From NCBI GenBank assembly GCA_963813555.1, contig CAWEZX010000003.1, positions 7,882 through 71,881 of the forward strand: 64,000 bases of DNA, in the 5' to 3' direction. Made by a program: the position numbers and the translations under genes. Shown piece by piece: positions 1 through 64,000 of this stretch. The notes beneath the pieces are model-generated. The model had not been told where the DNA came from. It ran no database searches and worked only from the letters and a program-made list of their open reading frames with translations. This DNA comes from an uncultured Alphaproteobacteria bacterium. Its GTDB lineage: Bacteria; Pseudomonadota; Alphaproteobacteria; Rhizobiales; Beijerinckiaceae. The first letter of the stretch is position 1, and every line of letters starts with the position of its first letter.

Positions 1-2
1 GC

Positions 3-575
3 AGGGCGCCGGTCGTGCTGAGCCAGGAGGAGGTGGCGCGGCTGCTCGAAGCCGCCCCCAGCGTGAAGTACAAGGCCGCGCTGAGCGTCGCCTACGGCGC
101 GGGCCTCAGGGTGTCCGAGGTCGCGAACCTGAAGGTGTCGGACATCGACAGCCAGCGCATGACGCTCAGGGTCGAGCAGGGCAAGGGACAGCGGGATCGC
201 TATGTCATGCTAGCGCCGCAACTGCTCGAGCTCTTGCGCGAATGGTGGCATGCGGCGCGACCGCCGGTCTGGCTCTTTCCCGGTCAGAACCCGATCAATC
301 AGATCACTCCCCGTCAGCTCAACCGCGCCGTCACCGCCGCCAAAGACCTGGCCGGAATCTCCAAGCGCATCTCGCCGCATACCCTTCGGCACAGCTTCGC
401 CACCCATCTGCTCGAGCAGGGCGTCGATATTCGCGTGATTCAGGTGTTGCTCGGGCACGCGAAACTCGAGACGACCGCGCTCTACACCCGCGTCGCCGTC
501 AACACGGTCCGCGACATCAAGAGTCCGCTGGAGCGGCTGGGCGTCAGCCTGACGAAGCGAACACGGCCCGGCTGA
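3..575 (+). CDS. Tyrosine recombinase (phage-integrase family), 5' end outside window; partner gene of IS91-like element
   Basis: Frame open to the left edge; motifs GLRVSE, HTLRHSFATHLLE, LGH and TALY of Tyr recombinases. Confidence 0.93.
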   Translation, partial: RAPVVLSQEEVARLLEAAPSVKYKAALSVAYGAGLRVSEVANLKVSDIDSQRMTLRVEQGKGQRDRYVMLAPQLLELLREWWHAARPPVWLFPGQNPINQITPRQLNRAVTAAKDLAGISKRISPHTLRHSFATHLLEQGVDIRVIQVLLGHAKLETTALYTRVAVNTVRDIKSPLERLGVSLTKRTRPG

Positions 576-585
576 CCACGGCCGC

Positions 586-1794
586 GTGGCGCGGCCCCCT
601 CTCGAGGTCGCCGACGTCTTTCGCGCCCACGGGGCGGCGTGGCGAAAGGCCAACGCCGGTCACCTGAGCCTCGGCCAGCTGAAGGTCATGTCGGCGATCG
701 AGACCTGTCGCACCGCCGCGCTCGGCGGACACGTCGAGCGCTGCGAGGACTGCGCGCACGAACGGATCGCCTACAATTCCTGCCGCAATCGCCACTGCCC
801 GAAGTGCCAAGCCGCCGCGGCGCGGAAGTGGCTCGAAGACCGCGAGGCCGAGCTCCTGCCGGTTCCCTACTATCACGTCGTCTTCACCCTGCCGGCGTCG
901 ATCGGCGCCATCGCGTTCCACAACAAGGCCGCCGTCTACGACCTCCTGTTCCGCACCGCCGCCGAGACGCTCACCACCATCGCCGCCGATCCCAAGCATC
1001 TCGGCGCGCGCATCGGCCTCACCGCCGTGCTCCACACCTGGGGCTCGGCGCTCACCCACCATCCGCACGTCCACGTCATCGTGCCCGGCGGCGGCCTGTC
1101 GCCGGACGGGTCGCATTGGATCGCCTGCAAGCCCGGCTTCTTCCTGCCCGTGCGTGTGCTGTCGCGTCTGTTCCGCCGCCTCTTCCTCGACGGGATCGCC
1201 GCCCTGTATGCGGCCGGACGCCTCGCCTTCCTCGGCGACCTCGCCCCGCTCGCCGACAAGCGCGCCTTCGACGCCGCGCTCGCGCCCCTGCGCCATTCGG
1301 AATGGGTCGTCTACGCCAAGCGGCCGTTCGCCGGGACGCAGGCCGTGCTCGCCTACCTGTCGCGCTACACCCATCGCGTCGCGATCTCGAACTCCCGGCT
1401 CATCGCGCTCGACGAGAAGGTCGTCTCCTTCAAGTGGAAGGACTACCGGATCAAAGGCCGCGACCGGATGAAGACCATGACGCTCGACGCCGCCGAGTTC
1501 ATCCGCCGCTTTCTCCTGCACGTTCTGCCCAGCGGCTTCCACCGCATCCGACATTACGGCCTGTTCGCCGGCGCGGTTCGAGCGAATAACATCGAGCGCG
1601 CCCAACAATTGCTCGCCCCGTCCAAGACCTCAGCCGAGAGCGCGCCCGCCGGCGCCGACAGCGACGCCGAACCAGATTCGTCCTTCCGCTGCTGCCCGTG
1701 CTGCGGCGGCCGGATGATCGTCGTCGAGACCTTCGAAGGCCCGCGCCCTGCGCGCCCGCCACCACCCACCCGGATCAGGATCGACACCTCATGA
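586..1794 (+). CDS. IS91-like Y2 HUH transposase with N-terminal zinc-binding domain
   Basis: CxxC..SCRNRHCPKC zinc domain, HPHVH HUH motif, YLSRY Y2 motif, HRIRHYG. Confidence 0.93.
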   Translation: MARPPLEVADVFRAHGAAWRKANAGHLSLGQLKVMSAIETCRTAALGGHVERCEDCAHERIAYNSCRNRHCPKCQAAAARKWLEDREAELLPVPYYHVVFTLPASIGAIAFHNKAAVYDLLFRTAAETLTTIAADPKHLGARIGLTAVLHTWGSALTHHPHVHVIVPGGGLSPDGSHWIACKPGFFLPVRVLSRLFRRLFLDGIAALYAAGRLAFLGDLAPLADKRAFDAALAPLRHSEWVVYAKRPFAGTQAVLAYLSRYTHRVAISNSRLIALDEKVVSFKWKDYRIKGRDRMKTMTLDAAEFIRRFLLHVLPSGFHRIRHYGLFAGAVRANNIERAQQLLAPSKTSAESAPAGADSDAEPDSSFRCCPCCGGRMIVVETFEGPRPARPPPPTRIRIDTS

Positions 1795-2312
1795 TGATCA
1801 ACGCCGCGCATCCTGCTTCGCAACGTCGATCGGTTTCGCGTCCAGCCGCGCGCTGGAGCACGAGAGCGCTGACCTCGCGCGGTCGCCAATCCTCCTTCGA
1901 CCGACGCCAACGCCTCGCTCCCGCGCATCGTCGCCTTGGAAAACGTCCGCCGTCGCCGCTTCCGCTGAAAACACCCAACGTTGTCGGCTGCCGACGCCTC
2001 GCTCGACAGCCGTCCGCGACCCTCAAATCCCCATAGGCGCGCTCGCCAAACGGCCCCCTTCCTCCCCGCGGTTTCCTCCTTGGGAGGCTTTCGGACGCCG
2101 GCCCCCAATTCCGCACGACCGTCCGCAAGGGGCCGGCGCCCGAAACCCTTCACCTGAGTGCCCGTTCGTGGCCGGGTTCCGGTAACGGACGGAAAGCGCC
2201 TTAGAGCGGTCGGCTGTCGCTCCAACCTCGACGATGAGGTATTGCGCGGCGTCGATCTTGAAGTCTACCTCGTAGCGGGGAATGCTAGTGCCATTTCCCT
2301 TCTGCCTGCCTC

Positions 2313-3938
2313 TCAAATCGCCTCGGCGACCATTTCGATCGCGCCGCACGGGCATTCTTCGGCGCAGAGGCCGCAGCCCTTACAATAGTCGTAGTCGAAC
2401 TTGAACCTTTTGCCGGGCCCGATCTTGATGACCGCATTGTCGGGGCAGACGCCGTAACAATTGTCGCATTCGAAGCAATTGCCGCAAGAGAGGCAACGGC
2501 GCGCCTCGTAGAGGGCGTTAGTCTCGTCGAGGCCGCCGACCACCTCCTCGAAATTCTCGACCCTGCGCACGGCCTCGAGCACCGGTCGCACCGTCGCCGG
2601 CGCGTCCTCATAGTACCAGGCGTTGAGGCGGTCGAAGCTCGCGAGCGCATGCTTGCGAGGGGCGAGGTAAGTTTCACCGCGCAGATAGGCGTCGACGCAG
2701 CGCGCCGCCTTCTTGCCGTGGCCGACCGCGACCGTCACCGTGCGTTCGGAGGGGGCCATGTCGCCGCCGGCGAACACCCCCGCGCGGCCGGTCATCATGT
2801 CCGGCCCGACCTTGACCACGCCGCTCTCGATCGCGATTCCGGGCGCATGCTGAAGGAGCGAGAGATCGACGTCCTGGCCGAGCGCCAGCACCAGCGAATC
2901 GGCTTCCAGCCTCTCGAACTCGCCGGTCGGCTGCGGGAAGCCGGTCGCGTCGAGCTTCATCTTTTCGATTGTCATCGAGCCGCCGTCGACCGACTTGATG
3001 GTCGAGAGCCATTTCATCGACACGCCTTCCTGCAGCGCCTCCTCAAGCTCGAAATCATGCGCCGGCATTCTCTCGCGCGTGCGGCGATAGACGATGATCG
3101 CTTCGTCCGCGCCGAGGCGCCGGGCGGTGCGCGCGGCGTCGAGCGCGGTGTTGCCGCCGCCGTAGATGACGACCTTGCGGCCCAGCAGCGGCGGCGCCTC
3201 GCCTTCCATCGAGCGAAGCAAGCTCACGGCGTCGAGGATCTTCGCCGCCCCGCCGGCCGGAATATAGGCGCGCCTGGCGATATGCGCGCCGACGGCGAGA
3301 AAGGCGGCGTCGTAGCGGCCATCGCGCATCGCGGATTCGATGTCGTCGACCTTGGCCTCGAGGATGAGCTCGACGCCTATGTGGGTTATGCGCTCGACCT
3401 CGGCGTCGAGCACGTCGCGCGGCAGGCGGTACTTCGGGATTCCGAAACGCATCATGCCGCCGGCCAACGGGCCAGCCTCGCGGATCGTCACGCGATGACC
3501 CAGACGGCGCAGGTGATACGCGGCGGAGAGGCCCGCCGGCCCCGCGCCGACGACCAGCACGCGCCTGCCGGTCTCCGTCTTCGGCTGGTCGAACGCCCAG
3601 CCCCTGTCGATCGCGACGTCGCCGAGGAACCGCTCGACCGAATTGACGCCGACCGGTGCGTCGATCTGGGCGCGGTTGCACGCGGTTTCGCACGGATGGT
3701 AGCAGACGCGCCCCATGACCGCGGGCAACGGGTTGTCCTGGGTCAGCGCGCGCCACGCGGTCTCGTAATCGCCCTCCTCGGCGTGGCTCAGCCAGCCCTG
3801 AATGTCCTCGCCGGCCGGGCAGGCGGTGTTGCAGGGCGGCAGCCGGTCGACATAAATGGGCCGCTGGGTGCGCCACGACCCGGTCAGGTTGAGCTTGCTC
3901 GTGCCGACGTCGAGCGCGATCGCGTAGGGGTGCTTCAT
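2313..3938 (-). CDS. GltD-like FAD/NAD(P) oxidoreductase fused to C-terminal 2x[4Fe-4S] (PorD-like) domain
   Basis: PCNTACP, GRVCYHPCE, GAGPAGL, GGGNTA, C-terminal CLSCGNCFECDNC and CKGCGLCAEECP. Confidence 0.9.
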   Translation of the reverse strand: MKHPYAIALDVGTSKLNLTGSWRTQRPIYVDRLPPCNTACPAGEDIQGWLSHAEEGDYETAWRALTQDNPLPAVMGRVCYHPCETACNRAQIDAPVGVNSVERFLGDVAIDRGWAFDQPKTETGRRVLVVGAGPAGLSAAYHLRRLGHRVTIREAGPLAGGMMRFGIPKYRLPRDVLDAEVERITHIGVELILEAKVDDIESAMRDGRYDAAFLAVGAHIARRAYIPAGGAAKILDAVSLLRSMEGEAPPLLGRKVVIYGGGNTALDAARTARRLGADEAIIVYRRTRERMPAHDFELEEALQEGVSMKWLSTIKSVDGGSMTIEKMKLDATGFPQPTGEFERLEADSLVLALGQDVDLSLLQHAPGIAIESGVVKVGPDMMTGRAGVFAGGDMAPSERTVTVAVGHGKKAARCVDAYLRGETYLAPRKHALASFDRLNAWYYEDAPATVRPVLEAVRRVENFEEVVGGLDETNALYEARRCLSCGNCFECDNCYGVCPDNAVIKIGPGKRFKFDYDYCKGCGLCAEECPCGAIEMVAEAI

Positions 3939-3939
3939 C

Positions 3940-4938
3940 TTACGCCGCCTGCTCCAGGAGCCCGTAGTCCTCGATGTGGCGGTCGGCGACCGCCTGCAGT
4001 CTGGCCACCCGCGGGTCCTCTTTCCCGTCGCGGAAGAGATGCGCGAATCGGCGCTGCAGCATCAGATATTCAACCACCGGCGTCTGGCGGCGGATCTTGC
4101 GCACGCTGGTGACATAGCCGTTCTCCGCCTCGAATATCGGAAAGAGACCGGTTTCGATCGCGAGCCTGGCGAGCTTGATCGTGTGCTCAGGCGCCGCGCC
4201 CCAGCCGAGTGGGCAAGGGACGTTGATCTGGATGTAGCGCGCGCCGTGAAAGCTCATCGCCTTCAGGACTTTGGCCTCGAGGTCGTGCAGGTCGGCGACG
4301 CTCGCCGTCGCGACGTAAGGGATATCGTGCGCCACCGCGATCTTGGGCGTGAACTTGCCGGTCCCGAACACGTTTCCAGGCTCCTTGCCGAGGGCCGGGG
4401 TGGTGGCGGTGCGCGCCGCCGGCGGCGTTGCGGAAGACCGCTGCACGCCGGTGTTCATGTAGCCCTCGTTGTCGTAGCAGATGTAGAGAACATCGTCGTT
4501 GCGCTCGAACATGCCCGAGAGACAGCCGAAACCGATATCGGTCGTGCCGCCGTCGCCGCCTTGGGCGACGACGCGCGTTTCGCTTCTGCCAGTGACGCGC
4601 ATCGCCGCCGCGACGCCGGTCGCGACCGCCGCCGCGTTGCCGAACAGCGAATGCATCCACGGAATTTGCCACGATGTTTCCGGATAGGGCGTCGTGAACA
4701 CTTCGAGGCAACCGGTCGCGTTGACGGCGATGAGGTTGCGGCTCGTGGCGCGCATCGCCGCATCGATCGCGTAGCGCGCGCCGAGCGCCTCGCCGCAGCC
4801 TTGGCAGGCGCGATGGCCCGAGGTCAGCGAGTTGGAGCGATCGCGGCTCGCCTGGACGTTGCGCTCGCTGTCGATGAGCCGATTGCCGACGGTCAGCGTA
4901 CCCTTCTGGTAGAACTTGAGCTTCTGGACCTCGTTCAT
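3940..4938 (-). CDS. porB: Pyruvate/2-oxoacid:acceptor oxidoreductase beta subunit (TPP-binding)
   Basis: ACQGCG, GGDGG...DNEGYMNTG TPP motif, PCP. Confidence 0.9.
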   Translation of the reverse strand: MNEVQKLKFYQKGTLTVGNRLIDSERNVQASRDRSNSLTSGHRACQGCGEALGARYAIDAAMRATSRNLIAVNATGCLEVFTTPYPETSWQIPWMHSLFGNAAAVATGVAAAMRVTGRSETRVVAQGGDGGTTDIGFGCLSGMFERNDDVLYICYDNEGYMNTGVQRSSATPPAARTATTPALGKEPGNVFGTGKFTPKIAVAHDIPYVATASVADLHDLEAKVLKAMSFHGARYIQINVPCPLGWGAAPEHTIKLARLAIETGLFPIFEAENGYVTSVRKIRRQTPVVEYLMLQRRFAHLFRDGKEDPRVARLQAVADRHIEDYGLLEQAA

Positions 4939-6209
4939 CGCGCGATTTCCTCGAGTTTCTTGACCCGTTCCTCTTCGACCTGCTTGAGGATGCCCTCGGC
5001 CGCCGGACCGGCGCGGCGTGTCTTGCCGCGGCGGTGGATCTCGCGCGCTGCGACGCCTTCGTTGAGGTCCAGGAAATGCGGACCGTCCCAGGGCTGGATG
5101 GCCGCCTGGCGGAAGAGCCGGTGCAGCGACGCCTTGGGAACCGGGCGGCCGCCGAGGCCCACGATCGCCGAGTGCATCGCCGGCGGATCGGGGAGCTCGC
5201 GCAGCGCAATCGCGACGTTGCTGGCGAGCGGCCCGCCCATGCCGACGTCGACCGCCTTGTCGATGACGATGACGTCTCGCGCGCGCGACAAGGCCTGGCG
5301 AAGCGCGTGGATCGGGAACGGCCGGAACGCGACGAGCGTGACGAGGCCAACGCTGAGCCCGTCGGCGCGCATCTCGTCGATCACATCCTTGATCGTGCCG
5401 TTGATCGAACCCATGGCGACGACGAGCGTCCCGGCGCCGTCGGCCGCGTAGGTCCGTAGCAATCCGCCAGCCTGGCGGCCGATGCGGCGTTCGAATTCGC
5501 GCGCCAGGGTTTCGATCAGGCCGAGCGCGGCGTGCTGCTTGAAATATTGCAGGTAGCGCACTTCGGTGAAGGCGTCCGGCCCGACCATCGCGCCGATCGA
5601 GATCGGGTCCGCCGGGTCGAGGCTTTGCATCGGTTCGTACGGCGGGAGATAGGCGTCGACAGACGCCTGATCGGGTATGTCGATGCGCTCGACGGCGTGG
5701 GTGAGGATGAAGCCGTCGACGCAGACCATGGTCGGGACCGACAGTTCTTCAGCGAGGCGGAAGGCGATGATGTGGAGATCGGCTGCTTCCTGGTTCGATT
5801 CGGCGAACAGCTGAATCCAGCCCGATTCGCGCAGCGCCATCGCGTCCGAATGGTCGTTCCAGATGTTGATCGGCGCACCGATTGCGCGATTGCCGAGCGT
5901 CATGACGATCGGCAGGCCGAGGCCGGCGGCGTTATAAACCGCCTCGGCCATGAACAGGAGGCCCTGACTGGCGGTGGCGGTGTAGGCGCGCGCGCCCGCG
6001 GACGAAGCGCCGATCGCGACGCTGAGCGCCGCGAACTCGCTCTCGACGTTGATGAACTCGCAATTGTCGAGCGCGCCTAAGCGAATGAGTTCGCCCACGC
6101 CCTCGACGATATGGGTCTGCGGCGTGATCGGATAGGCGCAGACCACTTGCGGCCGGCAGAGCGCGATCGTGCGCGCCATCGCCTTGGAGCCTTCGATCTG
6201 TTCGAACAT
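4935..6209 (-). CDS. porA: Pyruvate/2-oxoacid:acceptor oxidoreductase alpha subunit
   Basis: AYPITPQT, ESE, TATASQGL, NRA motifs; ATGA overlap with beta gene. Confidence 0.9.
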   Translation of the reverse strand: MFEQIEGSKAMARTIALCRPQVVCAYPITPQTHIVEGVGELIRLGALDNCEFINVESEFAALSVAIGASSAGARAYTATASQGLLFMAEAVYNAAGLGLPIVMTLGNRAIGAPINIWNDHSDAMALRESGWIQLFAESNQEAADLHIIAFRLAEELSVPTMVCVDGFILTHAVERIDIPDQASVDAYLPPYEPMQSLDPADPISIGAMVGPDAFTEVRYLQYFKQHAALGLIETLAREFERRIGRQAGGLLRTYAADGAGTLVVAMGSINGTIKDVIDEMRADGLSVGLVTLVAFRPFPIHALRQALSRARDVIVIDKAVDVGMGGPLASNVAIALRELPDPPAMHSAIVGLGGRPVPKASLHRLFRQAAIQPWDGPHFLDLNEGVAAREIHRRGKTRRAGPAAEGILKQVEEERVKKLEEIAR

Positions 6210-6235
6210 CGGCGGGCAACCTCTCCTTTAGATCC

Positions 6236-6805
6236 TCAGGCCGCAGCCCTGGCCGCAACCAGCGCGTGCGCCGCCTTGGCCGCCTCGACATTGTCTTCGC
6301 CAACCTTGCCCGGAAAGGCGCGCCGGATCGCCTCCAGGACGCTGTCGAGCGAGACGATTCCAACCTCCGCCGCGAAGGCGCCGAGCAGAGCGGTGTTCGG
6401 CGCGGGGCGGCCGACGAATTTCATCGCCAGCTCGGTCGCGGGCGCGGCGATCACGTGGCCCGCCGGCAGCCTGGTGACGATGGCGCCGAGATGAATGTCG
6501 GACAGGGTCCGCCCAGTGTTGACGATCAGATAGCCGTCGGCCTTCAGTCCCTCGGTCACGTCGAGCGCCTTGAACAGCGTCGGATCTTGGACGATGAGGG
6601 CGTCCGGCATCTGGACCGGCTCTCGCAGGCGGATTTCCTTGTCCGCAATGCGGCAGAAGGCGACGACCGGCGCGCCTGTCCGCTCCGACCCGAAGCTCGG
6701 AAACGCCTGCGCGTGCTTGCCTTCGAGAAAGGCGGCGACAGACAGCATCTCCGCGGCGCTGACCACGCCCTGGCCGCCTCGGCCGTGAATCCTAACCTCG
6801 AACAT
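6236..6805 (-). CDS. porC: Pyruvate/2-oxoacid:acceptor oxidoreductase gamma subunit
   Basis: MFEVRIHGRGGQG, FGSERTGAPV. Confidence 0.9.
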   Translation of the reverse strand: MFEVRIHGRGGQGVVSAAEMLSVAAFLEGKHAQAFPSFGSERTGAPVVAFCRIADKEIRLREPVQMPDALIVQDPTLFKALDVTEGLKADGYLIVNTGRTLSDIHLGAIVTRLPAGHVIAAPATELAMKFVGRPAPNTALLGAFAAEVGIVSLDSVLEAIRRAFPGKVGEDNVEAAKAAHALVAARAAA

Positions 6806-7578
6806 CCGGGCTTTCCCGCGGGACAAAGAGCGCCCCCTTTCTCACAAAAAGTTGTGCCGCCCCCGGGAGGCGAAGTCGATGAGGTCTCTCGGCTTCGCCT
6901 TCCTCAGTTACGTTAGCTTTTTCGTCGTCGAAAAAGTGACCCACAGTCCCCTCCCTAAGAACATTCAACCGTCGCCACTGAAGCGAGACTTTGGGTTAGC
7001 ATGATAGCCGCGACCGCAGATGAAGCCCGGAAGATCGGTTCAGATGAGATTGCGGGTTGGATCGCGCAAATACACGTCGCGATGACCAAAGGCCCAGAAG
7101 CGGCCCATAATAGCAAGACAGCGGCTGTCTGGTCGGGAGGACAAACCGCCACAGACCCCAGACCGTTACAGGGATCCCAATGGTCGCCTTGATGGCCTGC
7201 GCGGTCGGAGAGATTAGCCGTCATAGCTGAAATCGAAACGCTGGGGAAGAAGCGCAATGAGAGGCCCACCTTGCCGGTCACATTCTGCGACGTAGCTTCG
7301 CCGCTGACGAAAAGAATGACGTTCACAACCGGCTACGTCCCACTAGCGTCATTCCTAGGTAAAGACCGCTGTCGAATATGATCGTAGATGCCATTCGCCA
7401 ATCGGCCTTGAGTTATGTCAAAAGGATCAGAAAAAGAGGCTCTTGATCGCTCTCGTTTCGGCATTGTTTTTCGCTGTACCTGTCGGCAGGAAGCCCGAAT
7501 GTGTTGACGCAATTCAGCCTCATGTCGAGCCTCACATAAGCCGGAGGCCCTCCAGCCCTGTCCCCGCCCCAGCGATGG

Positions 7579-7738
7579 AATGACGGGTTTCGGCCGGACT
7601 CCGGTCCTTCCCGAGGCGACCGACGTAGGCGCGCTCTCCGCCCTTGAACACTTGGGTGAAAAGCGAGCCTTGCCAAAACGGCCCTTGACGTCCGGTCTCG
7701 ACGGAGCCTGGCCTCGCGAAGGCCCAAAAGCCGTCATT
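7579..7738. repeat. ~160-bp imperfect palindromic intergenic element
   Basis: Ends AATGACGGGTTTCGGCC and GGCCCAAAAGCCGTCATT are near reverse complements. Confidence 0.55.
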
Positions 7739-7930
7739 GCTTTGCGAGCACGCAGCCTTACGCCCAAACGACACGTTTGCTTTGATGTAACGTCGTTGCA
7801 GACGCCGGGCCGCGACCACGATGCGCCGTGGCCCGCTATCTCACGGCTCGATTACCGCTGCTCCGATGATCTTGCGGCTGTCCAGATCTCGATGCGCCTA
7901 CGCGATGTCTTCGAACGCATAAGCGCGGCT

Positions 7931-8404
7931 CGCGGCGTCGTAGAGCGCGTAATGATCACTCGGACGACGATCGAGATCGAGCTCGGTGAGGCGATTGCGG
8001 GAGAAGATCAGGATCGCATCCTGATGATTCCCTGGACGCCGCCATCGCCCTATCGACGCCGCGAGATCATCCTGGGCGAAGGCGATCAATCATCCACGAT
8101 GCGACCGATGAGAACCAAAGCGCGCGCGATTCTCATCGACGCGCTTCGCGACGCCCATCGGTGGCTGGACGAACTGACGAGGGATGCCGATCAAACCATC
8201 GAAGCGCTCGCTGCGCGCGAGGGCAAGACCGAGCGCTCGGTCCGCATGACTCTGTCGCTCGCCTTCCTTTCTCCGACCCTTGCGAACGCGGCGATTGACG
8301 GACGTCTGCCTCGCGGCTTTGGGGCCAAGCGCCTGATGGACCTTCCGATGGCGTGGTCGGACCAATGGTCGTCGCTCGGCCTGAAGGCGTCAGCCCAAGC
8401 TTGA
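7931..8404 (+). pseudogene. 3' fragment of large serine recombinase of a DUF3489-DUF2924 module
   Basis: ERVMITRTTIEIEL...PWTPPSP...DAHRWLDEL...LAFLSP matches the C-terminus of 18373-19890; 74 bp identical to 63927-64000. Confidence 0.85.
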
Positions 8405-8697
8405 TCGACCAAAAGCGTCTGCCTTGCCCTGATCAAGATAAAATCGCGTCAGATGCCGCCCACACTTCGCCCGACCGAACCCTCGGTCAACTCTGTCGCC
8501 GGCGCGTCCGACGGCTCCAACCTCGGCCAGGCCGACCGGCCTTTGGGAAACCGAATTTCGCGGCATGGAGACTCGAAGCGGCAACGGTGCGGTAGGAGGC
8601 CAAAAATCCCCTCAAATTGCTGCCGCAGACCGGTCTATGCCCTGCTAACGCCCGACGACGTCGCGGGATTTTAGAATCAGGGAAACCGCACCCGCTC

Positions 8698-8729
8698 GCG
8701 CCGACTTCCTGGTGGAGCTGAGGGGATTC
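8698..8729 (-). repeat. tRNA-Ala-like 3'-end att-like element terminus, copy A
   Basis: Reverse complement GAATCCCCTCAGCTCCACCAGGAAGTCGGCGC identical to 18140-18171. Confidence 0.85.
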
Positions 8730-8764
8730 AAACCGCGATGCTCTTGGCGATGCGGTCGCATCAC

Positions 8765-9073
8765 TTAGACCATGGCCGCTAATTCGGCGAGCGTCACAAA
8801 CCGAATTCCGAACGCTTGGCTCAGCCACTGACGGTTGTCAGGGTGTAGAACTGAACTTCTTCCTGCGCTTCGGCCGCGATCTTCGGTGCAAAAGAGATCA
8901 TTACCATAGCCGTAGTGGGAGGCCACGCTGTCCCCGTCCGCCCACTCCGCACACGCCTCAATTACCTGTTGGAGCTCCCCGCTGCCTTCTGCTCGCAGGA
9001 GGCCCTGGCACCAAAGCTCCGGCTCGCACACTCCGGTTCGTTCGCTGAAGCGTATCCCTCTGCCGAAGGCCGC
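8765..9073 (-). pseudogene. C-terminal fragment of a hypothetical, possibly PIN-like, protein
   Basis: EWADGDSVASHYGYGNDLFCTED has PIN-type acidic spacing; no plausible N-terminus. Confidence 0.35.
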
Positions 9074-9117
9074 CTAGCGAGAAAGGGCGGCGAGGGACGA
9101 TAGTGTGGTGCACGGAT

Positions 9118-9460
9118 GGCGGCGAGCGCAGGCGACGGACTTGGTCAGCTGATCAGAAGCAACGGATCGTTGCGGAAAGCTTTGCGCCTGGCGCGTCCGC
9201 TGCGGAGGTGGCGCGCCGCTTCGGCCTGAACGCCAACATGCTGTTCACCTGGCGCAGGCGAGAACAGCAGGCGAGCGGCGCGAGCGACGTCGGCGAGCCA
9301 GTGAACATCGTGCCGGTGAGGGTCGTGGGGGCTCCGCCGACTGCGCCCGCCAAAGCTCCCGGCTCGATGGGCCGGATGGAGATCGTGCTTGTTGGCGGCG
9401 AGCGGATCATAGTCGGGGCGGATGTTGACGCCGGCGCGCTCGCTCGCATCGTCAAGGCAG
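9118..9460 (+). pseudogene. IS66 TnpA (orfA) fragment
   Basis: RRRTWSADQKQRIVAESFAPGASAAEVARRFGLNANMLFTWRR and MEIVL..GERIIVGADVD; tnpB/tnpC absent. Confidence 0.85.
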
Positions 9461-9468
9461 AGGGCCGG

Positions 9469-10494
9469 TCAATTCGTCCCAATCAGAAGGCGGTAGCGGA
9501 TCTGGTCGACGATGACCGCGAGTATGAGCAGCACGCCAAGCAGGACCATCTGCATGTACGAGCCGATTTGCATGAGGTCCATGCCGTTCTGGATGAGCAC
9601 GATGAAGAAGGCGCCGAGCACCACGCCTTCAATGCGGCCGATGCCGCCGCGAAGCGAAACGCCCCCGATGACGCAGGCGGCGATCGATTGGAGCGCGATG
9701 GTTCCGCCGAGATTGGCCTCGCCCAACTCAACGCGCGCCGTCAGCAGCAAGCCGTCGATCGAAGCCAGGAGGGCGCTCGCGGCGTAGGCGATCAGCAAGG
9801 TCGCGGTGGTGTTGATGCCGGAAAGCTTCGCGGCCTTCACATTGCCACCGACGGCGTAGAGGTGACGCCCGAAGCGGGTCCCGTAGAGAAAGACCGCGAG
9901 GACGGCAATCGAAATGATGGCGACGGCGACGGTAACAGGCATGCCGAAAATGCGGCCAAAGCCGAACGTGTCACCGAACGCGTGCGGAAAGCCGGTCACA
10001 GGCACGCCGCCCGTGAGAAACAGGGCTACTCCGGCGCCTACCGACTGAACGCCGAGCGTCATGATGAAGGCCGAAACCCCGAAGACCGCGACCCCGGTCC
10101 CATTGATGAACCCGATGAGGAGCGCAACCGCCATGGCGCCGAGGCAGCCGGCGGCAATGATGAGCCCGACGGAATCGGGAATGGCGGCCATGACGGAGAT
10201 CATGATCATCGCCGAGATGACCGAAGTGAGAGCGATCGTCGTTCCGACCGCGAGATCGAACCCGCCTGTCAGCAATACGATCATCTGACCGAGCGACACG
10301 AGCACCAGATAGACTGACTGACGAGCGACATTGACGATGTTCTGCGCGGTGAGGAATTGCGACGAGGCGAGGGTGAAGACCACGAGCGCGGCGACAAGAA
10401 AGAAGGGGAGCACGCCCAAGCGGATGAGCACGAGCTTCGCTGCGTAGGCCGCGCCAAAGTTCGTGCGAACGGAGGTTGTCGCCTCGACGCTCAC
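9469..10494 (-). CDS. ABC transporter permease (ribose/xylose family)
   Basis: Multi-TM, TGGFDLAVG, YAVGGN..AAKLSGI, GGVSLRGG; GTGA overlap with ATPase stop. Confidence 0.92.
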   Translation of the reverse strand: MSVEATTSVRTNFGAAYAAKLVLIRLGVLPFFLVAALVVFTLASSQFLTAQNIVNVARQSVYLVLVSLGQMIVLLTGGFDLAVGTTIALTSVISAMIMISVMAAIPDSVGLIIAAGCLGAMAVALLIGFINGTGVAVFGVSAFIMTLGVQSVGAGVALFLTGGVPVTGFPHAFGDTFGFGRIFGMPVTVAVAIISIAVLAVFLYGTRFGRHLYAVGGNVKAAKLSGINTTATLLIAYAASALLASIDGLLLTARVELGEANLGGTIALQSIAACVIGGVSLRGGIGRIEGVVLGAFFIVLIQNGMDLMQIGSYMQMVLLGVLLILAVIVDQIRYRLLIGTN

Positions 10495-11984
10495 GCGGCG
10501 GCCTTTCTGCGCTCGAAGAAGCGTGGAAGTACCGCCGCTTCGTTGATCTCGTCGCCTTCGAGCTCGGCGCTGATCTGGCCCGCGGAGAAAATCAACAGCC
10601 GGTGTGAGAGACTCATCGCTTCTTGCAGATCCGAAGAGATCACGACCACCGCTTTCCCACTCTCTGCGAGCGACTTGATCACACGATAGAGCTGCGCCCT
10701 CGTGCCCATGTCGACGCCCACGGTCGGCTCGTCGAACACGTAGAGCGCGTAGTCGCGGCCGAACCCCTTGCCGAACAGAACCTTCTGCTGATTGCCGCCC
10801 GAAAGCTGAGACACGAGGCGACGAAGCATGGGGCGATCGAGGCCAATCGCCTTGGCAATTCCCGCAATGGCCTCGACCGCCCACCGACCGCGCAGGCTGC
10901 CGGTCCCAAGCATGCCGAGCGCAATATTGTCGGACGCGCTTGCAGTCAGCACCAATCCTTCGTTCTTTCTATCAGGCGGGAGGTAATGCACGCCGGCGGC
11001 GATGACCGCATCCGTCCGCGCGCCCGTCATGTCCCGGCCGTTGAGGAGGACCTTGCCGGCAAGCGTGCGGTTGAGGCCCATCACAGCGCGCCAGACGCGC
11101 GATTTGCCCGAGCCAACCAAGCCCGCAAATCCCGTCACCTCGCCGGCCCGGATCGCGAAGCTCGCGCGTGCGACGCCAGCGGCGCTGAGCCCTTCGACCC
11201 TGAGAACCTCGGGGCCGCCGGGACGGCCGATTGGGGGATAGATGGCCCCCATGACGCGCCCCGTCATCATGGCAAGCAGCTCCTCCTCCGACAATCCCGC
11301 CGCAGGAACCGTGCCGAGACAGCGTCCGTCCCGAAGCACAGTGATCCGGTCCGCGATCCGTTGGAACTCGTGAATGCGGTGGGAGATATAGATGACACCC
11401 ACGCCTTTGGCTTTGAGGCGCGCTATGAGTCCAAACAATATTTCCGTCTCGCGATCGGTCAGCGATGCGGTCGGCTCGTCCAGGATGAGAACACGCAAGT
11501 CGCCTCGCATCGCCTTGGCGATCTCTACGAGCTGCTGCTCGCCGCGCGACAGTTGCGAGACGGTCCTGTCGAGATCAATGCCGCGTTCGAGCGCAGCGAA
11601 TAGCGCTTCCGCTCGACGGCGTCCCTCGCCCCGCCGCAGAAAGCCGAGCGAGGCCGGCTCTTCGCCGAGAACGAGATTCTCGAGCACGGTTTGAGTGGGG
11701 ACAAGGGAGAATTCCTGGAACACGGCCGAGACACCGAGCTTGCGGGCGTTCCGCACCGTGAAAACCGTCACAGGTTCGCCGGCGATTTCAACCGACCCGC
11801 TGGTTGGGGTCATGGCGCCGGCGAGGATCGAGATCAGAGTGGATTTGCCCGCGCCGTTCTCGCCGAACAGCACATGAACCTCGCCCGCTTCAAGGGCGAA
11901 GTCCACATAGTCGAGCGCAACGACGCCCGGATAACGCTTGGTGAGGCCGCGCGCTTCGACAATCGGTTTTTGAAGATCGGCCAT
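10491..11984 (-). CDS. Sugar-type ABC transporter ATP-binding protein (tandem NBD)
   Basis: GENGAGKS, LILDEPT, LSGGNQQK, DEPTVGVD; own ATG at 11984. Confidence 0.92.
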   Translation of the reverse strand: MADLQKPIVEARGLTKRYPGVVALDYVDFALEAGEVHVLFGENGAGKSTLISILAGAMTPTSGSVEIAGEPVTVFTVRNARKLGVSAVFQEFSLVPTQTVLENLVLGEEPASLGFLRRGEGRRRAEALFAALERGIDLDRTVSQLSRGEQQLVEIAKAMRGDLRVLILDEPTASLTDRETEILFGLIARLKAKGVGVIYISHRIHEFQRIADRITVLRDGRCLGTVPAAGLSEEELLAMMTGRVMGAIYPPIGRPGGPEVLRVEGLSAAGVARASFAIRAGEVTGFAGLVGSGKSRVWRAVMGLNRTLAGKVLLNGRDMTGARTDAVIAAGVHYLPPDRKNEGLVLTASASDNIALGMLGTGSLRGRWAVEAIAGIAKAIGLDRPMLRRLVSQLSGGNQQKVLFGKGFGRDYALYVFDEPTVGVDMGTRAQLYRVIKSLAESGKAVVVISSDLQEAMSLSHRLLIFSAGQISAELEGDEINEAAVLPRFFERRKAAA

Positions 11985-12043
11985 GACCGGCGAAATGAAG
12001 GGACACCGGCCCAAGGGCCGACATCCATGAGGGATGAGCGTCC

Positions 12044-13115
12044 TCAGTTGACCTTGAATACGGCCTTGAAGTCGTTCGGGGGCAAAATGTTGTCGTGCGG
12101 CACGGTCGTCAGGTTCGACTTGTCGACGACGAAGATCTTCGGTCCCACGTGCTTGATGAGATCCTTGCCTTCGAGAAGGCGCGTCGCCTGATCGATCGCG
12201 ATGCGGCCTTGGATGACCATCGAGTCCGCCGGCGCCGCAGTGATGAAACCGCGTTCGATCCCGTCGTAGAACTCCCGGCGTCATGTAGAAAGCGAGCAGG
12301 CCGATCTTGTCGATCAGGCCGCGCTCGCGCAGCAAGCCGATCGAGGCCTCGGCGGTGACCGCAGTTCCCGCGATATATTTCATGTCCGGATTGGCTTGCA
12401 GAACGTCCTCGACGAGCTTGAGCTGCACCTCCTTGCCGGTGTCGCCATATTTGGGCGGGAGCACTTCGACCGCGGTTCCCTTGACCGCGTCCATGAAGCC
12501 CTTGTTGGCGGCCTCGACCCAGCCGGCGCCGGCGGGACCGGGGAACCAGCCGACCTTCACCGGCGGCGACCCAGCCGGATGCTTCTCGGCGAGATATTCG
12601 CCGGTGGTATGACCCATGGTGTAGAAAGAGACGAGCGACTTCGCCGAGATGTCGGGCGAATTGATGCCGTTGATCACGTCGATGATCGGAATCTTCTTCT
12701 CGTGGAGCTCCTTGACGAGATTGTTCAGGCCGTCGGCGGAGATGGCGCCGATGACCACCGCCTGCGCGCCGTTCGCCACGCAGTCTTCGATCTGGGAAAT
12801 CTGTTTGTTGAGCTCCGTATAGCCACCTGCCTCGACAAGGTTCATCGAGACGCCGAGGCGCTTCGCCTCCTGGACCACACCGTAGTCGACGCCGAGCCAG
12901 TAGGCGTCCTTCATATGAGGAAAGGACACGCAAATCTTCCACGGCTTCGACGCCTTCTCAAGTGGCACGTACTCGACCGACGAAACCTTGCCGTTGGGAT
13001 CGAAAGGCGGAGTGACCTCCTCGGCCTTGTACGGGAACCACTCGGCCGCTGACACAGGCGCGGCCGTCGCGAGGGTCGAGACGCCTGCGCAAACTGCGAA
13101 TGCAAGGACTTTCAT
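12044..13115 (-). pseudogene. TorT-family periplasmic binding protein with a +1 frameshift near 12270
   Basis: Signal peptide, CVSFPHMKDAYW, EAGGY; C-terminal YDGIERG...FKAVFKVN continues in another frame to TGA 12044; span 1072 bp = 357 codons + 1. Confidence 0.85.
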
Positions 13116-13185
13116 ATCGTTTCCTCCTGACTTGAGCGTTACCCGACTGTCCTAAGCGCCCTCGTCGCACATTGCGCGCCGACGT

Positions 13186-14160
13186 TCAGGAAAGGCTCTC
13201 CTTCACCCGACCCGCCATGGCTTTCCGCTCGGCCCGCGCTTTCAAGGCGGTCTCCATATCGACCTTGACGAAGCGCGTCGGCTGGTGCGGTTGCAACTGA
13301 CCGATGAGGTCCATGTCGGCCGAGATGACGGTTCCGAGCATGAAATACCCGCCGCCCGACACCGCGTCGCGGTGGAGAACGATGGGTTCCGTGCCTCCGG
13401 GGACCTGGATCGATCCGTATGGGTAGCAGCTGTCGACGATGTTGGAAGGGTCCGAGCCGGCGCCGAATGGCGGCTTCCTTGGCGCAAACGAGAGGGCGCG
13501 GCCGCCGCGGAAGCGATATCCAATTCGATCGGCCTCGGGCGCAACCTTCCATGTGTCCTCGAAAAAGGTCTTGCCCGCCTCTTCCGTCAGACGATGCCAG
13601 TAGAGCCCGGGGAGCACGCGCAGTTCGGACGTTCCGCGGACTTCGAAGCGCAGGTTAGGGGGCACGCTCCGGCCGGGCTTCGCGTGCCCGGGTTGGGTTC
13701 CCACTTTCACGCGATCGCCGGCTTTCAGAGCGCGACCCTCGAAGCCGCCGAGCGCGCCGAGCGGATAGGTGGAGCGGGAGCCCAGCACGACGGGCACGTC
13801 GACGCCGCCGGCGACGGCGATATAGGCGCGCGCGCCCGATTTGAGGAAGCCGAACGACAGTGTCTGGCCCGACTTCACCGTAAACGACGTCCAGTTGGGC
13901 TCATCGGCGCCGTCGACTTTGGGCGGCATGTGCGCGCCGCACACGGCCACGACGGCGTCGCGGTCGAAGCGGATCTCCGGTCCCTGAAACACCGCCTCAA
14001 GCGCCGCCGCGCCTTCGGAATTACCGACCAGCAGGTTCGCCGCAGCGAGCGAAAACTTGTCCATGCCGCCGGATTCGGGGATGCCGAGATGATAGTAGCC
14101 TGGCCGGCCGAGATCCTGAACGGTGGTGGAGAGGCCAGGCTTCAGGATCTCAAGCGCCAT
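13186..14160 (-). CDS. PxpC/allophanate-hydrolase-subunit-2-like carboxyltransferase domain protein
   Basis: PGLSTTVQDLGRPG, GAALE, DRIGYR, GSIQVP..EPIVLHRD..SGGGY. Confidence 0.88.
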   Translation of the reverse strand: MALEILKPGLSTTVQDLGRPGYYHLGIPESGGMDKFSLAAANLLVGNSEGAAALEAVFQGPEIRFDRDAVVAVCGAHMPPKVDGADEPNWTSFTVKSGQTLSFGFLKSGARAYIAVAGGVDVPVVLGSRSTYPLGALGGFEGRALKAGDRVKVGTQPGHAKPGRSVPPNLRFEVRGTSELRVLPGLYWHRLTEEAGKTFFEDTWKVAPEADRIGYRFRGGRALSFAPRKPPFGAGSDPSNIVDSCYPYGSIQVPGGTEPIVLHRDAVSGGGYFMLGTVISADMDLIGQLQPHQPTRFVKVDMETALKARAERKAMAGRVKESLS

Positions 14161-15031
14161 AAAGCGCCCCCAAGATTTTCACGTTGGTCGCCGCCGGGCT
14201 GGCGTGAAACTCGTCGAGCGAAAACGCCACCGGCCGCATCGTCGGCTCGAACCGCCCGGCATTCACGAGTTCAACCGCCGCGTCATAGCCGTCGCGATCC
14301 ACCGGCTTGAACTTCACGATGTCGCCCGGCTTGAAGAAGATCATGAAGTCGCTGAGGTACGACACTTCCTGTTTGGGGTCGTAGATGGGCATCGGCGTGA
14401 TGCCGAAGAGCTGATACCCCCCGGCCCCGCGAACGGAATAGATGCACCCGAAACAGCCGCCGTGACCGACGGTGAGCTTCGGCGTATCGGTCCTCGGCCG
14501 CAGATATTTCGGGACCTCGATCTGCTTCTCCCGCTCGACCATTTGATACATGAACGGCAACCCGGCGACGAAGCCGACCATCGAGACGAACCACGGCGCG
14601 CCTGAATGCGCCTGGATGAAATCCGGGACGCCGCCGTAGCCATTGATGCGGGCGGCGTATTCGAGGTCGGTCCCGGTCGGGTCCTGGTGCCGCTCGCGAA
14701 AGCGCATCAGCGTTTCGTGCGTCCAGGGATCGTTGTAGTGGACCGGAACCTCGAGGATCCGGGTGGACAGCGTATGGCCGCTCTTCGCCGCCGCGGCCTC
14801 GAGGCGCTTGAGTTCGGCCAGCATGTCGTTGGGACTGATCTGGTCCGGGTCGAAGCGGATTTGGTAAGAGGCGTTGGCCGGGCAGATTTCGGTGACGCCC
14901 TTGATCCGGCTCTCGCGCACCGCGTTGGTCATCGACAGGGATTTGAAGAAGGCGTCGAGCGACATTTCCTCGTCGACCTCGACGAAGATGTGATCGTCGC
15001 CCCCGAACGAATACCTGGTCTCCATCCCCAT
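14150..15031 (-). CDS. PxpB/allophanate-hydrolase-subunit-1-like protein
   Basis: GGDDHIFVE, EICPANASY, MVGFVAGLP, GAGGYQLFG.TP. Confidence 0.88.
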   Translation of the reverse strand: MGMETRYSFGGDDHIFVEVDEEMSLDAFFKSLSMTNAVRESRIKGVTEICPANASYQIRFDPDQISPNDMLAELKRLEAAAAKSGHTLSTRILEVPVHYNDPWTHETLMRFRERHQDPTGTDLEYAARINGYGGVPDFIQAHSGAPWFVSMVGFVAGLPFMYQMVEREKQIEVPKYLRPRTDTPKLTVGHGGCFGCIYSVRGAGGYQLFGITPMPIYDPKQEVSYLSDFMIFFKPGDIVKFKPVDRDGYDAAVELVNAGRFEPTMRPVAFSLDEFHASPAATNVKILGALYGA

Positions 15032-15047
15032 CCTTCCTACGGCCCTC

Positions 15048-16421
15048 TCACGCGGCCCGACCGATCGCCGGCAGGTTCGAAGGCAGCCAATCCTCCAACC
15101 AGCGCGTATGGACGGCGTCGTTTCGAACGTCTTCGTCATCGAGAAGCGCGAGATGCAGCCCGCGCGTCGTCGCCACTCCTTCGATCGAGAGGTTCTGCAA
15201 TGCGGTTCGCAGGCGGCGGAGCGTCTCCTCCCGACTGTCGCCGGCAACGATCAACTTGCCGAGAAGGCTATCGTAAAAGGGCGGCACGACATAGCCCTCA
15301 TACAACATCGTGTCGAAACGGACACCCTCGCCCTCGGGCGCGCGAAAGCGAACGACTCTACCGGGTGCCGGTATAAACTGCTTGGCGGGGTCCTCGGCGT
15401 TGATGCGAACCTCGACCGCATGGCCGCGAATGGCGATGTCGGATTGGCGGTAGGGGAGCGACTCTCCGCCCGCGATAAGAAGCATGGACTGAACGAGGTC
15501 GACGCCCGTGATCATCTCAGTCACGGGGTGCTCGACCTGGATGCGGGTGTTCATCTCGATGAAATAGAAGTCGCCGGTCGTCTCGTCGTAGAGATATTCG
15601 AGTGTGCCGGCGCCCCGGTAGGCGACGCTTTTCGCGAGCCGCACGGCGGAGGCGCACAGCGCTTCGCGCCGCTCGGGGGAAAGGCAGATCGCGGGCGCCT
15701 CCTCCCAGACCTTTTGACGGCGGCGCTGCAGTGAACATTCGCGCTCGTAGAGATGGATCGCGGCTTCTCCATCGCCGAGAACCTGAACCTCGATATGACG
15801 GGCGCGCGGGACGAAACGTTCGAGATAAAGGCCTCCGTCCCCGAACGCGGCGAGCGCCTCGGCGCTCGCCTGCGGGATCTGAGCCTCGAGTTCCGCGGAG
15901 GACGCGGCAATGCGGATTCCGCGGCCGCCGCCGCCGGCGGCCGCCTTGATCATCAGCGGAAAGCCGATGGCTTCAGCCGCCTCGCGGGCCGCGCCCGCAC
16001 CCTCGATGCGTCCATTGGAGCCCGGTACTGGGGGGACGCCGGCGCGCGCCGCCATCTCGCGCGCCACGGCCTTGTCGCCCATGGCCCGGATCGTCTCGGG
16101 CCGCGGTCCCACGAACACGAGCCCGGCGCTTTCCACCGTCGCAGCGAAGTCCGCGTTCTCCGACAGGAAGCCGTAGCCGGGATGGACGGCGTCGGCGCCG
16201 CTCGCGACGGCGGCGGCGACAACGGCTTCTTTGTTCAGGTAGGATTTTTTGGCGTGCGGCGGCCCGATCTCGGCGACTTCGTCCGCTATCCGCGCGGCCA
16301 GCATCTCCCGGTCGGCGGAGCTGACCGCTTGGACGGTGCGGATGCCGAGCGCCTTCGCGGCGCGTATGATGCGGACGGCGATTTCCCCGCGATTGGCGAC
16401 GAACAGCCTCCGGATCGGCAT
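15048..16421 (-). CDS. Biotin carboxylase
   Basis: ANRGEIA, HPGYGFLSEN, GGGGRG, ERECSLQRRRQK, EMNTRIQVEHPVTE, YDSLLGK. Confidence 0.95.
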   Translation of the reverse strand: MPIRRLFVANRGEIAVRIIRAAKALGIRTVQAVSSADREMLAARIADEVAEIGPPHAKKSYLNKEAVVAAAVASGADAVHPGYGFLSENADFAATVESAGLVFVGPRPETIRAMGDKAVAREMAARAGVPPVPGSNGRIEGAGAAREAAEAIGFPLMIKAAAGGGGRGIRIAASSAELEAQIPQASAEALAAFGDGGLYLERFVPRARHIEVQVLGDGEAAIHLYERECSLQRRRQKVWEEAPAICLSPERREALCASAVRLAKSVAYRGAGTLEYLYDETTGDFYFIEMNTRIQVEHPVTEMITGVDLVQSMLLIAGGESLPYRQSDIAIRGHAVEVRINAEDPAKQFIPAPGRVVRFRAPEGEGVRFDTMLYEGYVVPPFYDSLLGKLIVAGDSREETLRRLRTALQNLSIEGVATTRGLHLALLDDEDVRNDAVHTRWLEDWLPSNLPAIGRAA

Positions 16422-16428
16422 CGCGCGC

Positions 16429-16671
16429 TCAGACGTCGAGGTCGTAGAGCGGCTGGCCGGCCATCACCGGGTCCTCGTTCTCCGCATGGAATGCGAGCAG
16501 GCGCCCGGCCGCCTCCGCGACCACCGGCGTGAACGTCTTCATCACCTCGATGAGCCCCACTGTGTCGCCGATCGCGACATTGTCGCCCTCTCCCTTGAAC
16601 GGCGGCTGATCGGGCGCCGGTTTGCGAAAGAAGGTGCCCGGTACCGGGGCCTCGAACGTCTTGCTCGCCAT
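16429..16671 (-). CDS. Biotin carboxyl carrier protein
   Basis: EVMK biotinylation motif, APVPGTF. Confidence 0.92.
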   Translation of the reverse strand: MASKTFEAPVPGTFFRKPAPDQPPFKGEGDNVAIGDTVGLIEVMKTFTPVVAEAAGRLLAFHAENEDPVMAGQPLYDLDV

Positions 16672-16694
16672 AGCGACTTGCCCCACCAGGAAGG

Positions 16695-17441
16695 TCAGTG
16701 CTTCTCGAAGCGAGGCGCGATGAAGCCCTCGCTCACCAAACGATCGTGCACCGCCTGCGCGACAAGATGAGCGCCCGGCGTGTCCGAGTGTACGCAGATC
16801 GTGTCCGCTCGAACTTTTATGTCCTTTCCGCCGACGGAACGCGTCACGCCCTCGCGCAGCGCCCTAACGGCGCGGGTCGACGCCTCACCGGGATCGACAG
16901 CCTCATGTTCGCGGGTAATGATGAGCTTGCCGTCGTCGGCATAGTCCAAATCGACGTAATACTCGGCCAGGAACCGATGGCCGCGAGCCGTGTAGACCCT
17001 TTCATGCTCGGTGCCGATCATCCCGAGCAGAGGCGCCTTGAACACGTCCGCCGCGTCGCAGACCGCGTGCGCCATTTCCGGGTCGCGCGCGGCCATGCCA
17101 TAGAGTGACCCGTGAGGTTTGATGTGGTTGAGCGACATGCCCTCAGCCTCGAGAAACCCTTTCAGCGCGCCGATCTGGTAAATCAGGCAGTTGGCCAGTT
17201 CGTCGCGACCGATCTTCATCTCGCGCCGTCCGAACCCCTGTCGATCCGGCAGCGACGGATGCGCGCCGACCTGAACGGCATAGGCCTTGGCCAGTTGCAC
17301 TGTGGCGCGCATGTGGTTGAAGTCGGACGCGTGGAACCCGCAGGCGACATTGGCGATGTGGATGGCCGGCATGATATGGCGGTCGTCACCCAAGCGCCAG
17401 ATGCCGTAACTCTCGCCCATGTCGCAGTTCAGGAGCGTCAT
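16695..17441 (-). CDS. pxpA: PxpA (LamB/YcsF family)
   Basis: LNCDMGESYG, ANVACGFHA, GAHPSLPD..GFGRR, HIKPHGSLY, TICVHSD. Confidence 0.92.
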   Translation of the reverse strand: MTLLNCDMGESYGIWRLGDDRHIMPAIHIANVACGFHASDFNHMRATVQLAKAYAVQVGAHPSLPDRQGFGRREMKIGRDELANCLIYQIGALKGFLEAEGMSLNHIKPHGSLYGMAARDPEMAHAVCDAADVFKAPLLGMIGTEHERVYTARGHRFLAEYYVDLDYADDGKLIITREHEAVDPGEASTRAVRALREGVTRSVGGKDIKVRADTICVHSDTPGAHLVAQAVHDRLVSEGFIAPRFEKH

Positions 17442-18135
17442 CGGCCTCTCCAAGCAATCCTGCAAACACGGTCGCAAACGGGCGGAACCTTGTAAAGCCG
17501 GAAATTATCGTCGGCCGCGCTGAGCAATTCTTGAACCGAAAACCGGATGTCCCAGAGGCAGCAAGCCGATGCCTTGGTCCATATCGACGAGCCGGATGTG
17601 GTGGTGACGGAAAAGACGAGAGGACAACCTTCCTTGCCACGCTCAAATCGGAATGAGTGGCCAAATTGATCATCGGCCGGAGTAAAAAAGAATTGTCTAG
17701 CTTCAGGCTTCAGAACGGCAACGGAGGCGAATATAGGTTGGGTCGAAGTTCGGCAGCCCCGAAGAAACGGGTTCAAGCGCTCGCCGTAAAGGGCCGCGGC
17801 ATCGAACTTGATGCGCTCCACGTCGACGTGATCATTCGCCGCTACGGGGCCGCGACACGCAAAGTGGCGGTTCTCGTCGAGTTCCTGAGAGAGCTTCCAT
17901 GAGTTGGCGGCGCGACGCTGGAGAGAGGCGTTGACGTCCCGGCCTCCGGAACGCGAATTCTGCGCCAAGAAATGATGTGGGGAATCATTCGCCGCTGGCC
18001 GAGCGCGTGGAACATGGTCCGTCCCCGCGCGATGAGCCCGAGGCCGTGCGTGTCGACGTCACCAACGAGCTCGAGGACCTATCCAGACCGACTGGAGGAT
18101 GGTGGCAAGCCCGCTGCAAGCTGCGATGGCCATCA

Positions 18136-18171
18136 GTTCGAATCCCCTCAGCTCCACCAGGAAGTCGGCGC
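18136..18171 (+). repeat. tRNA-Ala-like 3'-end att-like element terminus, copy B
   Basis: GTTCGAATCCCCTCAGCTCCACCA resembles a T-loop to CCA end; upstream sequence is not a tRNA 5' half. Confidence 0.85.
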
Positions 18172-18372
18172 AAACCGCCCTGGGTTCCCGGCGCCTACAA
18201 TCCGTCGACAATTTAGCGCGTTAGCGCGGAAGCTAATGGTCTGCGGGGTCTGTCCCTCTGGGACGACGGGCGTTAGCCGGGGAACGCGGAAATGAGTCTC
18301 CGACGCCGAATTTTGGGTTCCCGACTGGGCGGCTGGACTGATCAGCGAGATCGCGAACCGTTCGGATTGCAA

Positions 18373-19890
18373 TCAGCGTTCGGCGGGCACCCTTAGCCCC
18401 AACGCCGACCATTGGTCAGGCCACGCCATTGGAAGGTCCATCAGGCGCTTGACCCCAAAGCCGCGAGGCAGTCGACCGTCGATCGCCGCTTTGACGAGGG
18501 CGGGGCAAAGGAAAGCGAGCGAGATGGTTCGGCGGATCCAACGTTCGGTTTTGCTTTCGCGCGCGGCGAGCGATCCGATGTTTAGGTTGGGACTGGTGAT
18601 CAGTTCGTCGAGCCAACGATGAGCGTCGCGAAGCGCGTCGGTGAGGACCGCGCGCGCTTCGGTTCGCATCGGGCGCGTGACGCAGGGTCGTTCGCCCTCG
18701 CCTTGGATGATCTCGCGGCGCCGGTGGGGCGACGGCGGCGTCCAGGGGATGATCAGGATGCGATTCTGATCGTCACTTGTCGTCCCCTCGGCAAGCTCGA
18801 TTTCGATCGTCGTCCGAGACATGACAACGCGCTCGATGGCGGCGCGTAAGGTTGCGTAGTCGCTCGGGCGCGCCGCTGGAGAATCGGTTGACGCGCCGCG
18901 GCCGCTCGCCTTCGGCTGATGCAGCTCATGCCGACCCTGCCGATTGGAAGCAGGCGAGGCCGCGCGCGCCGCCTCGGCGACCCTGGCGTCGATCTCCAGC
19001 GCCGGCACGCGGGCGACAGATCCCGCCTCGTGTTTGCGACCTTGCAAGACGGCCTGCGAGACATAGTAGCGCCATCGCCGGCCGCCCTTAGCGGCGTGGC
19101 TTGGGCTCATCGGGTTGCCGCGATCATCGAACAACTTGCCCGCGAGAAGCGCGTCCGAGTTCTTCCGTCCTCCCGCGGTGCGTTGCGCGTGCTCGGCAAG
19201 CAGCAGTTGGACACGATCCGACGTCTCCCGATCGATGATCGAATCGTGAAGGCCATCGTAAACCTGGCCCCTGTGGGGCAGCCGCCCAAGGTAGATGGGG
19301 TTCGACAGGATCTTGTAGAGATGGCCCCGGCTGATGAGCCCGCCGCCCGTGGTCTTGCCGGTACTGTCCGTCCTTGTCGGCAGCCGCACGTTCTCTTGGT
19401 CGAGGATAGCCTTGGCCCGCACGACGCTGCCGATCTCAAGATAACGCCGAAAGAGATCTCGGACGAAAGCGGCATGCTCCTCGACGACATGGAGCGCCCG
19501 GTTCTCGACCCGATAGCCGAGCGGAACCACGCCGCCCATCCAGATGCCCTTCCTCTTCGAGGCGGCGATCTTGTCCCGGATCCGCTCGCCCGTGACTTCG
19601 CGCTCAAACTGGGCGAAGGACAGCAGTACGTTGAGGGTCAATCGTCCCATGCTGGTGGTCGTGTTAAACGCCTGGGTAACCGAGACGAACGACACCTGAT
19701 GGGCGTCGAAGAGTTCGACCAGCTTGGCGAAGTCGGCGAGCGAGCGGGTCAGCCGGTCGACCTTGTAGACAACGATCACGTCGATCCGGTGAGCGCGAAC
19801 ATCGTCCAGCAACTTCTTGAGCGCCGGCCGATCTATCGAGCCGCCGGAATAGCCGCCATCGTCGTAGCGGCTGCGGACCAGCTTCCAGCC
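18373..19890 (-). pseudogene. Large serine recombinase (DUF3489-DUF2924 module), first ~50 aa removed at the IS21 junction
   Basis: Begins GWKLVRSRYDDGGYSGG, VYKVDRLTRS, NPIYLG; catalytic-Ser segment (YTRVST) missing. Confidence 0.9.
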
Positions 19891-20045
19891 TGTCAATCGG
19901 CTCGGAAACGGAACCCCGGATCGGCGCGCAAAAGGGACCCCTTGGTTGGTGACAAACGTAGGCGGCAGCGCTCGTCCCGGCGTAGCTGGTCGGGGTTGCG
20001 CAGCCGGGACGAGCGCGGTTTCGGTTGAGGTGAGATCTTCTTGCG

Positions 20046-30586: not shown

Positions 30587-31847
30587 TCAATTCGCCTTCC
30601 CGTCCCCTTCCAGCAGCCCGGCCTTGCGCAAGCCTTCGACGATGCGCGCTTGTTGCGCAATGAAAGTCGGGTCGTCGGACTGAGGGACGCCTGCCCCGAT
30701 CTGCAAGTTGGGATCGACTTTGCGCAGTTCGGCGACCGCCTGCTTGGCCTCCCTGTCGTGGCCAGCCCAGGCGTTGGCGACGGCGAGCGCGGCGAGCGCG
30801 CCCGCTTTTTCCTTCACGTTATTGGCGAGCGCTTTTTCGCACTATTCGATGGACTGCTCCCATTGCGCTAGATGGTTATAGAGGTAACAAAGATGGACCT
30901 GCCAGATGGGCGCCATGGGATCACGCGGACTAAGGCGCAACGCGGTCTCTTGACCTGCGATGCCGTCTTCGGCGTGGCCTACGAACATCCTATAGGAGGT
31001 GGCGGTCGCAATGGCCCTGGCGTTATTGGGATCGTCGGCGATCGCCGTCTCGGCCTCGGCAATCGCCGACCCCCATTGCGATTTCCTCTCGAACAGAAGC
31101 GCCTTGATCAAATGCGCCTCCGAATCATCCGGGCGAAGGGCCAGGGCCGCGTCGGCTGTTTTGTCGGCACGCGCGAAGTCGGCCGCGGGATCGTCGCTCC
31201 AGCCTCCGTACGGGCGCGCAAGCAGAGCGGTCGCGAGGCCCGACATGGCAGACACATTCTTCGGGTCCAGAGTCAGCGCCCGCTCGAACGTCGCTATGGC
31301 GTCGTTCCGAGTGGATTTGTTGGCCCCGTTAAAGTTCCACAAGGCGGCCCAACCGCGCATCGTGAGATCGACTGCGTCGGGATTGTTGGGCCGCTCGCGC
31401 TTGGCGCGCAACGCTTCCGCCTTGACCAGTTCCGCACCGAGCGAGTTGGCGAGGCGCGCGACAACTTCGAATTGCAGCTTGCCGAGGCTGGTTCGATCGC
31501 CCTCGAACCGGTCGGCCCAGACTTGGGCGCCGGTCTCGGTCGAGATGAGTTGGGCGTTGATCTCGACCTTGTCGACGACACGCCGAACGCTGCCTTCAAG
31601 CACGTAGCGCACGCCTAGCTCGCGGCCGATCACCTTCGCATCGACCGGTTTCCCCTTGTAGGTGAACGCCGTGTCGCGGGCGATGACGAAGCTGTCGGGA
31701 ATATGCGAGAGATCGGTCGTCAGATCGTCGGTGACGCCGTCGGCGAAATATTCCTGATCCGGATCGCCGCTCAGGTTTGCGAACGGCAGCACCACGATCG
31801 AAAGCCGCGGCGCGGTCTTGAGCTTGTCCTCGGCGACTCCGCCTAAC
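30587..31847 (-). pseudogene. TolB-like/TPR adenylate-cyclase-family protein, 5'-truncated, with internal TAG at 30842
   Basis: SIVVLPFANLSGDPDQEYFADG, LGVRYVLEGSVRR, TPRs; ORF 30587-30817 is in the same frame. Confidence 0.85.
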
Positions 31848-31980
31848 GGCATTGTCACATCAACCGTTTTTACAGGTCAGTACTTACCTCTTGGCGGAAG
31901 CCAGTTTCAATAATGTCAATGGGTTATCGAACCAGTCGAAGAGGGTCTGAGGGCCTTTACTTGCTAGATGTGACAATGCC
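31848..31980. mobile_element. 133-bp non-autonomous element with IS6-like 14-bp perfect terminal IRs
   Basis: GGCATTGTCACATC ... GATGTGACAATGCC; no ORF; joins two truncated genes. Confidence 0.75.
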
Positions 31981-32622
31981 CTCGTGGTCGAGGATAGCCT
32001 TGAGCCGCACGACGCTGCCGATCTCGAGATAACGCCGATAGAGATCGCGCACGAAGGCGGCATGCTCCTCGACCACATGGAGCGCCCGGTTCTCGACCCT
32101 ATAGCCGAGGGGAACGACGCCTCCCATCCAGATGCCCTTCCTCTTCGAGGCGGCGATCTTGTCCCGGATCCGCTCACCCGTGACCTCACGCTCGAACTGG
32201 GCGAAGGAGAGAAGCACGTTCAGGGTCAATCGTCCCATGCTGGTCGTCGTGTTGAACGCCTGGGTGACCGAGACGAACGACACTTGATGGGCATCGAAAA
32301 GCTCGACCAGCTTGGCGAAGTCGGCGAGCGAGCGGGTCAGCCGGTCGACCTTGTAGACAACGATGACGTCAATCCGTCGAGCGCGAACGTCATCAAGGAG
32401 CCTCTGTAACGCTGGCCTGTCCATCGAGCCGCCGGAGTAGCCGCCGTCGTCGTAGTGGGTGCGGATCAGCTTCCAGCCTTCATGAGCTTGGCTCTTGACG
32501 TAGGCTTCCGAGGCCTCCCTTTGATTGTCGAGCGAGTTGAACTCCCGCTCCAGGCCGTGCTCAGTCGAGACGCGGGTGTAGACGGCGCAGCGCAGCGCCG
32601 TTTTGCCTCTCTCCGATCTCAT
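31981..32622 (-). pseudogene. Large serine recombinase 5' part, truncated at the MITE
   Basis: YTRVSTEHGLE.EFNSLDNQRE, DDGGYSGG; stops after LKAILDHE. Confidence 0.9.
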
Positions 32623-33275
32623 GGCGACGCCGCCTGCCGACCAGACCGTCGGGCGAAAGCGGCTCCGCCGTCATTGATGGGCGTTGAGACGGCATCGGAC
32701 GCAGCGGTGTCGCAATCCCCTGACCTGCGATGGACCATCGCTGATCGGTCGGACCCGGCCGTCCGCAAGCCGAAGAAGCGATGGCCGTTCCAGCTTGTGC
32801 CTGTCATCGCCTTGGCGACTTGCGACAGGCTGCCGTAGTTCTCGTCATTCCAGGCGAAGCCCTTGTCGAGGATCATCACACGCTCGAGCCTGCCATTCCA
32901 TTCGCGGGCGAGCAGAGCCCCGGCCTTCAGCTTGGTCCCATCCCGCGTTGTCGCAATCCGCGCTTCGAAAGGATGCAAGTCCGATGATCCGAGCCTTCCA
33001 CCCTTCGGTTGGCGCAGGACACGCAGCGTCTCTTTGTCGAGCCCGCCGAACGCCGTGGCCTGGATGCGATAGGCTAGGATCTTCATGAGCAGCCAACGCG
33101 GCAAATGGGCGGGCGGGGTCCCGCCCAAGTGGTTGCGCCATTGCAGGCAAAGTCCGTTCGCGTCGAGATCGACCAGCGCCGCGATCAAGTCGTCGAGGGC
33201 CAGGACGCCCTTGGGTCGCGGCGGCGGGCGAAGCAGACCTTCATCCGCGCCGCGCGTTGGCCGGCGCCTAGCCAT
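32619..33275 (-). CDS. DUF2924 family protein
   Basis: LAYRIQ...GGL, GALLAREWNG...GF.W....YGSLSQVAKAMTGTSWNGHRFFGL. Confidence 0.85.
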   Translation of the reverse strand: MARRRPTRGADEGLLRPPPRPKGVLALDDLIAALVDLDANGLCLQWRNHLGGTPPAHLPRWLLMKILAYRIQATAFGGLDKETLRVLRQPKGGRLGSSDLHPFEARIATTRDGTKLKAGALLAREWNGRLERVMILDKGFAWNDENYGSLSQVAKAMTGTSWNGHRFFGLRTAGSDRSAMVHRRSGDCDTAASDAVSTPINDGGAAFARRSGRQAASP

Positions 33276-33967
33276 CAGGCCGCTTGACGGGCTTGTGGCT
33301 CCGACCCGGCCTGTTCCTTCCTGCGCGCCGTCTCGGAGTTTGCCGGCCCTTCAACGAGGCCGGTCTCACCTGCCGGGATGCGGTAGAACGATCCCCGCTT
33401 ATCGTCTGATCGATCGATCGCGACTGCATAGCCGCGCTTGCGCAGGCCGGTCAGCGCGGCGCGGGTCGTGTGCGCGAGCCAGCCCGTCGCAGCGATCAAT
33501 TCCGCAATGGTCGCGCCATGATCGCGCTCGAGCAGCGCAATAACACGAGCCAGCTTCGAGCCGCCGCGTGGAGCAGACGGGCCTGCAGGACCAGGCTCCA
33601 TCGCTTCTGCGGGTCGAGCGTCTTTGGCGTCCAACTTCGACAGGATGGCCGCCTGATCATGCTTCGCGAGCGCGTCGCTTGCCTCGCCTGCATCCTCAGG
33701 CTCGGCGGCGGCATCGACCGCGATCGCTTTGGCCCCCGTGGCGGTGAGCTTGAGCGCATAGGACGCCCCTGACTCCTCGTCCCGCCGCCAGATTGGACCA
33801 CTCGCCTTGGCCTTGACCTCCTTTACAAAGCGAAGAGAGATCAGCTTACTCGCGACTTTCTGCGCTGTGGCGCCCTTGAGCGTCGGCGGGGCGACGAGAA
33901 AGAGGTCCTTGCGTTGGGCTGCGGCGCCCAGCAGAACGAGCTGCGTATCGGTAAGTTTGATGGACAT
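33275..33967 (-). CDS. DUF3489 family winged-HTH protein
   Basis: MSIKLTDTQL.LL.AAAQR, GSKLARVIALL...GATIAELIAATGWLAHTTRAALTGLRKRG. Confidence 0.85.
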   Translation of the reverse strand: MSIKLTDTQLVLLGAAAQRKDLFLVAPPTLKGATAQKVASKLISLRFVKEVKAKASGPIWRRDEESGASYALKLTATGAKAIAVDAAAEPEDAGEASDALAKHDQAAILSKLDAKDARPAEAMEPGPAGPSAPRGGSKLARVIALLERDHGATIAELIAATGWLAHTTRAALTGLRKRGYAVAIDRSDDKRGSFYRIPAGETGLVEGPANSETARRKEQAGSEPQARQAA

Positions 33968-34134
33968 GGATGCACCCTTCGCGTCTTCGATTGGGGCCTG
34001 GCCAATCCAAGCCCGTCACCGACGCGAGCCCCGGATCGGCGCGATCGCCGGGGCTAAGGGTCTGCCGGGCAGCGCCTTCGCGCCGCCGGAATATCCATAC
34101 ACACGCTCCTTTTCGAACCGAATGCCAGTCCTTT
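33968..34134 (-). promoter_or_regulatory. Conserved leader upstream of DUF3489, copy 1
   Basis: GACTGGC-N6-TTCGAAA-N-GGAGCGTGT plus hairpin 34027-34055; shared with 61111-61270. Confidence 0.6.
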
Positions 34135-34614
34135 CTTCGCTGTCGGGACATGACACTAGCGATTTCGCCCGAGCAGCTGTGATCGCTCATCCTTTTGTTG
34201 GTTTCGGCGTCGCAACCGGCGCGCCCCCGCTCGACATCCCTCGACGGAGACTCGTCGTTTCCGTCGGGAGCTTACGCGTGCCATTTTTGGACTCTGATAA
34301 GTGGGGATTATCCAGGGTTAGAACATCGGCGGGGACGGGCGTTGCCCTGGGTCGGTGGCGGCTTTGCCAGCGCCGCAATTGCTCAAGGTTGGCGTGACGA
34401 GGCGTCGTGGCGCGCGTAGGAAAACGGTTCGCGTCGCGCCGGCGAAGCTCATGACGCTGAGGCCGTGCGCCGCGCTCCGCTGGGACGCGAACTAGCGCAC
34501 CACGCGTATATTGCGGCGCGGGGTACCGCCGCAGCCGACGTGAGGCGGTCATCGCTGATCGGGACGATAGCCGTGGAAGCTCCCTCCGGATCCGTCCGGA
34601 AGGCGAATTTCGCC

Positions 34615-35403
34615 CTACATTCGGGCCCCGAGTTCTCGCTGCCCGAAAATTTTCGATTCTGAGGGATTGAATTGGGGTGGATGTGGAATTTTTGCGCCGT
34701 CAGCTTCATTTCGAGTCAACGGTGAGGGAGGAACTGCCGCACCCCACCCGCTGGCTCCTAAATTGAGATTTCGCGCGCGAGAATCCTGTAGCGGAACGCA
34801 GCCGGTTCGAGGCAGTCGAGACGCACGCCGGCGACCTTGCCTCAACGCGAAGGTCCGGTCCTCCGGGCCGAGGTCCAAACTGTCGCCTTCGGTTTTGCCC
34901 AGCTTGTCGCTTTCCGCGCCGATCGGGCTCAGCAGGAACAGGGTGAGGGACTTCGCGTCCGGCGCCGGGTCGATCAGAAAATAGCCGCGCTCCTCGGCGG
35001 AATCACCGACGTTGACCATGCAGTCGAAGCCCGCTGTCTTATTGAAGTTGGGGATCATCTTGCGGTCGGAGGTGTCAATTCCGGCTCCCTTGCGCCAGCT
35101 GCAACCGGCGCCGATCCGCTTCGGCGCGCCCCGCCGGGAAGTGAGCACGACATCGACTAAGCCCTGCTGGAAGGCGAGGAGGACGCTCTTTGTCATTTGC
35201 TTCGGATGCCGCGCCATATGATCCGGCGAATAGTCGCGTCCGAAACAGAGGATGGAGCCTCGGGCGGAGGTGAGCGGGGAGAGCGGGTCTTTCAACTCCG
35301 CTGAAACGCCGGGTGCGGCTCCGCCCAGCATGGCGGCCAATCCGACGCTCAAGGCGAAAGCGCGGATGCTCGCCCCCGCCCGCGTGGTTGCGGCCCTGCG
35401 CAT
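34615..35403 (-). CDS. Hypothetical exported protein; C-terminus after ~34830 probably altered
   Basis: Signal-like N-terminus, CFGRDYSPDHMARHPKQ; tail is low-complexity read-through. Confidence 0.5.
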   Translation of the reverse strand: MRRAATTRAGASIRAFALSVGLAAMLGGAAPGVSAELKDPLSPLTSARGSILCFGRDYSPDHMARHPKQMTKSVLLAFQQGLVDVVLTSRRGAPKRIGAGCSWRKGAGIDTSDRKMIPNFNKTAGFDCMVNVGDSAEERGYFLIDPAPDAKSLTLFLLSPIGAESDKLGKTEGDSLDLGPEDRTFALRQGRRRASRLPRTGCVPLQDSRARNLNLGASGWGAAVPPSPLTRNEADGAKIPHPPQFNPSESKIFGQRELGARM

Positions 35404-35639
35404 CAAAGTCCTCCACACTTCGTCGGTCGCAAGGCCAAAACTATCGATACGAGACCTGATTTCACGGCCAGGCTGCTGATTTTAATTTTGGACAAGATAT
35501 AGCGCCGGCGCCCTGGCGTCGGTCCCGGCCGAGGGGGGAGTGGGGGGTTGTTGAGGTTCGCCGGAAAATGAGAGCTCCAATTGCCCCTCGCCGTCGCTCC
35601 CCATAAATAGCACGCTGGCGCAAAAACTGCTTGTCGATC

Positions 35640-35745
35640 TCATCCGATGTGCGCAGGTGCTTCCAATGTTCGGCCGGGAAGTCGTAGAAGGCGAGCAGCG
35701 GGCCTCGGTCCTTCTTCAGACATTCCTTGTAGGCACCGGCTTCGA
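35640..35745 (-). pseudogene. IS256-family transposase fragment
   Basis: CLKKDRGPLLAFYDFPAEHWKHLRTS. Confidence 0.8.
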
Positions 35746-35963
35746 CCCGCTCGACGATGGTCTGCATGGGCGGCGACCAGATCGTCCGCCCTGGCCACGC
35801 GACATCGCACGGCGCCGACCCAGCGGACGCGGCGGATGAGTCGGAGGAGGACCGGTAGGCGGCAAAATCCCGCGCAGCTTCGCAAGACGGTTCACGCGCG
35901 TTCGTTGCCGTCGATGGACGGCGGGTGTAAATCTTTCCCGCGCATCGGCGCCGACCGCCCTAG

Positions 35964-37556
35964 CAGCCTGTCGGACTGTGTTTGTGGTTGATCGCCGAGA
36001 GTGATTTTGGCGGTTTGAGGGTCAGCCGAACGTCGGGTTTGTCGAGAAGGGGTTCGGGGTGGGGTATCGGCGTTGGGTGGGGGCCTGTCTGCCGATAGGC
36101 GGCGCGCCGCAGCCTTGTCAGGCCGGGACGAGGGCGAATATCCGCTTGATGTTCCAGACCATGGTGACGAGGCTCCATTCGCCGCGCGCGCCATTGAGGC
36201 CGCGCAGCGAAAACTGACGGAATCCGATCGCCGATTTGATGATCCCGAACACCGGCTCCGGCATCTGCTTGCGCAGCGCATAAAGCGCCCGGCCTGCCGG
36301 CGTCTTCAGCCGATGCGCCATGGCCTCGAGCGGCGTTGGATGTTCCGGCGCTTCCGGCGCCGCTTCGAAGCGCTCGGCCAACGGTGGGTGATGCGGCTGA
36401 CGGCCCATGGCGATCAGCGGTTCGATTCCCGCCTGCTCGCAAGCTGCGACATTCGCCGTGCTGAAATAGCCCATATCCGCCAGCAGGCATTCGGGCTTGC
36501 CCAGCTCTTCGGGAAGAGCCTCGATCTTATCCAGCATCGGTTCGAGTTGCTGCTTGTCGTTGGGCGCCTGGCTCACAGCGCTCGCCACCACCAGCAGGCT
36601 TCCCGCCGCCACGGCGGCCTGGGCGTTGTAGCATTGGTCGAAGCCGCCGCCGGCCACGGGCATGATGCGCGACTCTTCATCGGTCAGGTTGATCTGGTCA
36701 TTCGGGCGCGGCCCCTCGACCGGGGGTTCGGCAGGCTTGCCCCCGGGCTTTTTCCCGCTCGCCTCGGCCTTCGCCTGCCGCGCCGCGAGCTTGGCTGCGT
36801 GCTCCCCCTGTTCGCGCGCATGGCGTTCCTTGGCCCGCGCCTCGATCTTCGCCCGCGCCTCGGCCAGCTTGCCCAAACGCTCCTCGCGCCGTGCCAGTTC
36901 GTCCGGTATCGACATGCCGTCGGGAATGTCCGACGCGTCGGCCGCTTCGGCTTTGGCCATCAGATCGGCGACTTCGGCTTTCAATTGCGCCTCGATCTTG
37001 CCGGCGTGTTCATAAGACAGCGCGCTGTGCCGGCTGGCGTTGGCGTGGATCTTCGTGCCGTCCAGCGCCACCGTCCCCATCTTCAGAACCCCCATCTCCC
37101 GCGCCAGCAGCAGCACTTGAACGAACAGAGCTTCGATCTCCTGGAGAAAGCGCCGCCTGAACGCCGCGATCGTGTCGGGGTCGGGATGATCGTTGGCCGC
37201 GATGAACCGGAACGCCACCGAGTCATAAGTCGCACGCTCCAGCTTGCGGCTCGAAAACACGCCCGTCGCATAGCCATAAACCAGAATGCCCAGCAGCATT
37301 CGCGGATGATACGACGCCGACCCGGAACCGCGATAACGGCCGCTCATCGCGCGAAGATCGAGCCCGTCGACAACCTCTACGACAAATCGCGCCAGATGTT
37401 TCTCGGGAAGCCATTCGTCAACCGAAGGAGGCAGCAAAAACTCGGTCTCGCGATCGATCATGCGAAAATTGCTCATAAAAAAACGCCCGTCGCCCTGCGA
37501 GAATCAATGTTTGATTCTAGCGTAGCCGCAGGCCCGGTGTTAAGTCCGACAGGCTG
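35964..37556 (-). mobile_element. IS1182-family element
   Basis: Perfect 14-bp IR CAGCCTGTCGGACT; CTAG on both flanks (35960-35963, 37557-37560). Confidence 0.9.
36118..37476 (-). CDS. IS1182-family transposase
   Basis: YHPRMLL..LVYGY..G..SSRKLE, ALDGTK..ANAS, YNAQ, ADMGY, EPVFG.IK. Confidence 0.92.
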   Translation of the reverse strand: MSNFRMIDRETEFLLPPSVDEWLPEKHLARFVVEVVDGLDLRAMSGRYRGSGSASYHPRMLLGILVYGYATGVFSSRKLERATYDSVAFRFIAANDHPDPDTIAAFRRRFLQEIEALFVQVLLLAREMGVLKMGTVALDGTKIHANASRHSALSYEHAGKIEAQLKAEVADLMAKAEAADASDIPDGMSIPDELARREERLGKLAEARAKIEARAKERHAREQGEHAAKLAARQAKAEASGKKPGGKPAEPPVEGPRPNDQINLTDEESRIMPVAGGGFDQCYNAQAAVAAGSLLVVASAVSQAPNDKQQLEPMLDKIEALPEELGKPECLLADMGYFSTANVAACEQAGIEPLIAMGRQPHHPPLAERFEAAPEAPEHPTPLEAMAHRLKTPAGRALYALRKQMPEPVFGIIKSAIGFRQFSLRGLNGARGEWSLVTMVWNIKRIFALVPA

Positions 37557-37625
37557 CTAGAGCCGCAGCGTCTGATGAGCGCATTTATTGCGTATGACCT
37601 GGCGACTTCATCAAGGGAGCGGAAC

Positions 37626-38147
37626 ATGCGAACCTGGCGCCTGCCATTGCTCATTGCCACTGTGATTTTTGGCGCATCCGCGGTCTCGGCCGCCGAAACC
37701 CAGATCGAGCGCGGCAAGTATCTCGTCACGATTTCCGGCTGCGGCACTTGTCATACGCCCGGCGTCCTTCTCGGCAAGCCTGACTTGAAACGCTTACTCG
37801 CGGGCTCCGAGGTCGGATTCGGGATTCCCGGCGTCGGCGTTTTTGTCGGCGGCAACCTGACCCCGGACAAGGAAACCGGCCTCGGCGACTGGACGAATGA
37901 GCAGATTATCGCCGCCATCACCAAAGGCGAGACGCCGAGTGGCCGCAAGCTGTTCCCGGTCATGCCCTGGCCGGACCTCGCCCATCTGTCGCCGGACGAC
38001 GCCCAGGCGATCGCCGCCTACCTGAAGAGCCTTCCGCCGGTGAGGAACGCCGTTCCGGGACCCTTTGGGCCCAAGGACGTTCCATCGACGCTGGTCTCTG
38101 TCATCGTTCCTGGCGACGTCTATGCCAAGATGCAGGCGCCGAAGTGA
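37626..38147 (+). CDS. Periplasmic c-type cytochrome
   Basis: Signal peptide, ERGKYL, CGTCH heme motif, NLTPD, MPW. Confidence 0.88.
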   Translation: MRTWRLPLLIATVIFGASAVSAAETQIERGKYLVTISGCGTCHTPGVLLGKPDLKRLLAGSEVGFGIPGVGVFVGGNLTPDKETGLGDWTNEQIIAAITKGETPSGRKLFPVMPWPDLAHLSPDDAQAIAAYLKSLPPVRNAVPGPFGPKDVPSTLVSVIVPGDVYAKMQAPK

Positions 38148-38481
38148 GCGCTCGGGCGACATTGCGGGGGTCGTCGCCCAACTGAAGGGATAGGCCTCAG
38201 TCAATTCATCGGGTCTCAGCCCGGAGGGGCAGCGCGCCCTCCGGATTGAGACAGTCGCGCCCGGCGAACAGCCTGGCGAGCGCGTCGATGAAAATGCGCA
38301 CCTTTGCCGCCAGTTGCCGACGGTGCTCATTTTCATTTCACGTTGCCATTTTCCATCGGCTGGCGAAGAAGCCTCGGCTGCAGGGCATGGGTGGCTGAGG
38401 GCGCGCCAGGTATGCGTACAGAAGAGATTGCACACGTTGGCGAACTATGCAGCAATCGACCTGGTGGGAAAGAGGTCGGTC

Positions 38482-39018
38482 ATGTTGTCCTGGCTACCTC
38501 GCCAACGCGCGAGAATGGAACGCATCGAAGTCGAGGCCGAGACGATGATCAGAGACTTCGGTGCCGACGCTTATTTTGAGGCGTGCCGCAGGGAACATAA
38601 GTCCAGTTCCGCCGCAATCGCGAAGGATTGGGAGCAGGTCGCGCTGGCGGTTGCCCGCAAGGTGAGCAAACGCGTCGACGTAGACCCCTCGATTAGGGTG
38701 GCGATGAACGCCGTCCTCGTTTCTGATCGCGAGACGGGTCCGGTGCGCAAGACGCGAATTCTTGCGGGGCTTATGCCGGCGAAAGGACAGGAGCGCGTCT
38801 TTAACCTGAAGCCAAAGCGGTTCCGAATCCAATTTGCTGGCGCTACGCCAGATCGTGGACCATCGATCTTGAGGGAGGTGGAGATCGAAGCGTCGGATCT
38901 ATCGACAGCAATCATCGCTGCGGCAAATATCGCTTGGCCGCCTCGAACAATCGGATTGCGCATCCTCAACGGCGAAGGCGACGAGGTCTTCAGTCGACAG
39001 AGAGCCGATCGCCGATAG
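38482..39018 (+). CDS. Hypothetical protein
   Basis: GAGG RBS, ordinary composition, no recognised motif. Confidence 0.5.
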   Translation: MLSWLPRQRARMERIEVEAETMIRDFGADAYFEACRREHKSSSAAIAKDWEQVALAVARKVSKRVDVDPSIRVAMNAVLVSDRETGPVRKTRILAGLMPAKGQERVFNLKPKRFRIQFAGATPDRGPSILREVEIEASDLSTAIIAAANIAWPPRTIGLRILNGEGDEVFSRQRADRR

Positions 39019-39212
39019 GACGAAGAAGGATGTTCGTTTAGAGCCGCGTAATTCGACGCCGAATTCAACAAACTGACAGGAAACGTTGCATCAACGCAAC
39101 CCGGGGTGCTCGCGAAACCTTGGGTCCTAAATTCAGTTCCTGTCGAGCAACGCCCACGGCGCCGCGCAGCGCGTCTCGCCTCGACGGCGTTCGTACTTCA
39201 AGGGAGAAGGCA

Positions 39213-39413
39213 ATGAAGGCCGTGCGATTTGACAATTACGGCGGCGTCGAGGTCCTCAAGGTCGTTGACGCGCCGGTCCCCGAGCCGGGTCAGGGCGAGG
39301 CGCTCATCAAGGTCAAGGCCGCCTCGATCAACCCCGGCGAGGCCAAGATCCGCGAGGGCCTGCTTCACGCGCGCTGGCCGGCGACGTTCCCCTCGGGCGA
39401 AGGAATCTATTAA
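39213..39413 (+). pseudogene. N-terminal fragment of MDR/quinone-oxidoreductase-like protein
   Basis: MKAVRFDNYGGVEVLK..P.P.PG.GE.LIKVKAASINP. Confidence 0.8.
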
Positions 39414-39589
39414 CAAGCGAGCCTGTCCCAGTGATCTCGTCCTCAACGGTTACGATCAGCAATGGAGCCGCAAGACCATCCACGGCTGCGAAGCGCGCTG
39501 GAAGGTTTCGCGCTTCCGCAAGAGCTATATCGAAGAGGAGATGGCCGACCCCCAGAACACGCGAGGTCGCATTCATCCCACGGAGACTT

Positions 39590-40881
39590 CGATTGAAAAC
39601 AAGCCCCTCGTACTTGTCTCGAAGTGCATAGCTACGGGCTTTCCACTCATCGGGGGTCTTAATTTCCAAGCCCTCATCGCGCCGGAAAATCCGACGGCCG
39701 TACCGGGCGACGGTCTGAGTGAAAAACTTCTCGAGATCTGGAAGGTCAACTTTCGGCAGGTCCTTACCCACCTGTTGAAAGTCGAATTTCGACACGTTAC
39801 CCAGGAGTTCGCGAACCGTCTCGACGACGTCTCGCCCGCCGAGAGTCGCGCCGGCTTGATCGAACCAGGCGCTCAAGCGCTCATTGGAAAGCCCCTGTGC
39901 CCCTGAGAACAGTTCGTTGAAGAACGAGTTGCCGGTCATTCCGACGACTAACTGCGAGATGTCCTCCTGCTCTTCCATGACAGAGGAAAGGGCAAGCTGA
40001 ATTCGCTCCAATTTTTCGTTCAGAAGGTCCCAGATACGCGCCTCGACGGTTTGGGGGTTCCGCAGAATATAGACGGAAACTGGCCGTTTCTGGCCGTAGC
40101 GAGACAGTCGTCCAACCCGCTGGTGGAGGCGCATTGGATTCCATGGCATGTCTACGTGAACCAGCACAGCACAGCGTTCTTGAAGGTCAATGCCCTCACC
40201 GCCGGCCTCCGTCGACACAAGAAATCTCACCTTGCCCGCGTTGAAGGTATCCGCGGCGTACTCACGCGGTTGGCTGATGGTCCTCGTAAGCCCGGACGCC
40301 TGCTCCAACCCATCAAGCCGCTCGTCGCCGTTGATGAATGTGGCCGAGTCGAAACCGAACTGTCTGTGGAGAGCGTTTACGACCAGTGCCTGGGTCGCCT
40401 TGTACTCCGTAAAAAGCAGGACTGGTTCGTCCTCCGCAAGCTCCCCGCGAATCAGTTCAATAAGGCGCTCGATCTTCGTTTCCTTCCCGAACCCCTCACT
40501 AAGCCCGACCAGTTCGTCAAGCCGCCGTATTTCGTCTTCCATCAGCAAAACTGCCGCGGAGGTGGGAAGGGCTTCCTCGGCCTCGGCCACGTCGTCAAGG
40601 GTCGCGTATTCGTCGTCAGGCAGGACAATCGACGAGTCGACAGTTGAACGGCCAATGGCGTTCGCCAGCATTATCCGACGCTTCCGCAGCGCGCTTCGGA
40701 TGGCCGCAATCGAGCTGGCAGCCAATTTCTGGAGGGTGACGAGCACAAGCATTCGGGCGGTCTGCGCACGACCGTCGAGGGTTCCCGCATACGCGCGACC
40801 ATCCAGAATAAATTCGCTAAGCGTCCGATAGAAAAGCGCCTCCTCCGCGCTATACCCGTACTCGCGACTGTAAACAGACAC
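39590..40881 (-). pseudogene. Internal fragment of SNF2-family helicase (C-terminal RecA domain)
   Basis: LLFTEY..TQ, FLVSTEAGGEGIDLQ, DMPWNPMRLHQRVGRLSRYGQ; N-terminal DEAD domain absent. Confidence 0.85.
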
Positions 40882-41005
40882 TGTCGTCTGCGCCAGTCCC
40901 GCGAGCGCTTCCGCTTGGCGGTCGTCCTCGTTATCTCTGCAATTAACCGCAGGACTTAGGATAACGGCCCCTTATTGTCTGTACTAAAAGAAAACGTATA
41001 TCGCG

Positions 41006-41177
41006 AATTCCCTGCCTGCAGGGAAAACAGCAGGGAATTTCTCGGTTTTGGGCCTATTTGGTGAAAAACGGTCTCTGAACTCACTGTGTTTTCAGGGCGT
41101 TACGACTAAATTCCCTAAGAGTTTGAGCAGGGAATTAATTTGCTGCACTGGGGAATGCGCTCTGCTTGGGCAGGGAA
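41006..41177. repeat. Array of inverted (TT)CCCTG / CAGGGAA motifs
   Basis: AATTCCCTGC (41006-41015) / GCAGGGAATT (41030-41039); AATTCCCT (41109-41116) / AGGGAATT (41129-41136); further CAGGGAA at 41019 and 41171. Confidence 0.7.
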
Positions 41178-41306
41178 GCATCGCGGCAAAAAGCCGTTCG
41201 AGAGTACTGGGTCGCTGGCGCCGCTCTGATGATTTGGTCAAGCGCCGCTGAAGCTTTCGATTGCCTCAATTTGCCCGCAGAGTTTGGTGAACATCTCCGC
41301 AAGTAG

Positions 41307-42113
41307 GTGGAACTCGCGCAAATCAAAAATTACCCGGGACTCGTGATGCCGACTTTAGAGGATCACTTTGTGGCCGAACTCGCTCGTTCTGGGATTCTCG
41401 AGCGCCTGAAGCCATGGGGCCAGTTGTTTGTTCAAGTTCTGAAAATGCCTGAAGGCATGTTTTTGATGGCGCGCGCGATTGCCGAACGCGCCGAGGAAAA
41501 CTTTCCGTCAAGAGCCTATGGTCCCTATCTTGAGGCCCGAGGGTTCGCTCCATTTTTGGCAAGGGGACTTGGCAGCCTGACCATCAGCCTTGGGACCCGA
41601 CAGGCCAACGAGGCCAAGAGGCTGAGGCCTGTCGTTGAAGCAATTCGGTTTCTAGCCCGCGGCTCTCGGCAGAGGCGCGCTACCCTCTCGCGGGCCAGGT
41701 TGGTGCTCGCCGCCAGCCAGGAAACGTCGATTGTCGACGATTTGTTCTCGAAGGCGGGCTCTGACAGGTTCGAATTCTTAAGGCTGTTGCAAACTCTCGT
41801 GGATGGGGGGGCGGCAGAGCGCGAGCGCATTAAAGCGATTGCCGCGGCGATCGCGCCCTCGTTGCCGCAGGCCCGAGGGCGAAAGATCAGCGCCGCGTCG
41901 GCGGCGCACGAGCTGTTCCTTCAGTCGAATGCATACTTCGGATTTCCGGCCGGGTACACCTGGAGCGACATCGAAGGTGAATGTCGGGACCAGCGGACTA
42001 AAGCCACTAGGCTCGAATTTGACGACCCTGACTTTGACCCCAGGTCCGCCCGTCGGAGGATCAAGGTGCGACGGACAGCGAAGACCGGCTTATCTCGTTC
42101 TACGATCGGATAA
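41307..42113 (+). CDS. Hypothetical protein
   Basis: 268-aa ORF immediately after the repeat array; no recognised motif. Confidence 0.5.
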   Translation: MELAQIKNYPGLVMPTLEDHFVAELARSGILERLKPWGQLFVQVLKMPEGMFLMARAIAERAEENFPSRAYGPYLEARGFAPFLARGLGSLTISLGTRQANEAKRLRPVVEAIRFLARGSRQRRATLSRARLVLAASQETSIVDDLFSKAGSDRFEFLRLLQTLVDGGAAERERIKAIAAAIAPSLPQARGRKISAASAAHELFLQSNAYFGFPAGYTWSDIEGECRDQRTKATRLEFDDPDFDPRSARRRIKVRRTAKTGLSRSTIG

Positions 42114-42649
42114 ACGGCGGCCCGCTTCTTGGCTTCCAACAGCCGAAACGGCCCGAATTTATGCCTTATTAATTTCTCTCGGCGCCGCCCATGATGCTGA
42201 TCGATCGCGATCAGGGTGGCGCCGGTGCTGGATCTAGAATCCCCAATCTCCACGAACAATCAAGCGCGCCCGCCGGGCTCAGCTCAGGCTCCTCATCGAC
42301 CGAGGCGCTTGGGTCCGCTTCTGGCCTCATCCCTTCCCCTCGACTGGGGGCGGGTAGCGAGATAAATGGGGTGGTGTGCCGTTTCATGACGCGCCCACCT
42401 ACGCCATGCGCGAGTTGCATGGGTCAAGGGGAATCGTCGGCGGTTGTCACGGGTCGCAATGCTCGCGGAGGTCGGCGAGCGACGGTGGATCCTCGGGTCT
42501 GACAGGCTTGGGCAAGGCGTTGCTGGTTTGGGCGGCATCGCGGCCAGTGGTGATTCTGTTGGTTAGATGGGCGGGCATAAGTCCAGGATGTTGGCCGGGA
42601 TGGGCCAAAGATTTTTACGTTGCGTGGCCTGGCGCGCAGGCTGCGGGTC

Positions 42650-42835
42650 CGATTACCGCTCGGTGTGGGTGCCGACCCTCAAGCCCGGCGCTGTGGCGAT
42701 CGCCGACAATTGCCAGCCACAAAGGCAAGGCCATGCGCGCCGCATCCTACGCGCTGATGCCCGTCTGCTCCTGTTGTCGAAATACTCGTCCGACCTCAAC
42801 CCGATCGAGCAGGGCTTCGCCAAACTCAGGCCGCC
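42650..42835 (+). pseudogene. IS630-family transposase C-terminal fragment
   Basis: VPTLKPG...ADN...LLLLSKYSSDLNPIEQGFAKL. Confidence 0.75.
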
Positions 42836-42875
42836 ATGGCGGCCGGGCGAGAGCGGCAACGATGGAAGGTGAAGC

Positions 42876-45108
42876 TTAATTGCGTGATTCCCGCAGAAAA
42901 TCGAAGAAAGGCTCATTCTCATTCACGCCCGCTCGTTCCGGGTCCAGGTGAGGCAACAACTCGGCGTGCGGTACAAGACGGCCAACAAATTCCGCGCTGG
43001 CGATGACTTGCCCGATGTCGAGTCCGAACAATCGAACGTGGTCTTCCTGTCCATAGAAGAAAAACCTGTCGATCGCGGATGTCAGCAGCGGCTCCTCAAA
43101 GGTATGGGTTAGACGAGACGCGTAAGGGGTTTGGCACACGAAACGGCCGCCAGGCTTGAGGATGCGACGGACTTCGCGGAGTGCGGCCATCGGCGCTGAT
43201 ACATGCTCCAGTACGTGGTTACAAATGACGAAATCAAATGATTCTGCTGCAAAACTCGTAGCTTCTATATTGATTTTCTGTACTGAAGGGTCCGCCGGAA
43301 GGAGATCCCCTGGTATGTAGTTCGACGGTTCGCAGGCCAGAATCGCCTGCGCAAATCTTCGTTCAGGCGCTACGTGTAGCACGCTGGCACCGCGCAACGC
43401 GGGCCAAATTCCTAAACGGTCGAGGTAGAGATGCAGGTGCCGTTCCCGGTCGCTGCATCCGCAATTCGGACAGGCGAAACGCTGCACGTTGGATCCCACG
43501 GCACCCAGCCGCACCATGACCTGGGAGCGTCCTGAAGCACCTCCGCGATAGGGTTTCCAAACGTCAACATTTGTGCCGCAAAAGACACAAAATCGCACAT
43601 CCGAAAAAGGCGGTCCCGGCGGTGCCGTGATCTCATCACCCTCCGAATTGGGCGCCCTGGTTCTGTTGGTCCGGCCAATTTCTGCCGCTCCGCCGTCGGG
43701 GCCCAACGCGGTTACGCTCGTCTCCAAACCAGGTCCTTCGAGCTGATCAGACAGCGTCAGCGCGGGCGGCAAAGGTAATGGGCCGACGGCAGTGCCTCTG
43801 CCCAGTTGCGATCCTGGGATTCCCCGAGCCGATTGCAACCTTTTCTTGCGAGACGCGCGGATGCGGCGCGACAGATCGCGCGGAAAATGCCTGAACTTGT
43901 CGCCAAGATGCTTAAGTAGCCATCCGGTTCGTTGGCTGTCACGCTCATGCTTGCTGATCAGTGCTTTCAAATAGTCGTTTTCACTTTGCAGTTCAGCGGT
44001 ATTGGCGTGTAGTTCCTGGATCGTGCACTTCAATTGCTCCCTAGCGTTTAACGCTTCTGAAGCATCCGACCTGGCGCGCGCGGCGGCCGCTTCCCAAGCT
44101 TTAGCATCGGAACTAGCCCGCGTGGCGGTGGCTTCCCACGCTTTAGCATCGGAACTGCCCCGTGCGGCGGTGGCTTCCCAAGCTTTCGCCTGGTCTTCGT
44201 GCGCCTGATCCTTAGCGCGCGCAGCGGCAACAACCTGCGCCAGTAAATAATTGGAAAGTTGAAAGTCCGCGATCTCGTTCAGTTCATTGGTTACTGCTTC
44301 AATAGATACCGAGGTGTTGGCGACGAGTTCGGAACTCCACCAGTTTGCATGGTTGGATTTAACAGACCCGACAAGCTCTTGCTCCTTGCCGGAAACCAGT
44401 CCCATCAGGTGCGCCAGCAACTGGAACTGCCAATGCCATGCGATGATGCTGGGTCAGGCGGTTCCAGCTACCTGCTGCGTGCACACGATAGTGCGACATC
44501 TCGAGCGGGATGAAACCCAAATCGCCCTGTGTCGCCAGCATCATGAAAAGCGCCCAGTCCCCGGGTCTGACTTTCGCATACCACGGGTCAATATTCCTGA
44601 GGCAAGCGCGCCGCGCGAGCAGCGAACTTATGGAAAACTGATTGCCGTTCCGAAGCAGAAAATCTAGTGAAAAAAATTCAGGCGGCTCGACACCTGGAAG
44701 GACTGGTGGAAGGCCAGTTGATTTGCCATTGATCACTCTAGTCCGGTGGAAAACGCCAGCAACTTCTCGATTGCGATTGAGAAAATCAACTTGGCGCTGA
44801 AGCTTATTATTAGACGTCCAATAGTCGTCTCCTTCCAGGAAGGCGACATACTCGCCCTTACACTCAGAGAGCGCGTTAAGAAAATTGGCTTTTGATCCAA
44901 GATTCGCTGGGCGGTAAATAACTTTTATACGGTTCAGATTTTTACGTTCAAGCTCCCTTAGTATGGAGGCCGTCGTATCAGTGGAGCAATCTTCGCCAAT
45001 CACGATTTCGTATTCGAAACTGACATCCTGCTCGAGTACGCTTTTGACAGCCTCCTCAATGTACTTTTCGTGATTGTATGCGATCATGCAAACGCTAACT
45101 TGCACCAC
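42876..45108 (-). pseudogene. GT2 glycosyltransferase-coiled coil-class I SAM methyltransferase fusion with a +1 frameshift near 44425
   Basis: CMIAYN, EDCSTD, EGDDYW; then CVFCG..CPNC, LHVAPE, ICNHVLEHV; span 2233 bp = 744 codons + 1. Confidence 0.8.
44062..44190 (-). repeat. Three 42-bp in-frame tandem repeats (AKAWEATAARGSSD-type)
   Basis: Units 44089-44130 and 44131-44172 plus partial flanking copies. Confidence 0.9.
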
Positions 45109-45344
45109 GAGCCCTCTGGATTGGAGAATGCCGGGACGACGTACGGTCGGATTTACGTGTAATGATCATCTTGGGCCGTTCAAAGGACCCCGACAAGTCG
45201 AAGGCAGAAGCAGGCGAAATACACTGAACGTTCTGGCGGATGCGGATTTGAGGAAATTGGTCTATAGGGTCTGAGGCGCATTCTCCAGGTCTTGAGGGCT
45301 GCCGCCGGCGTCCGATGCCTACGCGTTCGCGCTAACGCTTTCTT

Positions 45345-46055
45345 GTGGGCAAACTGGTGATATCGGTGAGCTTTCCGAAGTCGGACTACAAGGAATATCC
45401 AAAGACTCTCGATCGTGACGACTTGTGGGGTCAGGTTCGTAGGACTGTCAACGGAAAGCCCGTGCCCCACGAGCAGATCGTAATGATCGTTCAAGTGATC
45501 CGCAACGAATTGCAACTATGCGCGGACGATATCGTGCTCGACCTCGCTTGCGGCAATGGTGCGCTGGCGAGCCACCTCATCGAGGATTGCGGCATGATCC
45601 ATGGCGTCGATTGGTCAGAATATCTGATCGAGGTCGCCAACAGCCGGTTCGCTCTCCCGCACAAGACGACGTTCCTTGTCGACGACGCCGCGCACTACGT
45701 TGAGAACGAGCCGGATCCAAGCCGCTTTACGAAGGTACTCTGTTATGGAAGCTTCAGCTTTTTCTCGAAAGAAGACGCTGTCAGGGTTCTAACCGGACTT
45801 GCGCGACGATTCGTCAACGTGAAGCAAGTCTTTATCGGCAACTTGCCAGATGCAGCGCGCGCAGATCGTTTCTATCCAACGGGAAAAGACTACTGCGAAG
45901 AACTGCGGGATCATACGGGAGCGATCGGCGTGTGGAGGTCGGAGTCCGAGCTGCGTGATTTGGCGTCGATGACGGGGTGGAAACTCGAAATCACGATGAT
46001 GCCAATGGATTTCTACGCGGCGCACTATCGGTTCGACGCGGTTCTGACCCGGTAA
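45345..46055 (+). CDS. Class I SAM-dependent methyltransferase
   Basis: VLDLACGNG, GVDWS. Confidence 0.85.
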   Translation: MGKLVISVSFPKSDYKEYPKTLDRDDLWGQVRRTVNGKPVPHEQIVMIVQVIRNELQLCADDIVLDLACGNGALASHLIEDCGMIHGVDWSEYLIEVANSRFALPHKTTFLVDDAAHYVENEPDPSRFTKVLCYGSFSFFSKEDAVRVLTGLARRFVNVKQVFIGNLPDAARADRFYPTGKDYCEELRDHTGAIGVWRSESELRDLASMTGWKLEITMMPMDFYAAHYRFDAVLTR

Positions 46056-46072
46056 ACTCCTCCGACGGACCA

Positions 46073-47266
46073 ATGCGAAAGCAAGCTGTTGACCATCTCG
46101 CCATTTTCGGCGGTCCCAGATTGTTCGAGACTAACATCTCGACATCCAATCTGGTGCGGCCTGACATCGAGGTGTTCCTCGAATATTCGCGAAAGTTCTA
46201 CAAAGAGAGGCAATATACGAACAACGGCCCAATGGTGAAGCTCCTCGAAACTCGGCTCGCCGAATTCCACCAAGCCAAGCATTGCCTGGCCTTTGCTAAC
46301 GGCTTCTGGGCGATCGTCCTGACGATCAAGGCGCTTGCTATTCCAGAGCGTACTGAGATCGTAATGCCGTCGCTAACGTATCGGCGGCTCGCTGACATCG
46401 CCGCCTGGACTCGCCTCAAGCCGCGCTTTTGCGAAGTCGATCCGGGGACGCTCGCGGTCACCGCCGAGACGGTCGCGCCCTGCCTCAACGATGAAACCGC
46501 GCTCATATTGGCCGCTCATCCGATCGTCAACTGCTGTGACGTCAAGGGAATCGCAGATCTCGGTCGCGACTCCAGTATGCCGATCGTGTTCGATTCCGTC
46601 GAGTCTGTCTACGAAACGGTTCCAAGCGGCAAGATCGGCTCGTTCGGCGACGCAGAGTGCTTTTCCTTGCACGCGAGTAAGCTCATCAACGGTTTTGAAG
46701 GCGGATACGTCACGTTCAACGACGACGTGCTGGCGCGCCGGTTGCACGTCATGCGCGGTTTTGGCTTCTTCGGTCAGGACAACGTCACCGAATTCGGGCT
46801 CAACGCCAAACTCAACGAGACACATGCCTGCATGGCTCTCGCGTGTCTCGACGATCTCGAGGACCAAATCGGCCGCAATCGCAAACGGTACTATCGGTAT
46901 CGCGAGCTTCTGCGTTCATCGTCCGCACTGCGCCTTCTTGAGTTCGACGAAACCCAGAAGACAAGCTACAAGAACGTCGTCGTTGAGCTAACCGACGCCT
47001 GGCCTTTGGCCCGCGCCCAGACGCTCGACGTCCTGCACGCTGAGGGCGCGCTCGCCCGCCCCTATTATGCGCCGCCGCTGCACAGGAAGAGCATGAGCTA
47101 TCCGCATGTCGCGGCCGAGTTGCCGCTGACGGACCGACTCGCGGAGGCTTTCATGCTGCTTCCCTGCGGCCATTTTGTCTCCGAGCCCGACATCGACGCC
47201 CTCTGCGGGCTGCTGGCCTTCATCGAACGAAACGCGGGCGCGATCCGCGATCGGCGGCGGGCATGA
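46073..47266 (+). CDS. DegT/DnrJ/EryC1/StrS PLP enzyme
   Basis: FSLHASKLINGFEGG with Lys; Asp motif atypical (FDSVES). Confidence 0.88.
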   Translation: MRKQAVDHLAIFGGPRLFETNISTSNLVRPDIEVFLEYSRKFYKERQYTNNGPMVKLLETRLAEFHQAKHCLAFANGFWAIVLTIKALAIPERTEIVMPSLTYRRLADIAAWTRLKPRFCEVDPGTLAVTAETVAPCLNDETALILAAHPIVNCCDVKGIADLGRDSSMPIVFDSVESVYETVPSGKIGSFGDAECFSLHASKLINGFEGGYVTFNDDVLARRLHVMRGFGFFGQDNVTEFGLNAKLNETHACMALACLDDLEDQIGRNRKRYYRYRELLRSSSALRLLEFDETQKTSYKNVVVELTDAWPLARAQTLDVLHAEGALARPYYAPPLHRKSMSYPHVAAELPLTDRLAEAFMLLPCGHFVSEPDIDALCGLLAFIERNAGAIRDRRRA

Positions 47267-48450
47267 GCGCAGCGCGTTCCCTGGACCTGGCAATTCTCGG
47301 CGGTCCCGCGGCGTTCGAGAAACCGCTCCCGGTCGGGCAGCTCTATTTTGCCGCCTGGGAGGCGTACGAGGCCAAGTTCCAGGATATTTTCGCGCGCCAG
47401 TACTACACCAACCAGGGTCCTCTGGCGCAGGAGTTCGAGCGGCGCCTCGAAGCGTTCTTCGACGTCAGGCACGCAATCTGCGTCACCAACGCGACGATCG
47501 GGCTCATCATGGCCTCCGAAGCCCTGGGCCTTAGGGGCAAGGTCGTCACGCCGTCATTCACCTTCATCGCGACGGCGCAGGCACTTGAATGGGCGAACTT
47601 GCGTCCGGTCTTCTGTGACGTCGACCCGGTCACTCACCATGTCACGCCGGCGACGATCGAAGGTCATCTGGACAGCGACGTGACCGCGATCCTGGCCGTC
47701 AACCTCTGGGGCGGAAGCTGCCATCAATTGCAGCTTCAGGCGCTCGCCGACGAACGCAAGCTGCAATTGTTCTATGACTCCGCGCATGCGTTCGGCTGCC
47801 GCGTGAACGACGTTCCAATCGGGCGGTTCGGCGCGGTCGAGGTCTTTTCCTTTCACGCGACCAAAGTCCTCAGTTCCGCCGAAGGCGGCTGCTTGACCAC
47901 CAACGACGGCGAACTGGCCAAGCGATTGCGCAACATCCGCAGCAGTTACGGCGCAGGTCCGCCGGTTTCTGTCGTCAAGACAAGCAACGGCCGCATGTCC
48001 GAGGCACAGGCCGCCATCGGCCTCATGAGCCTCGACAATTTTCCCGGCATCGTGGCGCGCAACGTGGAGCTGTTCGGGTTGTACCGCGACGGTCTGAAGG
48101 ACATCGACGGCCTCCGCCTCGTCGAACCGGTCAACGTCAGCCGGTCGAACTTTCAGTATGTCGTCGCCGAAGTGGACGAGGCCGAATTCGGCTTGTCGCG
48201 CGATCTGCTTCGCAAGGCCTTGAGAGCGGAGAACGTCGTTGCGCGGCGATATTTCTTTCCTGGCGCCCATCGCAGCATTCCGTGGGTTGAGAGAAGTCCA
48301 GCGGTTGAGTTACCGAACACGGATCGTCTGTGCGATACGCTTGTCCAGTTTCCAATCGGCGCGCTCGTATCGGCGGACGACGTCGCAATCCTGTGCGATC
48401 TGCTAGGGGCGATTCGCGAACGTGCAGCAGACATCAGAAAGGCTGCCTGA
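47263..48450 (+). CDS. DegT/DnrJ/EryC1/StrS PLP enzyme
   Basis: YDSAHAFG, FSFHATKVLSSAEGG; ATGA overlap. Confidence 0.9.
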   Translation: MSAARSLDLAILGGPAAFEKPLPVGQLYFAAWEAYEAKFQDIFARQYYTNQGPLAQEFERRLEAFFDVRHAICVTNATIGLIMASEALGLRGKVVTPSFTFIATAQALEWANLRPVFCDVDPVTHHVTPATIEGHLDSDVTAILAVNLWGGSCHQLQLQALADERKLQLFYDSAHAFGCRVNDVPIGRFGAVEVFSFHATKVLSSAEGGCLTTNDGELAKRLRNIRSSYGAGPPVSVVKTSNGRMSEAQAAIGLMSLDNFPGIVARNVELFGLYRDGLKDIDGLRLVEPVNVSRSNFQYVVAEVDEAEFGLSRDLLRKALRAENVVARRYFFPGAHRSIPWVERSPAVELPNTDRLCDTLVQFPIGALVSADDVAILCDLLGAIRERAADIRKAA

Positions 48451-48456
48451 TCCGAA

Positions 48457-49218
48457 ATGCGCCTGGCGATCATGCAGCCCTATTTCTTCCCCTATCTGGG
48501 GCATTTCGCTTTGATCGCCAACGTCGACGCGTGGATCGTGTTCGACATAACGCAGTACACGCCGAAGACCTGGATCAACCGCAATCGGGTACTGCATCCG
48601 TCGTCGGGCGCGAACTGGGTGAGCCTTCCGCTCAGGAACTCGAGCATATCAATAAAGATCCACGAAGCGCGCATTTTCGACGTCGCGACTGCCGCGAGGT
48701 CGACCCTGGGCAAGTTAAGCCACTATCGAAGGAAAGCACCGCATGCGCACGAGGTCGAAGAAATCGTGAGGGCGACATTCGCCGCCGTGGGTGACGACGA
48801 CTCGCTCGTGGCTCTTAACGTCGCGGGACTCGACGCAGTCTGCGCCTATCTCGGCGTTCCTTTCCGTTGGACAATATGCTCGCAAATGAACCTGCGCTTG
48901 CCCGATCGTTTGCGACCGGGAGAGTGGGCACCGGAAATCGCAAGTCGGGTCGGCGCCACGACCTACCTGAATCCACTAGGAGGACGTGCATTGTTCCGCG
49001 TCGAGGATTTCGAAAAGCGCGGCGTTGCCCTAGAGTTCCTGAAGGTAAAGGATTTCATTTACCCGACCGGCTCGTTCCCGTTCATGCCGAACCTGTCGAT
49101 TCTGGACGTGTTGATGTGGAATAGCCCCGAGGTCGTGCGGAGAGTATTGCAAACGGGTTCTAGCATCATCGCCGGCGCCTCTGCAGAGGAATTTGTTGAG
49201 AGTCGCTCCCCTTGCTGA
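48457..49218 (+). CDS. WbqC-family protein
   Basis: MQPYFFPYLG.F, WINRNR, YLNPLGG, LSILDVLMW. Confidence 0.9.
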   Translation: MRLAIMQPYFFPYLGHFALIANVDAWIVFDITQYTPKTWINRNRVLHPSSGANWVSLPLRNSSISIKIHEARIFDVATAARSTLGKLSHYRRKAPHAHEVEEIVRATFAAVGDDDSLVALNVAGLDAVCAYLGVPFRWTICSQMNLRLPDRLRPGEWAPEIASRVGATTYLNPLGGRALFRVEDFEKRGVALEFLKVKDFIYPTGSFPFMPNLSILDVLMWNSPEVVRRVLQTGSSIIAGASAEEFVESRSPC

Positions 49219-49302
49219 TTACAGCCGTGCGCATTGGTTCTTAGCCTGCTGCCTACCGCCAGGCCAGCGCGTGTTTTCCGGTAAACCGGGGAGATTTGCA
49301 GA

Positions 49303-49977
49303 ATGGTCGAAAGAGAGACGAAGATCTTCGGAATCGGCTTTAACAAGACCGGCACAACGACGCTTGAAAGCGTCTTTAGAACGTACGGGCTGAAGGTTCC
49401 GAATCAGCAGGAGCAGGAATTACAAATAACAAAGCCCACTTTTGAAGGAGAATATGGTCCACTGACGCGGTTTGTTCGCAGTTTTGACGCTTTTCAGGAT
49501 ATGCCATTCTCGCAGGGAGAGACCTATAAAATTGTGGATTCGCTTTTTCCGCGCAGCAAATTTATATTGACTGAAAGAAATCCGACTGAATGGTTTCAGT
49601 CGCTTTGCAGATTTCACGAGCGTGTCTTCGGTGTTCACGAGATCCGTCAACTGACTCCAAATATTATCAGTAATTTTGATTATATTTACAGAGGTTACTC
49701 TTACGAGAATATAAGCCGATTTCTAACGTGTAGCGACCGCGAAAAACGAGTGGTCCGCTGGGACTTACTTTACAATGAAAGCTATTACACAGAAAAATAC
49801 TTGCGCAGAAACAAAGATATCAAGGGGTATTTCCGTCATCGACCGGAAGACCTGTTGGTGATTGACCTGACGAAAGAACAGAACACAAATTCAATCAGTC
49901 ATTTCTTGGGCCTCGGCGCGCGCGACACTGTTCGGATGCCCCATGAGAATCGTTCGCTGGCAATTCCGCCGACATGA
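49303..49977 (+). CDS. Sulfotransferase-family P-loop protein
   Basis: FGIGFNKTGTTTL, DMP, KFILTER..EWFQS; AT-rich. Confidence 0.8.
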   Translation: MVERETKIFGIGFNKTGTTTLESVFRTYGLKVPNQQEQELQITKPTFEGEYGPLTRFVRSFDAFQDMPFSQGETYKIVDSLFPRSKFILTERNPTEWFQSLCRFHERVFGVHEIRQLTPNIISNFDYIYRGYSYENISRFLTCSDREKRVVRWDLLYNESYYTEKYLRRNKDIKGYFRHRPEDLLVIDLTKEQNTNSISHFLGLGARDTVRMPHENRSLAIPPT

Positions 49978-50094
49978 TCGTCTCATTGAACGAACCTGCT
50001 CCTTCGGCGCAGGAGGAAAGCGGCTGAGGTGAAGCCTCCCGTCTGAGAGGATGTGATCGTCACATCCACCCTCTCTCATGACAGGAGGCCCCCG

Positions 50095-50955
50095 ATGGCC
50101 ACGACGAGCCCTCTTCGCCAGCGCATGATCGAAGACATGATGATCCGCAACCTTTCGCGGGCGACGCAGCAATCATACATCTACGCGGTCGCGAGGTTCA
50201 GCCGCCATTTTAACTCATCCCCAGATCGTCTCGGCATGGAGGAGGTCCGCACCTACCAACTGCATCTCGTCGCAAAGAACCATTCGTGGTCGCACATCAA
50301 CCAAGTCGCATGCGCCTTGCGGTTCTTCTATGGCGTTACCCTGGGACAGAAGGAGGCCTTCGAACGGATCGTTTTCGGCAGAGAGCCTGAGAAGCTTCCG
50401 GCGGTCCTGAATGCCGAGGAAGTCGTACGCTTTCTCGAAGCGGTTGAGGGATTGCGCAATCGTATCGCGCTGACCACTGCTTATGCTGCAGGGTTGCGAG
50501 TCAGGGAAGTCACGCGTCTGAGGATCGCCTCTATCGACAGCGCGCGGATGTTGATCCACATCGAGATGGGCAAAGGCGGCAAGGAACGATACGCCATGTT
50601 GTCGCCGCGCCTCCTCTACATTCTCCGCACCTATTGGCGGCGAGCGCGACCAAGTGTCTGGCTGTTCCAAGGCCAGGAACCCGGCAATCACGTGAGCACG
50701 GGCGCCTTGCAGGACGCTTGCCGCAGGGCGCGAAAGCAAGCCAGGATCGACAAGCCCGTCACCGCGCATACGTTGCGGCACAGTTTCGCCACCCATCTCC
50801 TGGAGGCTGGCGTCGACATTCGCATCATTCAGGCGTTGCTCGGCCATGCCGACCTGTCTTCGACGACGCGCTATGCACATGTCGCCACGAACCTGATCGC
50901 CAGCACGCCGTGCCCCTTCGATCAACTCTCATGCCGGTTGATGCCGCCTGAATAG
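50095..50955 (+). CDS. Tyrosine recombinase with N-terminal SAM-like domain
   Basis: LRQRMIEDM..RNLS..TQ.SY, GLRVRE, HTLRHSFATHLLE, LGH..TT.Y. Confidence 0.93.
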   Translation: MATTSPLRQRMIEDMMIRNLSRATQQSYIYAVARFSRHFNSSPDRLGMEEVRTYQLHLVAKNHSWSHINQVACALRFFYGVTLGQKEAFERIVFGREPEKLPAVLNAEEVVRFLEAVEGLRNRIALTTAYAAGLRVREVTRLRIASIDSARMLIHIEMGKGGKERYAMLSPRLLYILRTYWRRARPSVWLFQGQEPGNHVSTGALQDACRRARKQARIDKPVTAHTLRHSFATHLLEAGVDIRIIQALLGHADLSSTTRYAHVATNLIASTPCPFDQLSCRLMPPE

Positions 50956-50960
50956 CGCGC

Positions 50961-52151
50961 ATGCGTTCGAAGCTGGAGGTGGCGGACATTTTCCGCCGCC
51001 ACGGCGACACGTTTCGCGCTGCGCAGGGCAACCGGCTCTCCCTCGATCAACGCAAGGTCATGGCCGCGATCGAGGCATGCCGAACGTCGGCGCTCGGCGG
51101 TCATGTCGAGCGGTGCGAGGATTGCGGCGAGATCCGCGTCGCCTACAATTCCTGCCGCGATAGGCATTGCCCGAAGTGCCAGGGTCTGGCGCGCCTCCAA
51201 TGGCTTGCAGATCGCCGCACCGAACTGCTGCCCGTCGCCTATTTCCATGTCGTCTTCACCGTGCCGTCGCCAATCGCGGCGATCGCTCTCCAGAACAAGG
51301 CGCTCGTCTACGACATCCTGTTCAAGGCGGCCGCCCAGACGATCCGCGTCATCGCTGCCGACCCAAAACATCTCGGCGCCGAGACCGGCATGATCGTGAT
51401 CCTGCACACATGGGGGCAGACCCTCGCCCATCATCCCCATGTTCACTGCATCGTGCCGGGCGGCGGCCTCGGACCGGACGGGCGCTGGGTCGCATGCAAG
51501 CCGAACTTCTTTCTCCCCGTTCATGTTCTCTCGCGCTGCTATCGTCGCCTGTTTCTCGAACGTTTGCGAACGGCGTTCGCCGCCGGCGGCCTGACGTTTC
51601 ACGGCGAACTCGCACGACTGCACGACCCCGCCGAGTTCGCGCAAGATCTCAAACCGCTGACGAATATCCCCTGGGTCGTCTTCGCCAAACGTCCTTTCGC
51701 CGGCCCCTCACAGATCCTCGATTATCTCGGTCGCTACACGCATCGCGTCGCCATCGCCAACGGCCGTCTTCTCGATTGCCAGAATGGCCGCGTCAGCTTT
51801 CGGTGGAAGGATTATCGCGCCCAAAACAAGTCCAAGGCGATGACGTTGGACGCCAACGAGTTCATGCGCCGCTTTCTCACGCACGTCTTGCCCAAGGGCT
51901 TCCGCCGCATTCGCCACTTCGGCTTCCTCGCCAACGCTTGCTGCGTCCAAAAGCTCGCTCGCGTCCGCGCCGCGCTCGACGTTCCCAATCCCGAGCCACG
52001 CGTCAAACCCAAAGACTACCGCGAGCGTTGCGCGCTGCTCACCGGCAAGCGCCCCGACATTTGCCCTTGTTGCGGCGGCCGCATGGTCGACGCGAACTCA
52101 CGGCCGCCCCGTTCGCCCCCACGTCCAAAGCCACGATGTGACAGCTCATGA
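50961..52151 (+). CDS. IS91-like Y2 HUH transposase
   Basis: SCRDRHCPKC, HPHVH, YLGRY, RRIRHFG. Confidence 0.93.
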   Translation: MRSKLEVADIFRRHGDTFRAAQGNRLSLDQRKVMAAIEACRTSALGGHVERCEDCGEIRVAYNSCRDRHCPKCQGLARLQWLADRRTELLPVAYFHVVFTVPSPIAAIALQNKALVYDILFKAAAQTIRVIAADPKHLGAETGMIVILHTWGQTLAHHPHVHCIVPGGGLGPDGRWVACKPNFFLPVHVLSRCYRRLFLERLRTAFAAGGLTFHGELARLHDPAEFAQDLKPLTNIPWVVFAKRPFAGPSQILDYLGRYTHRVAIANGRLLDCQNGRVSFRWKDYRAQNKSKAMTLDANEFMRRFLTHVLPKGFRRIRHFGFLANACCVQKLARVRAALDVPNPEPRVKPKDYRERCALLTGKRPDICPCCGGRMVDANSRPPRSPPRPKPRCDSS

Positions 52152-53093
52152 CGCCAAGCTCGCCAACCATGTCTTCGCGTCCAACCCGTGTCGACATGCG
52201 CGCGATCCAGCGTCGCGCGTCGCCAAGCTCGCGCATTGTTGACCGCCGACGACAATCTCGGCCCATAAACCCAGCAAAGATCGTCGTCGAGTATCCAGGC
52301 TTCGCGACGATCGCGCTCCGAATCTTCTCAAGAGTGTCGCCCACGCCCGCGCCGCCCGCCGCGACCGCCGCGCTCAACGAACCTCACGGACGACCAACGC
52401 CCATAGGTCGCGGCTAACGACCCCGCAGCTTCGTTCAATCCGGCTTCAAATAGGTCCCGCTTCATCACCCGCGGGAGGCTCTTGCGCCGCGGGACCTATT
52501 TGAACCCTCAGGCATTCGCGTCAACCACGGCGCAGTCATAATGAGCTGCAATTTCTGGTATTGTCAGCCGGCCATCCCCAATAACACTTTGGGATCGCGA
52601 TAATGACACGCACTTTACGCTCCTTTGACGCGCCGCGGGTAAATGGCGCGGACGCTCAGTCGGTCCGAGGTTTGGTTTAAACCTCAATCCCCTAATTACC
52701 CGCTCACAACGGCAACTCGGTCCGACTGCGCATGAACCTCGCTTGACTGAAGGGCCTCCTCAAACTGCCGTACGAGAGCAACCAGCAGCCCAGCGACGAC
52801 AAGGATGACGGGGAATACGAGCGTCTCCTCTGGCGTCGGTACGACCGGCTTGTCAGAGCCATTGAGTAACGAGATATACGCGAGGACGGCTTGCCGGTCG
52901 CCAGCCGGAACTCGAACTCACTACGGATGCGCCGGCGCAACTTCTTGGTTTCCGAGCGGCTGAATTTGGACCGGTCTCGTGATGTGCCCGCTCAACGAGG
53001 GCAAGATGCTCGAAGACACGCCCGAGAAGGCGGCGGGGCTGCGCGCTGCGCTGTCGGGAATCCGGCCGATCCTGGAGGATCACGGCCTCAAGG

Positions 53094-53912
53094 GGCGATG
53101 TCAGAGCAAGTTCTCCGGCTGTCCATGGCTGTGTTAGCCTCGGCGCATGAGCAATCCGTTCCGTTATTTCAACAGCTCGCCAGAGGTCATTCGTCTGGTC
53201 GTGATGATGTACGTGCGATACCCGCTGTCCTTGCGCAATGTCGAGGATCTGTTGGCCGAGCGCGGGATCGACATCGGCCACGAGACCGTGCGGTTCTGGT
53301 GGAATCGGTTTGGCCCGATGTTCGCCGCCGAGATTCGTAAGCGACGTGTCGCGCACATGCGCGGCTATCCGCAGTGGCGGTGGCATTTGGATGAGGTTTT
53401 CGTGAAGGTCAACGGCAAGCTCTGTTATCTCTGGCGCGCAGTCGACCATGAAGGCGAGGTCTTGGAGGCTGTGGTCACCGCTAGGCGGGACAAGGCTGCG
53501 GCGCTGAAACTTCTCAAGCGGATCATGAAGAAATACGGGGCTCCTCGCAGCATCGTCACCGATGGGCTTCGGGCATATTCGGCGGCGATGAACGAGATCG
53601 GTGTTGCTGCCGAGCGGCACGAGGTCGGTGGTCGGCTCAACAATCGCGCGGAGAATTCGCATCAGCCGTTTCGGCGACGCGAACGGGCGATGCAGCGCTT
53701 TCGAAGTATGAAGACGCTGGAGAAGTTCAGCTCAGTTCATGCCCAGGTGCACAACCAATTCAATCAGGAGCGCCATCTCGTCACGAGGCAAGTCTACAAG
53801 CAGAGACGCTCTGCTGCCTTGGCCGAGTGGCGCGCCCTCGCGGCATAGATCGCCGCTCCCGAGATGGCGGTCGCGCTACATGTCGACGAGCCTCCGTTAG
53901 TTTGACACCGCC
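53094..53912 (+). mobile_element. IS6-family element (819 bp)
   Basis: Ends GGCGATGTCAGA and (rc) GGCGGTGTCAAA around an IS6 transposase. Confidence 0.85.
53147..53848 (+). CDS. IS6-family transposase
   Basis: YPLSLRNVEDLL.ERGI, WHLDE.FVKVNG..YLWRAVD, TDG, NNRAENSH. Confidence 0.95.
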   Translation: MSNPFRYFNSSPEVIRLVVMMYVRYPLSLRNVEDLLAERGIDIGHETVRFWWNRFGPMFAAEIRKRRVAHMRGYPQWRWHLDEVFVKVNGKLCYLWRAVDHEGEVLEAVVTARRDKAAALKLLKRIMKKYGAPRSIVTDGLRAYSAAMNEIGVAAERHEVGGRLNNRAENSHQPFRRRERAMQRFRSMKTLEKFSSVHAQVHNQFNQERHLVTRQVYKQRRSAALAEWRALAA

Positions 53913-54717
53913 GTCCCGGTTGATCGAAAGATTGACGCCCCGCACCCGCGCTGTCGTCGCAGTGCATCAGTACGGCTTGTGCGCGGATTTGCCGAGGCTC
54001 CGGCGGTCGATTCCGCCGGGCGTCGCGTTGGTCGAGGATTGCGCTCAGGCCCTTGGCGCAACGCTGGACGGCCGTCCCGTGGGATATTTCGGCGACGTCG
54101 CGGTGTTTTCTTTCTGTCAGGGCAAGATCATCTCCGGCGGCCAGGGCGGCATGATCAGTTGCGACGATTCCGCCGTCTCCGCAGCCGCCCGCCGCTATAT
54201 CCAACTTGGTTGCGACAAGCCGCCCTTTGCGTCGGAACTCGGACATAACTTTGTGATGCCGCCGCTGGCCGCCCTGGTCATCGACCTGCAGGTCCAGGCG
54301 CTGAATCGGATCACGGCGGCCCGGGCGGCGCGCGCAGCGCATTATCGCGAGCGCCTGTCGGCGAGAGCCTTCAGGCCCATCGCCAGTCTGGCTGAAAAAG
54401 CTGTCTCCACCTACCATCGTCAGGTCCTGCTGCCACCGCTCGACGGCGAACCTTATCGCCGATGGCTCGAAGCCCTGATCGACGTTGGCGCGCGCATGCA
54501 GGGCGCGCATCCGGCGCCGCTCTATCGCGCGCCTTTTCTGCGCCAGCCCTATCAAGACGCCGGGTGGAGCTATCTGCTCGAAGATCCCACGGCGGCTTTC
54601 CCCTTCAGCACGCAAGTCGATCCGCGCCTGATCTTTCTCTACGTTGGACCCGACATGACCCTCCGACGAATTGATGAAATCTGCGATCTCATGATTCAAC
54701 ATTTGCCGGCGACGTGA
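53913..54717 (+). pseudogene. DegT-family aminotransferase, 5'-truncated by IS6
   Basis: TPRTRAVVAVHQYG, VEDCAQALG, FSFCQGKIISGGQGG. Confidence 0.88.
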
Positions 54718-55229
54718 TGAAGCCCTTGCTGCTCAGCTTGGGCGGTCCGAAGAGCGGGGCGGCGGCGCTGCTGCGCCATGCCGCCGCGGAGGTCCGCACT
54801 TATTCGGATTGGCGCACGAAACATATGCTCGGCGACATCTTCGAGATCGATGAGAACCCGCAAGCCGCCGCGCGCGTCGTCGCCTACGCCGACCGGCGTC
54901 TGCTGGCGCTGGCGGATCGCGCCTTGGCGCCGCCGGGCGTTCTTTTCACGCGCGCGGGCCTATCCCGGCCCCCGGGGGCACCGGAGGACGGGGTCTGCGT
55001 CGATCTCGCCATTCTCGATCCCTTTTATGCTCCAGGCAGCGGCGCCGAGGGACCCGGCGGATGGCCGACGCGCCGATTGGTCGCTACTCTCGCCGCCGTT
55101 CTCGCCGACCGGGAGCGAGCGGTGCGGCGGGTCTTTATTTGCGGCTATGTTCAATCGGGCGATCGTAACGGCGTCGCGCTCGCGGCGGCGACGGCGGTCA
55201 TTCAGACAGTCGCGGAGATCTGGCGATGA
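54714..55229 (+). CDS. Short degenerate ureohydrolase-like protein
   Basis: CVDLAILDPFYAPGSG.EGPGGW resembles arginase-family C-terminal motif with DxD lost; coupled to both neighbours. Confidence 0.55.
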   Translation: MMKPLLLSLGGPKSGAAALLRHAAAEVRTYSDWRTKHMLGDIFEIDENPQAAARVVAYADRRLLALADRALAPPGVLFTRAGLSRPPGAPEDGVCVDLAILDPFYAPGSGAEGPGGWPTRRLVATLAAVLADRERAVRRVFICGYVQSGDRNGVALAAATAVIQTVAEIWR

Positions 55230-57067
55230 CAGCGATCCCTCTGTTGGGAGCGCCATTCGACGGCGGCGCCGCGGTCGGCGGACCGCGCGAGGCTTTTTCC
55301 GCCATTGTCGACTATCTTCGCCGCAGCCGTCCAGACGCGCTTGAGAGCTTCAGCGAGGTGCGGTCCCTGGACTTCGACAACTGGAGTTTCCTCGATCGTC
55401 GGAGGCTCCAGCGGGCGGCCGCCGCGCTCGGTGCCGGAGCGCAGCGTCCAATGGTGATTGGCGGTTGTCACGCGGTCTCCTATTATTTGGTCGAAGCGTT
55501 TCGGCGACGCCACCCGGACCTTGTCCTCTTGCAGTTCGACGCCCATAGCGACGCCAGCCGAACACGCGGCGCTTTCGTCTCGCATGGAAACTTCGTACGC
55601 CAGTTGCACAAGACCGGGCCTCTGTCGCTCTTGTCCGTCGGCGTGCGCGGAGACGCGGAAAAGCTCAGCGATCTCGACTGCGACCTCCTGTCGCCGATCG
55701 ACGCGATCGATGGCGTGAAATGGCTCGCCTCGCACGCGGCGCTGGAGCGCCAACCCCTCTACGTGACCATTGACGTCGATGTGCTTGACCCCGCCCACTG
55801 TCCCGGAGTGAATTTTCCTCTCGGCGGCGGCGTCGAGCCCGTGGAGCTCATCTCGATGCTCGCGTGGCTGCTCGAACGTGACGTTGTCGCGGTCGATCTC
55901 GTCGAATATGCGCCGCGCGCCGATCCCGGCCAGACTGCGCTGCCGATATTGGCCGAAATCGTAGCAATGACGGGCGCGGCGCTCGCCGCCAAACCGCTGC
56001 GCCGAGCGGCCGCGTCGCCCAAGCCGGAAAGCCGCGCGAGGCCCGATGGCGTCGGGTTGCTACGCATGGCCTACCCCGGCAACGAGCCCTGTGACCTGCT
56101 ATCGAGGTACGGCCTGTCGCCGCTCGCCCCGGACGACCCGCTTGGCCGCTCGCGGCATCGCACGCTTTTTGCGACCAGTGAAAAGCCCTCTCGTTTTGAC
56201 GACGACTTCGTCGTCGTCGGCGGACCGTGCCTTCATGCGAGCGGCGTAGACCCCGCGCGCTTGACGCTGCGCGAGCTCCACGCTTGCATAGCGCCGTTGG
56301 CGATCGCAGCCGACTTGCGGCTGCCTTGTCTGATCTATCTCGAAAATCAGGAAGGGTTACTGGACGATTCGGCGGGCGTAGGGGAGCGCGATCCCGCCGT
56401 TTGGGTTTTGCGCGCCTTCATACTCGACGTCGCCGAGCAACTCGGGCTTTCCTCCGCCGATATCGAGATCGCGGTTCTGTCTGCGCCATGGGTCCGGCAA
56501 GCGCTGATCGGTTGGGTCGGGGCGAGGAGTTCGTTGCCCAGCAGCGACCTCCTGGGGCTCTATTCGGTTGACGACCGCAGCCGTTATCCCTTGAGCGAGC
56601 CACGGGCGGAGACGATCTGCGGCGAATACGGCCTCTCCCTGGCGAGCTATCAGCCGGAGGTCGTGGCGGCGCTCGCCGATCGACCTTGCAGGCGCGTTCT
56701 CGCCGTCGAGGATTTCGATCAGGCCAAGGCGATTTACACGGCGCGCAATTGGCGCAGGAGGCTTGGCGGAGATCTCGCGGAGATCGTCCACGCCGCGCAT
56801 CCGTCCGCGCCAAATCGACGAGGAAAGCCGATGCAGCGCGGGCGCGGCTCAGACCGTCTCTACGCGGCCGCTATGGGCCCGACGTTGCGAGCGCTAACGT
56901 CCGCGCCGCCCGAGGTCGAGGGATTCTATGCGTCGGCGTGGCCTATCGGCGACACCAGGGACGCGATCGGCGCGACGGCCTACGTGCTCTCCAGGTTTGA
57001 AGACGCTTTACGTCTGCACGCGTTCGCGCCTTCAGCCGAAGCGGTCGGCGCCCCGATGACGTCGTGA
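55226..57067 (+). CDS. Ureohydrolase (agmatinase/arginase family) fused to a C-terminal domain resembling a class I aaRS fold
   Basis: GGCH, DAHSD, SHG, DVDVLDP, VEYAP; C-terminal VEDFDQ and PNRRGKPMQRG. Confidence 0.75.
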   Translation: MTAIPLLGAPFDGGAAVGGPREAFSAIVDYLRRSRPDALESFSEVRSLDFDNWSFLDRRRLQRAAAALGAGAQRPMVIGGCHAVSYYLVEAFRRRHPDLVLLQFDAHSDASRTRGAFVSHGNFVRQLHKTGPLSLLSVGVRGDAEKLSDLDCDLLSPIDAIDGVKWLASHAALERQPLYVTIDVDVLDPAHCPGVNFPLGGGVEPVELISMLAWLLERDVVAVDLVEYAPRADPGQTALPILAEIVAMTGAALAAKPLRRAAASPKPESRARPDGVGLLRMAYPGNEPCDLLSRYGLSPLAPDDPLGRSRHRTLFATSEKPSRFDDDFVVVGGPCLHASGVDPARLTLRELHACIAPLAIAADLRLPCLIYLENQEGLLDDSAGVGERDPAVWVLRAFILDVAEQLGLSSADIEIAVLSAPWVRQALIGWVGARSSLPSSDLLGLYSVDDRSRYPLSEPRAETICGEYGLSLASYQPEVVAALADRPCRRVLAVEDFDQAKAIYTARNWRRRLGGDLAEIVHAAHPSAPNRRGKPMQRGRGSDRLYAAAMGPTLRALTSAPPEVEGFYASAWPIGDTRDAIGATAYVLSRFEDALRLHAFAPSAEAVGAPMTS

Positions 57068-57102
57068 TCACCTGGAACGATTTAGACCCGCGCCGTGAGG
57101 AG

Positions 57103-57121
57103 GGCATTGTCAGACCAAAGT
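57103..57121 (+). repeat. Orphan IS6-like terminal IR
   Basis: GGCATTGTCAGACCAAAGT versus IS6 left end GGCGATGTCAGAGCAAGTT. Confidence 0.5.
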
Positions 57122-57302
57122 CAGGTCGTCTGTGTGTCACGTAGCTTGCCCAGACCCAAGGGGTCGTCAGGCCATGAGTGCAAGGACTTGAACTGTCCGG
57201 TGGCCCGTCGCGCCAAGATAAGGTCGATGTGCTTCTGATGATGTGGACGGCTCTCCCCCCTCCCGCGGCATGATCTGCGGGTGAGTCGGAAGGAGAGCGA
57301 GG

Positions 57303-58349
57303 ATGAAGCAGGTTACGACGATTGGATTGGATATCGCGAAGTCCGTTTTTCTAGTGCATGGCGTAGACGCGGCGGGGCACGTGGTTCTGCGACAGAAGTT
57401 GTCCCGAGGCAGGATGCTGGAGTTCTTTGCCAAACTGCCGAGATGCCTGGTTGGCATCGAGGCGTGCGCCTCGTCCCATTACTGGGCCCGCGAGCTGATC
57501 ACGCAAGGCCATGAGGTGAAGCTGATGCCGGCGCAACACGTGAAGCCCTACGTCAAGCGCGGCAAGAACGACGCGGCAGATGCGGAGGCGATCTGCGAAG
57601 CGGTGACGAGGCCAACCATGCGCTTCGTGGGCGTGAAGACCGTGGAGCAGCAGAGTATCATGATGCTGCATCGGGTTCGGTTGATCCTGATGCGCCAGCG
57701 CACTCAGCTCTCCAATGCCTTGCGTTCCCACTTGGCTGAGTTCGGCATTGTTTCACCCATCGGCCGCGAAGGTCTCGACCGGCTGCTGACGATCGTGGCC
57801 GACACGGATGATGGGCGGGTGCCTGCTGAGGCTCGTACGTCGCTGGCAATGCTGGCGGTGCAGTTGGAGGGAGTGAAGGCACAAATCCTTGAGAACGATC
57901 GGCGGATCATCGCCAGCGCACGGTCAACGGAAGTTGGGCGCCGTCTGCTGGAAGTGCCCGGCGTCGGCCCGGTTCTGGCCAGCGCTTTTGTGGCCAGCGT
58001 CGCAGATCCAGCGATCTTCAAATCGGGGCGCGACCTCTCGGCCTGGATCGGACTTGTACCGCGGCAGAACTCGAGCGGCGGAAAAGAGCGCCTTGGCGGC
58101 ATCACCAAAGCCGGCAACCGCTATTTGCGGCAGATGCTGATGGTCGGCGCCATGGCGGTGATCCGCTACGCCCAGCGCAACAGTGCCCGCCGGCCTTGGC
58201 TCGTCGAGCTCATGGTTCGCCGCCCAACAAAGGTCGCGGCTATCGCGCTCGCCAACAAGACAGCCCGAACGGTGTGGGTGCTTATGGTCAGCGGCGAACG
58301 CTATCGAGATCCGCAGCCAATGCGGACGGCCGTGTCAACTACGGCATAG
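57303..58349 (+). CDS. IS110-family transposase (element apparently 3'-truncated)
   Basis: IGLDIAK, IEAC.SSHYW, KND.ADA, VPGVGP, FKSGRDLSAWIGLVP.Q.SSGG. Confidence 0.93.
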   Translation: MKQVTTIGLDIAKSVFLVHGVDAAGHVVLRQKLSRGRMLEFFAKLPRCLVGIEACASSHYWARELITQGHEVKLMPAQHVKPYVKRGKNDAADAEAICEAVTRPTMRFVGVKTVEQQSIMMLHRVRLILMRQRTQLSNALRSHLAEFGIVSPIGREGLDRLLTIVADTDDGRVPAEARTSLAMLAVQLEGVKAQILENDRRIIASARSTEVGRRLLEVPGVGPVLASAFVASVADPAIFKSGRDLSAWIGLVPRQNSSGGKERLGGITKAGNRYLRQMLMVGAMAVIRYAQRNSARRPWLVELMVRRPTKVAAIALANKTARTVWVLMVSGERYRDPQPMRTAVSTTA

Positions 58350-58362
58350 AGACAAAGCGCGG

Positions 58363-58825
58363 AGAGCGATCTGTTGCGGAAACTGTTTGAGACCATAGTT
58401 GCGCGTTGCATCAAGGAACGGATCGTGGGAGGCGAAGCTTTCGCGGTCGACGCCAGCATCGTCGTGGCCGACGCTCATCGCCGTCGAGGCGTCGCCAAAG
58501 TCGAAGACCTCGATCCGACGTCCAATCGGGCAGTCATGGAATATCTGTCGGTGCTGGACGACGCGGCCTTCGGTGGCGCGACGTCGGTCGAGCCGAAGAC
58601 GATTTCACCGACCGATCCGGCCGCCCGCTACACCGCTTCGGCCAACGCCGTTGCCGGTTATGCTTATTCTGACAATTGCCTTATCGATCTCAAGCACGCG
58701 GTGATCATGGACGTCGAGGCGACGACGGCCATTCGTCAGGCTGAAGTCGGCGCCGCCAAGACGATGCTCGACCGCACGGCTGAACAGTTCGACCTGACCC
58801 CGTTGCGCCTGGTCGAACGTCCGGT
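58363..58825 (+). pseudogene. IS1182-family transposase internal fragment
   Basis: ESDLLRKLFE.IV.RC, FAVDAS.VVADA, SPTDPAARYT. Confidence 0.8.
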
Positions 58826-58930
58826 GGCTTCCGTCGGCTGATCCAGATTGTCTTCGGTCTGTCGATCGCCTTCGCCGCGTCGAGCTTCTTCCTGTCCTTC
58901 TTCAGCTTCTCCGGCGGGGCTCTCGTTTGA
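58826..58930 (+). pseudogene. trbC: TrbC/VirB2 pilin C-terminal fragment
   Basis: GFRRLIQIVFGLSIAFAASSFFLSFFSFSGGALV*. Confidence 0.8.
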
Positions 58931-59205
58931 TGCAGGCGATCTTCGATCCGGACGTTCCCGGCTTCTTCGCCCCCGTCCACCGGGCTCTCACTGACCCGAT
59001 CCTGATGGGTGGCGCGCCGAGGACGGTAGCGATCGCCAACGGCACGTTGGCCGCCGCCATCGCGCTGGGGCTTTGGCTGTGGATTCCGGGCGCGCTGATG
59101 TGGGCCGTCGGACATGCCGCCGCTGTTTGGGCGGCTAAGCGCGACCCACAGTTCGTCGACGTCGTGCGCCGGCACCTTCGGTATCCAGCCCATCTCGGCG
59201 TGTGA
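58930..59205 (+). CDS. trbD: TrbD/VirB3
   Basis: PVHRALTDPILMGGAPR, AKRDPQF. Confidence 0.88.
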   Translation: MQAIFDPDVPGFFAPVHRALTDPILMGGAPRTVAIANGTLAAAIALGLWLWIPGALMWAVGHAAAVWAAKRDPQFVDVVRRHLRYPAHLGV

Positions 59206-59211
59206 CCCTTC

Positions 59212-60915
59212 ATGCTGAACCTCGCTGAATACCGCAACCGGCCCGCCAGCCTCGCAGACTTCCTGCCCTGGGCCGCGTTGGTCGAGAAAGGCGTCATCCT
59301 CAACAAAGACGGTTCGTTCCAACGCTCCGCCCGCTTTCGTGGTCCGGACCTCGATAGCGCGACGCCTGCGGAACTGGTCGGCGTGACGGCCCAACTCAAC
59401 AATGCGCTGCGTCGTCTCGGCTCCGGCTGGGCGATCTTCGTCGAGGCGCAGCAAGTCGCCGCCCATACCTATCCGCACAGCACATTCCCCGATGTCGCCT
59501 CGGCGCTTGTCGATCTCGAACGGCAGGACGCCTCGAAGAGGTAGGCCCGCATTTCGAGAGCCGCTATTTCCTGACCTTCGTCTGGCTACCACCCGCCGAA
59601 GACGCCTCACGCATTGAAGGCTGGCTCTACGAGGGCCGTTCACAAAGCGGCGTCGACCCCTGGGAATTGGTGCGCGGCTTTATCGATCGCACCAACCGCG
59701 TCCTGCAACTGGTCGAGGGCTTCATGCCCGAGGTGGCCTGGCTCGACGACAGCTGGACGCTGACCTACCTGCATTCGACCATCTCGAACTCGCCAGCAGC
59801 GAGTGCGCGTCCCCGAGACGCCGATGCACCTGGACGCGCTGCTCGCCGACGAGCCGCTCGCCGGCGGCCTCGAGCCGCGGCTCGGCTCTCAGCACCTGCG
59901 CACACTCACCGTCGTCGGCTTCCCGACCGCAACCCACCCCGGCATTCTCGACGAGCTCAACCGGCTGGCCTTCCCCTACCGCTGGTCGACCCGCGCGATC
60001 CTGCTCGACAAGACCGAGGCAGTGAAGCTGCCGACCAAGATCCGGCGGCAATGGTTCGCCAAGCGGAAGAGCATCGCCGCGATCGTCAAGGAGGTGATGA
60101 CCAACGAGGCGTCGACCCTCGTTGACTCCGACGCCGCCAACAAGGCGGCCGACGCGGACCTCGCCTCGCAAGAGCTGGGCTCTGACGACGTCGGCCAGGC
60201 CTACGTGACGGCAACCGTCACCGTCTGGGATGAGGACGCTGCTCGGGCAACCGAAAAGCTGCGCCTTGTCGAAAAGGTGGTCCAGGGACGCGACTTCACC
60301 TGCATGCCGGAAGGGGTGAATGCGCTCGAGGCCTGGCTCAGCGCCATCCCAGGACATTCTTACGCGAATGTCCGTCAGCCGCCGCTCTCGACGCTGAACC
60401 TGGCGCACATGATTCCACTTTCGGCGGTGTGGGCCGGGCCGGCAAGCGACGAGCATTTTCGGCAGCCGCCGCTCTTCCTCGGCAAACCCGAAGGTTCGAC
60501 GCCGTTCCGGCTCTCGCTCCATGTCGGCGATGTGGGCCACACTTTGATCGTTGGACCGACCGGCGCCGGCAAGTCCGTGCTGCTCTCGCTGATGGCGATG
60601 CAGTTCCGACGCTATCAGGGCACCCAGATCTTCGCCTTCGACTTCGGCGGCTCGATCCGCACGGCGGCGCTCGCTTGCGGGGGCGACTGGCACGATCTCG
60701 GCGGCAACCTCTCGAACAGCGCCGAGGACTCCGTTTCGCTCCAGCCACTGGCGCGCATCGACGAGCCAGCTGAGCGCGCCTGGGCCGCCGAATGGATGAC
60801 GGCGATTCTTGCCAAGGAAGGCGTCACGATCGATCCGACCGCCAAGGAACATGTCTGGTCGGCGTTGACCCCGCTTGCGTCGTCGCCCGTGCAGGAACGG
60901 ACGATCACCGGGTTC
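59212..60915 (+). pseudogene. trbE: TrbE/VirB4 ATPase, frameshifted and truncated
   Basis: LNKDGSFQR..RFRGPDLDS, GHTLIVGPTGAGKS; split over several frames; ends at RTITG. Confidence 0.88.
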
Positions 60916-61110
60916 GCCCCAAATCGCCTGCCCTGTCACCGACGGTTGAGATCGCGTGGTCGTTGAGCCCAACACGTCCCCGGACGACGACCGCGAACCT
61001 GGCTTTGGCCAACAAATGTTATAGGCGCATTTTTGCCCAGACGCTTTCATGGCTCATCCGCAGGTACAGTTTGATTATCTCTCTCGTAACTGACTGCTCC
61101 AGTGCGCACA

Positions 61111-61270
61111 AAAAGACTGGCGTTTCCTTCGAAACGGAGCGTGTATGTGCACGTCCGCGGGGTCGCGAATGACTAGCGGACACCCCTTCGCCCCGTCGAT
61201 CGCATCGATCCGGGGCTCGTCCTGGTGAGGGGCCGGATTGGCCGTGCTCCCAGAGACGAAGGGTCAGACC
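61111..61270 (+). promoter_or_regulatory. Conserved leader upstream of DUF3489, copy 2
   Basis: Same GACTGGC-N6-TTCGAAA-N-GGAGCGTGT motif and hairpin 61190-61216. Confidence 0.6.
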
Positions 61271-62098
61271 ATGTCCATCAAACTCAGCGACACGCAGCTC
61301 GTCATGCTCAGCGCCGCCGCGCAGCGCGAAGATCGCTGCATCGCCGCTCCGCCGAGTCTGAAGGGCGCCGCAGCCCAGAAGATCGCGACGAAGCTGGTCG
61401 CCGCGGGATTGGCTAAGGAGATCAGAGCAAAGCGGGGCGCCCACGTTTGGCGGCGCGACGATGCGACCGGGCTCACTTACGCGCTGAAGGTTACTCCTGC
61501 AGGGCTGATGGCGATCGCGATCGAAGACGCAGAAGCCGCCGAGCCCGCCGTCCAGATCTCGCCGCCTGCTACCGGCGAGGTCCCGACGAACATCGCGGAT
61601 CATGAAGCGGCGGCGGAGAACGTTGCGGGGTCAGCAACGATTGCGATGCCGCGCGAAGGCGCGAAACTCGCTGCGGTCGTGGACCTGCTCCGACACGAGG
61701 GCGGAGCTACGATCGACCAGCGGGCCGATCCTTCACCCGCCGGAGCGATCCAAAGCCCATCCCCGAGCCGGTCTCCCCCGCGGAGCGGCACAAAGCTGGC
61801 GCAGGTCACCAAACTGCTTCAGCGGGACGATGGCGCGACAATCGACGAGTTGATCGCCACAACTGGCTGGCTTGCGCACACGACGCGGGCAGCGCTGACT
61901 GGCCTGCGCAAGCGGGGCTACGCGGTAACGATCGATCGGTCCCACAAGGAACGAGGATCGATTTACCGCATCAATGCGGATCGCATCGACGAAGACAGGC
62001 CGGCGGTTGTTCACTCCGAGGAAGCGCAGGCGTCCTCCGTGACGGTCTCGATGAGGGCTGAGCGCCAAGCGAAGTCCAAGGCGCGTCGCGCGGCGTGA
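61271..62098 (+). CDS. DUF3489 family protein with partially duplicated HTH segment
   Basis: MSIKLSDTQL; PREGAKLAAVVDLL..EGGATIDQ followed by PRSGTKLAQVTKLL..DDGATIDEL..TGWLAHTTRAALTGLRKRG. Confidence 0.85.
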   Translation: MSIKLSDTQLVMLSAAAQREDRCIAAPPSLKGAAAQKIATKLVAAGLAKEIRAKRGAHVWRRDDATGLTYALKVTPAGLMAIAIEDAEAAEPAVQISPPATGEVPTNIADHEAAAENVAGSATIAMPREGAKLAAVVDLLRHEGGATIDQRADPSPAGAIQSPSPSRSPPRSGTKLAQVTKLLQRDDGATIDELIATTGWLAHTTRAALTGLRKRGYAVTIDRSHKERGSIYRINADRIDEDRPAVVHSEEAQASSVTVSMRAERQAKSKARRAA

Positions 62099-62706
62099 TG
62101 GCGAAGCTGCCGCAATCGAGGCGCGTCGGCGAGAATTTGCTTCCGTCGACGCCGCGACCGGCTGAACGCGGGCCGCTCGAGGAGTTGGTCACGGCCCTTG
62201 TCGATCTCGACGTGAATAGGCTTCGCCTGCAATGGCGCAACCACTTGGGCGGGACCGCACCTACCCATTTGCCGCGGTGGCTGTTCTGGAGGGTCTTGGC
62301 CTATCGCCTCCAGGCCGCCGCGCTTGGCGGTCTCGACAAAGAGACGCTGTGCGTCGTTCGCCAGCCGAAGGGCCAGACGCTCGATTCCCCGGTCAGCCGT
62401 CCCTTCGAAGCGCGGATCCCGGCGACCCGGGAGGGGGCCACCCTCGGAGCGGGCTCGCTGCTCACTCGGGAGTGGAACGGCAAGCTTGAACGGGTGATGG
62501 TGCTGGAAAAGGGCTTCGCCTGGAACGGTAAGTCCTATGGCAGCCTGTCGCAGATCGCCAAGGCGATGACAGGCACGAGCTGGAGCGGCCACCGTTTCTT
62601 CGGCTTGCGCGCGGCGAAATCCGGTCCGTCAGCACGCGCTCTGGCCGGCAAGATCGCCCTCGCTCATCCCGAGAAATGCGGTCGTGACGCGGCTACTTCG
62701 CCATGA
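62095..62706 (+). CDS. DUF2924 family protein
   Basis: LAYRLQ, LTREWNG, YGSLSQIAKAMTGTSWSGHRFFGL. Confidence 0.85.
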   Translation: MMAKLPQSRRVGENLLPSTPRPAERGPLEELVTALVDLDVNRLRLQWRNHLGGTAPTHLPRWLFWRVLAYRLQAAALGGLDKETLCVVRQPKGQTLDSPVSRPFEARIPATREGATLGAGSLLTREWNGKLERVMVLEKGFAWNGKSYGSLSQIAKAMTGTSWSGHRFFGLRAAKSGPSARALAGKIALAHPEKCGRDAATSP

Positions 62707-64000
62707 AGCCCGAGAGCCGCAAGGCGAGCCTCCGCTGCGCGATCTACACCCGCGTCTCCACCGAGCACGGCCTGGAGCAGGAGTTCAACTCGCTCGACAA
62801 TCAGCGGGAAGCATCGGAAGCCTACATCAAAAGTCAGGCCCACGAAGGCTGGCGGCTGATCCGGAATCGCTACGACGACGGCGGCTATTCCGGAGGTTCG
62901 ATGGACAGGCCGGCGCTAAAGAAGCTGCTGGACGACGTTCGGGCGAGACGGATCGACGTGATCGTCGTCTACAAGGTCGACCGGCTTACCCGCTCTCTTG
63001 CTGACTTCGCCAAACTGGTCGAACTCTTCGATGCGCATCGGGTGTCGTTCGTCTCGGTCACCCAGTCGTTCAACACGACGACCAGCATGGGACGATTGAC
63101 CCTGAACGTCCTCCTGTCCTTCGCCCAATTCGAGCGCGAGGTCACGGGCGAGCGGATACGCGACAAGATCGCGGCCTCGAAGAAGAAGGGCATTTGGATG
63201 GGCGGCGTGGTTCCGCTCGGCTATCGGGTCGAGAACCGGGCGCTGTATGTCCTCAAAGAGCATGCGGAATTCGTTCGCGATCTCTTCCAGCGCTATCTCG
63301 AGACCGGCAGCGTCGTGCAGCTCAAGGCCATCCTTGATCAGCAGGACACCAGGCTGCCGACTCGAACCGATGGGACTGGCAAGACCACCGGCGGCGGGCT
63401 CATCAGCCGCGGTCATCTCTATAAGATCCTGCGAACCCGATCTATGTCGGGCGGCTGACCCACAAGGATCGGGTGCATGACGGCCTTCACGACCCGATCG
63501 TGGATAGCGAGACCTGGGGCCAAGTCCAATCCTTGCTCGCGGAGCATGCCCAACACACGAACACCGTCCGGCTGAGACTCCGACGCCCTCCTTGCCGGCA
63601 AGCTCTTTGACGATCGCGGCAACCGAATGAGTCCAAGCCACGCGACCAAGGGCGGACGCCGATGGCGCTACTATGTCTCGCAGGCGATTCTGCAGGGCCG
63701 CAAGCAAGATGCGGGGACCATCGCTCGTGTGCCAGCGATGGAGATCGAACGAAGAGTTGGCGAAGCGGTGCGAGCAGCCTTGTCCGATTCCGATCGTCAG
63801 CTTGCGATCGGATCGCAAGGCGGTCAACGCCGCACCAATCACCCCGGCGCGCCAACCGACTTTCCCGCTCCGACGAAAGCTGCGCCTTCGGGCGCCACTG
63901 AACCCGCCGTTGACCTGCGCGCCGTGGTAGAGCGCGTAATGATCACTCGGACGACGATCGAGATCGAGCTCGGTGAGGCGATTGCGGGAGAAGATCAGGA
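62703..64000 (+). pseudogene. Large serine recombinase with a -1 frameshift near 63436; runs off the window
   Basis: YTRVST, DDGGYSGG; ATC CTG CGA ACC where the paralog reads ILSNPIY; continues in another frame. Confidence 0.88.

Follow-up and report, generated by a model that had tools for sequence, protein, structure and literature searches.

The two inverted, tRNA-like sequences that bracket a 9.4-kb segment of the window (the whole 64,000-nucleotide stretch of DNA analyzed here) are probably the leftover att sites of two broken tRNA-Ala(CGC) islands, which came to flank an ordinary operon by an accident of rearrangement and do not delimit a mobile or invertible unit. Each of the two ends is an attP-type site that consists of an element arm, a mimic of a tRNA 3′ end, a second element arm and a large serine recombinase (LSR) gene (Table 1). 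As judged from sequence comparison, the elements that carry the DUF3489-DUF2924-LSR module target the tRNA-Ala(CGC) gene at its 3′ end. As a relic, the pair found in the window is unremarkable, but the family from which it derives is interesting and has received little description.

Table 1. Features at and between the two att sites (window coordinates)
Feature	Position	Strand	Description
Left LSR relic	7931..8404	+	last ~155 codons (residues 406-560) and stop
Left P′ arm (element DNA between CCA end and LSR stop)	8405..8709	-	begins GGAAGTCGGCGC directly after CCA
Left core GGTTTGAATCCCCTCAGCTCCACCA	8710..8734	-	25-nt copy of tRNA-Ala(CGC) 3′ end, 1 mismatch
Left P-side DNA	8735..9050		unique within host genome and genus
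Truncated IS fragment	9051..9455	+	55-nt end repeat and 5′ part of HTH_Tnp_1 transposase ORF
ABC importer, pxpC/pxpB, biotin carboxylase and pxpA operon	9455..17519	-	orthologous 8.06-kb block; Pfam
Right P-side DNA	17520..18134	+	contains DNA-methylase relic and P arm GCGATGGCCATC
Right core AGTTCGAATCCCCTCAGCTCCACCA	18135..18159	+	25-nt copy of tRNA-Ala(CGC) 3′ end, 1 mismatch
Right P′ arm	18160..18372	+	begins GGAAGTCGGCGC
Right LSR	18373..19890	-	first 48 codons gone, catalytic serine motif among them
IS21-type element	edge at 19891	-	cuts right LSR; 19890/19891 break confirmed

The 32-mer GAATCCCCTCAGCTCCACCAGGAAGTCGGCGC occupies positions 18140-18171 of the plus strand and its exact reverse complement occupies positions 8698-8729, in agreement with the identical inverted ends described in the first-pass annotation. 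By an arithmetic estimate, about 1e-10 exact inverted repeats of 32 bp are expected by chance within 64 kb. The genome-wide mapping that the annotation proposed as a check recovers the two window copies and no others in the 7.28-Mb genome. In the 32-mer, 20 nt from the very end of the host tRNA-Ala(CGC) gene are joined to 12 nt of element DNA. The tRNA-like part as a whole spans 25 nt, and each window copy shows a single mismatch to the 3′ end of this gene (C18:225327-225402), compared with 7-8 mismatches to tRNA-Ala(TGC) and tRNA-Ala(GGC), so that the resemblance to tRNA-Ala noticed previously can be assigned to the CGC isoacceptor. Homology around the 32-mer extends over 111 nt at 73% identity (8623-8733 / 18136-18246) and, beyond a gap that cannot be aligned, returns for 475 nt at 78% (7931-8405 / 18372-18846) within the recombinase 3′ ends; the earlier description of a diverged arm followed by the 3′ end of a serine recombinase at each 32-mer is accurate. 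The CCA end is separated from the recombinase stop by 305 nt on the left and by 213 nt on the right. A tmRNA source of the motif was considered and ruled out: the host tmRNA gene is located on contig C7, and the 25-mer matches tRNA-Ala(CGC).

A scan of the whole window with ARAGORN detects no tRNA, and neither does an Infernal/Rfam search at E<=10 of the regions 8600-8900 and 17950-18250, which upholds the earlier statement that neither end contains a tRNA gene. The earlier reading of the motif as a serine-integrase attachment arm borne by the element is also supported. An origin of the ends as decayed tRNA-Ala genes (pseudo-tRNAs without 5′ halves) appears extremely improbable. The 51 nt on the 5′ side of the right site are identical to the tRNA at 20 of 51 positions, including runs such as GCTGCAA and GATGG; against such an origin, in addition to the lack of a tRNA signal, the upstream flank of the real tRNA-Ala(CGC) gene, which all 15 of the 15 relatives compared retain, is missing at the window sites. 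Furthermore, the sequence GATGGCCATC directly 5′ of the right core is common to five other, non-tRNA core copies, and therefore represents an element arm rather than the product of random decay.

The layout of these sites includes a P arm, the 25-nt copy of the T-loop, acceptor strand and CCA, and a P′ arm that starts with GGAAGTC, and the convergent recombinase gene stops 200-300 nt past the start of the P′ arm. The left and right copies derive from different sub-lineages, with arms that are 73-78% alike. The protein fragment encoded by the left relic shows 96% identity to the intact LSR C18:286330-288009 (tblastn), and nucleotide homology of the left module to all other copies stops at 7931. 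Together, the left P′ arm and the relic match C18:238349-239162 over 816 bp at 96% identity; on the left P side, similarity to the P arms of the other copies is limited to ~15 nt beside the core (AAGAGCATCGC). Homology of the right LSR is confined to residues 49-554, and the reading frame upstream of the remnant is non-homologous. The Recombinase domain (PF07508) is recognized in the right copy (E=2.2e-9) as well as in the intact one (E=1e-12). Intact members of the family contain the motif AIYTRVST and match positions 2-144 of the Resolvase profile PF00239, whereas the right LSR matches this profile only from position 31 and the left copy has no catalytic domain, so the serine nucleophile and the N-terminal Resolvase domain are missing or incomplete in both. 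The translationally coupled DUF3489 and DUF2924 genes of the module are absent upstream of the two LSRs, which are truncated at 7931 and 19890. Both LSR genes at the window sites are dead, to judge from their sequences. Pfam detects no zinc ribbon with its embedded coiled coil (PF13408) in the right LSR or in the intact LSR of this clade; the domain is present in unrelated LSRs on C9 and at 20941-23013. Sequence similarity to solved structures covers the catalytic domain only, with TP901-1 integrase as the best match. The IS21-type element that cuts the right LSR is itself interrupted, by a member of the IS110 family and by a small element with an LSR gene, and the Pfam matches in this region are rve and Mu-transpos_C_2 (IstA pieces), DEDD_Tnp_IS110/Transposase_20, and Resolvase, Recombinase and Zn_ribbon.

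Elsewhere in the genome, the intact tRNA-Ala(CGC) gene on C18 is followed by a convergent LSR gene ~390 bp downstream. About 10 further core copies (<=2 mismatches) are present, mostly beside LSR 3′ ends, in accord with the earlier linkage of the motif to these ends, which holds also across relatives. The contig of the window, C3, bears four core copies, among which the right window copy alone is inverted. The DUF3489-DUF2924-LSR operon also occurs in the window, at 61238-64000 and 31957-33967; the one intact trio, apparently so, is located at C18:286330-289474. The Islander signature, in which an integrase gene lies between an intact tDNA and a displaced tDNA fragment in direct orientation, is found at C18:225327-252934; in the window, there is no tDNA, and the two tRNA fragments are oppositely oriented, with the recombinase genes external to the pair. 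A search for a counterpart of the flank that follows the core copy at C18:252910 yielded none, and only a paralogous domain was matched. A tyrosine integrase was rejected as the driver: the 38 PF00589 matches mostly belong to a multi-copy 333-aa element, and none adjoins either window site or falls in the interval from the tRNA gene to its first LSR. An empty tRNA-Ala site was sought in relatives and not found, with the sequence after the CCA differing in every genome.

The family is present in 36 of the 81 related genomes searched, and 94 non-redundant LSR loci from genomes other than the host could be assessed. A full convergent tRNA or tmRNA gene is located within 1.3 kb of the LSR at 48 of the 94 loci (median distance 337 nt), and 26 of these 48 involve tRNA-Ala(CGC). 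In total, 14 kinds of tDNA adjoin the LSRs of this family (13 tRNAs and tmRNA). Another 8 of the 94 loci contain a T-loop-to-CCA fragment without a full tRNA, the same state as in the window, and only 3 tRNAs occupy any other position relative to an LSR. The two window spacers fall within the range typical of the family, in which 190-470 nt separate the LSR stop from the convergent 3′ end of tRNA type. Regardless of the tRNA involved, the bases that follow the CCA are conserved, with A at +4 in 48/56 sites, T at +6 in 46/56 and C at +7 in 41/56. In five genomes of the same genus (G001, G010, G011, G012 and G026), intact tRNA-Ala genes are followed by P′ arms that can be aligned with both window arms. 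The first-pass annotation had named decayed tRNA genes at the motif position in relatives as a finding that would speak against its reading; what relatives usually have at this position is an intact tRNA gene. A second tRNA 3′-end copy is absent in 8/12 same-genus and 9/14 other LSR-bearing genomes, and in four genomes, a search of the 9-40 kb around the LSR detected neither a displaced tRNA end nor a weak tRNA-like repeat.

The interior of the segment is a mosaic, in which a displaced operon of 8 kb lies between a fragment of an IS and the relic of a methylase gene. The ORF that starts at 9103 matches PF01527 over residues 9-63, and the end repeat at 9051-9105 is 84-93% identical in six same-genus genomes. 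The methylase relic (17795-17881) corresponds to the 29 C-terminal residues of an N6/N4 DNA methylase, with 69% identity (E=1e-11) to the C-terminal end of the PF01555 methylase that precedes the att core on C9. With the exception of this relic and the IS end, the P-side DNA has no counterpart in the relatives searched. The pxp/ABC cargo reported previously is indeed present, with pxpA, biotin carboxylase, pxpB/C and ABC-transporter genes recognized by Pfam. Homology of this operon to G004 (84-92%), G026, G013, G008 and G014 is confined to the stretch from 9455 to about 17510-17519.

The composition of the interior bears on the possibility, raised in the first-pass annotation, that the segment is a composite element, such that a serine recombinase acts on the inverted tRNA-like ends and inverts or mobilizes the 9.4-kb pxp/ABC block. 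In LSR recombination, the partner of attP is attB, and that of attL is attR, the latter pairing involving a directionality factor; serine integrases are not known to recombine two attP sites. The perfect conservation of the 32 bp next to flanks that diverged to 73-78% is compatible with such an element, and the apparently intact trio, whose LSR is 96% identical to the left relic over residues 406-560, could act in trans. However, both local LSR genes are truncated and both sites are of the attP type, at variance with an invertible segment or a composite transposon; the orthology of the operon stops 725 bp short of the left core and 620 bp short of the right one, with the IS fragment and the methylase relic between; in G004, G026 and G013, the operon lacks any linkage to LSR modules; and a second core within 3 kb is found in none of the 80 related loci. 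Given these observations, a mobilizable or invertible block is quite unlikely.

Two other explanations of the inverted pair were considered. It appears very unlikely that the pair results from a past LSR-mediated inversion, in which attP recombined with an oppositely oriented att site of the same replicon, followed by decay. LSRs have an established ability to invert the DNA between inverted attP and attB sites, and the right site is the only one among the four on its contig with the opposite orientation; such an event, however, is expected to leave hybrid attL and attR sites, whereas both window sites show an element arm inside and the P′ arm with the LSR outside, and neither inner flank contains a tRNA. 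It is even harder to accept that the element maintains, as a built-in spare attP, a mirror-image duplicate of the attachment site and the recombinase 3′ end. The layout (inverted core, arm and recombinase 3′ end) fits this possibility superficially, but the arms are only 73-78% alike, and the homolog that is 96% identical to the left copy, C18:238349-239162, bears a different core. Moreover, the LSR 3′ relics in relatives begin at many different residues, related loci contain one core each, and in G024, the most comparable relative, the core copies are clustered in direct orientation; all this makes the spare-site explanation very improbable. The inverted pair is best interpreted as debris of island accretion combined with IS-driven rearrangement, and it illustrates how these two processes can leave an otherwise normal operon caught between recombination sites that resemble each other.

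The nearest named relative of the family is the temperate phage AcaML1 of Acidithiobacillus caldus (JX507079; Gp3/Gp2 “site specific recombinase”, Gp4), whose LSR shows 49% identity to the family LSR over residues 5-386. Its attB is given as srrA, with 10-bp repeats (PMC3826726, Table 2); the prophage is bounded by the 10-bp repeat CCACCATTTA at ssrA. As in the family described here, the recombinase gene is located at the edge of the element, convergent with the target RNA gene across an arm of ~310 nt, and the far end bears a look-alike of the T-arm and acceptor end of the target, here the tmRNA 3′ end, that terminates in CCACCA. AcaML1 differs in that its target, according to our reading, is the tmRNA gene and not tRNA-Ala, its 59-kb prophage is complete whereas the window contains dead relics, and its mimic is imperfect compared with the 24/25 nt tRNA match of the window copies. 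The ssrA islands of Dehalococcoides, with the CcrB-like recombinase DsiB (PMC3146451), similarly have a serine integrase gene adjoining attL and form tandem arrays downstream of the target, with each junction marked by a 20-bp copy of the tRNA-like 3′ end and each repeat immediately preceded by a conserved non-target motif; in contrast, they encode a recombinase of another clade with the accessory genes DsiA, ParB and Mom, use tmRNA as the sole target, and have exclusively direct repeats. The tRNA islands of tyrosine integrases (Islander, PMC4383910) also abut the 3′ part of a tRNA gene, have the integrase gene at the tRNA-proximal edge, and carry tRNA 3′ sequence; the present family, however, uses a serine recombinase, and most genomes with this LSR lack the displaced tRNA fragment of the Islander-type islands. 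Finally, the tycheposons of Prochlorococcus (bioRxiv 10.1101/2020.12.28.424599) are likewise tRNA-associated integrative elements, a minority of which (27 of 937) contain a large serine recombinase; the text consulted mentions no DUF3489 or DUF2924 partners, and the hosts and cargo are unrelated.

LSRs exchange short attP and attB sites at a central dinucleotide. In the present case, comparison of the sites narrows the exchange region to either the 25-nt block or its CCACCA end. The first-pass annotation placed the crossover near the T-loop, and for the DsiB islands, the authors likewise assign it to the T-loop (PMC3146451). In the present family, dyad-symmetry scoring of the site yields weak peaks only, at the T-loop, and the left edge of identity is constantly at G52/G53, which would suit a T-loop crossover equally well. 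The repeat of AcaML1 and the arm/core junctions at CCACCA lean the other way, so a crossover at the CCA end seems more likely from these sequences than one in the T-loop. In particular, near-identical P′ arms (96%) are joined to two cores, tRNA-Ala(CGC) in the window and tRNA-Val(CAC) at C18:238357, a third core (C18:285885) adjoins a different P′ arm, and across the three cores, the junction between core and element arm is exactly at CCACCA. Under the proposed mechanism, the LSR would pair the attP-type site with a real tRNA gene, and strands would be exchanged at or beside CCACCA; integration would leave the tRNA whole and place the P′ arm and then the recombinase gene downstream of it, as on C18, and repeated insertion could build arrays whose internal junctions resemble attP. 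Tentatively, and with somewhat greater weight on the doubt, the 32 bp may represent the heart of attP, with a left half that mimics the T-loop, acceptor strand and CCA, in an LSR family that would read the universal T-arm/CCA geometry, exchange strands at the CCA end, and retarget by swapping a core cassette of 25-32 nt.

Serine integrases are prized tools of genome engineering. In the standard view, it is tyrosine integrases that target tRNA genes (PMC4383910). A family of serine recombinases associated with 13 kinds of tRNA gene as well as a tmRNA gene, with a post-CCA motif and with swapped cores on near-identical arms, would allow target choice and target change by serine integrases to be studied directly. 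If retargeting by core cassettes is correct, the family would consist of serine integrases that are re-addressable by nature, with DUF3489 and DUF2924 as partners that are as yet unstudied, and the host genome contains, for tests of this kind, a single trio that is apparently intact and numerous natural variants of the site.

The 32-mer GAATCCCCTCAGCTCCACCAGGAAGTCGGCGC is found at 18140-18171 (+) and as its exact reverse complement at 8698-8729; genome-wide mapping (7.28 Mb, 18 contigs; window at C3:7882-71881) detects no copies beyond these two. Repeat detection lengthens the pair to 111 nt at 73% identity (8623-8733 / 18136-18246) and identifies a further pair of 475 nt at 78% (7931-8405 / 18372-18846). 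ARAGORN predicts no tRNA in the window, and permissive Infernal searches detect none at either end at E<=10. The sole Rfam match in the window at gathering thresholds is a group II intron domain (RF02003, 26535-26673 (-), 102 bits), which lies directly past an IS21-type element. Sequence searches bear out all that the first-pass annotation observed, namely the repeat, its arms, the missing tRNA genes and the genes in between.

A whole-genome ARAGORN search places a tRNA-Ala(CGC) gene at C18:225327-225402. The last 25 nt of this gene, GGTTCGAATCCCCTCAGCTCCACCA, show one mismatch to each window copy, whereas 7-8 positions are mismatched in tRNA-Ala(TGC) and tRNA-Ala(GGC), so that among the host tRNA-Ala genes the motif corresponds to the 3' end of the CGC gene. 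Given this match, the 32-mer resolves, at the level of sequence, into 20 nt of tRNA 3' end and 12 nt of non-tRNA sequence, GGAAGTCGGCGC. About 10 further genomic copies of the 25-mer are present at <=2 mismatches, several of which precede an arm of the window type and the 3' end of a large serine recombinase (LSR), and a convergent, frameshifted LSR of the same family is located ~390 bp downstream of the real tRNA-Ala(CGC) gene. In six copies, the core (the element-borne 25-nt tRNA 3' copy) is directly preceded by non-tRNA DNA, GATGGCCATC or a close variant of it, which indicates that a shared element arm lies 5' of the core. Decayed tRNA genes at the window ends, the case that would have undone the earlier interpretation, are scarcely credible and were rejected, because the arms are shared with other copies and the conserved upstream flank of the tRNA gene is absent at both sites.

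The LSR is present in 36 of 81 related genomes and is widespread in Hyphomicrobiales (e.g., Methylobacterium, Enterovirga, Microvirga, Beijerinckiaceae, Rhodoblastus, Nitrobacter and Methylocystis). When the region downstream of the LSR stop was scored in 94 assessable non-redundant loci, a full convergent tRNA or tmRNA gene was found within 1.3 kb of the stop in 48 (median 337 nt), the T-loop-to-CCA fragment alone, as in the window, in eight, and neither in 38; only three tRNAs occupy any other position in these loci. There are 14 kinds of target: Ala-CGC (26), Met (5), Ala-GGC, Val-CAC, Val-GAC, Tyr, four Ser, two Gln, Lys, Phe and one tmRNA. The LSR family appears to target tRNA genes, and the proposed tie between the motif and recombinase 3' ends holds both at several copies in this genome and across relatives. 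The arm that follows the intact tRNA-Ala gene in five same-genus genomes aligns with both window arms, and, whichever the tRNA, positions after the CCA are conserved (+4 is A in 48/56 sites, +6 is T in 46/56, +7 is C in 41/56).

A coupled DUF3489-DUF2924-LSR operon, in which the LSR comes last, is represented twice in the window (see the table) and is apparently intact at C18:286330-289474. The latter locus (-) is also one half of an inverted 2.6-kb duplication, with the other copy at C18:280027-282628 (+), 3.7 kb apart, which spans DUF3489, DUF2924 and LSR residues 1-379 at 94-98% protein-level identity. Pfam identifies Resolvase and Recombinase domains and no zinc ribbon in the LSR of the tRNA-targeting family; among solved structures, only the catalytic domain finds sequence matches, the top one being TP901-1 integrase. 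The nearest annotated phage is AcaML1, a temperate phage of Acidithiobacillus caldus (49% identity over residues 5-386), in which the recombinase gene is at the left edge. Comparable islands at ssrA in Dehalococcoides rely on a CcrB-like serine integrase; each of their junctions has 20 bp copied from the ssrA end, and the islands occur in tandem (PMC3146451). Among tycheposons, 27 of 937 have an LSR (bioRxiv 10.1101/2020.12.28.424599). In the literature searched, DUF2924 is mentioned in three papers only, each of them on Wolbachia, and the integrase family is little described. The genomes compared yielded no island intact at both ends together with an unoccupied site.

Both LSRs at the window sites are truncated. 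Of the left one, residues 406-560 alone remain, and all homology ends at 7931; a ~70-bp repeat (7572-7645), which recurs on eight contigs in at least 13 copies of 76-89% identity, lies immediately left of the cut. In the right one, residues 1-48 are missing and with them the catalytic serine. Its break (19890/19891) adjoins the IS21-type element, which an IS110-family element and a small LSR element interrupt in turn, and the missing codons were not found beyond the IS21-type element. At both sites, the element arm is on the inner side and the P' arm (from the CCA end to the LSR stop) with the LSR on the outer side, so that both are attP-type. Recombination of attP with attP is not a known LSR reaction. 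The interior, with genes for an ABC importer, PxpC/PxpB-type carboxyltransferase subunits, biotin carboxylase and PxpA, is a mosaic, which also argues against a working unit. In the relatives listed in the table, the operon is not linked to LSR modules, and a complete C-terminal methylase domain of the same kind as the relic precedes an att core beside a different LSR on contig C9. The 55 nt at 9051-9105, directly before a truncated HTH_Tnp_1 transposase ORF and 84-93% identical in six same-genus genomes, are probably an insertion-sequence end.

Segments between the two tRNA-Ala-like ends, and recombinase modules elsewhere in the window
Feature	Position	Strand	Remarks
Unique DNA	8735-9050		
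IS fragment	9051-9455		
Operon block	9455-17519		orthologous to relatives' genomes G004 (84-92%), G026, G013, G008, G014
Methylase-relic segment	17520-18134		29-residue relic of N6/N4 DNA methylase C-terminus
DUF3489-DUF2924-LSR module	31957-33967	-	LSR cut after residue 216
DUF3489-DUF2924-LSR module	61238-64000	+	extends past window end; two in-frame TGA codons

Thus, the first-pass annotation was right in assigning the ends to serine-integrase att arms; its mobilisable or invertible 9.4-kb pxp/ABC block is not supported, given the truncated LSRs, the attP-type sites and the mosaic interior, and the inverted pair does not appear to be a working unit. A composite or invertible unit spanning the pair would depend on an enzyme acting in trans and on recombination of attP with attP, and is quite improbable. 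A past LSR-mediated inversion, which should have left hybrid sites, is unlikely, and a designed spare inverted attP is very improbable considering that the arms are 73-78% alike, that the closest relative of the left copy is elsewhere and has another core, and that each related locus has a single core. The pair is best read as an ordinary relic of an interesting integrase family. Core copies cluster in direct orientation in the most comparable relative (G024), and their strand order on C3 (-, -, +, -) leaves the right window site as the one inverted copy.

With regard to the crossover, placed near the T-loop by the annotation, the evidence leans to strand exchange at the CCA end. For AcaML1, a published table gives srrA as the attB and direct repeats of 10 bp (PMC3826726); the phage record opens with CCACCATTTA and finishes with ...GGACGCGGGTTCGGTTCCGTGTTCCGCCACCATTTA, the far end being a T-arm/acceptor look-alike with the 10 bp of the start behind it. 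An 816-bp match at 96% identity links the left window arm to C18:238349-239162, where the last 32 nt of tRNA-Val(CAC) (238357-238388 (+)) replace the Ala core, with the switch exactly at CCACCA. This Val copy sits within an island array downstream of tRNA-Ala(CGC), and its upstream arm is homologous to that of the Ala-core copy C2:720704. A third core type, GGTTTSGSWGGACTRCGTCCGCCACCA, at C18:285885-285911 (a relative is at C9:95891-95917), is also followed by P'-type arms; on C18, its junction with another P' arm falls at the same CCA point, and it belongs to the sole apparently intact trio of this genome, in which no target gene matches this core. The conserved motif directly after the CCA points the same way, as does the absence of a second copy of the tRNA end in 8/12 same-genus and 9/14 other LSR-bearing genomes, and within 9-40 kb in four genomes. 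In favor of the T-loop, the match to the tRNA starts at G52/G53 in every case, a site centred there would put a 40-bp attB entirely within the tRNA gene, and such exchange has a Dehalococcoides precedent (PMC3146451). Dyad-symmetry scoring yields weak peaks only.

A second, unrelated LSR with a zinc ribbon in addition to the Resolvase and Recombinase domains is encoded at C9:844-2559 (+). Its open frame runs through a tRNA-Ala(CGC)-like core (C9:2464-2488 (-)), with an N6/N4 DNA methylase gene on the opposite side of the core, and in having the attachment site within the recombinase 3' end it resembles DsiB of Dehalococcoides (PMC3146451). A 1.1-kb element (e.g., C18:284626-285742) is present in at least 45 genomic copies at ~99.5% identity, which points to a recent IS burst.
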